Below are positions 1-64,000 of a stretch of 64,000 nt of DNA, in pieces. The stretch covers positions 5,495,888-5,559,887 of the forward strand of contig NC_092676.1 of assembly GCF_964355755.1 (NCBI RefSeq), in the 5' to 3' direction. Below the pieces are notes generated by a model that was not told the origin of the DNA, searched no databases, and saw only the letters and a program-made list of their open reading frames with translations. Made by a program: the position numbers and the translations under genes. Every line of letters starts with the position of its first letter. Position 1 is the first letter of the stretch. The stretch is from Antedon mediterranea (taxonomy: Eukaryota; Animalia; Echinodermata).

Positions 1-240
1 CTATATCTAATGTAACTAGACACACCCAGCCTCACTCTACCTATATCTAATGGAACTAGACATACCCAGCCTCACTCTACCTATATCTAATGTAACTAGA
101 CACACCCAGCCTCACTCTACCTATATCTAATTAAACTAGACACACCCAGCCTCACTCTACCTATATCTAATGAAACTAGACACACCCAGCCTCACTCTAC
201 CTATATCTAATGTAACTAGATACACCCAGCCTCACTCTAC
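1..240. repeat. 40-bp minisatellite, 6 copies (may continue upstream of the window)
   Basis: Unit ctatatctaatgtaactagacacacccagcctcactctac repeated at 40-bp period with few substitutions. Confidence 0.95.
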
Positions 241-581
241 AAATCATGGATGAATTTGGTTGTACAGTATACATCATGACGTCGTAGTCAGTAAAACAGA
301 GTTCAGCTTATTATTCCATTTCAACAATCCTAGTTAACTAGTCCATGTGTTTTATAAATCTTGTGCTTATTACATGAATATTATATAATATCAATATAGT
401 ATTAAGTATTAACAATTGTATTAATGCATCCGGTGATGTACTTCATCTAAATGTTTAATAATTAAAAGCAATATCTACAGGTAAATGAAGATAGTAACAA
501 AGTGTATTGTTCGTATACTGAACTAACTCGCAGAAGTAAAGTTTATTAAATTAATTTTTACGGGTGAATTAAGTTAAGAAG

Positions 582-3500
582 ATGTTCATCTTAAGAGGAA
601 TCATACTACTGTTTTATATTGCTATATTGATTGCATTGTTATTTTCTCGCTGTTTTAGTATCAGCTTCACTGACGTTAACGTTACCGATCGTGTCACCGA
701 TTCCGTTATCGATCATGTTGCCTACCCGGTTACCGAGACCAATCATGTTACCGATCATGATATGACCGATTCTGATATTGATCCTGTTACCTATACAGTT
801 ACCGATACCAATCCTGTTACGGATCCTGTCACTTTTCCGGTTGTCAAGACCAATCCTGTTACCCTTCCCGGTATGATTGCTTTACTTTTTAAATTTCATT
901 ATGAATTTATTAATTAAGAATATGCGTATACTATAACTATACAGTATTATCACTAAATTTGATGGACATGTTATATTGATGACGTAGCCTATCTTTGAAC
1001 CGTAGACGTTACTAAAAAAAAGAACGAAACTAAAGAACTGAAAACATCAAAAGCACTCTCTTGTACACTTTTAAATAACGTTTATTTTTACGTTGACTTT
1101 ACTGTACCTTAATTTGTTAGCCGATTAATTTTTATTGTAATTAATTGGACTTTCACAGCTAGACATGTCTGACTAAAGACTGAAGATTGCATTTGTAACA
1201 ATAAATATTTGTTTTAATGATATTTTCCCCTTTTTCCTTTCATGCCTACAACGGCGCAGATCCGTTTTTAATAGTGGGGGCGAGGGAGAGGACGTATACA
1301 AAATTAAATACTTCGCAATCGATTTCTGAGCACATAAAAATTGTCACGATTTTGTCTCTTTGTCTACGATCTATGTTGTATAATAATACTTTTATTTTTC
1401 GGTTTAATTTATGAGCATGTCAATGTGATACATTCTACGTGAAAAAGTCGAGCTAATGTTTTTGATTTGTCCGACCTTGAATGTAAAAAGTAAAAAAAAA
1501 TTAGGCCTAATGGTCGATGAACAAAGTTAATCGAACATGACACGCCACACAAACTTCATTTTTGCTACTCGGAGACTGCGGCAATTAACAAACTCATAGA
1601 ATAATAAATAAAGACGCATACAACATAAGTTCTGGCTTAAAGAGTTTAATTAGTAAATGAACATTCGCCCATGTAAAACTGCACATAAAGTTCATAAGCA
1701 AAGTTTTAAAGCAATAATTCTAAGTAAGCACAACAGGGATGCTCAGAGAAAAATAGCCCGCGGCAGGTGCCAAGGCACCGCCAAGAGCAGGCTTGGAAAT
1801 TTTAGATATGACAACATACAAGAAGTTCAAGTACTGTAAATGGTAACAACTGTATAATATAATTTATGTCTATAGCAATATCATAATCAACGTTATAAAA
1901 TTAAACTTTTTCGTTTTGATCTGGAGTAGACAAAACATTGCCTTTACAGTACGTTCCACCGTACCGCCGCATTCCGCAATCGCCCAGTTCGCGCTAATGC
2001 GGATTGAAGCGGCGCTAATGCGGATCGAAGCGGCACTAAACATGCCGAAACACAATACCGCAGGTAGATTCAAGGAGCCGCCGCCCGGAAGAATACAATC
2101 ATTAACAAAGTTTTTAGGCACTGGTCCTGATGGGCCACTGGTTATATTCACACAAAATCTATTCTTTTTAGGTATTCTATTTTCTGAAAATAATTTTCAA
2201 TAATTTAATGATTTTGCTGTTGAAAAGTGAAGGGACAATCCCCACTAAAAAATAAAGGGGGGAGGGGTGAGGGTACATCTCCCCTCGTACCCCCAGGATC
2301 TGCGCCGGTGCCTTCCTAACGTATCTCCGAATTGTCTTTTTCTTTACAAAAGCAGAATGTCCAGTCTACTGCTATTGTAAAGTGTTGCCTACTGCCGGTC
2401 ACAGAGTACGATGTAATCCTCCATTGAGTATTAATAACATCTCAACTATCAACAAGTATAATAATCTTGTTCCAATAACAGAATTGTAAGTATATGGTTA
2501 TTGTGAGGCTAACTATCTAACTATAAAATCTACAATATAACTTTAAAATATGTAATTGTTGTACATCATTATTATTAGTACCTTTGATTAAAATTCAATA
2601 CAAATTTGAAATAATAATAATAATTACCACCACACCAGGTCATCCACACCAATCATGATCACCTTTCTGTATTACTATTTGTGCAGCGAGAAAAACAAAA
2701 CGTAAATGTGCAGGTGTACTCATTTCATAATATAGTAACATGCACACAAATGCTAACAGTTTTTTTTCAGTCAGTAAGCCTATAAAGTTTTCAACAAGTT
2801 CTTAATGAAAAATGTTCAATATTTACCTAACAGCTTGAATATTGTAATTTTACTGTATTGTAGTTTTTACTTTGAGACAGAGGATCGTACATAACTACAA
2901 ATAATAAATACAAATTATATAATGTAAATACCTGATACTAGGGCTCACTTATATAAGATTCTGTCTCCACACGGAGTATTAAAGGTGTACAACAACGTTA
3001 ATACAACGTATCGCCTATTGTGCACAACTTTAATACCTGAACAGTGACTACAACAAACCGTAAATAGCCTAAATTACATATCAATTTATAAAGGTGCGAT
3101 GTACATACATAACACCTGGATCTTGATCATAATAATTTCGTTGTTTAATTTGTTTGAAAATAAACAATGTTTGGTAGTAAAAGTTGACATATCGAACAGC
3201 TTGAATATTGTAATGGCTACTGTACATTGTTTTTATTTTGAAGGAATTTGTACAATAACCAAATAAGTACATTGCCAGCCAATGTATTTGATAGATTGAC
3301 AGCACTGACAACACTGTAAGTATTTTGATTTGAAAGTTGAATGCTCAATGTTTACCAAACAGCTTGAATATTGTAATTTTACTGTATTGTAGCTTTCACT
3401 TTGAGAGGATTCGTACTAAAACCGAATAAGTATTTGATAGTAGTTTGACAGTATTAAACCTGTTGTTCTACATTTTAAACGCTGAAAAAACGACAGAAGA

Positions 3501-6500
3501 ATAGATTCTCTTTCTTGAGCTATACTCGTTCACTTTATTTCTATCCATCCGTTCATCCGGTAAACTAAAATACAAACAGAGAAACAATTGACACGGCGCA
3601 ATGAAGCATGTCCCTATCGTATACTATACGGCCTAACATACATAAATCGCCGTTAACATGGCATACTATCATCATTATGTCTATCAAACATAACTAACTA
3701 AAAAATAATTAATAAATAAAAATTGTATCATGTAAATACCTGATACTAGGGCTCACTTATATAAGATTCTGTTTCCACACGGAGTATTAAAGGTGTACAA
3801 CAACGTTAATACAACGTGTCGCCTATTGTGCACAACTTTAATACCTGAACAGTGACTACAACAAACCGTAAATAGCCTAATTTACATATCAAGGTATCAA
3901 GGTACGATGTACATACACAACACCTGTATCTTGATCATAATAATTTTGTTATTTAATTTGTTTGAAAATAAACAATGTTTGGTAGTAAAAGTTGACATAT
4001 CAAACTGCTTGAATATTGTAATGTTATTGTACATTGTTTTTACTTTGAAGGTATTTGTACAACAACCAAATGAGTACATTGCCAGCCAATGTATTTGATA
4101 GATTGACAGCACTGACAACACTGTAAGTATTTTGATCATATTAATTTTTTGTTTAATTTGGTTTAAAAATAAAAATTAAAAATAATGAATATAATAATGT
4201 ATATTATGCTTTGTATCATTTAATAAAACCACTTATAAGCATTAGTAAAATATTTAATATTAACAAATTATGATACCAAATATTTAGACTTTGCTTTAGA
4301 AATTATGTCTATGAGAATAGCACTTTCTTATTAGTACAATAAATTTTTGCCTAATTAAGTATACTCATCAGCATTCACTATGTTGATAATGTCCCTATCA
4401 TTGACTGAAATAATATAAAAATAATTTAAAATGTATAAAAAAAATAAAAATTGATGTATCGAACATCTTGAATATTGTAATTGTTACTGTACATTGTTTT
4501 TACTTTGAAGGGGTTTGAGTTATAACCAAATAAGTACATTGCCAGCCAATGTATTTGATAGATTGACAGCACTGACAACACTGTAAGTATTTTGATCATA
4601 TTAATTTTTTTGTTTAATTTGGTTTAAAAATAAAAATTAAAAATAATGAATATAATAATGTATATTATTCTTTGTATCATTTAATAAAACCTCTTATAAG
4701 AATTAGTAAAATATTTAATATTAACAAATTATGATACCAATTATTTAGACTTTGCTTTAGAAATTATGTCTATGAGAATAGCACTTTCTTATTAGTACAA
4801 TAAATTTTTGCCTAATTAAGTATACTCATCAGCATTCACTATGTTGATAATGTCCCTATCATTGACTGAAATAATATAAAAATAATTTAAAATGTATAAA
4901 AAAAATAAAAATTGATGTATCGAACATCTTGAATATTGTAATTGTTATTGTACATTGTTTTTACTTTGAAGGGGTTTGAGTTATAACCAAATAAGTACAT
5001 TGCCAGCCAATGTATTTGATAGATTGACAGCACTGACAACACTGTAAGTATTTTGATCATATTAATTTTTTTGTTTAATTTGGTTTAAAAATAAAAATTA
5101 AAAATAATGAATATAATAATGTATATTATTCTTTGTATCATTTAATAAAACCTCTTATAAGAATTAGTAAAATATTTAATATTAACAAATTATGATACCA
5201 ATTATTTAGACTTTGCTTTAGAAATTATATCTATGAGAATAGCACTTTCTTATTAATATAATTTATTTTTGCCTGATTAAAGTATACTCATCAGCATTTA
5301 CAATGTAATGTCCCTATCATTGACTGAAATACTATAAAAATAATTTAAAATGTATAAAAAAAATAAAAATTGATGTATCGAACACCTTGAATATTGTAAT
5401 TGTTACTGTACATTGATTTTACTTTGAAGGTATTTGGGGGTGGGGGAGTGGGAGGCCACGAAGGAACAAAATAAGTACATTGGCAGCCAATGTATTTGAT
5501 AGATTGACAGCACTGACAGAACTTTAATTATTCTTGCTCTTTTAATTTGTTTAATTAGTTATTAAAAATAATTAATAAAATAATGTATAATAATAAATAT
5601 TATACATTGTATCATTGTATAATGTAATCAATACATACAGAGTTTAAAAACCACTTAGCATTAGTAAAATATTCAATCATTAGGCCGATCAATAAATTAT
5701 TAAAAAAAATATTTAATACTGTTTTTCAGTCAGTACACCTATACAGTTTTCATCAATTTCTTAATGAAAAATGTGAATGTTCAATGTTTACCAAACAGCT
5801 TGAATATTGTAATTTTACTGTATTGTAGTTTTTACTTTGAGGGGATTCGTACAAAAACCGAATAAGTATTTGATAGTAGTTTGACAGTATTAAACCTGTT
5901 GTTCTGAAGTTTAAACGCTGAAAAAACGACAGAAGAATAGATTCTCTTTCTTGAGCTATACTCGTTCACTTTATTTCTATCCATCCGTTCATCCGGTAAA
6001 CTAAAATACAAACAGAGAAACAATTGACACGGCGCAATGAAGCATGTCCCTAACGTATACTATACGGCCTAACATACATAAATCGCCGTTAACATGGGCA
6101 TACTATCATCATTATGTATATCAAACATAACTAACTCAAAAATAATTAATAAATACAAATTATATAATGTAAGTACCTGATACTAGGGCTCACTTAACAA
6201 GATTATGTCTCCACACTGAGCATTAAAGGTGTACAACAACGTTAATACAACGTATCGCCTATTGTGTACAACTTTGATACCATGAACAGAGACTACAACA
6301 AACCGTAGCCTAAATTACTTATCAAGGTATAAAGGTGCGATGTACATACATAACACCTGGATCTTGATCATAATAATTGTGTTGTTTAATTTGTTTGAAA
6401 ATAAACAATGTTTGGTAGTAAAAGTTGACATATCGAACAGCTTGAATATTGTAATTGCTACTGTACATTGTTTTTACTTTGAAGGGATTTGGGCCGTGAC

Positions 6501-9500
6501 GAAATAAGTAAATTGCCAGCCAATGTATTTGATAGATTGACAGCACTGACAGAACTGTAAGTATTTTACTCATATTAATTTCTTTGTTTAATTTGGTTTA
6601 AAAATAAAAATTAAAAATAATGAATATCATAATGTATATTATGCTTTGTATCATTTAATAAAACCACTTATAAGAATTAGTAAAATATTTAATATTAACA
6701 AATTATGATACCAAATATTTAGAATTTTCTTTAGAAATTATGTCTATGAGAATAGCACTTTCTATTAATATAATTTATTTTTGCCTGATTAAAATATACT
6801 GATCAGCATTTACAATGTAATGTCCCTATCATTGACTTAAATACTATAAAAATAATTTAAAATGTATAAAAAAAATAAAAATTGATGTATCGAACATCTT
6901 GAATATTGTGTACAACTTTGATACCATGAACAGAGACTACAACAAACTGTAAATAGCCTAAATTACTTACCAAGGTATAAAGGTGCGATGTACATACATA
7001 ACACCTGGATCTTGATCATAATAATTATGTTGTTTAATTTGTTTGAAAATAAACAATGTTTGGTAGTAAAAGTTGACATATCGAACAGCTTCAATATTGT
7101 AATTGCTACTGTACATTGTTTTTACTTTGAAGGCATTTGTACGATAACCAAATAACTAAATTGCCAGCCAATGTATTTGATAGATTGACAGCACTGACAA
7201 CATTGTAAGTATTTTACTCATATTAATTTCTTTGTTTAATTTTGTTTAAAAATAAATAATAAAAATACTGAATATAATAATGTATATTATGCTTTGTATC
7301 ATTTAATAAAACCACTTATAAGCATTAGTAAAATATTTAATATTAACAAATTATGATACCAAATATTTAGAATTTTCTTTAGAAATTATATCAATGAGAA
7401 TAGCACTTTCTATTAATATAATTTATTTTTGCTTAATTAAAGTATACTGATCAGCATTTACTATAAAAATATTTCAAAATGTATATGAAAAATACAAGTT
7501 TACATATCAAACAGCTTGAATATTGTAATTTCTACTGTACATTGTTCTTACTTTGAAGGGTTTTGAGCGGGAACGACATCCGTACATTGCCAGCCAATGT
7601 ATTTGATAGATTGACAGCACTGAGAGAACTGTAAGTATTTAGATCATATAAATTTCTTTGTTTAATTTGGTTTAAAAATAAAAATTAAAATAATGAATAA
7701 AATAATGTATAGCACTGTAAGTATGCATTTCTTTGTTTAATTAGTTATTAAAAATAAATAATAAAATAATTTATAACAATAAATATTATACATTGTATTA
7801 TTTTGTAATGTAATCAATACATACAGATTTTAAAAACAACTTAGCGTTAGTAAAATATTTATTCATTATCAATACATTCATTTAATTAAAATATTATTAC
7901 TGTAATTGATAGTTTTTAAAGATATTTAATGATAGGCCTAATGGTAATAAATACACAAACATTTTCAAATATATTTTGTCTATAAATATTCCCTAATTAA
8001 AGTACTCATCAGTATTTACTATGTAGATAATTCATTGACTAAACGATTATAAAAAAATTAAATAATAATATAATATAATCAAGATGATGCTCATTTCTTT
8101 CACAAATGCTTTATGGAAATATATTATTAATGTTTATACCTTAACCGTATAATATAAGTTTGTTAATATTATACAGAGGTCTAAATTGTATGTTACTGTT
8201 GTACAAAAACAATAGGAGCTTAATTGTTTAAAGATCCATTATTCATTCATATGATTTATTCATGGTCAAAAAGAGTAAAATAAAGTATTTGAAATTATTT
8301 TCTATTGTTCAAAGTTAAAAATTCACAAACAAATATAAAAATAATTTAAATATTATTAATTAGTCTTAATTTAAACAGGTTAAAAATTATTATATTACTA
8401 AAAATATTAAGATGCACTGCACTCATTGTTAAAATATGCTATAGAAATTGTGTCTATGAGACTTTCCTATTTTAACATTATAAGTATCAAACAGCTTGAA
8501 TATTGACGTTTTACTCTACATGTTTTATACTTTGAAGGTACTTATTTGGTAACCAACTAAGTACATTGCCAACCAATGCCTTTAATGGTTTGACATCGTT
8601 GACAAAACTGTGAGTGTTTTTTGTATGTTTACAATAAAGTTGTTTATAATGTAGATCCAGCAGGGTAATCTATACATTTTACAAGGTGCCTTTTTGTCAT
8701 CTCAGGTATAGGCCTGTTAAGCCAACTCAGTCTGGGCCAAATCGGTTCGACAGACATGATTTTAAAGGCTGGACTAGTTTTGTATAGTCAGACCTGTTTT
8801 GGCCCTGGATCAACTTTGCGTTTTTGCGCAATTATGCATACTTACACTTCATTCACCACTGTACTGTTAAGCAGAATACATTTTACTTACCCGTTTTGGT
8901 ACTTTTTAAAATTATTTGTTCATCGCTATGTACATGTGGAAACTAAATACTTTTCAATAGTTGCAAATATTATCAAATTTGATCATGACAATTTATTAAG
9001 TTGATAATAATATAAAAACATTAGTTATATATAAATACAAATAAAAACAGACCATTATTAACATGGGTCCTAGTTAAAAGTAATACTTGCCTCATTAAAT
9101 TCAATATGAAAAATAAAGTTGATTTATCTATCAAACAGAATGGATATTTTAATTCACTTTCTATGCATTTTCTTTAAAGGATATTTCACTGTGAACAAGA
9201 TATTACCGGGGCTAGTTGCCAGTAAGTATTTTGTGCATACATTTATGAATTTTTCGATTAATATGTGACTATAATGTAAATATCCATGAAATTATTATAT
9301 CATACAGTTGTTTAAAATTCAATTCAATTGTGATATTGGTACTAATCAACTGTTAGCTTTCTCTAAAAGTTTGTATATTTTTATACCAATTTAAACACAG
9401 GGCTATAAATAATGTCACCAAAAAATAAACTTATAGATTTTGCACCCAAGCGCCACACTCTGCATCCGCCCCTGCCAATACATTGTTAGTATTATTTTTG

Positions 9501-12500
9501 TTAATAATAACAAATGATAATACAGTACAGTATGCAACAGGAATCGGATTATAAACATTGTCACGATATTTTAAATAATCATGTTTTTAGGATGTTCACT
9601 TAATTTGTATTTTTGATTGCAAAAATATAGTTTATAATTTACTTCATACTGTGCATTCTTTTTCAAGTGAAACAAATCAAATAAGTACATTGGAAGCCAA
9701 TGCATTTAATGGTTTGAAAGCATTGCAAAAGCTGTGAGTATTTGTTCTTTCAATTTGTTTTTACTGGTATACACACTTTTATTTCAGAATGTTTGTGAAA
9801 TAATTTTCCAGATCAAAAATACACTTTTATCATTCATCAACTTGGTGTAGTACTGTAAATCTCAGTTCTCCAAATATAAATCAGTCAATATTTGTTTTAT
9901 AATATACAGATACCTAATACATAGATTATAGTATGTGGCTTATTTTGTCTCATAAAACTTGCTTCATCCATTAACTCAAAGTAACCTACAGTACTTCAGT
10001 CATGTCTGTTTATCTTGTGCTCTTTGAATTATAAATGTAGTCAAATGGCCAATCTTAGCTGTTTTATAAATTGCAGTTACCTTTTATATACACACAGCAC
10101 CAGCAAAGTAACAGGCCTAGAAAACAAAACAAAACAAATTAAAAATAAAAGATCTTTTTTCCTGGAAGATTTATGAATTCTCAATTATGTTTATGTCCCA
10201 TAATGATAGTTGAACTATCATCTGCTTTTGACCAATCAGAAGACTTGAATCTTTGAATGTGATATATAATAAATAAATAAAATAAGCAGAAAATATATTT
10301 CTACATTCTTTCCTTCTTCGGAGTGACACAAGTGAAACCAATAGATTGTGATAATTTGATCTTGAGAATAGTTATTTAAAAGAAAAAAATCAATTTTGTA
10401 ATTATTTTATAATACTTTCATTGATTTACCTTGAAGGTGGTTGACCGATTTCAAGATAAGTACATTGCCAACCAATGCCTTTAATGGTTTGACATCGTTG
10501 AAAGAATTGTGAGTGTTTTTATGTTCATGTTTATACCGTAAAGTTTTCCATAATTTAGATTTAGCAGTGTTCAGCTAGCTTTTAAAAACATATTGTGCCC
10601 ATGAGGATAACTCTTTCCTTATTTTAACATATCAAACAGTTGAATTTTGAATTTTTACTGTACATGTTCTATACTTTAAAGGCGTTTAGATGGTAACCAA
10701 CTAAGTACATTGTCAACTAATGTCTTTAATGGTTTGACATCGTTGACAGAACTGTGAGTGTTTTTTCATGTTTACCATAAAGTTGTTTATAATGCACATC
10801 CAGTAGAGTAATCTATACATCTTTTTACCTTTTTTTAGTCGCGTGCAAACGTGACTCTACAGCTCACTATGTCAGTGGGTCAAATTTGAGTACGTGAAAG
10901 GCCTTTTGGGAGGTTCGTGTGATCTCCAGTTAGCCTATCATTTCCAAAATTACTGTAAAAATTATATTCATTGTCATTTAGGTAGTTGGTTATGGGATTA
11001 TAAATACAAAAAAGATACCTTTATTGTCAAATAATGTGCATCTGTTTATGGACGATGTATTTGTGTTTGACACTGCTTAAATTTAAAAGCATTCAGGCTT
11101 TTGACAATAATTTAAAGTTATATAAAAAAGAAAGTAGGAAGTGACAGTTTGGCTTCTGTAACTATAAATTTAAAATTACCAGGATTTTAACATTGTTAAT
11201 GGTTTCTGTAAATGTTTAGATATAGAAATTTGAACATATATTATAATTATGTCTAAATGGATGTGGAAATTGCATAATTTAACTTTTGAAAATTATTTAT
11301 AAGGTCTATTTCGTAGTGTCATCTCCATATACTTTCAGTACGTCTACTATCTACTTAGAAGCAGGAATGCTTATTTATTTTGAATGTCAATTATGTTGCA
11401 AATACAATGTATCCATTCATAAAGTGATTTTGTATTACTAACGGTAGTTATTTATTTTCAATAAAGCTAATATCTAATTTATCTTTTTTACAGGAATTTA
11501 GATAACAACATTATAACTACCATAGACCCAGATGCATTTTCTTCTGTTGCTTCATCACTTTCAATTTTGTAAGTTAACATTATGTTATTTTGCATGTCTA
11601 TAACACATACTTAGGCTTAAAAAAATGTTCCTTTGCTGTCATCCGCCCTCCCCTTAATTATCGAAAAAAAAAAATTAGAGACGGACAAAAAAGGAGTTAT
11701 TTTTTTCGTTGAGGGCGCTTACGCAATAAAATCTTTACTACTAGTTATCGATCCGTACCTGAGGATACTTGACTCCATTACAATTGCAATATAGTGCAAT
11801 GTGTATTTATTAAGAAATGCTAGTGTTAGTGGTTATTAAATATTAAATAATGAAGGAAAGGGTGAAACAAACATTAAGTTCTAGAAAAAAAGTTGATGAA
11901 TGGAAAACCACCTTACAGTTAAAAGATGATATTGTTGGCAACTCTGATAATTCTTGTACATTTGTGCTATGTTAACAATGTTTAACTTATTTTGAATTTG
12001 TTGTTTTTTAGAAAGCTAAGAGGCAACAAGTTACAGGTGTACAGAGATAGAACATTTCAGCAACTCATAGGCTTAAAAGAATTGTAAGTAATGATAGATC
12101 CCACACAATTTTACATAGTTTAGGTTCAAGACTGTGTTTCGGCTTAATATTAGTAAAAAGAGAAATATTTTGGCACATATAGCATTTCATAGGCATACTA
12201 GTTGAGCTTAAAACACCGACTGGTGGGCTGACATAAAAAAAGACAAGACTAACAGACTTTAGACAAGTCTAAATTTTACAGATACGTCTGTGTAAAGTAT
12301 GAATGTGATTTTCTGCAACTCCAGTGATTTATTAACTTAATAGGCATTTTGATAATGATGATATAGTTGGAGGTATAATTTTTGTTGATTATGTTTAATT
12401 AGAAATATCCTAATATTTCATTAAATTTCAATTAAACAGAATTAACTGAATAAGATAACTAAGTGATTCTGGTAAATATTTTATTTATATAAATTATTGG

Positions 12501-14450
12501 TATTTTTTTTATCTGTGTAATATTTTAATGATGAATTATATCAAACACATATCTTTAAATTAGTTGATTATTATCATTGATAAAGTGAAAAATTAGCAAG
12601 GACAAGTTTACTGATTTTATTTATTTTAAGATATGTTTTAAGCTCTGTCTATATACTATCAAACTGATTTGACGAAAAAGTGTGATTTGCCCAAATATGG
12701 TGGTGATATTCCCAAATATGGTAGTGATATTCCCAAATATGGTAGTGATATTCCCAAATATGGTAGTGATATTCCCAAATATGGTAGTGATATTCCCAAA
12801 TATGGTAGTGATATGACATCATCATGACCATATATGAGCATATCACATTTTTTGTCACATAAAGTTTGATACATGCAGACGGAGCTTTAAAATAGTCAGA
12901 TACCTTCTTGAAATACACAAATGCGCTACTAGATTTCTGTTTAAGTAACAAGAGCACCTGCTAAGTCCCGCCCGTATGAATTTTATAATTTTTTTGAACA
13001 TAAAAATCAAAAGAAATTAGAAAAGGTTTCATCTTAGAACTTAATAATAACAATTCACACTGTGTTGTTCAAGATCAATCAAATCACATCATGATCAGTA
13101 AGGGCAATTAATAACAATTTTATTTTTCTATTTGATTATAATTTTCACCAAAGAAAGTGTAAATATTGCCTTTAATTTTTAATGAGATACACCCAACTTA
13201 TACTTATTTTGCATTTATTTCCTTTTGTGTTTATTCATTCGTTAAATTAGTTTAGTTGCCAGCGGGTATTTCAAGAAACGCATTGAAGGGTAACATGTAA
13301 TTCTAATTTCTGAATGTTGGTACAGGACTATTTAAAACCTATCCCAAAATATAATAATAGTGTCCTTTAAGATACAACAAAAATAATAACTAAACAGTAA
13401 TTATTATGTTGCTTTATTTACTTTGACTCTTACAGGTACTCTGATTTCTCAAGTCTCTGTTGCCTCGTGGGCGCCATCGATGTCTGCGAGCCTTCAGATG
13501 CATTTTCATCGTGTGAAGACTTGCTAAAAAATGAACTTCTCCGTGTGTTGATGATGATTATCGGGTTATCTTCGGTCATTGGGAATGTTGTTGTTATCGT
13601 TTCACGAAAGTTTAAAAAGGATAATGATTCAGGTAACAATGTTAATAAGGTCCAAACCACACTAATTACTAATCTTGCCGTGTCTGACTTGCTAATGGCA
13701 GTCTACCTGATCATCATTGCGAGTGCGGATATACACTTTCGTGGACGGTACGCGACAGCTGCAAGGAATTGGAAGAGCAGTTTTCTTTGCAGCTTTGCCG
13801 GGGCAATTTCTACTATCTCTGGGCAATGCTCAGTGTTTACACTGATGCTGCTGAGTGTGGATAGAGCTATTAACATTGTTAATCCATTTAGTACGAAACG
13901 CCTCAATCGTACAAAATGTAGAATCATTATCGGCTTGGCATGGCTATTTTGGATTGTGCTGAGTTTTCTTCCAATAACAGATATTTCATATTTTGGGGAT
14001 AATTACTATGGCAAAGAGAGTGTGTGCCTCGCTCTGCCGCTGACAAAGAGTCATTGGCAAGGCTGGGAGTATGCAGTCGCCATGTTTGTTGTATTTAACA
14101 GCATCGGGTTCATTGTAATAACAGTGAGCTACCTCGTAATCTTCTTATCGGTAAAGAGATCGGGGGCCACTGTCAATAGACGACAGATGAGGAAGGAACA
14201 GTTGAAAATGGCGAGGAAACTAGGCTTAATAGTTTTCACAGATTTCTGTTGCTGGGGTCCGATTATAGTAATGGCAATTGGTTCTGAGATGGGTTGGATG
14301 ACGATTCCTGATGAAATATATGTTTGGGCAGCGACATTCATCATCCCCATCAACTCCGCAGTCAATCCTTATCTTTACACAATTGCTTATATGTTTAAGT
14401 GCAAAGTTCGTCAACCGGCAGTTGTACAGATTCCACTTAATACATTGTGA
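582..14450 (+). CDS. Leucine-rich-repeat-containing GPCR (GRL101/type-C LGR-like), 17 coding exons, about 802 aa
   Basis: Exons 582-870 (signal-peptide-like start plus T/D/V/P-rich stretch), 2356-2485 (LRRNT, CPVYCYC...RC), LRR exons 3244-3315, 4051-4122, 4511-4582, 4972-5043, 6485-6556, 7133-7204, 7559-7630, 8538-8609, 9180-9221, 9668-9733, 10437-10508, 10682-10753, 11494-11568, 12012-12083, and 13436-14450 (hinge LCC..C.PSDAFSSCEDLL plus 7TM). All introns GT-AG with compatible phases; total 2409 nt. The first exon and inclusion of every LRR exon are less certain than the 7TM exon. Confidence 0.85.
1249..2310. mobile_element. Non-autonomous DNA transposon with about 15-bp TIRs in GPCR intron 1
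   Basis: Ends caacggcgcagatcc ... ggatctgcgccggtg; no clean target-site duplication. Confidence 0.65.
3406..3461 (+). pseudogene. Decayed LRR exon copy (also about 5841-5897; fragment near 2880)
   Basis: Same upstream intron context (cagcttgaatattgtaat...actttga). Sequence ...ccgaataagtatttgatag...ttgacag lacks 17 nt between two GTA motifs relative to intact exons, and the donor is degenerate. Confidence 0.7.
5430..5523 (+). pseudogene. Inactivated LRR exon copy (pseudo-exon)
   Basis: Acceptor ttgaag is intact, but a G-rich insert adds a net 22 nt at the variable codons and the donor gtaagt is replaced by ttaatt. Confidence 0.85.
12640..12887. mobile_element. MITE family A; other full or partial copies near 23234-23373, 23929-24087, 34527-34681, 36000-36131, 41262-41409, 41614-41745, 48929-49071 and 55839-56002
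   Basis: TIR aagctctgtctacactatcaaact of about 24 bp, usually TA-flanked, with an internal 21-bp unit ccaaatatggtagtgatat(tc); nine copies seen. Confidence 0.9.
13436..14450 (+). CDS. Terminal exon of the LRR-GPCR: hinge plus rhodopsin-class 7TM domain
   Basis: Acceptor tacag ends at 13435. The ORF has seven hydrophobic segments and the motifs NLAVSD (TM2), SVDRA (TM3), VCLALP, FTDFCCWGP (TM6) and PINSAVNPYLY (TM7), typical of relaxin-receptor/GRL101-type LGRs. Confidence 0.97.
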
Positions 14451-16022
14451 TTTAATTATTTATTGTGCAAATCTATATTTTAGCGTTTTGCTTATGACAT
14501 TTTCATCTATAGTATTCATGTGATCTTTTGCATTTAAATAGAAGTATTATATATTTGATAACAGTGATTTCACTTTAAATTGTTACATTAGTAGATTAAG
14601 TTTATCTTATAATAGTTTAGTTCCTCCCCATATCGACATTTTTTATTTCCAGTCGTCCTCTTTTTTGTCGTAGTTGATGTGTTTGTGTTGTAATTGTCTT
14701 ATGTTTCTGTTAACCATGCTAAGTGGCTGGCGGGTTTGTTTCTGCTGTTGTTTTTCGTTTAAAAGTTAAAAATAAATAAATTGTAGTTCATATTTTTGTT
14801 AGCCGGTCTACATAGACTAATCTGTGTCAAATCTATAGGTCAGTTTGCTTATTATATATTGACTGTTTCATACATAATTATGATAAGTTATTCATTATCT
14901 TTCTCAATCCTGTCGATTTGACATCTGTTAGCAAACGATATTTTGTAACGTTACATTTCAATCTTATATTCATATCTAAAGTTACGGAGAATAACATATA
15001 ATGTATAGCATAGTATCAACCAATTTTGTTGTCAAAAATAGGCCTTCATTTAATTGTTTTGACCAAAAAAAATCCTTATATCATTTCAACAAAATAATAT
15101 TCGTTAAAACTGCATTTTGTATATATTATTTCTGTAACCAATTTCTATTTTAAACATTTTTTTTAACGAAATGGCTAATTTACAGAATGAAAAAGCACAT
15201 GGAAAGTTGATGTGTGAAAAAGATTTAATAGCTATATTTAGATATAACTTTCAATGCAATTTATTAATGTTTTAAATATTAAATGATTATCATTACGTAA
15301 CGATTTAGTGAAGTTTGAAGAATGTAGTTTGATAATGCTATATTATATGTTAAGATTTTGTATTCATTATTCATTATGCTGTTTGACTTTTGTATCAAAT
15401 TTTCATGGAAAAATCTATTGTCTCCTAAAAACATGCAAAATGAAAAAAAAATAATCAGACTTTGTAATGGGCCATTTGGTAGTTTTAATAACGTTATTCA
15501 CTTCTGTAGAAAAAAATAAATAAACATAATTATTTAACTTTTCACTATTTCACAATAAAAAGCAACGGTTAATTTTAACCAAAAACCATTGTCTGGCAGA
15601 CAATTTAGGTGTTTTTTTGCTTTAAATTACATTTTTTCAGGTAAAATTTTTTTTGATCCAATTTTTGGTCAAATAAATGGCTATTATAGGATATTAAAAT
15701 GGCATAGACCTATTCAACAAAAATTTAAAAAAAATTTTTTCATTGGTGCTATTTTAGATAAAAACAATTCATAAATGTAGTTTTGTGTATGATAAATTAA
15801 TTAGTTGACGATTTAGTCAATTTAAAAAAGAATTTATTAGTATAGTTTGTTAATGTTTATTATTGTTTTAATTATCTGAAGGTTTTAATAGATTTAAACA
15901 ATTCATAAATGTATAGTTTTTGTTGGTAATCGGTAAATATTTTAGTAGATTTCGAGATTGTTGTTTGGTAATGTTTTTTGTCATACTTTTGTAACAGATT
16001 TTCTAATGCAAACATCTTGTTA

Positions 16023-16161
16023 AGGCCAATTTACACAGACTAGCGGTTACGGTAAGCGGAAAAGCGGGTAGATTGTCCAACCTGTATCTATCCTGTGGGC
16101 GTTTCCGCTCATAGTTTTGTTCACTGCTTTCCGTTATCGCTCGTCTGTGTAAAATTGGCCT
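16023..16161. mobile_element. Short MITE
   Basis: Ends ttaaggccaatttacacagac ... gtctgtgtaaaattggccttaa. Confidence 0.8.
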
Positions 16162-16414
16162 TAAGGAAGTAATCACCCTTAAGATTAATGTCAATCCTCT
16201 ATTAAAAAGATAATTTGAAAATAAGTGTTATTATGTGTGTGTTATAATTTGAGTATTCAAACAAAAGGACATCATTTTATCATTCGTGTTACACCGTTCG
16301 GCACTGGAATTATAAAAGACTCTACACAAATATATTTTTAAACTAGCAAATTTTTTAACATACTGTTATTCTTCAAGTCATCTTTCCCGCGATCATGTTC
16401 ATTTTAATCGTTTA

Positions 16415-16686
16415 AGCTTGGTTCCCATTAGGACGCAACGCAAACTTGGAGTGGAGCTGTGGCTTGGTGGTTATGATGCTTGGCTACCAATCTAAGGGTC
16501 CTGGGTTCAAGTCCTGTCATATGTCAGGGTTTTTTTCTCATGACAATTTACAACTCCACTCCCAAAGACCTAATAATAAGTCTTTGTTTATGTAGAGCAT
16601 CTTGTGTATGTGTTTGTCTTGTGAAATTATTAAATAGTTTATCCATCCTGTAATTGGCGGGTTACTCGCTGTTGGATGAGTATGAA

Positions 16687-16717
<31 letters not shown>

Positions 16718-16827
16718 CGAGTTGACCAATGACAAGCAAAAGATTGAATAAACCCTTCGCTTTTGATTGGTCAAACCCCTTGCGTTGCGTTACGCCGTTG
16801 TGTTGTTGCGTCTCTAGTGGAACCAAT
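16415..16827. mobile_element. MITE family B interrupted by a SINE; other copies near 35651-35840, 55438-55590 and 56930-57175
   Basis: TIR (ctt)ggttcccactag ... ctagtgggaacc(aag) with internal acgcaa repeats and ttgaccaat.acaagc motifs. Confidence 0.8.
16448..16717 (+). mobile_element. tRNA-derived SINE with poly(A) tail
   Basis: A box tggcttggtgg, B box gggttcaagtcc, body shared with the copy at 58095-58249, and a tail of about 29 A. Confidence 0.85.
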
Positions 16828-17188
16828 CATTAGTAATTGTTATACGGTAGAGTAGTGTATGTGCTGCGGCCTATGAGCAATTTTATTCAATATAGATTGT
16901 ATGCCGAGTATTAACATATTTAAAGACCACTACAGTAGGCCTACTGTAACTGTGGTCTTTTCTTCAATTATACACGACAGACAACCGGAGCCACACTTCT
17001 CACCGTTTATATGCGTGCCTGTGTGTAGATCTAATAGCAAACGTAATTTATGAAAGCCAAGTACATTTTAATATATTCAGTCTCATAATTCATTTAATGC
17101 AATGTTTAAACAGAGAGGATATAACAATATCCAGGCTTTAAACTTACACATTTTGTTCCACTTTATCTGATATGAGCCATATATGTGG

Positions 17189-18819
17189 CTGGGGCGGATC
17201 CAGAAAATTTTGAGAGGGGGGGTCCGCCGATAAAAAGGGCACATCAGATATTGAGTATTTGAGCCACAGCCCCCCCATGGTGGGGGTTGTGGCGAAGCGA
17301 ATTTTGTTACAGGACACACTTAGATGGCCGGAAATGGCACTCTCGCACGCAAAATCCATGATAAATGGCACCTTTCTAGTTCGCCGGAAATGACACTTTA
17401 TTAGCAGGGATAACGATGCAAAATTAAAAGTTGTTATTTTTCAACCAATTTAAACATTATCTGTTGGTATTTTGTTTCAATATTCCAATAAAGAAAGAAT
17501 TACGAAAATCTGACTTGTAGTTTTCGAAATATAGGGTCTAAAACATTGCCGAAAATGATCGTTTTTAGCCACGAACGTTGTAAACAAATTGCGCCATTTT
17601 TCGCTAAAATAATTACATATAATTACGTTTTATAGTAATTTCTTTTATATATCAACATTGGAAATATCAATAAAATATGTTATTAAATGTTTATAAAATA
17701 TATAGAGTTGTTTATTTAACGGAATTCGTACAAATTCATTGCTCTAAATTTGTGTAGAGTACCGTTCAGTACAGAGAGATCACGTGACTTCTTGGTACAC
17801 GCGCACGAGAGAAAACATTCCGCTGTGGGTGTGATTCGTGTCCACCCACCAATCCAAAATAGCCAGAATCCAAAATCTTTCAACCGTGAGCTCTGCCGAT
17901 CGCGGGAAAGCTCAGCTTTGATTGGCTTACGATGAAATCATATCACAAAATGGTGGTTTTGTAGTTGAGCCTCACGTAATTTTCACAAATATTGTTTCAA
18001 AAATGAAATAAATGAACCTTCTTTATGGTATGTGTGATTTTTCTTTAAAAGATTTGAATAATAAAGGCTTCATGTCGAGAAAAAAACATTTTTTTGGCAC
18101 TTATAATAAATATTTCTCAGAGAAAAAAGCACATGGCTTGTAGAACTATATTATCTTGGCGTAGGAAGACAAACAAATCCCAGGTCATGAGAGGCTCAAC
18201 TATAAAAACAAGGTTGAATAGTATAGAAGTGTAAGGACCGTTCGATGATTTTTGAGTAAACAATCTACCGTGTATCATGGTCGTACGCGGTAGATAGTAC
18301 GATATTTTAACTACATTTTTTACATGTTTGGTTGGATGTAATGGAAATAAAAAATAGTTGATCTGATGGAATGATATGTGAATAAACAAATACTCAAAAG
18401 AATTATGTTTACAGTTCAATTATTTTCAGAATAATAATACATAAAAATGTGTTTACCAATGGACAAATAATCGCGTCAATGACAGAGCGCGCATGGTAAC
18501 GTACGCGGAGTTGAATCGTAAAAAGTTTACATGCGCCCTCTGTAGTATGCGAAACGATCTATTTTTAGAAGTTTAAGTAGAGATCATCACGCATCACCAC
18601 CTCTCACAATGCTCTTTGATCGGCCGCCGTAACTTAACATCGCGCTCATTGTGATAAATTTCTGTTTTTATTTTTGGGGTTAGTGTAGCTTACTCTGTGC
18701 ATACTAATATACACACAAATATGTCACACGAATTAAATATTGAACCTCTAAAAAAAGGGCACCCTTAAAATTTAGGGGGGGTCCGGACCCCGTGGACCCC
18801 CCCTCTGGATCCGCCCCAG
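17189..18819. mobile_element. 1.6-kb non-autonomous DNA transposon
   Basis: TIRs ctggggcggatccag ... ctggatccgccccag flanked by the 5-bp direct repeat tgtgg (17184-17188 and 18820-18824). Confidence 0.85.
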
Positions 18820-18824
18820 TGTGG

Positions 18825-18990
18825 ATGATGCGCGTCAAAAAATTGTTTCTGATTGGTCAGTAGTTCATTGTAACGACGACGGACTTTTACCACGCACGTA
18901 CGTCCACACACGCGTATTAAAAAGAACCTATTTTGGTATTACCCCACCTAGAGTCGAAGAAATGTCATGTGTACTGTATTGAAATGTGGT
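18825..18990 (+). promoter_or_regulatory. Candidate LTN1 promoter / non-coding first exon
   Basis: CpG-rich patch with a reverse CCAAT box (gattgg near 18851) and a possible donor gtg|gtacgt near 18989, about 1.7 kb upstream of the ATG exon. Inference only. Confidence 0.3.
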
Positions 18991-19622
18991 ACGTATATTT
19001 TGTATTGATTGTGCAACAGCATGTTGTGTGTTGTTTAACTTGTTCTTTTATTTATGCTAGTAAATTTATTATATGCACGTTTTTATCTGTTAGTTATATT
19101 TATAAGGACCAGGCCCTAGGCCTATTTTCGATATTGTTTTGTGTGTTTACCTAGTCGTAAGCCGCAAGCTAGGCCTAGGCCGGAGAGAGGGAGGAGGATT
19201 ATTGTTGTAAATGTCAATGAGGAAAGTAGGCTGTCGTATACGTTATCATAATTTAAAGTCATTTCGCCTCTAGCCTTGGCCTATTCCCTTTTGTAGCTCT
19301 TTGACCTTAATCGGATGTTGTCGATTGCTCTAAATAATATTATAATTGTAATCAAAGGAGATTTGTTATTAACTAAATATTCGCTGGGATAGAGATATCG
19401 CATAGTATACATACTAGGCCTACTAGTAGGCTAGTCATAATAAATAATTTTTTGTTTAGTTTAGGCCTATATTGTAAGCTTACCCCGTGGCCCATACATA
19501 AAGATACGTTATCATAACTTTGCTGCTACTGTGGCTGCTAAGTACGATATATTTAATATTTATGCCTATGGGAAGATCAGTTTTCCATTCCTCTTTCTTG
19601 CTCCGCCAATAGAGGATAGATA

Positions 19623-19830
19623 TGAGTGAGTGGCCAAGCGGTTAAGACAGTGGAACTATATTACCCTGCCCTATTAATATCTGCGAGGGTTCGAGCCTCA
19701 CTCTCTCCATGGTTCTGGTGGTAGAACGAGTCTTCTCGTATAAGGACAATAAACTGTGTAGGTACACATCTGGCTCATGTGAACCTAGTTTTGAAGGGGT
19801 TACCCTGGTGTACTAGTATGCAATCAGCCA
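19623..19830 (+). mobile_element. tRNA-derived SINE, second family; truncated copy near 21950-22032
   Basis: A box tggccaagcggttaag and B box gggttcgagcc, followed by a SINE-like body. Confidence 0.7.
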
Positions 19831-20195
19831 CTGTCACACACAGACACTGTCACACACAGACACTGTCACACACAGACACTGTCACACACATACACTGTCA
19901 CACATAGACACTGTCACACACAGACACTGTCACACACAGACACTGTCACACACAGACACTCACACACACACTGTCACACACATACACTGTCACACATAGA
20001 CACTGTCACACATAGACACTGTCACACACAGACACTGTCACACACAGACACTGTCACACACAGACACTGTCACACACAGACACTGTCACACACATACACT
20101 GTCACACATAGACACTGTCACACATAGACACTGTCACACATAGACACTGTCACACACAGACACTGTCACACACAGACACTGTCACACACAGACAC
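19830..20195. repeat. 16-bp minisatellite (cacacagacactgtca)n
   Basis: More than 20 tandem copies visible. Confidence 0.95.
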
Positions 20196-20644
20196 TTATC
20201 ATAATTGATCAAGAGGGCCCCTTGCTTGTCAGCATACGCTGTTTAGGGTCAGCCTCTATAAATAATAAGGTGAAATTAAAATAATTAACTATATTCTAGT
20301 AGTAGTTATAGTACAAGCATGGTTTTTCTTTCCATTACCACTCGTATGTGTACATTTTCCGTAAAACTGATAGGTGTTTTATTACTACTAGAGTAATTTT
20401 AATTTACCTATAATAGTAATAAATAGTGTCATTTTTAACCATATTTATAATTCAATTGTGGACATTTTAATCTGATATATTATTATATTTTAAAATTGAA
20501 ACATTGTAAAGCTTAATTTATAAATTTTAATAACCACAGCTTTGATGTACAGTAGTTTCATTAGGAAAACACATGTGAAACTACTGCTAGTGTCCTACTG
20601 TATAACTATAATTGTGTTGGTAACGTGAGGGATAAACAAACAAC

Positions 20645-23600
20645 ATGGGTGGCAAGCAGCGAACAAAAGGAAATGCACGGGTAAGTTTAAAATAATTGTA
20701 TTATATTCAAATCTACAAATCACTCACGGTTTAAAGGATTTTTCAACTTTTATTTGGAGACACTTTGGTACAATACAGTACAAAACAGGGGCAGATCCAA
20801 GGTTGGAGAGGTGCCAGCCGGCCCGGACCCCCCTAAATTTCACAAATTGTAATGCAAAAGATAGAACATCAAATTAAGCTCAGCCCTTCATCATTAATTA
20901 ATTAATTAAATCGATGCGATCAGTTGATACAGTTGGGCGGCTGCCGAGACTAAACAGCGTTTTAATCTGGCGGCTCGGCATTGTGTTTGTAGATTGGAGA
21001 ATGTTGTGTAATTGATACGTGACGTAACAACTCGCGAAACATGGTCAAATTACTGATATTTTTGCCTTTTTTTTGTGTTTATCCTTAAAATTCAGGAAAG
21101 TGACATAGTCTATCGTGTGCGTCCCATCAATAAACATCAGTGTGCCAAATGTGAACATGTACCGTTCAGTATTTTTGAAGGTGATACGTAAAATACGTAA
21201 TAATATATATATGTAGGCTGAGCATTTTTTGAACCCCATATCATCAATACTTGTCCAATAGCTTTTTGAATGTTAAAACTGTTGGTGTGCGCTGAAACAA
21301 ATTTACAATATTTAAACCATTGTTCGACCATCTGCGGTCATAATTTTTAAATTATTTTCTGAACGGAAAGGGGATTCCCCTACATAGCAACCACTGTGTT
21401 ACCACTTGTGACGTCACACACTGCACGCCTACCTCTTGATAATATATAGAGGGTGCTGTTGACCAAAAAAAAAACACTCACCTCTCGTTTTTTTAACTTC
21501 AGATGTTGGCATGTATGAAATGTTAAGAAATAAATAGCAGTTATCTGTTGATAACCAACTTCTATAAATAAAATTCCTATCAACCATTTTTTTTCCTCCT
21601 CAGCCTTCAAGCAGTGGAAGAGCAGCTGAATTATTAGAACGATCCAATCAAGGAACAGGTTTTGTAGGGTTTGGCACAATGTCAGGTGACCTGGGTTACG
21701 TGCCTACTGCTGTTGGTGCTGACGATTTTGATTCATGCCTTGACCCTGAAATTCGACTTGCTTTGCGTAAATTAACCAAACGGGACGCTATTACCAAGTT
21801 AAAGGTAAAGTGATTAACAACGTGAGTTGGTTTCCCGAATGATCGTAAAATCAAAACTCAATTCACTAATTTTACGGAACTTGGTCACCACCTATCCGAA
21901 GATCGGTTTTCCATTCCTCTTTCTTGCTCCGCCAATAGAGAATAGATATGAGTGCGTGGCCAAGCGGTTAAGACAGTGGTACCGTATTACCCTCCCTGCC
22001 ATATTAACATCTGCGACGATGGTTCGAGCCTTACCATGTCACCATGCCAATCCATACATGTAATTATGCATCCAAAATTTGAAATTAAATTACAAAAAAG
22101 TTGATCAAAAGTTTGTCTCATTTTTTTTTCTCATCCAGGCAATGCAAGAACTTGCAAGTCTATGCAAGGAGAAGGAGGAAGATTCTGTAGGAGGAATATT
22201 ACCTCACTGGCCTAGACTATACAGCAAACTGGCATTGGTAACAATGTTAATGTTATTAAGTCATTTTTTCATTGCTTTTCATTCTAAATTACTATTATCT
22301 CCCAAAATTTGCAGTAAAGCAAAATTGAAAAGCTAATTTATTTTTTTAAACATAACGCACAATGTACTGATTTCACAGCAAATGTATGATTTTTTATATA
22401 TAAACACAACAGGCACAGAATAAATTCTAAAACCACCTAGTGAAACACTGAAATTTAATTAATTTGAAACGATAAAGGCAAAGAAATCTGTAAGAATGAG
22501 AAAATATCTATTTATATATAGTGCCGTCTATTTCAATGATTGGTGTTACGATTAAAAAGAAAACATTATATCACCCTCTATTGTTTGATCACACTTTCAT
22601 AAAATGTTCAATTCTCTTCAATTTTGACCTTATCTGCAAAGACATCTGTATTCTACAGTCCAGATATCTGGTAACATAAAATTTCACAACATGAGAAAAT
22701 AAGTTTGTGATAGAAAGGTAGAATCAATAAAAAAAAATGTATATTTAGAATTTTTATTGGAAACCAATAAATAAAACAAAATTAATATTTAATTATTTTT
22801 ATTTACAGGATTATGATAAAAGAGTTCGTGAAGCAACCCAGTACGCATTTGAACAGATTTGTTTAAGGGTTGGACGAAAGTTAGCACCTCATTTGCGCTC
22901 TTTAATGGGCGTTTGGATCGTATCGCAATGTGACACGTACGCCCCAGCATCCTCTGCGGCCAAGTCGGCATTTCAAAAAGCATTTTCAACTGTGAAGCAG
23001 AGAGAAGCAGTCGCCTATTGCAAAGCAGAAGTTTTGGAGGTAAACAATAGTAATAATAAATAAATATTTCTGAAAATAATATATAAATATGATAAATAAT
23101 TTTCTTTTATTATTTTATTCCATATTGATATTACAACAATTAGTAGTATGATGTACTAGATAATATCTTTTCCTATAGACAGGTGTCGTTGACCTCGCTA
23201 TGACCTGAATGTGTGACGTTTAAACATGGCTATTGCTCTGTCTGCACTATCAAAGTTGTTTGACAAAAAAAGTGTGCCCAAATATGGTAGTGATATTCTT
23301 AAATATGGTAGTGATATGATATGGGCACATCACATTTTTTTATCACATAAAGTTTGATAGTGCAGACAGAGCTTTAGAATCCCCCTTTTAAAAACAAAAT
23401 TGGCTAAAAAAAAACAAGTTTATTGGACAATTACTTAAATTAGGTAATTAGAGGACAGCAGATAAATAGATGCTGAAATTTACTTAAATTATTAGTTTGT
23501 TAAACAATATCTAATAATATAAAATGAACTACAATTACTGCATTATTTATGCCAACTCTTTGTTTAAAATCACAGCATCTTCAGGATAACCTTTTTAACC

Positions 23601-26600
23601 AAACAGCAAGCACACTCAGTGAGGCAAAGTAAGTTAAACAAAGTTAGTTTTGATACTGGATCCTAAGGTCAAATAAAAATCGTTTTTAAATACATTGCCT
23701 TTCTGAAATGAAAACGATAACTGTATATATATAAAATAAACTGTGCCTATTTTAAAAATTATCACCAAGCAGAAAATGTAGCTCAAACATGAATAGTCTG
23801 CCCCTCCTAGTTTTGTTCTAATGAAATTTATTTTTAATTTATTGTAATTTATTATTTGTCTGAGTCATACAAAATCGTTTTTTGTCTTTTGACGGCTTAG
23901 AAATCCAAACAGCATTCAAACTTTCTGTAAAGCTCTGTCTACACTAGTAGTTTGACAAAAAAAAAATGTGATGTGCCCAAATATGGTGGTGATATGCCTA
24001 AATATGTAGTGATATGACATCATCATGTCCATATATGGCCACATCACATTTTTTGTCACATAAAGTTTGATAGTGGAGACAGAACTTAAGGTCTCAGTAT
24101 TCAATTTTTACAAGTTCAAATGTCTTAAATTTTTTTTAACGGATGTTTTATTTTCTCCATTAGATCGACTCCAGTTGAAGAATTGGAGGAGAAATATACA
24201 AGGAATCTAACATCGTCTTTACTGGCCTTGAGGGAACTAATTACAATGTTATCTCCTGAAGAACTACCAAAGATATCAGAGCAATTGGAAAACATCCTCA
24301 TAAATAACAAATTCTGGAAATTTGTGAAACATCAAAAACCATCGGTAAGGACTTCAAAAGTTTTACTCGTAAAACCCACTTTTCAAACCCTTCCCCTTTC
24401 CAAATTATATTCCCCAATAACAAAATCTAACAAAAGAATGATGTTGGTATAGGCCAAACTTAGAACAAATTTTATTTACATTTTAACAATTATTTTATAC
24501 AGAAATTTAAATTTCAATATCTGCATAAAGTATTCTGATAAGACAGATTTTAACATATGACAGATTATAACCTACGACCTATGACATGTGCAGGGTGAAA
24601 GGTCATAATTATTTAACAGGTCATTTTATTTGTCATTAGATTCGTAGTGCATTTTACACAGTCATTGGAGCATACTGTGAACACATACCAGAAACCCTTG
24701 AGATATACCTCATGCGTTCATCTGTGAACGTTCTAGGCAACCTTGATGAGTCGGACCCTACAGTTGTGAGCTCCCTCTGGCATGCGGCCCTGCTTATCAT
24801 CACCACCTATCCGGTAAGTAAACCATTTGTTGGGCTTAGATGGTTTCTATAAATACTAATTATTTTGTCAGGAGTGATTTGTGATTCAACATCTTTTATT
24901 TATGTTCAATAGAATAAGTTTTTTATCTTTCAATCTTCCTCATTTTCAAGGAAGTCTTTATTAATGTTGATATAAGTTTGCGGTACACCACGTATGTTAG
25001 TTCTGAAAAGAACTGTTGAGTTTCTCAACGTTTCGATCAATATGCTTTGATAGTCCTCAGGAGTTCATTCTCACTCCTGAGGACGATCAAAGCATTGATC
25101 GAAACATCAAGAAACTCAACAGTTCTTTTCAAAACTAACATATGTGGTGTACCGCAAACTTATATCAACATTTGATTTCGCCATGCAAACCTTCCAACAA
25201 TATAAGTCTTTATTAAGTTATTTAAATTCAGAGTTATAATATAAACTAGATTTAATTCGTCACTATGACGAATTATAGGTTATATGCATTGATTTAAATA
25301 AAGATAATTGATTGATTTAAGATATTTTGATTGATTGATTTTCTCAGAATCTTTAGTTATTTATAATATATGATAGGATCTTGCTAACGCAAATACAATA
25401 GCCGGTATCATAATCCGATCAAAGATCCTTCTGCGTATATAATGTCATAAACCACATTTTGTGTTTTTAAATAAATTTCATTATAAATCATCTGTATAAT
25501 CTATACACTAAGAAATACAATTGAACAAACAATACGGATAATAAAAAAAAATCTTATTTTGTTTCGTTTCCCAAGGTGAGACTCGAACTCGTTACCTTAA
25601 ATGCTATAGACACGAGCAAAGACCACCGAGCCAGACACAACTGACTAAAAAATATGGAAATATTCCTCCGTGTATTTACTATGCAGTAACCACTTTGGTG
25701 CAGATAGATTATTACATACCGCAATGAATTATAATGTTTTACTATGATGACATCTTTAAAGATTTTTAAAAATGATGCACTGTCAAACTATATACTTTTA
25801 ACTTTAATATATGAACTTCTTAAGGAAGAAAGTTAATGTTAAGTTTGTTATTTCGGCCTAAGAAAATTGTATAATTTGTTTGATTGTCGAAATAAATTGT
25901 TGTAAATTTAATATGCCATTAATGATGACTTAATCAACTTTTGTTCTCTTAATTTCATAATAAATCATACATATGATACATACACTTCAAGAAAATGAAA
26001 TAAAAAATCGGTGTTCCCGAGCATTCTAACGATATATATTAATTTTAAAATTTAGCATATTTTCACCATTTTGTTAACTTACACGTGCGTAGCCTGTCAC
26101 TTTTGACGTACTCGTATAACGCTGTTTGGCGTTGAAAAGTTAATACAATATGATGATATTGTTAAAGAAAGGTTATACAACAGTAATTGGACAAAAACAG
26201 TGCGCAATAACGTTTGACGCGCAGTGCGCGTGCAAAAATCTGCGCACTTATGGCCATTTTTAAACGCTTAAAATTGCCTGAAACGTACTCTAATTTCATC
26301 GAAAATAAATTCTGACAATTTTGAACATTTTAAGCGCGCGTACGCATGCGTTATATGCGCTACGCACGTAATTGTATTGCCATATGATGAAATATGACCT
26401 GAAATTTATGAGTACCAAATTTTGTTTAAAAGTGATTCATGCTTGTGAAGATATGATTACAAACGGGATTTCGTTAAATTGCGCGTAGACCGCGTAATGT
26501 TTGATTGCGCACCGTGAAAACATAACCACATCGATTCCTGGCCATAAGGAATATACTCTGAAAAATTGACTTAGTTAGATGAAACTGATATCAAGATAAT

Positions 26601-29600
26601 TGACGGACAAATAGTGCTAAGGAAAGAATAAATAAATAAACTAGATTTAATTCGTCACTATGACGAATTATAGGTTATATGCATTGATTTAAATCAAGAT
26701 AATTGATTTTTAAAAGATATATTGATTGATTGATTTTCTCAGAATCTTTAATTATTTATAATATATGATAGGACCTTGCTAACGCGAACACCATAGCCGG
26801 TATCACAATCCGATCAAAGATCCATATGCGTATAATGTCATAAACCACATTTGTTGTTACATAATAATAAAGACATAAGTTAATTTTTATCTAGATTTCA
26901 TTATAAATCATGTGTATAATCTATACACTAAGAAATAAATTTGAACAAACAATACGGATAATAAAAAAAAAAATCTTATTTCGTTTCCCAAGGTGAGACT
27001 CGATCTCGGTACCTTGAATGCCATAGACACGAGCACAGACCACCGAGCCGTACACAACTGACTAAAAGTTGTAGACAAATTCCTCCGTGTATTTACTATG
27101 CAGTAACCACTTTGATGCAAATAGATTATTACATACCGAAATGAATTATAATTTTTTACTATGATGACATCTTTAAAATGTATACAAATGATGCACTGTC
27201 AAACTACATACTTTTAACTTTAATATATGAATTTTTGAAGGAAGAAAGTTAATGTTAAGTTTGTTATTTTGGCATAAGAAAATGTCATAATTTGTTTGAT
27301 TGTCGAAATTATTTTTTTAAAATTTAATATGCAATTAATGATGACTTAATCAACTTTTGTTCTCTTTATTTGATAATAAATCATACATATGATACATACA
27401 CTTCAAGAAAATGAAATAAAAAATAGGTGTTCCCCTGCATTCTGACGATATATATTAATTTTAAAATTTAGCATATTTTCACCATTTTGTTAACTTATAC
27501 GTGCGTAGCCAGTCACTTTTGACGTGCTCGTATAACGCAATTTCGAGTTGAAACCTGAATCAAATATGATGATATTATTAAAGAAAGATTGTAAAACAGA
27601 AATCGGGCAAAAAGAGTGCGCATTAACGTTTAACGCGCAGTGCGCGTGCAAAAATCTGCGCACTCATGGCATTTTTTTAAACGCTTAAAATTGCCTGAAA
27701 CGTACTCTAATTTCATCGAAAATAAATTTTGACAATTTTGAACATTTTAAGCGCGCGTACGCAAGCGTTATATGCGCTACGCACGTAATTTCATTGCCAT
27801 ATGATGAAATATGACCTGAAATTTATGAGTACCAAATTTTGTTTAATTGTGATTCATGCTTGTGAAGATATGATTACAAACGTGATTTCGTAAAATCGCG
27901 CGTAGACCGCGTAATTTTTGATTACGCATCGTGAAAATATAACGACATCGATTCCTGGCCATGAGGAATATACTCTGAAAACTTGACTTAGCTAGATTAA
28001 ACTGATGCCAAGATAATGCACGGACAAAATAGTGCTAAGGAAAGAATAAATAAACTAGATTTAATTCGTCACTATGACGAATTATAGGTTATATGCATTG
28101 ATTTAAATCAAGATAATTGATTTTTAAAAGATATATTGATTGATTGATTTTCTCAGAATCTTTAATTATTTATAATATATGATAGGACCTTGCTAACGCG
28201 AACACCATAGCCGGTATCACAATCCGATCAAAGATCCATATGCGTATAATGTCATAAACCACATTTGTTGTTACATAATAATAAAGACATAAGTTAATTT
28301 TTATCTAGATTTCATTATAAATCATGTGTATAATCTATACACTAAGAAATAAATTTGAACAAACAATACGGATAATAAAAAAAAAAATCTTATTTCGTTT
28401 CCCAAGGTGAGACTCGATCTCGGTACCTTGAATGCCATAGACACGAGCAAAGACCACCGAGCCGTACACAACTGACTAAAAGTTGTAGACAAATTCCTCC
28501 GTGTATTTACTATGCAGTAACCACTTTGATGCAAATAGATTATTACATACCGAAATGAATTATAATTTTTTACTATGATGACATCTTTAAAATGTATACA
28601 AATGATGCACTGTCAAACTACATACTTTTAACTTTAATATATGAATTTTTGAAGGAAGAAAGTTAATGTTAAGTTTGTTATTTTGGCATAAGAAAATGTC
28701 ATAATTTGTTTGATTGTCAAAATTATTTTTTTAAAATTTAATATGCAATTAATGATGACTTAATCAACTTTTGTTCTCTTTATTTGATAATAAATCATAC
28801 ATATGATACATACACTTCAAGAAAATGAAATAAAAAATAGGTGTTCCCCTGCATTCTGACGATATATATTAATTTTAAAATTTAGCATATTTTCACCATT
28901 TTGTTAACTTATACGTGCGTAGCCAGTCACTTTTGACGTGCTCGTATAACGCAATTTCGAGTTGAAACCTGAATCAAATATGATGATATTATTAAAGAAA
29001 GATTGTAAAACAGAAATCGGGCAAAAAGAGTGCGCATTAACGTTTAACGCGCAGTGCGCGTGCAAAAATCTGCGCACTCATGGCATTTTTTTAAACGCTT
29101 AAAATTGCCTGAAACGTACTCTAATTTCATCGAAAATAAATTTTGACAATTTTGAACATTTTAAGCGCGCGTACGCAAGCGTTATATGCGCTACGCACGT
29201 AATTTCATTGCCATATGATGAAATATGACCTGAAATTTATGAGTACCAAATTTTGTTTAATTGTGATTCATGCTTGTGAAGATATGATTACAAACGTGAT
29301 TTCGTAAAATCGCGCGTAGACCGCGTAATTTTTGATTACGCATCGTGAAAATATAACGACATCGATTCCTGGCCATGAGGAATATACTCTGAAAACTTGA
29401 CTTAGCTAGATTAAACTGATGCCAAGATAATGCACGGACAAAATAGTGCTAAGGAAAGAATAAATAAATAAATAAATAAATAAATAAAGATTTTGACAGA
29501 ATCAAGAGGTTATATGCATATCATGCATATAACCTAATAAACAAGATCTTCACTTACTATATTCAACAATCACCCTTATTGGTGGTAGGCAACGTGTTAT

Positions 29601-32600
29601 AACACATGGCATAGTAGGCCTATTTGTTTGTTGATACGATTATTTAATGGTTTGTATACGTCGAGATAACGTGTGATTATGACTATGAATGTTAAGAACA
29701 GTTAAAGAAGAAATACACCTAATGTGCTTTGTAATCATCATCACCATGCTTCAACATCAACAATACAAGCATCATCTCAATCTTTAATTTAACCGTCATA
29801 ATCATTCCAGATTCCAATTTAAAGAAATAACAATAATATACTGATAAACGCAATAATCTTTATCAAATATTTATTTCTTCATACAAAATCATTACGAATA
29901 ATGTGAGCATTGTTGTGACAGGATTAATTGATGTCACAAGAAACTGACAATTTTAACATTATTTTTACTTTTTTATTTGCCTCTGGGTAACAATGAAAAA
30001 CGTGGAAAAAAGTATGTTAACTAGGTTGAAAACGATAGAATCAAAATAATGGTTTTATTAAATAAAAATGTTATGTTGTTTTTTTCTTTATTTATTTAAT
30101 CACACTATTGTTTACAAGACCAGGCTTATGGATGAACAGATATATAAAATAACAATTGAAATACTAGATTTAATTCGTCACTATGACGAATTATAGGTTA
30201 TATGCATTGATTTTAATAAAGATAATTGATTTTTAAAAGATATTTTGATTCATTGATTTTCTCAGATTCTTTAATTATTTATAATATATGATAGGACCTT
30301 GCTAACGCGAATACAATAGCCGGTATCACAATCCGATCAAAGATCCCTCTGCGTATAATGTCATAAACCACATTTGCTGTTACATAATAATAAAGACATA
30401 AGTTATTTTTTATCTAGATTTCATTATAAATCATGTGTATAATATATACACTAAGAAATAAATTTGAACAAACAATACGGATAATAAAAAAAAATCTTAT
30501 TTCGTTTCCCAAGGTGAGACTCGATCTCGGTACCTTGAGTGCCATAGACACGAGCACACACCACCGAGCCATACACAACTGTCTAAAAATTGTAGAAAAA
30601 TTCCTCCGTGTATTTACTATGCAGTAACCACTTTGGTGCAGATAGATTATTACATACCGCAATGAATTATAATTTTTTACTATGATGACATCTCTAAAAA
30701 TGTACAAAAATGATGCACTGTCAAACTATATACTTTTAACTTTAATATATGAACTTTTGGAGGAAGAAAGTTAATGTTAAGTTTGTTATTTTGGCCTAAG
30801 AAAATGTCATAATTTGTTTGATTGTCGAAATGAATTTTTTTTAATTTAATATGCAATTAATTATGGCTTAATCAACTTTTGTTCCCTTAGTTTAATAATA
30901 AATCATACATAAGATACATACACTTCAAGAAAATGAAATAAAAAATATGTGTTCCCGAGCATTCTGACGATCTATATTAATTTTAAAATTTAGCATATTT
31001 TCACCATTTTGTTAACTTACACGTGCGTAGCCTGTCACTTTTGACGTGCTCGTATAAGGCAATTACGCGTTGAAAAGTGAATAAAATATGATGATATTAT
31101 TAAAGAAAGGTTGTACAACCGAAATCGGACAAAAAGAGTGCGCATTAACGTATAACGCGCAGTGCGCGTGCAAAAATCTGCGCACTCATGGCAATTTTTT
31201 AAACGCTTAAAATTGCCTGAAACGTACTCTAATTTCATCGAAAATAAATTTTGACAATTTTGAACATTTTAAGCGCGCGTACGCAAGCGTTATATGCGCT
31301 ACGCACGTAATAGTATTGCCATATGATGAAATATGACCTGAAATTTATGAGTACCAAATTTTGTTTAATTGTGATTCATGCTTGTGAAGATATGATTACA
31401 AACGTGATTTCGTAAAATCGCGCGTAGACCGCGTAATTTTTGATTACGCATCGTGAAAATATAACCACATCGATTCCTGGCCATAAGGAATATACTCTAA
31501 AAAATTGACTTAGATAGATGAAACTGATATCAAGATAATTCACGGACAAAATAGTGCTAAGGAAAGAATAAATAAATAAATAAATAAAGATTTTGACAGA
31601 ATCAAGAGGTTATATGCATGATAATGCATATAACCTAATAATAATTTGTATCTATTCAGAAATGTTGGTCCCATGTTAATATGCGGAAGGCTGTCCTACC
31701 AAAGCTGTGGGTGTTACTAAAGTCTGGAGGTAAAGGTTCAGCGACGGTTATTTATCCTAACTTACTCCCCCTGCTGAGTCAACTACCTGCTGCTACTTTT
31801 GGACAAGGCATTGGGTTCTTCCAAGAGTTCTTTGGAAATATGAAAACAGGGTATGTTGTATTATTAGTAGGCGTGTTGCCGTATTCACCAATTACACTTA
31901 AGTGAAATATTTCCCTTAAGTACAAATTATAAATATTTTGGATTTCACTTAAAGATGTATTGTCCCTCAAAAACATGAAAAATGAAGATTAATAAAATCG
32001 GACTTTAATTAGGCCATTTTGCAGTTTTAATAAAGTTATTCACAAAAAAAAACAAAATAATTATTTCACATCATTTTTTTCCCGATATAGTGTTTGGTCA
32101 AAGTGAGTAACTATTACTATTAAAATGGCATATTAAAAAAAAAAATCGAAAAAATATTTTTAGGAGGACAATATATCTTTAAGTGGTATTTACTTTTTAA
32201 GTTTTAAATTGTTTTCCTATATACTTTTAAATCATTGTTTTTCAGTTTGATATTGGAGACTGTCCGTAGAAGTTCTTGTGAAACGTCCAGTATCGTACAA
32301 GCCTTAATGGAATGTGTGCGTTATTGCATCATCCAAAACTTGGGAAACTCCGAAAATTGCATAGCCATTCAAGACTATCTAGTCAACGAACAGGTACGGT
32401 ATATTCCGTCGCATCCAATCTGGGAAAATATTACATAGCCTATGTAAATACGCGAACGTGATTGGTTAAAACTGCATCACATGACTACCGCTGCGAGGAT
32501 CGTAAATCGTATATATCCTCGAGAACGATGATATTGACTGTGTAATTTTCGCGTAATTATCGTGTCCCCTGTCATTAATCATATAAATTCTCGAGTACGA

Positions 32601-35600
32601 TGATATTGATTGTGTAATTTTCGTGTGCAACATAGCGCCCTCATTTGTTATTAGTCCACCCTAAATGTGATGAAACACCGTTTGTGATTGGTCAATACTC
32701 ACGGTAGTAACCTAGTAACTAGTACGCGCTGAACATCCTGTGATTCTTCGGCTTCTCGAAGAGAAGAAAACGAATTGTTTATTCGGCCTACCTGATTATA
32801 ATATTATTATTAATAGGCTTATTGATGGAAATTCTTCTGTTAATTTAAACGACCTACGCCTAAGTGAATATTTTATTGCCAAGGAATCATTAATTAGTAA
32901 TTATCTGTATATTATTCTTCGCAAGGTAAGGTGTCTAGGCAGGCTTGTTTAAATACAATACAAATACTATAGGAGGCCTAGCCTAGCTTCACCCAACCCA
33001 GCAGACTTGTTCTTGGCTATATAATATAACAGATATTGCCTTTTATATCGGTTAAATATAAGATTTGACATCCCCTCGGGAATGATATTAAGTTCTCGGG
33101 GAATATATATTTCCCTCAGCTGGCGCTTCTTATCTTATATTTAACCTCTAAGCAGTCAATATCTGTATAATAACAATTCTAGTAATTCTATGTGCACTAT
33201 ACTTATCTTTATTCTTCAATGTAAGCGGGAAAAAATATAAAATAGACTTATTTATGTACCCGAATAAGTTTTCTAAATTAATTTCTCCATTTTTGTTTTC
33301 AAGTCACGATTATGGCGCTTAAAGTAAAAATGTCAATATTTGGCAATAATAGTTTCTAGTGAATAGTCATATCTGGTACCAAGGTTTTTAAAATTTTACC
33401 TCCACTCACAATAGGTAATGCTTGAGGCTACAAGTCGGAATCCTTTTTAATAGTAATTATTTATTTAATAATAATTTTCCTGTTTTAGGTCATGCCACTG
33501 CTAGAGGAGTCAATGACACAAAGTACCAAACTCGCATCCACCTCACTTTACCCACAAACCTCTAGTCTAATCCACCGTTTGCATAAATCCAACGAAGACA
33601 AACACATTAACGACTCTTGCAAGCGTATTCTGAATTCGGTTTGGGGAAAACTCGCTGAATGCTGTCTAAAGCAGATATGCTCCGAGGATCCGTCTTTGAA
33701 AAACTTAGAAAACATCTCAACCGTCCTATCACAAATTCGGTCTCCTCTCGAAAGAAAGACATCTGAAAAGCGGAAAATACATGTTACGTTTTCAGATTCT
33801 ACAACGTCGTTGGAATCGTCAGATGTTACACAAGTAGATGATGAATTAACTGAGAAAGACTTAAAAGCACAGAAGGATGAAACAGACTCGAAAATCGCAA
33901 ATTCAACATCAAATGAAAAAATGGAAGATGACCAAATGAATGAGTTAGTCGCGAAATTATGTTCTGCGAGTTATAAACTTGCTAAAGAACAGAATTCCGC
34001 CGAACATTGTTTTTTCTTCTCTAAAATCCTTTCTGAATTTTCAAGCCCCGATTTATTTAAAACTCTTACGCATTTGGTACCTTGCGACGATAGTAGTACT
34101 AAAAGCAAAGCGTACCAGTTTATAGACAAAGCCATTCTTCCGTGGATAAACGATGTTCTTGCCGTCACGGGGAAATGCAACCTTTGTCAAAACTTGGTAG
34201 ATGCTCTGTTTTCTGTGATGAAACTTTGCTCATGTGAAGAACAGAGAGAGGTGTTGGGTAACTTGTGTTGCCTGGATAAGAGTATAGTGCCATTGTATTT
34301 GGCTGTGAAGAAGGTAGGTGAAGCTGTTGGATAGGTTTACTTTAAGGCTTCCTGTCTATCTATGTGCAATTCAAAGAGTACTTTTGGCATAAAATGTGTG
34401 CATTTATACATGCCATAAGATTCTATTGATGACCAAGAGATCTTTAATCAAATTCAAAAACCGTTATTGTCCAATATTCCTAAACACAGAAATAAAATTG
34501 GAAATGTGTTGTTTGATACATTACTAAAGCTCTGTATACACTATCAAACTAGTTCGACAAAAAAAGTGTGCCCAAATATGGTAGTGATATGCTTAAATAT
34601 GGTAGTGATATGACATCATCATGTCCATATATATACATACACTTTTTTTGTCACACAAATTTTATAGTGTAGACAGAGCTTTAAACCTGTTTATACAATT
34701 ATTTAGTAAGTTTTTTTTGTAATCATACACACTGTTTATTGCAGAGACTGCCTCATAAGCTGCTATGAAACAAACTAAAATCATATTGCAGTTTAAAAAT
34801 ATAGTTACTGCAGTAACTACAGTAGAATAATGATCCCTAATGCAGAATAGGTTTTGTGTTTAATATACACAAGTATTTTTCACATTATTTTTAGATTGTT
34901 ATTAGTAAGGATGTACACATCCAATCATGGACAAGAAGTACTGTATTTGGTGATAAGTTAACATCACTTGCTGGCAGCCTATGTGGTGATAGCAAAGTGA
35001 TAACGAAAGAGGAAGAAATTTCTGATGGCTGGAAATTAATATCACTTGGGCTATCAACAAATAAGAATCGAGGTAAAAGGTGTTGTTTGGTTTGCACACA
35101 GTCATTCAAAAATAAATGATGTATATTCTAGTTCTTTTATTCACATAAAAAATTACATATAAACAAAAATATAGATTCATAACGTATGACCCCAACAATT
35201 TTGAAAAGTTGGACGTTGAATAGAACCATTGAATAGTTTTTTTTATGTATGAAAAAATGCCATGTGATACAAAATCAACCAATCAAATACAAGTTGAATC
35301 ATTATCGCATCATTATTTTTTTAGATCCAATACTTGATGATCTTTATACTGATCGACTAATTAAAGTGATTTGTAAGCTGTTACAGGATTTGATCACCAC
35401 CCCATCTGATGTTACTACACCCTTACAAGACGATCCGTCTACCTCCTCTGCTGTCGAACGTGAATCTGAAGATATTGTTCATCTAAAAAATATGCCGCAT
35501 TCTCTTACCTATATATGTGAAACAATCTTTAATTTCTTCAAATCCTCAAAGGTATGTGTATAAAATGTAACAGCTATTGATACTCATTATTTATGATGTA

Positions 35601-38600
35601 TATTTGTGTCATATAATGGAAATGATTTGATTTCTTTAGGAACTTGTTTAAACTTGGTTCCCACTAGCGACGCAACCTTTACGCAACATAAGAAGATTCC
35701 CGTCCAATAATCATTCTTTCCCCCACCTGTGTGGAATCAAACCAGCGATATTTGCAGCACTGTTGCGTCGTCGGTTCCCACTTGTGATTACGCAATACAA
35801 CACTTTGTGTCAATAGGTCGTTGCGTTACTAGTGGGAACCACACTTTAGATAAATTGACTGCTTTTTTTTGTGTAAGTTTTGTTATCTACATTAAACTTT
35901 CCAAAAAATGTTTTTATCAAACCAGGGAAGAGTTAAATTTAATTTAATTTAACTCTTCCCTGATGTAACATTTGTAGACAAGAAGGAGACACACCATCAA
36001 ATGTCAACGTTTTTGTGACAAAAAAATATGATGTGGCCATATATGGACATGATAATGTCATATCACTACCATATTTGGGTACATCACATTACTTTTTTTG
36101 TCAAACTAGTTTGATAGTGTGGACAGAGTTTTAGACAAGGATTTTATATTTCAAATTGCTTTTTTTTAAACATTTTGCAGAACTGTTTTCTGGTCTCAGC
36201 TTCAGAAGATGTGCTCTTAAAAGTGTTCCAAATTAGCTGTCTGAAAGGGGATGATTTGTCTGGTATATAATTCATTTTGTGTTATTTGATTTCTCATATT
36301 TAAGATGTATTGCCCACAAAAGCATGGACAAAAATGAATATTAATTTAAACAAATTTTAAATAGGAAAATTTGCAGTTTTAATTATTTTAACCACTTCCG
36401 TAGAAAAAAAGATTAAAACATTTTGTTTTCACTTATAAAAAGAGAAAATAAATGGTTAAAAATCTAACTGAAAAACCATTGACTCCAGTCAATTTGACTA
36501 TTTTTGCATTTTATTACAGTTTTTTCAGGTACTTTTTTTTTTTTTATCCATTTTATTTTTAAATCTATATTAAAAATATGTGACATCTGCACCCCAATGA
36601 TTATGATAATATTGATTTTAAAAAAACATTGCAGAGTATAATGTATAATGCTCAGTAATGGTTGTCGTATTTCTAACTTTCTGAATTTCATAATTTATTT
36701 GATTTGATAGGTGATTTGATGGAGAAAGTTCAAAATACATGGATGTATGGAATCACATCTTTAGTTGAAAATAAAAAGTACTTCTCAAATGCCCAAAACT
36801 TTCTACACAAGCTCGCAGGGTGGATAAAAGTTAATCTCATGAAATCTTCATCGCTAGTAGACAGGTAATGTTAGTCATACAAAATAAGCTTACTACCTCC
36901 AAATAAAGACCAATTTAATGTCCAGGATTTTAGTTGTTTTATCAACGGGTAATGTTTACACTATAGAATAAGCTTACTATTTCCAAATAAAGACCAGCTA
37001 GTGCTTTAGTTGTTTTTGGACAGGTAAAGTTTACACTATAAAATAGTCTTACTACCTCCAAATAAAGACCAGTTTAAAGCTAGTGTTTTGGTTTTTGGAC
37101 AGGAAATTGTTGCAATATGCAATGCACTTTCAATGTAGACGCACTATGAAATACACTTACTACCTCCAAATAAAGACCATGTTTAGAATAAGGGTTTTAC
37201 TGGTTTCATGTGCTAAAAAAAAAAAAATAGAAACTCTGGGTTTTTTTATGGTTTTTTCTTGGACCACACCGCATATTGTGAGTGCCACCGATTCAATAAA
37301 TAAATAAACAATATTTCTCTTTTTGGCACTATTCCAATTAAATCTCAAAAGTAAAATAAAGATCTTCTTTAGATCTACTACAATAGCCAATGCAACCAGT
37401 CTTGTTTATCAAGTTCTTAACGAGAACATAAACCAGGATTGTGAAGACATACAGATGACTGGTGGTGAGTTCTTGCAGCTTATACTGCCAACTAAAGAAG
37501 AATGGAATGGTTGTAGAAGAAGTCTTCCTCTTCAGGTATGGCAATAATGTCATTTAAAAATGTTTTTTTTTGTCATTTATGGGCTTGTCCTACTTTTATT
37601 TAAAATATATCTCTCTATATAAACATCACAGGCACAGAATATGTATATTCTGATGTATTATTAAAATTAAAAGACTGTATCTGATTAAAATTGTGAAAAA
37701 CTAAAATGATCAGCATTTTTGTGCTATGTTCGATTTTAACTCAATATTACCGTCTCACAGTGGAAAGAAAATTTGACAATGCAAGGAGATTTGATGCTAA
37801 TAAACGCCAACGAAAAACTACCAGAAACATTCCAAGATGATGTCCCAAACCAAATTATGCTGTCCGTATTCCTGGCAACACTTTTAACCATTCAGCCGCA
37901 GCTAGAAGAGGACAACGTACTGGAATATGAGGAAGTACGCGTTGACAGAATTCCGTCAAAGAAAGATGCAGATGAAACAATTAGTAAAGAAAGATCTGAA
38001 AGTAAATTGCCAGAACAAGAGACTCTTTCAAAAGAAGATTCAGAAGCAGTTACTGCTGGAGAGTCTTCTGGAAATGTACAGCCAAAGAAAGATGTCAGTG
38101 AAAGAGAAGATCCTATTTCTGCAGAGTCTTCCAACAATGGGCAGTCTTCTGACAATAGAGAGTCTTCTGACAATGTACAGCCAAAGAACGATGTCAGTGA
38201 AAGAGAAGATGCTATTTCTGCAGAGTCTTCTAACAATGGGCAGTCTTCTGACAATGGAGAGTCTTCTGACAATGTACAGCCAAAAAATGAAAGAGAAGAT
38301 GCTATTTCTGCAGAGTCTTCTAAAAGTATGCTTCCTTGGAATTTTGACAAAATGGAAGATTACATACTAGAAGTTGTCTACTCAATGCAGTGGAGTTTGG
38401 CTATAAGCAATAGTGAACAACTGGTTTGTATATTCCTTCAGGATAGTATCAATTTTAATCCATTTTTTTCTGTTGAGGATTTGAGTCGTTTTGAGCAAAC
38501 TGTCTAGATATACTCTTTAAATTATAGAAGTTATATGATGTAATGGTATACAAATAATGAAGGTTTATGAATGCGATAGTGCAGATAATTTCATGAGGTG

Positions 38601-41600
38601 AAAGATGGAAGGTTATATTTTCACTCGGCATTGCCAGTGGTTATGTAGAGGGCCTAATCCTAACAGTCTCTGTTTCAAGTTAAACTGAGGATGATTAATA
38701 ACACATTTACGTTTGCTACAAATTGGTGGAAATTTTGATTATTTTTGACAGAATGAGGAGGAGGTAATGTTGCCAGGATATTTAAAGCAATCTAGCCCAA
38801 TAATTTCAGCTGCTATGGATACTGTCTGGGCTGTGCTGACCATCAACCAATGGGACAGCTTAATCAGTAAATCATGTGAGAGGTAAGACGGAAATTTCCA
38901 TACTTGTAAATATACAGTAGAACCATATTAAAGATGTATTGTCACCATGAAAAAATAATTCTAAACATTTTTAATATGGCATTTTAATATCACATGATAG
39001 TTATCCACTTTGATAAAAAATTATTTGCCTGAAAAAACTGTAATTTAAAGCAAAAAATTGTCGAATTGCCTGCCAACCAATTGGTTTTTGGTGGAATTTC
39101 CATTTATTTTGTCATTTTTTAAGTGAAAACACTCTTTTTTTTCATTTTTTTTTCTATGGAAGTGATTAACTTTATTAAAACTACAAAATTACCTATCCTT
39201 CATTTTTCATGTATTTGGAGGACAATACACCTTTAAGGGAATACCTTTGTGACCTGATAAAGTGTCTCCTTAATAGGGCATCTCCTGAATTGGAGGGTGG
39301 CTCCAAATGAGAAGTTTTACTGTATAGCTATAGGATTATACCAAATTGTTGGTTTCTTCTTTCATATTTTTAAAATCTATTTTTTGTTAAAAACTAAATA
39401 TATTTAGGTCTATGGAATTTGGTGAACTATGGGCAATGACCTTAAAGTGTTTGATTGAAAAGTTCAAAGAGTATGAGGCAGGTCAAGAGTTAAAGGTCAT
39501 ACATATATGTAAAACTGACAGGTCAGAAAATTAATTTTTTGAACAATTAAAAAAAAAATGTTTAGCTATGGGATCTTGTTGAAAACTTTTGTTTTGGCCA
39601 CACTAATATAATTTGATATAATATTTAATTTAATTTTAAATAGTCAAACAATACCTTGTACTATATAATTTACTCAATTCTCAGTGCTGTCCACATACAA
39701 TATTTGCCCAGTATCATAGGAACATTTCTTAATACAGCATCTCATGTATATCACATGTGATGCGGTTAGGTTATGGTCTATAGGTGATACATGTGAAAAC
39801 ACATGTATTGGGAATTTTCCTATGATACTGGGGAAATCTTGATACCGTATCGAGAATTGGAATTAATAATAATATATTAATGTATTTTGTAGGTTTGACA
39901 TTTTAACAGAGGAGTCAGTTGGAACTTTAAAGGTGCTAATCCCTTACCTACAGCAGAACGACATATCCATGATTCTTGACATTCACACAGCGAAACTTAT
40001 TACGAGTCCGCAAGAAAACATTACAGAAATACATGGTAAGCATTTTATATGCCACCGAGTATAGTCTTGGACTTGGAAAATTTGGCGAAAATAGGGTGTG
40101 GGATTATACTTGAGCATGGGCTTATACTAAAATAAGCCTGAAGTAGGGAATGGGATTAAACTTGAACATGGGATTATACTAAGTTAAGCCTGAATTAGGA
40201 GGTGGGATTATACTTCAACATGGGGACTATGCTAATTATACCTGAATTAGGAGGTGGGATTATACATGAACATGGGATTATACTATTAAAATGAAGCCCG
40301 AATTAGTGGGTGGGATTATACTAAATTAAGCCTGAATTAGGAGGTGGGATTATACTAAATTAAGCCTGAATTAGGAGGTGGGATTAAACTTAAACATGGG
40401 ATTATACTATTAAAATGAAGCCCGAATTAGTGGGTGGGATTATACTAAATGAAGCCCGAATTAGTGGGTGGGATTATACTAAATTAAGCCTGAATTAGGA
40501 GGTGGGATTAAACTTAAACATGGGATTATACTAAGTTCAGCCTGAATTAAGGGATGGGATTATACTTGAACATGGGATTATACTAAATTTGGTTTGATTT
40601 TGTTTCTAGGCTGTCTGGGAGCTCTCTGTGTAATCCACACGTGCTTATTGAGTTTGACTAAAGTCACAGAAGTTGCTATTCTTGAAGCAATATCCGATTG
40701 GAAAGATTTTGACATTTTTCTGTTTAGCAGGTAAAATTTGTGTATATTTCTAATAGTGCAAATACATTTTATTCACCTACTGTGAACCCTAATTTTCTCC
40801 ATTTCAAATTAAACAAATTATTACATTATTTACATTTTACCGTTGAACTAGTTATTTTAAAATATGTTTAATTTTTAATGTACAACAGGAAAGTTGAAGA
40901 TGTTGGCTGTAAAGTGTTATTTCTAAATGTAGAGGTTATACGATTTCTCAGCGTTACTGTTCAAAAGATCCCAAGATCCTTATCAGCACAGACCTGGGAT
41001 TTCATACTATGCAGCTTGGTAGAATGGATTCAGGTAAATATTTCTTTGCTATGATGAAGTTTAATATGTTGTGTTTTTTTAAATGAAAAAAGAAGTTTAG
41101 TCTGTTGCAATAAAATATATAGTAGAACTCCTCAGCGAAACTTTCTTAAGCTGTTTTTATTGATGACCAAAGAGATCTTTAATCAAATTCAAAAACTGTT
41201 ATTGTCCAATATTCCTAACCACAGAAATAAAATTGGAAATGTGTTGTTTGATACATTACTAAAGCTCTGTCTACATTATCAAACTAGTTTGACAAAAAAA
41301 GAGTGATGGGTACCAAATATGGTAGTGATGTGCTTAAATATGGTAGTGGTATGACATCATCATGTCCATATATAGGCACATCACTTTTTTTTTTCACATA
41401 AAGACGCTTTAAATGAACAAGGGGCAATATTTGTCATTTTATTATGATTCATTATAGACTTACATTCTCATACTTAGTATTATATATTTTGCTTACTATA
41501 ATCTTACTTAATTAACTAAATCGCACTCCTTATCTTTATACATCTTAAAATCAATAAATTTCACTGATAAATCCCATTGTATATACTGTATGTTAATATT

Positions 41601-44600
41601 TTTTAAATTGTTTCCTCTGTCTACGCTATTTTATTTTACAACAAAATGTGATGTGCCCATGGACATGATGATGTCATTTCACTACCATATTTGGTACCCA
41701 TCACACTTTTTTTGTCGAACTAGTTTGATAGTGTAGACAGAGCTTTAGTAATGTATCAAGCAACACATTTCAAATTCTATTTCTGTGTTTGAATATTGGA
41801 CAATAAACTTTTTTGAATTTTATTAATGATCTCTTTGGTCATCAATAGAATCTTACATCATGCATGAGCACACACATTTTTATGCCAAAAGTACTCTTTA
41901 AATTGCACATAGACAGGTTTCTTTTTTGTTTCCATATAAAATCTTTTTTGGTTCGGGAATTATGCACTTGTCAATTGTATGACCCACTATACGACCCCCG
42001 GGAGAGGTGCGTCATGGGTGCGTCATTTACAAATAATTACTGACGCAGGGGTGCATCAAAAAACCTAGATGGTACGTCACATCAATGAACAAGGTGTGTC
42101 AATGTCCGTCACTTTACCACCCACCATATCATAAACAACATGGTCACAGTGCGTCAAAATGGGTGCGTCATGGTCACCTAAAGGTAAGTCTCCTTTTTGA
42201 CACACGGGTGCGTCATGGTATTCAAAAGTATGACGCACATCGGACAAATGATGCACCTCTCCCGGGGGTCGTATAGTGGGTCATACAATTGACAAGTGCA
42301 TTAATTTTAGTTGAAAATTACAAAATATTTGACGTTTTCCCCAGAGTATCACCGATAGTATAACAGATGAAGGCAACAGCATTTATTTCAAAGTCTTTTG
42401 TGCCGAGATCAGTAATCTCATACACGCCATTGTAACGTTACTTGAGGATGAGAATGCATCAAAGGCAGCACTCATTTCACCCGATCTCATCTCAGAGTGG
42501 AAAGAGTTTTTTAGCCCTGGTATATTTACTGCTTTTCTACCCTTGTTTTTTAAATTTACAAGTAAGTATTATTATCGATATAATGTACAGTAGTTATGAA
42601 AACCCATGATTGTACACAAAGCTGGTGAATAGTATACAAATAATGAATGTTCATGAGTGAAATGGTACAAATAATTGCATGAGGTGAATGATGAAAGATT
42701 ATATTTCAACGAAACGAAGCCGAGTTGAAATATAAACTTTCATCATTCACCAAATGCCATTATTTGTACCATTACATGAATATAAACATTCATTAATTGT
42801 TTTATATAACATCTAAATACATTCTAGGTCGAATCATTGCGGCGAAAGTACAAAATACTGTAGGTGGCGCTGTTGTACCTACTTTTAAAGTAATGGTATT
42901 AACAAAATATTTTCCAAACGCGAAAAGATTTTTTTTTGTACACAAAAAAAGTGTTGTTGAATGACCATTCAATATTGTGTCCTATTGCACGCAATGTGAC
43001 CCACAATTTTCCATCAAATGACAGGAATTTATTTAAGTGTTATATAAAAGTAAATAATTAACTTTATTGAAGCTGCAAAAAAACTGTATTAAAGTATTTT
43101 TTTTGGGAGGGGGAGGCGGGGAGGGAGACAATACATCTTGAAACAACATCTCTTCATCTTTTTTTTTTTTTTTCAGATTCTCTGGACCAGAATTTAATCA
43201 GTGTATCTGACCACCTACTCCTTCAGTCAGTGTGTAGAGCAGCCTGCTGTGCTCCTTGTGAACTCTTACAACAAGTAGAGTTAAAGCCTAGGCTGGTTCC
43301 ATCTTGTACCATCCCAGATGTCCTACAGACAGTGATGAATCACCTTATGGGAATGCTACAATCAAAAGTTAGGCCGATACAGCTAGCTGCCTACAAGATT
43401 TTAGCCAAGTATGTTTTTTTTTACATTTTTTAGAATGTTCTCACTATTTTGCAGACATAGAAAATTCAATTTTGTGACTATTTTCTTAATGTGTGGAATA
43501 GCATAGAATACTTGATTCAGTCAGTTGTCCTGACAATTTCATAATGACCTAAAGACAATAAAAGCCCTCTTTTAGGAGACCCCTCTTAAAGGGACCCCTC
43601 CATGAAACAAACGTAGTTAGTATAGTATGCCATTTACGTATATGTTATGTTAGACATTGTATTTTGCAGACATAGGAAATTCAATTTTGTATTTTCTTAA
43701 TGTGTGGAATAGCATAGAATACTTAAACCCCATTTGTCCTGACAATTTCATGATGACCTAAATACAATAGAATCCCTCTTTTAGGAGACCTCTCTTAAGG
43801 GGACACTTCCATGAATATTTTTGATTGTGTATAAACAAATGAAATAATATCTTTTTTTTTCTTTTTGTATTCTAATATTACAGAAGAATACTTTTCAAAT
43901 AGTGAAAATATGTTTTAACACTATGGTAACTCCTATTCAAACATAAGGAGACGATTTATTGGGTCCCTAAGGTGGCAGGGAGCAGCTAGAGATCTTTCAC
44001 TATGACAGAAACATGCTAAGGTTTTCGTCCAGCAGTGGACTGACAATGGCTGATGATGATATGTTAACATATTGTATTGTTTTCATTATAGGCTGATGTC
44101 CCTTCTTCCAGAATATGACAAAGGTCGCAGTGATGTTGCTAATACTGATGAAACTGGAGAGACTAATTTGTAAGCTCATTTCTAGGTTAATTAAGAATTA
44201 TTCAATTTTTACATTTGAGCTTTTCAGAAAATCCCTTTTCTTTTAATGCTAAATAAATATTGAAAAACTCTTTTAGACCTCTTCCTGAAATGTTAAAGGA
44301 GGCAATCATCTCGTCAACCTTCTACTTGGAGTCTGTGCTAGAGGATGTGCCTGTTGGTGAGTGCATCACAGTGGAGTCTGGAACTGAAGTCTATCAAACC
44401 ACTATGACTTACCTTCTGGCATGGAGGCTAGCATTAATATTTTTCAAGGCAGCTCCAGTTGAGGTATTACAGTACAGTATTTTCAAATAAATTTCAGATA
44501 ACTGATTTCTACAGTATTTTTTTAAAAAAGTTTTTTCATGTTATTCTCCCTATTCAAAGCAGGCAAGTCAATTAAAATGTTTTTAATTTTTTCAGTTGAG

Positions 44601-47600
44601 GGCTCAATATGCAAATTTCTTCAGGCAGAGTGGTCTTGTTGATAGTCTGCTGATTAACCTGTTCAGACTAATGCCAATTGTGCCACTCCTCTCTGATAAA
44701 GACGCTAAAAGTCCCTTTAAAGGAGTGCAACCCAGCATGTTCACACAGGAACCAGCATTGGAAATTAAAGGTATTTATTTTATAATCGTAAATTATAAGT
44801 ACCATTTTTTTAGCAAGATAAAGTGACTTGCCAGATCTGAAACTGGTACCTTATTTCACTAGGCAAGTCTTTCAGTGTAGCTAGGAAATTAATGCCATAT
44901 GATATATTTTTAATGTGATGGATATGTGTCACTGTATCAAGGAACTTTCCTAAAGATATTGATAAATTAAAGATACACTACAAAGAATCTGGTGCTTTTA
45001 CTAACATTTTGTTCAAGCATGATTGTGGTAACCAAAAAGCACCATGGTGATGTTATTATTGTTCTCTACCAATTATCATTTTGTTTACAGGTTGTGGTAG
45101 CAGTCCAATAGAATTACAGCACCATGGTGATGTTTGCACCATCTTTCTCAACTAATTCCTTTGTTTGTATTACAGGTTGTGGTAGCAGTCCAATAGAACC
45201 ACAACACCTGGCGTGTAGTGTATACAACAACACACTAGAGGATCTGCCTGCAATGGTTAGACAATGGTGGAATAGTCAAAATAAAAGGATAAAAGAACAT
45301 ATAGACAGGTATGGGATGGGAAAAAAAAATATTTAAAGCCAGTTTATGACAATACATCACATTATTGTAACAGTAATAATCCCCATTTAAAATTCTCCTA
45401 TTCAGAGAACACCCCTTTTTAAGAATCCTTTAATTTAAAACGGACAAGGGTCAATTTATATTTTAACACTACAGCCAACCCCTATTAAAGATGTATTATC
45501 CCCCTGAAAAATATTTTTTTTTTTCATTTTTTGTTGTTGAATATTTCAATTTAATGTCACAAAAATTGGATCTAAACAAAATTTATTTATCTCAAAAAAA
45601 ATATAATTTAAAGTAAAAAATTGTCAAATTGGCTGCCAGCCAATGAATTTTTGGTTTGATTTAACCATTTATTATGTTATTATTTTTTTTCTATGGAAGT
45701 GATTAACTTTATTAAAACTACAAAATGACCTATTCAAAGTCTGATTTAATTAATCTTCATTTTTCATGTTTTTGGGGGACAATACATTTACATACACTTT
45801 AAGGAGTTTGTTTGATCCTGAAAGTCTTCCCTTAATAGAAGTTCTACTCTACTTGGAGATGTTTAAAAAGAATACTGATTAATTCTTCAGGTTAAAATTT
45901 TTGATGGTGTTGATTTCTATAACACTTTTCAGATTCACTACCAAGTTTACAAGCCCCATTCTCTGTGCAAAAGAAATACAAGGTGTTCAAAAGTCCACCA
46001 CAAAGATGGACAACATGACCATAAAGGCACGGTCAAAGACACGAGAGGTCATCGCAACTTACCGAATGGATGACATGTCAATGGATTTGGTCATCAAACT
46101 GGCCGTCAACCACCCCCTAGGGGTGATCGTCGTAGACAGTGGCAAACGGGTGGGCGTGTCGGCCGCACAGTGGCGGAACTGGATGCTACAAATGACTACC
46201 TTCCTTGTTCATCAGGTAATGGTATAATATTAACAGAAGATATACTGTAACTAGTTTTATAGTATAAAGTACTTATTCGAATAAGACAAGTACTTGTTCA
46301 ACATGAGTACTTGTTCAACCTGAGTACTTATTTGACACAAGTACTTATTCAATCCAAGTACTTAATCAACCCAAGTTTAAAAATTATAATGTAACTAGTT
46401 TTAGTGTAAAGTACTAAATAAGACACTTATTTAAGTACTTGTTCAACGAAAATACATTCAACCCAAGTACTTTTTCAACCCAAGTGCTAATATGTAACCT
46501 ACTGTAAGTACATAGTTGCCCTTAGAAAGTACTTATTCAACTTAAATACTTATTCAACCCAAGTATTTATTTGACCCAAGTACTTATTTGACTTAAGTGC
46601 TTATTTAAATTTCATACTTATTCGACTAACTTAAGAAAGTAGTTATTCAACTTTAGTACTGTACTTATTCAATCCAAGTACTTATTCAACCCAAGTACTT
46701 ATTCAACCCAAGTACCTATTTGGTCTTGAGTAGTGTTCTGACTTATTTGTTTTAAGTACTTATTTGACAGAGGTGCTTATACAGCACCGACTTATCCATT
46801 TACAGTACTGTACTGTATGTCTAATTATTCCTTTGTCAATTAAAAATAATTAATTCTATAAATGTGATAAGGAAATTACATTGTGTATAATTTTAGTCTT
46901 TAGTAATAAGAATCTGGGTCATTTCAAAATATTATATTAATATCATAATTATAAAGAAAAGTACAAACAGTGATTTCATAATCGTCTATTTCAGAAAGCA
47001 ATAAAGCGCACAAATTGGATTCTAAATTTATGTAATAAGTTTTTATATTATTATGCCTAATGGGATTTTTCATTTGATAAGAAAATTTAATTATTGATTT
47101 CTATAAATCTGTCTTTGTAATAAGTAATTAATTAGATGTACATTGAATATTTGCAGAATGGAACGATAGTTGACGGTTTGAAGGTATGGAAAAGTAACAT
47201 TGATAAACGGTTTGAGGGGACGGATGATTGTATGATATGTTACTCGGTAATACACGGATCTAATTACTCGCTGCCTCAACTTACGTGCAAAACCTGTAAA
47301 AAGAAATTCCATTCTGCTTGTCTGGTAGGATATTTTTATATTTCTTGTACGACAACAGAATAAAATATGATAATAAGATGATGAAAAAATTATGACATCA
47401 GCATTATGATATCAGCATAAAATTATGACATCAGAATTATGAAATCAGCATTATAGCATCAGTAATGACATCAGCATTATGACATCAGTATAAAATTATG
47501 ACATCAGCATAAACTGTGACATCAGCATAAAAAAAATGTGATAGAAAATTTTAACAGCAAAAATGAGGATATCAGCATAAAATGTGACATCAGCATAAAC

Positions 47601-48115
47601 TGTGACATCAGCATAAAACTTGACATCTCCATAAAACTTGACATCTGCATAAAATGATGTCAGCATAAAATGTGACATCAGAAAAAAAGGGTAAAACGTG
47701 ACATCAGTATAAAACATAACATCAGAATAAAATTATGACATCAGCATAAAATGATGTCAGCATAAAATGTGACTTCAGAATAAAATTATGACAGCGTATA
47801 ACATGACATCAGCATCAAATTATGACATCAGCATCAAAGTACTGTAAATCATCACAGATATTATGACAGCATAAATATTTTATGCTCTATCAGATTAAAA
47901 TACATATTACATCTAAAATGACAACACACTAAAAAAATGACACCAGAAATTATGGAATGACATCATTATGAAATATGTCATCTGCAAGAAATATAATTAC
48001 AAAATAAATATTGGCATTATATGTAGTAACACACTTTTCATTTTAATTTTCTCAGTACAAGTGGTTTAATACAAGCAACCAATCATCTTGCCCTCTATGC
48101 AGAAACCTGTTCTGA
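20645..48115 (+). CDS. LTN1: E3 ubiquitin-protein ligase listerin, 30 coding exons, about 1930 aa
   Basis: N-terminus [23 protein letters not shown]; [13 protein letters not shown]; HWPRLY; C-terminal RWD-like region and [55 protein letters not shown]. Exons: 20645-20680, 21604-21804, 22139-22237, 22809-23039, 23576-23628, 24164-24344, 24640-24813, 31660-31850, 32246-32393, 33489-34313, 34895-35072, 35325-35551, 36181-36262, 36711-36864, 37373-37535, 37761-38423, 38752-38882, 39408-39521, 39893-40035, 40610-40730, 40889-41033, 42345-42561, 43177-43408, 44092-44169, 44277-44463, 44596-44770, 45176-45308, 45933-46215, 47157-47324, 48056-48115 (total 5793 nt, all GT-AG). Confidence 0.96.
24965..25203. 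mobile_element. Penelope-like remnant: inverted repeat plus tail of about 30 nt, with 13-bp target-site duplication
   Basis: Inverted arms of about 100 bp (24963-25172), direct repeat aagtctttattaa at 24952-24964 and 25204-25216, and a CTGAGGA...GAAAC motif in the arms. Confidence 0.75.
25246..29540 (-). mobile_element. Head-to-tail trimer of a 1.4-kb Helentron-associated (HINE/DINE-1-like) element
   Basis: Units start on + at 25246, 26641 and 28055. On - the 5' end has a subterminal repeat taggttatatgcat with adjacent inverted copy, then (TTTA)n; the 3' end has atgcatataaccta, the hairpin taattcgtca-tag-tgacgaatta and CTAG followed by T. Confidence 0.85.
30164..31640 (-). mobile_element. 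Complete solo copy of the same HINE-like element
   Basis: Both termini present and colinear with the trimer units. Confidence 0.87.
31953..32178. mobile_element. TTAA-flanked MITE (Kolobok-like); related copies near 38931-39232 and 45489-45790, fragments near 15415, 36300 and 43126
   Basis: Ends ttaa|agatgtattgtcc ... ggacaatatatct|ttaa. Confidence 0.75.
36884..37180. repeat. Degenerate tandem repeat, about 4 copies
   Basis: Recurring cttactacctccaaataaagacca motif at roughly 75-110 bp spacing. Confidence 0.75.
38059..38322 (+). repeat. Coding 99-bp (33-aa) tandem repeat inside LTN1 exon 16
   Basis: ESS(G/D)NVQPK(K/N)DVSERED(P/A)[14 protein letters not shown], about 2.6 copies. Confidence 0.9.
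40090..40590. repeat. Minisatellite (tgggattatactaaattaagcctgaattaggagg and variants)
   Basis: Many related tandem units fill most of LTN1 intron 19. Confidence 0.9.
41962..42301. mobile_element. MITE with near-perfect TIRs of about 50 bp
   Basis: atgcacttgtcaattgtatgacccactatacgacccccgggagaggtgc and its reverse complement at the other end. Confidence 0.9.
42635..43028. mobile_element. Palindromic interspersed repeat (Crypton-like class is tentative); related copies near 38550-38630 and 48197-48512
   Basis: Imperfect hairpin 42642-42794 centred on cgaagccg; tail caaatgacaggaatttattta.gtgttatata shared with the 48.2-48.5 kb copy. Confidence 0.6.
43447..43813. repeat. Direct duplication of about 165 bp (period about 214 bp)
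   Basis: tattttgcagacatag...ctctttttaggagacc...ccatgaa occurs twice. Confidence 0.85.
46268..46780. repeat. 17-bp degenerate minisatellite (aagtacttattcaaccc)n
   Basis: Tandem degenerate copies in LTN1 intron 28. Confidence 0.85.
47388..47875. repeat. Minisatellite of about 18 bp (tgacatcagcataaaat..)n
   Basis: Tandem copies in LTN1 intron 29. Confidence 0.9.
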
Positions 48116-49779
48116 TTCAAGAATACTGTGTTAATTTTAAAGGTCTGTAAATAGTGAATGCAAATATAATTTAGATTGATATAATAGTGTTCACATAATG
48201 AATGTTTATGCGTGTAATGATACAAATAATGGCATGAGGTGAATGATGAAAATGTCTAAATTAGTACATATATCTTTCCAAAAATGTACCTCCGTCGCGA
48301 TACACTCGTATCATTTTGGTGAAAGTACAAAATAGGGCGGCGCTGTTGGATTTATAAATGGTCTAAACAAAATATTTTTCAAACGTGAAAAGATTTTTTT
48401 TTCATACATGAAAAAAAGGTACTATTGAATGACCATTCAATAGTCCGTACTATTGTATGCCGTATGACCTACAATCATCCAATCAAATGACAGGAATTTA
48501 TTTAGGTGTTATATATATATATATGACTTACTAATAAAAATGTACTTATTGTAAGTATATACTGTATTAGTACATGACACTGATTTTGAGAACGAGGGAT
48601 GAACGTGTTAAGAAAGTCATGCGGTCAAAGGCTTATTGATTGACCTGCCATATTTATACTTGGAGTGGGGTGGGGGAGGGGGGAATTTCATGATGAAATG
48701 AGAAATATTTACCGATCTGGACTAAATTTTACAAATGCCACTCAAAATTATGGTATATCATTATGATTTTTAAGTTACATTACAATTACAATAATTTTTT
48801 TATTATGATTTTTTTAATTAGCATATCATTAGCATATGTCAGGAAATTAGGTCAATAATTTGTATATGTAATACTTTATAGATTCATTCCCATTGTTGGT
48901 GTAATCTGGACATGAGCCATATTCTTAACAGCTTTGTCTACACAAACTAGTTTGACAAAAAAAGTGTGATGTGCCCAAATATGGTAGTGATATGCTTAAT
49001 ATGGTAGTGATATGACGTCATCATAATATCTATATATGGGCACATGAAGTTTGATGGTGTAGACAGAGCTTTTTAGTTTGAACTTGTTCATGCTTGACTA
49101 AAATGTGGAATAAGAATATAGGTGTAGGTAGAGACTCTTTCTGTATTAAAAGAAAATATGTATTTAAAATATAACATGGAGGTATTCTAATAATAATAAT
49201 AATAATTTAAAATGAATACTTTTTTTCTCTCTTTTGTGGTATAAACACCACTTTTATTCACATTATATTACTAATTCTGAAACTTTGATAATAGGAAATA
49301 TTTTGAAATAAATTTATCTAAAATAAACTTAAAATTGTATATACTTATACAGTAACATTTTATTTTTTGAATTTGTTTTATAAGTTAATTGATTTTGCCC
49401 TTTGGCTTAATTTTGTTAAATTAACTATTAATAATAAAAAAAAGACTGAAAAATTGCTGAATTATATTTCTTATTATAAACTACAAGTACAATTTGTGAA
49501 AGGTTTAAATGAAAAATGAAAATTTTACCTTAAATAAACTTTATAAAACCATTTTTTTAAATTATTATTATTTTTATAGAATATCAATATTTAGTTGACC
49601 TTTCACCTTTGAACTATGGCATTCACAAGTTAACAAATGTATAATAATACATAAACAGTAACAACATAAAAGTAAATATTCAAATCTTACGAATGTCTCA
49701 TACAAAAAAAAAAACAGCATAAAAGTAAAGTAATTTATGCGTGATAGCTATTTGAATAATAAATGTTTAATATGTACCT

Positions 49780-50131
49780 GCGACATTTATTTATTTAACA
49801 ACATATGTATACAGGATTATACACAATCAAGTAGAAATATATCTGTTTTGCCGCATTGTGGTCCTGTCGACAAAAACGGATACAAATTTAAAAACAATAC
49901 AAATACAGTTAATAAAAATAGCAAAAAAAAGTAATAACCGGAAGTTAAATGTTATGAGAAGAAATGAGATTTGTATCTAGCTTTAAAGGACATAATCGTG
50001 GGTGAATGTTTTATATCTGCTGGCAAGTCATTCCATAGTTTTCCGCCTGCAACTTTAAAAGACGAATCCATTTTGCTACGGGTATAACAATTTAAGTTGT
50101 CTACTCCACGCGTTGAATGGGTGTGTACATT
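49780..50131 (-). mobile_element. 5'-truncated LINE (CR1/L2-group) ORF2 C-terminus and 3' UTR
   Basis: Minus-strand 50131-49952 translates to NVHTHSTRGVDNLNCYTRSKMDSSFKVAGGKLWNDLPADIKHSPTIMSFKARYKSHFFS*, matching the HxHxTR...SF...WNxLP...FK end of CR1/L2-group reverse transcriptase ORFs; (AAAT)-type tail near 49785. Confidence 0.8.
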
Positions 50132-51951
50132 CCCAATTAGTTCATTTTATAAAATTAGCATTTATATAGCATACAAGAATTGTCAATGTATAATACAGTA
50201 TACTTATATTGGCTTTAATAAGAGTAGACATGTAGACTGCCCCCAAGTCTGTAGTTATTTTGAGGCTTTTCGATGTCTGTGGAGTTTTACAAGCTCAAGT
50301 AGTTTACGTATGAAACGCCATATGTGCAAAAATATTTATCTCCGTTTAGCCTACATGGCAAGAGAAACGAAAATTGTTATCGTAAAAGTAAAAATCATAG
50401 AAAACAACCCAACAAAACACTCAATAATTACGTTCTCAATCAAAAATCAAAAGAAGTTCTTAATCATCATGCAGTACTAAGTTGTTTATATATAACTGAA
50501 ATGTTGATGGAATTTAAAATAAAAATTATGTATTGGCTGACGCAAACGTTTCATAAACTTCAACGCGTTAAACTCAATTGAATTCCGTTTAACTTGGGCA
50601 ACTTGTTCAACACATTCAGCGCGTTCGTTTATTATTCGTTGACAGCCGTTCAACGCAAAGCAAACACAACGCAACAACAATAACGTGTCATGTAGTGTAC
50701 TAAGTTGTTTATTATTAATATTGAAATATCACATTACAATGTAAAAAGAAGAAATCTCATATTTAAATATGTTTATATATTACTGTATATATTTTATAAA
50801 ACAGTCCCATATTGGCAGTCCATGTCTTCTTTATTATGTTTAAGCAAAACAAATATTTTTTTAACGATTTTAATCAACACAAGGAAGATGAAAGGTAGTA
50901 GAGTATACGTTTCGGTACCATTGTATTTAAATACGGTATTGCACAATTTTTCAGCAAAAGGAGTTGAATGTAAGCTTTATGACGCGTTTACGTTATCAGC
51001 GCAAGAATATGACGAATTTTACGTTTGGTACCATTCGGATATTGAACAGCTTTTTCGTGATTTAAATACAAGCATTATACAGAAGCATGTTTACAAATGT
51101 AATCATCAGCCTTAGGATTCATGACGCTATTGCGTTCCCAACGCAAGAAGATGACTCATTGTGTATACTATAACGTACAGAAATATTATTTAACATTTTA
51201 AATACAGTAGGCCTACCTCTCTTTATAATTTATTTAAAGTTCTAGACGAAATTTTATAAAATGCTTTTAAAGTTGAAATTCCTAGAACTTTATAGAGTAG
51301 AGGAATTTTATATTATATAATATTAGATTGCGTTTATACTGTAATACAATACGACTGCAGTTAGTCAAACCAGTTAGACGTGTTTACGCCGAGTGCAGGT
51401 GCTAAGCTTGGCTCAGTGCAAAAGCGCGTAGGAAAGTTTAAGTGAATAGACCTAATACTCATTAGTGCGGTTTCAAGTTGTATATTTCTATGTGCACATT
51501 CCGATGCGTGTAATTGATCTAGTGTGGACAGGTTCTTAGCGTGGCAAAACCTATAATAGAAATCGCTCATTCCTCTATCGGAGTTTAATTGCGGTTTAGC
51601 TTGCGTTCAGACGCAAAAAAAATAAAACGGTTAGACATCCGGTAATACACCCGATGGTAATCGCTTGTCTTGCATTCTGAAATAATATCGGGAGTTAAAC
51701 CGGATGTACTAAAATATAGCAGACTTGTATCGGAGTTAAATCGGAGTAAATGACACGACGGAGGTATAAGATAGTTAATCAGCGTGTATAGAACGCTAGT
51801 TCGTGGGAACACCGCTTAATATCAAGTCAAAAATATGATATAATACTAGGTCTGTCGATTTCGTTTTTGACAACCAGTTTGTGAGCAATGTATTAAGTAC
51901 AATCGGTGAATATAAGTCGTTCCTGAGTTAAATAATCCATCCCATAATGAT

Positions 51952-54900
51952 TCATGTATCCGGTAGTTCTACGTACAAATTGGTATCTTCTAAATAATAT
52001 GTATACATTGGTATATATGTGCTGTCATCATTGTTCATAATCGACTCGTCCATTTCAGTATCAGAGTCGTTAAGACCGAAGACACATTGCGAGTAACTAG
52101 GAGGTGGAGCTGTAAAAAATAAACATTGTATTTCGTTTAGACGATACCAATAAACGCATCAGGTTATACGCGTGCGTACAAAAGTCGTATAATTTATCAA
52201 CTTCTGAACGCACGTGTTAAATTTGTGTCTGTGGAAGCATTGATAGAGATCTTTGATAATTAAATGTTTTCCAGATAGGCCTACTGATTGGACACCCCCT
52301 ATTCAGTGAACACTTTCCCGTAAAAAGAATGAGGGAAATCTATGTTAACACTATATTCGTAGAAACCTTATTGAAGACTAAACAAAGTGTCTTAATATTG
52401 CCATTGTCCCTCGTTCATCGTTTGGAAACCCCTATTCAGGGAACACTTTCCCGTAAAAAAGAATGAGGGGACATCTCTTTTAACACTATGGTCAAACCCT
52501 TTAGTAGAACCCTTATTTAGGCGATACGTACATGTAGAACCAAACAAATAGGGCTGGCCATTGTCCGTCGTTCATCGCTCCTCCTCCCTCCATCCTCTCA
52601 ACATCATCCCAACATCCCACCTCAGGGGTGAACTCAATTGTCTTAGAACTTACCTTCATACGGAGGTGGCGAATCTGCCTCTGGGTCAACGAGCCGTGTA
52701 GCTTCTGATACTCCTTGGTTTCTTACTGGTCGGCTTCTTCGAAGACTAGGCCTTGGTGGCTGTTGGACGTTATTATTATTGTTACTGGTACTAGCTTCGC
52801 TTTGTTCACCAGGCCTACGTGGTATAGTTGCTATAACCACGGGAAGAGGAAGAGTTGCCGATGTACACTCGTCTTTAACCACAAGCTTTGAACAAAAAAA
52901 CGTAGTGATCGAACGTTACTACAATCGAAGAAAAGGCTTTGCGTTATTTGTTTCCCATCAGGATATGGCAAAGCGTGAGAATGATAGGAAAACAAACAAT
53001 GCTGCCGGATGGCACATAAATTGATGTCCTGTTTGCATTGCTTGCAAAAAGAAGCTCTTCTATCCTCCTTAAAGAAAGGTGGCAATCCTTCAAAAAACAA
53101 AACTTTGATATATTCGTGGGTTGTGATTTGTCATAATAAAACAATTCATTCAGCGGAAATGAGCGTTGGAAAGAGCATCGTCCTTCAGTGACGTAACGCA
53201 CAGTACAAAGACCCCTGGTAACTGGTTTAGTACTCCCCCAATGACACTCCAACGCTGGGTAGTTGCAGGAGACTGTTCATGCTCTGGGGCGCGCCCCTTG
53301 AGCTCTGGAGGCCCTGGGTTTAGCCAGTGAGCGCCCATAGCCGTTACGCCACCACTGCCGTCCTTACCTCAATGAAATATTCAACTTTGATCAAAGGACA
53401 TACTGACATTGTCGGAGGAACCATCGGCATTCTGACCCGTACGTCATCCCAATGCTCCGTAGTGAATGGGAATACACTGTTTAACTTGTGTTTCCAGACG
53501 GTTTTCGGACAAAGTTTGTGTTCGTTTCTGACGTTACTTCCGGTGGTACAGTCTGTCAATGTCGTCTGCTGGTAAAGCCTGACCACAACCTCCATTAAGT
53601 CCGGGGAACGATTGTTTATTTCGGCAGAAAATCTCACATATTCTCCTGAATAGAAAAACGTATACAAAAGTAAGCAGCAGAGATGTCTTTAACCATAACA
53701 TTAAAAATAGCATTAGAAGATTACAATTTGCGACCAGCTAAAGGCTAGAACGTATGCTTACTGATTCTCAGTACTGTAACTCTATATATGACAAGATGTC
53801 CAATGTCACACGGCGTGATACGGCGTTTCATGTGTTTCACCTTTGGTACGTGAATTCTATCATGGAAGGTTAGTGGGAAGTTGGGTTAAGGTTTATTACA
53901 GGCGTTACCTGAAAACACATGAAATGCTGTATCATGGAATTTACCTATGATGCGGGACACAGTATACAGTTGACCGAGAATCGACCAGGCCTACAGGTTT
54001 GATGATGAATTAACCATCGAGCAAAACAAAAACAAGATTACCTGGACAATATGCTTTGCGGTTGATTTCAAATGTCGCAGTAAATTGGCTTTTGCACACC
54101 CAGCAGCAACCGATCTGAAGTCCTTTAGTTTCCGTAGATGGGCTCTAGAAAATTGAGAGTTATTTACAGTAAATCACACATCGTACACATACAAATAAAT
54201 ATTATGTTGGTTAGGAGCGAACACATGGTGTAAGCTTGCAGGTACATTATGATCTTTCTGCTTCCGTGACGTGGAACAATGAACCAAGACGAGTTTCATA
54301 ATGAAACCAATTGATTAACATTGGGATACACTTTGAACGCACATTGACATACGGTAAAACTGACAGACATGACCAGAGAGAAAGAGAGAGAATTACTGCT
54401 GGTTAATCGCTCGTCAAAAGCTGTGTCTGTCGATGATGGATGCCAGCGGTCTTTCCAACATCTCTTTTCAATCGTTAAACTTGACAGGCCCAGTGACAAA
54501 ATATCTGAACTGCTCCTCTGACATCTTGTGCTCTTGTCATCTTGTGCATCGTGTGCTTCTGTCATCTTGTGCTTCTGTCATCCTTTGCTTCTGTGTCATC
54601 TTGTGCTTCTGCCGTCTTGTGTTTCTGTCATATTGTGCTTCTGTCATCTTGTGCTTCTGTCGTCTTTTGCTTCTGTCATCTTTTGCTTCTGCCATCTTGT
54701 GCCTCTGTCCTCTTGTGCTTCTGTCATCTTAATTTGCTTCTGTCATCTTAATTTGCTTCTGTCATCTTGTGCTTCTGTCGTCTTGTACTTCTGTCATCTT
54801 GTGCTTCTGTCATCTTGTGCCACTGCCACTGTCATATTGTGCTTCTGTCATCTTGTGCTTCTGTCATATTGTGTCTGTCATCTTGTGCTTCAGTCATCTC

Positions 54901-57900
54901 TTGCTTCTGTCATCTTGTGCTTCTATCATCTTCTACTTCTGTAATCTTGTGCTTCTGTCACCTTGTGCCACTGTCATATTGTGCTTCTGTCATCTTGTGC
55001 TTATGTCATCTTGTGTCTGTCATCTTGTGCCTCTGTCATCTTGTGTCTGTCATCTTGTGCTTCTGTCATCGTGTGCTTCTGTCATCGTGTGCTTCTGTCA
55101 TCTTCTGCTTCTATCATCTTCTACTTCTGTAATCTTGTGCTTCTGTCACCTTGTGCTACTTCGTGTAGGTGGATGACCAATAGAATATTGAAAATGTACT
55201 GTGATCGCGCAGCAGAGTTCAGATCACAGGAGTGGTCTTATGATCTGAAACTAGAAATACTCACCAGATAGCAAGGAGCGTTGACGTCAATGTCATCTAT
55301 GATGGTGAACACCTTTCTACATATCTTGTTCATTGATTGAGGTCCTGGATTCACAGTAGCTTCCACGTAATATCTAATGAAACCGAATTTTGCTTCAAAT
55401 GACGTTGGAAGATGGCTGAAATGAAATCGAACGTTTAAGCTTGGTTCCCACTAGAACGTAAACGCAAACGCAAGCGATGTTGACCAATTACAAGCGACAG
55501 TTCAAATAATCCATCGCTTGTGATTGATCAACTCACTTACATTGCGTTACGTCCTTGTGTGTCTTACTTCTGCTAGTGGGAACCAAACATTACTGATAAA
55601 ACATCATTCACCACGACAGGTTAAAGAGTAACCAGCCAGTAATACAGAAATGTCACCATAAATAAAGGTGAAAGCTAGTTTAGATATGGTAGGCCCTACC
55701 TTTGTGAAAGCTAGTTTAGATATGGTAGGCCCTACCTTTGTGGCAGTTTAAACTTGAACCTCATCACGGCATCGCCACCTGGTAGCTTCTGACTTGCAAA
55801 TTCTGGTTTTATAAGGAAAACAATCCATAGTTTCTCTAAAGCTCTGTCTACACTATCAAACTTTATGTTACAACAAAAATGTGATGTGCCCATATGTGGA
55901 CATGATGATTCCATATCACTACCATATTTGGGTATATCACTACCATATTTGGGCACACACTTTATTTGTCAAACTAGTTTGATAGTGTAGGAGACAGAGC
56001 TTCACTAAACGTATTTCTTTCATTCGTCAATTACACAATTTGTTCAACACTCCCTCCACTTACGGACTTCTACAAATCTCTCTGTAGGTAGCCTACTCTT
56101 GGAACGTTTAAATGGTCTTTCACACCGAGTAGCCGCGTGAAAACGAAACATTGACGTTCGATTTGATTTAACGGCACCAGAACTCTGTCGGAACAGGTGT
56201 GGAAGACTCTTAAGTCCTTCGTACCCCAACCTAACATTCTAATGAAACTTTTTCCCTCTCTCCACCAGCACGAGTCAAACTGGGCGCCCTGAAACTAGAT
56301 TAAAACCAGCAACTTACGTCCTCCCCAAAGTTCTTGTCGTAAATTAACGTATAACTTCTCCTCGCCAAAGTGCCTTGATGTCCTAACCGACCCTGCCTGC
56401 TGCCACCATACCTAGCAGTCAATAGATCGGGAAAAATGATGCCACAATCATCAAAATGTTATCAATAATATTACAATTATGGAGTATTTCAATTTCATTA
56501 TAGGCCTACTACAATATTTTCTGAACAAAGTTACTGCTGAGATTTTAAGAGCAAGATTTTCTGCTACAGTAACCGAAATATACCGCAGATAGAGATGATT
56601 CTTGTTTGTTTGTTTTCCCAATGCTAACCCTAAATGTCCATTTACACTAGGACGATAACGATCGACGATAAATAGATAACCATGCATTTTTCTTATATAA
56701 AATTAGACAGGTTTTCGTTCTAGAACTATATGATTAATCAGTTATGCTGTCTTTGATAAAAATAATATTTTTTTTAAACCCAATCAAATTACGTCATGAT
56801 TAATAAAAACAATAAAATCGTTGTATTGTCACGATATTATTTCTCTTACCAATCATGACGTCATGATGTCTTTGATTGGACGTGTGAAAATAACATTTTC
56901 ATCAAAGGAAGCGTAGATGGTTATCCTTAAGCGTGGTTCCCACTAGCGACGCAACGCAAGGACGTAACGCAACGCAAGTGAATTGACCAATCACAAGCGA
57001 TGGCTTATTCGCTTGTGATTGCTAACTGTCTATAACTTCGCTTGTCATTGGTTAAAACGCTTGCGTTGCGTTTACGTCCTTGCGTTACGTTCTAGCGGGA
57101 ACCAAGCCTTAGCGTGGTTCCCACTAGCGACGCAACGCAAGGACGTAACGTTACGTTCTAGTGGCAACCAAGCTTTAGTTATAGGATGAAATATTGTTAG
57201 ATTTCTTTTGTTTTATATATGAAAAATACATATTTATTATCTATTTATCGTCGATCGTTATAGTCCTGGTGTAAATGGGACTGTTCCTCTGTCACGCATG
57301 TCACTGAAACGTTTGTTTTTTTCATTAGGCCTATTTTTAATGAAAAAAATCCAAAAGAACGGTTTTCTTCAACACTGGTTCAGCTCACATTTGCTCCGAA
57401 AACCTTTTAAAAACCCTATTTACTCGAAAACTAAATCGAAAATATATTCTCTGAAAGCAAAACCCCTCATGCATTATACATTGTTTTTTTTTCTAAGAAG
57501 TATCATCTTTTATGACACCACGTTATTCTTGTGAGTCAAACGCCAACGCACATCAACCGTGTATAGTCAACCGTAACAACTAAGAAAAAATGCTAATAAT
57601 ATTATATATTATAATAATAAGTATGTTTGAAAACGTTGACGGAATATTCAGCCGATATCAAAAGAAATTTCACTACTCCGAATTAATCAATAAAAAATAA
57701 ATGATGAAAACAATGATAAATACATATTGACATCTATGGAAATTTAGTTTAGTCATGTGATATATGAAGACTCTCTAAGGCGTTACAACTTTTGTGCAAA
57801 TACGTGTCAATTGTAATCATTGTTGCCAATGATAATGACGTCATTTGAAAATAATCACCATGATGTTTTCTAAATTATTATCATTATCTCTTTAGTATCA

Positions 57901-58684
57901 TAATTTATGATATCTGTTTGATCATAAATGGGTTGTGTTTATCGTCATAAATTAATATTACTATCATAAATAATCATTTTGTTCATTTTAATTTTATATT
58001 CTGACAGATATGATATTCGGAGAGGCCAGATAGCTACATAGCCGTTAAGGCTAATGGCTAATAAAACGGCCTCCGGATCCTTAAAATAATTACGAAGACA
58101 TTATACACAAGATGCTCTACACAAACACAGTCTTTATTACACCGTACGTCTTTGGGAGTGGAATTGTTCTGTCATGACATCTGACAGGATTTGAACCCAG
58201 GACCCTGGGATTGGTAGCCGAGCCTCTTAACCACCAAGCTACAGTCCACAATAATTGATAGCATTATGAAGATACACAAATCTAATCTTTATTTGCATTT
58301 GTTATCGTTATCATCATTATCATCATCGTTATCTTATCATCATCGTCATCGCAATGTTCCTTAAATTTTCATCGCTGTCGTCATCATCAACAGCATCATT
58401 CTCATCATCACTACTACTGTCAGTCGGCGTGATGTCATTATCATTGTCGTTATGATCACAGACATGATCAGCGTATAATCATTGATTGTGTGCCAGTGAT
58501 TATGACGTAATAGCAATATTTTAAGAAACCTTACCTTAGCTTTACCTATCAACACCACCTTGACCAGTTCAAGCTGACATGGTTCCTTTAGGTTGGTCAC
58601 CACCTTCCCCTTCACGTACTCGCCACACCTATAAACAGGGTGTGTACTATCCAAAATGATGGTTAGCGACCGTATTCTACCCAT
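51952..58684 (-). CDS. Alpha-arrestin (arrestin domain-containing protein, ARRDC-like), 8 coding exons, about 410 aa
   Basis: Exons 58684-58535, 56411-56318, 55802-55736, 55415-55265, 54144-54042, 53645-53368, 52885-52654 and 52109-51952 (total 1233 nt, GT-AG). Motifs VYRCGEYVKGKV, FKFKLP..LPTSFEAKFGFIRYYVEA, RKAYCPGE, IKVEYFIE and C-terminal PPPY and PPSY. Confidence 0.93.
53186..53357. mobile_element. Small hAT-like MITE
   Basis: Ends cagtgacgtaacg ... cgttacgccaccactg with 8-bp flanks tcgtcctt / ccgtcctt (7 of 8 match). Confidence 0.7.
54520..55160. repeat. 16-bp minisatellite (tgtcatcttgtgcttc)n
   Basis: Roughly 40 degenerate tandem copies in arrestin intron 4. Confidence 0.95.
56637..57280. 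mobile_element. MITE with TIRs of about 40 bp, containing a nested tandem pair of family-B MITEs (56930-57175)
   Basis: Ends ccatttacactaggacgataacgatcgacgataaatagataa ... ttatctatttatcgtcgatcgttatagtcctggtgtaaatgg. Confidence 0.8.
58095..58249 (-). mobile_element. tRNA-derived SINE (same family as 16448-16717)
   Basis: Minus strand reads tagcttggtggttaag...gggttcaaatcctgtcagatgtc...ccactcccaaagac...tgtagagcatcttgtgt. Confidence 0.8.
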
Positions 58685-59581
58685 CTTGCGAAACCATTCA
58701 GGGGTTAGAATCGACACCACAATCAAGCCATCTTGTAAATCCAAAATATCTCCTTCGACATCATTATATTATTATTATCCCTTTACGGTTGTTGAATCAT
58801 TAATGCACATAATGTTTACCATAATGAAAAATAGTCTACGGCTGACAGAATAGCACCATCGCGTTATGCTTTCTCGGTGACTCCTATGCTAATTCGACTT
58901 GTAATTTATTTTCCTTAACTATCTGAGAACGACGTACGACGTAGCAAACGTGCAATGTAATTACTACACGCACATTTAAGTACAGTTGTATTGAGTGCGT
59001 TTTATATATACTATTGATTATTGATGCGTACCGTATTTATTCTGTTGTTGCAAATGAGGTTAATCAAGTTAAATATTTAATTTTGTGTCCCCTCATCCTC
59101 TCATCGTCCTTATTCAATAATAATAATTGTCAGTGTTGGTGTTTATAAAAATGAGTTAGGAATCAATTTAAGACGAGTGGCACGTAGAGATGAATTTGAA
59201 TATGTATTTTATAAGCACATTATTTATAGCGTGGTATCTCAACCAATTGGATTTCGAGGCCCCCGCGGGTGTGAAACAGATTTTAGAAAAAATGTGAAAC
59301 TTATCAATTACTGGGTCTGTAGCAACTGTTAAATATTATTTTATGCATGTCATTGTTTTAAAATTAATATGTTCCACGTACCATTACTTTTTGTAAAAAT
59401 CGTATTAACTTTAATCCGAGATTTTTGCAACTCATCTATTAATCCTCAACCAACCATTGTGAAAACTGGTTGTCGCCCTCTATTTTCGCCAATATTCAAT
59501 TGATTGATCACATCATCATCGGCGGATATCAGGAGAAGTTTCGCTCAACTGCAAAAGCAAAATAAATACCTGCATTTAACT
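58685..59581. promoter_or_regulatory. Candidate divergent promoter region between arrestin and glutaredoxin, ending in a probable non-coding glutaredoxin exon
   Basis: The arrestin starts at 58684 on -. A strong donor (act|gtaagt) follows 59581 on +, and an acceptor ttaag ends at 60232 just before the glutaredoxin ATG. Confidence 0.45.
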
Positions 59582-60240
59582 GTAAGTACAACCTAGCTTA
59601 GCAGGTATTTTACATTCTACCATTGTAGTCTGAAATGCTTTCTTGCTACCCATGGTACGACTAAGTGTCCGTTTTCTCTCTTACAAGAGGGCCTAGGCTA
59701 GGCTGTAGTAAGCTAGCTAGGCCCAGCTGTAACAGTATTGGAATAATTTCATCAGGCACCCAACAGCTTGTCCAGTATACCTGGATCTAGGCCCAGCACA
59801 CAAGGTCAATGGACTAAAAGAATAGTGACTTGCAGTTTCTGACTCGCCTATTGTAAAGTTAATGACGTGAAGACTTAAGCAGGGAGGAACTGGGCCCCAT
59901 TTATTCATTTGTTTATAGATATAAATTATTAAAGCAAATAATCTTTTTTAATTTTAGATTTTAAATTGATAATTTAGGCCTAGAGAGGCCAGGAGGCCCT
60001 AGCTAGCTAGAGGCCAAGTAGGTAGATTAATTGTTTGGAAAATGTCCACTTGTGTATTATGTAGATAGTGTTATCAATAAACCTCAATCTATAGTATAGT
60101 CAGAGTGCAAAGATATATTTTCAACTTACATTATTCTGCCATTTCTTTTATTTTAATTTTTTCCTACACATTGTAATGTATGTTTGTTAATGAAATGATA
60201 ATAAATATATTTTTTCCCTCAATTTTCTTAAGGTATTTAC

Positions 60241-61273
60241 ATGGGATTGTCTGGATCAAAAGAAGATAACATGGCAGCCACAAACTTTGTAGAAACTGCA
60301 ATTCATGACAAGTGCGTGGTGGTATTCTCCAAAACGTACTGCCCATACTGCAAGATGGCAAAGGCCGCCCTCGATGAGGAGGGAGCTAAATACGAAGTGG
60401 TTGAGCTGGATAAACGCAGTGATGGCGATGCTATTCAGAATGCTCTTGCCCAAATTACTGGAGCAAGAACGGTAAGTACTAATCCATATAAAGTGCAACC
60501 CCTTAAACAATTGTTTGGTGTTGTGTATTCTAATTTAATAATAGCCGATTTCCCCCCTTAAATTAGTCCTATAATCTTATAGCTTATAATAATATGCAAA
60601 GATGCACGTGCAGAGTAATTTGACCAATCAGAAGTTACAGTTCAGATAATCTGTTGCTTGTGATTGGTCAGATAAATTACATTTTAGATTAATTGCATTG
60701 CAGGTCAGGGGAAAATTTCATTTTTAAATTTTGTTTAGCAATATTGCTAATCAAACTGATTTTTTAGTCGAGAAACATAGTTTTGTATTGTATTTTTTGC
60801 TACACAAATTTAAAAATCTGTAGCAAAAAGGTTGTTTTGTATAGCTTTTTGCTATGCTACACTGGCGAAATTATTCCCTGCAGGTACTATACTATCCTTT
60901 CCATTGCATCCTATTGGCAGCTTTCCTAGTACAGTCCATTTTAATTTGTTGATGGTTTCCTTCCCATAATCCCATAGTCCTAGGTTCAATGACACGACTT
61001 GCTAGCCATGACAAAACTAAAATCGCCACCCCCTTCCCAAAGACTGGAGATTTTTATGCAGTTTATTTGCTATTAACACTTTCCTGTTCTGTTAAATTCT
61101 GGCCTAAATTATGATATTAATAACAAACAAAGAATTTGTATGTATTTTATATGCAGGTTCCAAGAGTCTTCATCAAAGGAAAGTGTATTGGAGGCGGTTC
61201 GGAGACCAGGGATATGCAGGCATCCGGAGAGCTTAGGAAGCTCCTTGAGGAATGTGGCAATGCCCTGAAATAG
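60241..61273 (+). CDS. Dithiol glutaredoxin (CPYC; GLRX2-like N-terminus), 2 coding exons, 115 aa
   Basis: Exons 60241-60471 and 61157-61273. Motifs CVVVFSKTYCPYC, TVP spanning the junction (ART|VPRVFI) and KCIGGGSE; stop TAG at 61271-61273. Confidence 0.95.
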
Positions 61274-61529
61274 ATATGCACAATGTTGATTTTGTATTTA
61301 TCATAATTTGATGAGAAATATTATTTTATATATGACCATAAATTTTGTTACTATACAAACCAAAAATATAACCATAATGCATATTAAAAACATACTATTT
61401 TGTATACAAAAGAGCGACTGGCTGGGATTGGTAGAGTTTATTAAAAAATGTAGTGATTATTTTGATTGCTGTAGAGGATAACAAAATACTATTAATATGG
61501 CAGTATAATTTCAGTAATAATAGTAACAG

Positions 61530-62530
61530 AGGTAATTGAAATGTGATTACTGAGGTAATTGCAATGTAATTACTGAAGTAATTGCAATGCTATTACTGAG
61601 TGAATGTAATGTAATTACTGAGTGAATGTAATGTAATTACTGAAGTAATGTAATTACTGAGGTAAATTGTAATGTAATTACTGAGTGAATGTAATGTAAT
61701 TACTGAGGTAAATGCAATGTGATTACTGAAGTAATGTAATGTGATTACTGAGGTAATTGCAATGTAATTACTGAAGTAATTGCAATGCTATTACTGAAGT
61801 AAATGTAATGTAATTACTGAGTGAATGTAATGTAATTACTGAAGTAATGTAATTACTGAGGTAAATTGTAATGTAATTACTGAGTGAATGTAATGTAATT
61901 ACTGAGGTAAATGCAATGTGATTACTGAAGTAATGTAATGTGATTACTGAGGTAAATGCAATGTGATTACTGAAGTAAATGTAATGTGATTACTGAGGTA
62001 AATGCAATGTGATTACTGAGGTAAATGCAATGTGATTACTGAGGTAAATGTAATGTGATTACTGAGGTAAATGCAATATGATTACTGAAGTAAATGTAAT
62101 GTGATTACTGAGGTAAATGCAATGTGATTACTGAAGTAAATGTAATGTGATTACTGAGGTAAATGCAATGTGATTACTGAAGTTAATGTATTGCGATTAC
62201 TGAGGTAAATGCAATTTGATTACTGAGGTAAATGTATTGTGATTACTGAGGTAAATGCAATGTGATTACTGAAGTAAATGTATTGTGATTACTGAGGTAA
62301 ATGCAATTTGATTACTGAGGTAAATGCAATTTGATTACTGAGGTAAATGCAATGTGATTACTGAAGTAAATGTATTGTGATTACTGAGGTAAATGCAATT
62401 TGATTACTGAGGTAAATGCAATTTGATTACTGAAGTAATTGTAATGTGATTACTAAAGTAAATGTAATGTGGTTACTGAAGTAATTGCAATAGTACTGAA
62501 GTAATTGAAGTGTAATTACTGAAGTCTGTA
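61530..62530. repeat. Minisatellite of about 23 bp (aatgtgattactgaggtaaatgc)n
   Basis: About 1 kb of tandem copies downstream of the glutaredoxin. Confidence 0.95.
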
Positions 62531-64000
62531 ACTAAAATATTACTGAAACAGATTTAAAAAGCTTGATTTACAGTACTTTTAAATGAGCCTTACTTTATTC
62601 TGTTATTGTATTTCACTAGACTAGGTATTTTATATTACGGTAGAACCTCTATAAAGGGGACACATTCTTGACCAAATTAACTTCTTCTTAATTAAATATT
62701 CAGGAAACAAGTCCCCTTAATAGGAGGGTCCTACCATATTTATAGATATTGCTGAGACTTATTTTGAATAAATTTGCATTAATTTGATTTTTTCGGTGTA
62801 GTATTATGGTAAATTTCTGTATTCACATTTTGTTTGTATTCGCACCACATAGAGTTATAGCTACACTTATAGTATGTAGTCTTGTGTGAATGGGAAATAA
62901 AAAATACAATAGATGATTTAGTGTGTGTGTGCTTTGTTTGTGTTTTAGTGGGGTGATAGAAGATTTGAACCTGTACGTTGGAAGTCAATAGGAACACATC
63001 TCACTACTTTAAATATTTGATTATGATGATTATACAGTAGTGTGTTTATCGTCGTATGCCTTCTTTGATTTGACGGTTTGTAATTGTCCACGGCAATCTG
63101 GCAACAGGACATTGAACTCCCTGATCAACATAGAAACTCGTAAACACTCTTTGATCTTATGTCTGGCTGCGACAAGTACCAACAGTACTGTACTAAGTAC
63201 ATATTGTCCGCGGTGTCTGCTAAGGGGCGTGGAACTCTGAGTGTGTCGCAGCCACAGATAAACCCTTTGAAGATCACCGGAGCTCAGTATCCTGTCGATT
63301 GCCTTGGTTTGTCCAACATGTTTTTCCATCCATATCTACAATCGTCTCTCTGGTGGGGCTCTCTTCCAGTGACCAGTGTAAGATGTTAGTAAGGTACTCT
63401 ACTCACCCACTATTCAATTGATGTTATCACACTCCATATATCTCATGTACATGATAATCTTGTTTTCTTCGTGTTTCTAAGTGCGCGCTCAATGTTATAC
63501 TCTAAATCGATTTTATTACACTAGGGTGAATAGCCTTTTCTTTTTGATTTACTGTGATAATGACGTGGCACTGATTTGGTAACTATTGTAGAGAATGAAC
63601 CTCTCCAGCCTTTGCGACACCCCAATTCATGGGAAACCCATAATATTCAGGGAGCACTTTCGACGAACGAAAAATAGGAGAAAATATGTTTTAACCACTT
63701 TTAACACAGTTACTGATGATACTGATATTATTTTATTGTCTATAGTAATATAAAATGGAAATACATTTTGAAACTGGCATAAAAATATAAAAAAAGATAT
63801 ACTATAGGCCTACAAATTCAGAAAATTACAACTAAATACACAAATATACATTAATACAGATTAAAATCTTTTATCATAAAATTATTAAAACAATTAAAAA
63901 TACAATATACAATACAAGAAGAATTGCACAATGATACGTTAACAGTTCCCTATCTTGCTGTGAGTTTATCAAATGTATGACGTTGGCTATAAAGGTGTAA

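What the first reader, a model, noticed from the sequence alone, without database searches (positions are those of the whole stretch)
3244..7630. VLR-like array of variable LRR exon cassettes feeding a 7TM receptor
Seen: seven intact 72-nt, phase-2/phase-2 exons share an identical 38-nt core (attgccagccaatgtatttgatagattgacagcactga, encoding LPANVFDRLTAL) and closely similar flanking introns. Their variable ends differ strongly: NLYNNQIST, YLYNNQMST, GLSYNQIST (twice), DLGRDEISK, HLYDNQITK, VLSGNDIRT, with tails TT/TE/RE, and many changes are multi-base codon replacements. Established: these are the x positions of LxxLxLxxNxL on the concave ligand-binding face, and the 24-aa consensus resembles agnathan VLR modules. 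Inference: diversifying selection on a recently amplified ligand-binding surface. Because the exons are symmetric, skipping, unequal crossover or gene conversion could produce combinatorial ectodomains, making this a candidate variable immune or chemosensory GPCR system rather than a hormone receptor.
Basis: partly seen in the sequence, partly recalled or inferred. Interest (0 to 1): 0.85.

Follow-up and report, generated by a model that had tools for sequence, protein, structure and literature searches.

The report
Feather-star receptor with shuffled binding repeats
A receptor gene, likely from a feather star, holds seven young, near-identical repeat exons whose predicted binding-face codons have changed about four times faster than the introns beside them, so it is likely one of a fast-evolving family of sensors for foreign molecules, varied by inherited shuffling and probably not rebuilt in each cell like lamprey antibodies.

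Summary
Seven intact 72-nt phase-2 LRR exons share an exact 38-nt core. They lie in a predicted 789-aa gene: signal peptide, Thr-rich spacer, LRR cap, 13 one-repeat exons and one 7TM exon. The array also holds a dead eighth copy and three relics.

The 7TM is 85-88% identical to nine Antedon mediterranea GRL101-like proteins and falls in a crinoid clade that lacks LDLa repeats, apart from canonical GRL101.

The six concave x codons carry at least 17 amino-acid changes on 14.3 sites, against 0.28 changes per intron column (about 4-fold, p about 1e-4 to 1e-5). Other exon codons run at half the intron rate. Contigs of four public runs put 16 of 30 listed exon variants in codons 1, 3 and 4. The copies look like mosaics, so patch conversion probably helps; silent changes at x codons are raised too, which weakens a pure-selection reading.

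It is not a VLR: the germline gene is complete and there is no evidence of somatic assembly. It works like brown-algal ROCO exon shuffling, here on a GPCR. Immune versus chemosensory role, isoforms and allelic exon number are untested. New variant of a known kind; interest 0.62.

The parts
582..870 (+). Predicted first coding exon: Met, hydrophobic signal-like segment, Thr/Ser/Pro-rich spacer with imperfect 42/69-nt repeats; phase-1 donor
   Evidence: ORF; hydropathy peak 3.3 at residue 7 and 35% T+S+P in residues 32-96; repeats; in frame with next exon; no Pfam hit
2353..2485 (+). Predicted LRR N-terminal cap exon (CPxxCxC...C), phase 1 to phase 2
   Evidence: AG/GT and in frame; weak tblastn match to the cap of P0002, E 0.30; no Pfam hit
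2877..2900 (+). Relic: exon acceptor region plus a few exon-like bases (approximate ends)
   Evidence: (family D9); not found by the profile
3244..3315 (+). Young LRR exon E1 (NLYNNQIST...TT)
3392..3452 (+). Decayed LRR exon relic
   Evidence: (E 0.052)
4051..4122 (+). Young LRR exon E2 (YLYNNQMST...TT)
4511..4582 (+). Young LRR exon E3 (GLSYNQIST...TT)
4972..5043 (+). Young LRR exon E4, identical to E3; flanking introns differ at 8 of 471 columns
5430..5523 (+). Dead LRR exon: the 6 nt of codons 3-4 are replaced by a 28-nt G-rich stretch (5437-5464), frame shifted, donor GT lost
   Evidence: the insert has no second match in the window
5827..5887 (+). Decayed LRR exon relic, copy of the one at 3392
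   Evidence: E 5e-4; family D10
6485..6556 (+). Young LRR exon E6 (DLGRDEISK...TE)
7133..7204 (+). Young LRR exon E7 (HLYDNQITK...TT); second unit of a 648-nt tandem duplication with E6
7559..7630 (+). Young LRR exon E8 (VLSGNDIRT...RE)
8538..8609 (+). Older LRR exon E9
9668..9733 (+). Older LRR exon E10, 66 nt, in frame but two codons short; use uncertain
10437..10508 (+). Older LRR exon E11
10682..10753 (+). Older LRR exon E12
11494..11568 (+). Penultimate LRR exon (75 nt), conserved in Antedon relatives
   Evidence: 72% to P0179 residues 309-333
12012..12083 (+). Last LRR exon, conserved in Antedon relatives
   Evidence: 83% to P0179 residues 334-357
13436..14450 (+). Single exon for the cysteine hinge and rhodopsin-class 7TM domain, to the stop codon
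   Evidence: Pfam 7tm_1 E 1.8e-33; homologues

Best explanation
The seven exons are recently duplicated single-repeat LRR exons of a predicted GRL101-derived G-protein-coupled receptor, whose predicted concave-face codons differ about four times more than the flanking introns, likely because selection favours new binding surfaces for a changing foreign ligand. Shown: the exon array, dead copies, rate excess, site patterns no single tree fits, and a multi-gene family in Antedon. Inferred mechanism: unequal crossover between similar introns adds or removes whole exons without breaking frame (all are phase 2/2); short conversion tracts between copies, within the gene and probably from paralogues, move variable codons around; the convex scaffold stays uniform within a gene; selection keeps new residues on and just after the beta-strand. 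Each gene or allele would thus encode one inherited binding surface on a conserved 7TM signalling module. The ligand is most likely a non-self macromolecule (microbe, parasite or symbiont); this last step is the least certain.
For: Rate: at least 17 amino-acid changes on 14.3 sites at the six x codons (fixed beforehand by the LxxLxLxxNxL pattern) against 13/47 upstream and 42/152 downstream intron columns; ratios 4.3 and 4.1, p 9e-5 and 2e-5; other codons 0.47 of the intron rate; x-codon replacement rate against all silent exon sites 4.7, p 0.002. Sister copies E6/E7 differ at 15 of 447 intron columns but 8 of 18 x-codon bases (p 3e-7); 16 of 21 pairs (not independent) show the excess at p<0.05. 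Other individuals: contigs of 4 runs laid on E1 list 30 exon variants, 16 in codons 1, 3 and 4 (p 1e-5). Turnover: dead exon and relics; a 648-nt duplication joined at a short shared word; 41 of 190 informative site pairs fail the four-gamete test; contig joints in run X5 show other arrangements, including a 557-nt back-jump around E9. Structure: in the model of relative P0179 (mean pLDDT 81) each strand is formed by the residues of codon 23, the split Leu and codon 1, with codons 3-4 just after. Analogy: sea-urchin TLRs are under positive selection mainly on the concave strands (PMC3367398, passages); a 12-gene GRL101-like cluster lies in a snail schistosome-resistance region (PMC12297450, passages).
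Against: Silent changes at x codons are also high (3 on 3.7 sites, 0.8 per site, against 1.19 for replacements), so within those codons dN/dS is only about 1.4; imported codons or a local break hotspot could give part of the signal. Only 7 copies of 23 codons. Five of 21 pairs show no excess, and E3 and E4 are identical. The empty core is not itself significant (P about 0.08 for no silent change). In older arrays the x positions are only modestly more variable than other surface positions (P0004 1.83 vs 1.62 bits; P0066 2.69 vs 2.12). No tissue expression, ligand or infection data. Expanded GRL101-like genes of apple snails are highly expressed in tentacles and palps (PMC6573481, passage), which favours a chemosensory role. 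The spliced model is conceptual.
Confidence: 0.52

Rival explanations
1. Same germline shuffling and selection, but the family serves chemosensation or mate/gamete recognition: receptors on podia or gametes that bind variable protein cues.
For: Apple-snail GRL101 expansions (29-132 genes) are highly expressed in tentacles and palps; GRL101-like genes are enriched in starfish sensory tentacles and triton tentacles. The signalling module is a rhodopsin-class 7TM.
Against: Those papers, in the passages read, report gene-number expansion, not repeat-by-repeat change of the concave face. Fast turnover of a binding face is more typical of host-parasite conflict (general knowledge).
Confidence: 0.25
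2. No positive selection at this locus: neutral duplication and conversion homogenise introns and core, while x codons are merely unconstrained or are copied in as patches from older, diverged paralogues, or sit at a local mutation hotspot.
For: Raised silent rate at x codons; four-gamete conflicts between x codons and flanks, e.g. E6+E8 by exon but E6+E7 by flanks; the dead exon has its insertion exactly at codons 3-4; many donor-like exon variants in the runs.
Against: Relaxed constraint alone cannot exceed the intron rate fourfold. The Leu codon between codons 1 and 3 is unchanged in all 7 copies, and the third base of codon 1 is invariant while its first base shows all four letters, which a plain hotspot does not predict. 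The donor pool is itself most varied at the same codons.
Confidence: 0.12
3. A VLR-like or Dscam-like system: exons are picked combinatorially by splicing, or exchanged somatically between family members, so that cells differ in their receptor.
For: All cassettes are symmetric; the repeat's best PDB matches are VLR-like; joined exon-exon contigs in run X9 (guessed RNA) include a young-type exon joined straight to a penultimate-type exon. Brown-algal ROCO LRR exons are alternatively spliced (abstract).
Against: The germline gene is complete; no orphan or inverted cassettes elsewhere in the window; listed variants show no C-to-T excess (1 of 22 places in X3). The X9 join is equally explained by a paralogue with a short array, as P0182 appears to have.
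Confidence: 0.06
4. The array is an assembly artefact or part of a decaying pseudogene, or the gene is an ordinary hormone receptor.
For: No contig spans the array; E3 and E4 units are 98% alike; one dead exon, three relics and a short E10.
Against: The units differ too much and in too nested a way for false duplication; the model is open for 789 codons; A. mediterranea P0179 has its own block of young repeats; canonical GRL101 is a separate clade and is reported single-copy in crinoids (passages).
Confidence: 0.05

Closest known systems
GRL101 / type C2 LGRs and GRL101-like expansions (Lymnaea GRL101; apple snails; Biomphalaria sudanica SudRes2 cluster)
   Same: 7TM and hinge homology (40-45% to LDLa-bearing GRL101-like proteins outside crinoids, 55-62% to crinoid ones); lineage-specific multi-gene expansion; proposed sensory or immune roles.
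   Different: No LDLa repeats found (tblastn with four LDLa-rich proteins); outside the canonical GRL101 clade; diversity lies in the number and concave residues of LRR exons, which the passages read do not describe.
Brown-algal ROCO LRR-GTPases (Ectocarpus; PMC3341825, PMC11378527)
   Same: One 72-nt exon per 24-aa LRR, dead LRR exons in introns, recombination within and between genes, diversifying selection, candidate immune role.
   Different: Unrelated protein: there an intracellular ROC-COR GTPase, here a surface GPCR of an animal. No inverted intronic exons here. Alternative splicing is reported there, untested here.
Agnathan variable lymphocyte receptors (VLRA/B/C)
   Same: 24-aa repeat with a fixed LPxxVFDxLTxL back and variable concave positions; VLRs and VLR-like designed proteins are the top PDB matches of exon E1.
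   Different: VLR loci are incomplete in the germline and assembled somatically by CDA1/2 (passages). This gene is complete, spliced and ends in a 7TM domain.
Sea-urchin Toll-like receptor families (PMC3367398)
   Same: Echinoderm germline multigene family with positive selection mainly on concave LRR strands and a conserved signalling domain.
   Different: TIR rather than 7TM output; variation is reported between genes, not between freshly duplicated single-repeat exons within a gene.
Relaxin receptor RXFP1 and LGR4/5, FSHR/LHCGR/TSHR
   Same: Best solved sequence match of relative P0179 is RXFP1 (E 1e-88); best fold matches are LGR4 and glycoprotein-hormone receptors. One-LRR-per-exon structure is general in LGR genes (recalled, not from a call).
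   Different: Those are conserved receptors for fixed hormones; here repeat number and binding-face residues turn over between sister species and paralogues.

Membership tests
LGR (LRR-containing rhodopsin-class GPCR), type C-related | Rhodopsin-class 7TM domain | tested here: met
   Pfam 7tm_1 E 1.8e-33, above the curated cut-off
LGR (LRR-containing rhodopsin-class GPCR), type C-related | LRR ectodomain in frame with hinge and 7TM | tested here: met
   Conceptual splice model open for 789 codons; same architecture in RefSeq relatives. No transcript of this locus seen.
Canonical GRL101 (type C2 LGR) | Multiple N-terminal LDLa repeats | tested here: not met
   tblastn of P0002, P0003, P0006, P0027 against the window gave no LDLa hit at E<1; my LDLa regular expression failed its positive controls and is not counted
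Canonical GRL101 (type C2 LGR) | 7TM groups with Lymnaea GRL101-like and the echinoderm orthologues | tested here: not met
   The window gene sits in a 14-row crinoid clade (100/99) inside a 17-row crinoid clade; the Antedon P0027/Asterias/Lytechinus/Lymnaea group is separate (85/87, drawn open)
Agnathan VLR | 24-aa variable LRR modules with concave hypervariability | tested here: met
Agnathan VLR | Incomplete germline gene with flanking donor cassettes | tested here: not met
   Complete in-frame model; no cassette outside the gene in 64 kb apart from one noise-level hit, E 0.087; whole genome not held
Agnathan VLR | LRRCT-stalk end without a signalling domain (recalled) | tested here: not met
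   The gene ends in a 7TM exon
Agnathan VLR | Somatic, deaminase-driven assembly and clonal expression | not testable with these tools
   Only contigs were available; no C-to-T excess among listed variants
ROCO-type LRR exon shuffling (works-like test) | One LRR per 72-nt symmetric exon with dead copies in introns | tested here: met
ROCO-type LRR exon shuffling (works-like test) | Recombination among exons and diversifying selection on exposed residues | tested here: met
   41 of 190 site pairs incompatible; fourfold excess over introns, with the silent-rate caveat
ROCO-type LRR exon shuffling (works-like test) | Alternative splicing of LRR exons | tested here: inconclusive
   Joined exon-exon contigs in run X9 cannot be assigned to one gene
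ROCO family (membership) | ROC-COR GTPase domain | tested here: not met
   The signalling exon matches only 7tm_1

The most novel reading that the evidence does not exclude
Feather stars have a GPCR-coupled variable receptor system: a dispersed family of genes acts as a shared pool of symmetric LRR cassettes, and alternative splicing or somatic patch exchange aimed at codons 3-4 gives single cells different binding surfaces, a VLR-like repertoire evolved independently in an echinoderm and wired to G-protein signalling.
Probability: 0.08. Interest if true: 0.93.

Novelty: new variant of a known kind. Interest (0 to 1): 0.62.

Why it matters
LGRs are usually treated as conserved hormone receptors, and expanded GRL101-like genes have been linked to smell or parasite resistance mainly through gene counts, expression or mapping. 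Here one receptor shows, exon by exon, a binding face changing about four times faster than its own introns on a uniform scaffold. That points to a GPCR family acting as a variable recognition repertoire in crinoids, with what looks like a separate repeat amplification in brittle stars. Several RefSeq models of the family begin inside or after the LRR array, so the repertoire is probably under-annotated. It makes the immune-versus-chemosensory question about GRL101-like genes directly testable with defined cassettes. Ten full-text searches listed no paper describing this family or LRR exon shuffling in a GPCR; the library lacks most subscription journals.

Tried and rejected
No whole genome is held for the window, so paralogues and orphan cassettes could not be counted in its own assembly. 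No RNA holder was listed on record; this says nothing on expression. Run X9 is only guessed to be RNA, and one contig of X3 also shows a back-jump of exon period, so joined forms are a hint, not proof, of transcription. No contig spans the array, so exon number per haplotype and assembly correctness were not tested. Depth: summed contig depth would imply at least 24-65 exon copies, and 7TM contigs are several times deeper than intron contigs, but the tool states that depth is no copy number; used only as a weak hint. I first read gapped 7TM contigs as frameshifted pseudogenes, then dropped this: the gaps fit an intact P0059-like paralogue with a one-codon deletion and a divergent patch. The ungapped upstream count (30 of 60 columns) is inflated by a 1-nt gap in E2 and was replaced. 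My LDLa pattern found nothing in positive controls and is not used. The G-rich insert has no source in the window. Earlier-findings look-ups returned nothing. The brittle-star genome paper has no mention of GRL101, GPCR or leucine-rich in its main text; the cephalopod GPCR paper was not relevant; one search was unproductive. No complex was predicted (no candidate ligand). No supplements were read; those of the snail and brittle-star papers could list such genes.
Full report
1. Observation. The 38-nt core is present exactly seven times and once with a mismatch, against none in 100 shuffles. The seven exons are 72 nt, AG/GT-bounded, phase 2/2, and read as stated. Variation is confined to the first 27 and last 7 bases; the core has none.

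2. The gene. Joining predicted exons in a script gives an open frame of 789 codons: signal-like segment and Thr-rich spacer (582-870), cysteine cap (2353-2485), seven young and six older LRR exons, and one hinge-plus-7TM exon (13436-14450). The model is conceptual, and E10 is two codons short. No LDLa repeat was found by tblastn with four LDLa-rich relatives. The next gene downstream is listerin, so this receptor is not in a tandem cluster on that side; only 581 nt upstream are in view.

3. Relatives. The best hits are crinoid GRL101-like proteins. Eight more distant Antedon members lie on these and four further chromosomes; many models start inside or after the LRR array, so their lack of LDLa is not certain one by one. 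A tree of 45 rows (the window gene plus 44 proteins that I chose from the 175 listed at that point) places the gene in a 14-row crinoid clade without LDLa (100/99), nested among LDLa-bearing crinoid genes (17 rows, 100/99) and apart from the canonical GRL101 group. Brittle-star receptors with 17-27 detected repeats (P0037, P0048) form a separate clade and vary at the same positions, which suggests independent amplification; the root is midpoint only and long branches were flagged. In A. mediterranea P0179 the young N-terminal repeats share a different back (LQANAFAGLTAL), so homogenisation appears to act gene by gene. The best solved sequence match of P0179 is RXFP1, and its model matches LGR4 and hormone receptors.

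4. Is the binding face changing too fast? The x codons were fixed beforehand by the LRR pattern (22, 23, 1, 3, 4, 6). In the P0179 model the strand is codon 23, the split Leu and codon 1, with codons 3-4 directly after. A tree-free minimum count gives 17 replacements on 14.3 sites, against 13 of 47 upstream intron columns (7 copies) and, for six copies, 16 replacements against 42 of 152 downstream columns: ratios 4.3 and 4.1, p 9e-5 and 2e-5. Other codons run at 0.47 of the intron rate. The downstream figure is inflated by misaligned E8 sequence, which makes that test conservative; the upstream stretch may be partly constrained by splicing, which works the other way. Pairwise, 16 of 21 pairs show the excess. 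The clearest is E6/E7, two units of one 648-nt duplication: 15 of 447 intron columns differ, but 8 of 18 x-codon bases. E1/E2, E1/E4, E1/E7, E2/E7 and E3/E4 show no significant excess. In contigs from four runs laid on E1 (371, 380, 39 and 13 contigs), 16 of 30 listed exon variants fall in codons 1, 3 and 4, with all three alternative letters at the first two bases of codon 3. Against a pure-selection reading, silent changes at x codons are also frequent (3 on 3.7 sites), and the sample is small.

5. How the array turns over. Intron blocks recur in nested, mixed order. The E6-E7 intron switches from one block type to another at a short shared word. Forty-one of 190 informative site pairs fail the four-gamete test; E6 groups with E8 by exon codons but with E7 by flanks, which points to short conversion tracts or parallel change. 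Contig joints in run X5 show other arrangements, including a 557-nt back-jump around E9 and skips over parts of the young array; they may be alleles or paralogues. Run X9, guessed to be RNA, holds exon-to-exon joined contigs, one linking a young-type exon directly to a penultimate-type exon (xLYNNAITTID); this suggests that family members are spliced, not that this locus is, nor that exons are skipped. In the dead exon, exactly the six bases of codons 3-4 are replaced by a 28-nt G-rich stretch with no match elsewhere in the window. It is one case and unexplained.

6. Mechanism. Shown: symmetric single-repeat exons, birth and death of copies, site conflicts, a fourfold excess at x codons, a multi-gene family with a conserved 7TM. 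Inferred: unequal crossover and patch conversion in the germline make new arrays; selection keeps new concave residues; the receptor signals through G proteins on binding an outside macromolecule. I put non-self recognition ahead of chemosensation (0.52 against 0.25) because fast change of a concave LRR face is the pattern reported for sea-urchin TLRs and algal ROCO genes and a GRL101-like cluster maps to snail parasite resistance. Tentacle expression of GRL101-like genes in snails and starfish argues the other way.

7. Comparison. It works like Ectocarpus ROCO exon shuffling but is not a ROCO. It resembles VLR modules in sequence but fails the VLR tests of an incomplete germline gene and of the C-terminal end; somatic assembly could not be tested. 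It is an LGR related to type C, but not canonical GRL101. That one-LRR-per-exon structure is general in LGR genes is recalled, not from a call; symmetric exons alone are therefore no evidence of a shuffling system.

8. Papers seen. Passages: PMC12297450, PMC6267866, bioRxiv 10.1101/2021.04.15.440029, PMC6573481, PMC4503460, PMC13428168, PMC4079206, PMC11310086, PMC13403566, PMC6408891, PMC3367398. Abstract plus section 15 and part 1 of section 24: PMC3341825. Abstract only: PMC11378527. No supplements were read. Ten searches listed no description of this crinoid family or of LRR exon shuffling in a GPCR.

9. Verdict. A real and well-supported feature. Each ingredient is known elsewhere; their combination in an animal GPCR family appears undescribed. 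New variant of a known kind, interest 0.62. The bold reading, a cell-level repertoire, is not excluded but has little support (0.08).

Noticed in passing
window 5437-5464: A 28-nt G-rich stretch replaces exactly the most variable six bases (codons 3-4) in the dead exon; no source in the window. It could mark break repair at the variable patch.
   Followed up: partly
window about 20640-46230, + strand: Multi-exon listerin (LTN1) E3 ligase gene: weak Ltn1 N-terminal hit at 22749-23060 and UBC-like hit at 45883-46224; one large exon holds a 99-nt coding tandem repeat at 38059-38320.
   Followed up: partly
window about 52900-58800, - strand: Arrestin-domain gene pieces (Arrestin_C hit at 53347-53688).
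   Followed up: partly
window 60232-60558, + strand: Glutaredoxin exon.
   Followed up: partly
window 1-240: Six or more copies of a 40-nt unit just upstream of the receptor's predicted first coding exon; it may run on beyond the window.
   Followed up: no
window 12650-12870; similar units at 23968, 41302, 48966, 55913: A 21-nt unit repeat family with very high contig depth in all four runs laid, probably a small abundant mobile element, sitting in the last intron.
   Followed up: no
P0037, P0048 (Amphiura filiformis): Brittle-star GRL101-like receptors with 17 and 27 detected LRRs; P0048 has a long run of near-identical repeats that vary mainly at the same x positions, in a clade separate from the crinoid genes.
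   Followed up: partly
P0001, P0176, P0179 (Antedon mediterranea): Block duplications of several repeats at once (a three-repeat block twice in P0001), and two proteins nearly identical except for their N-terminal repeats.
   Followed up: partly
run X10 laid on window 3195-3332: A run coded as a third organism holds 13 contigs alike to exon E1 and its acceptor flank, varying at the same codons.
   Followed up: no
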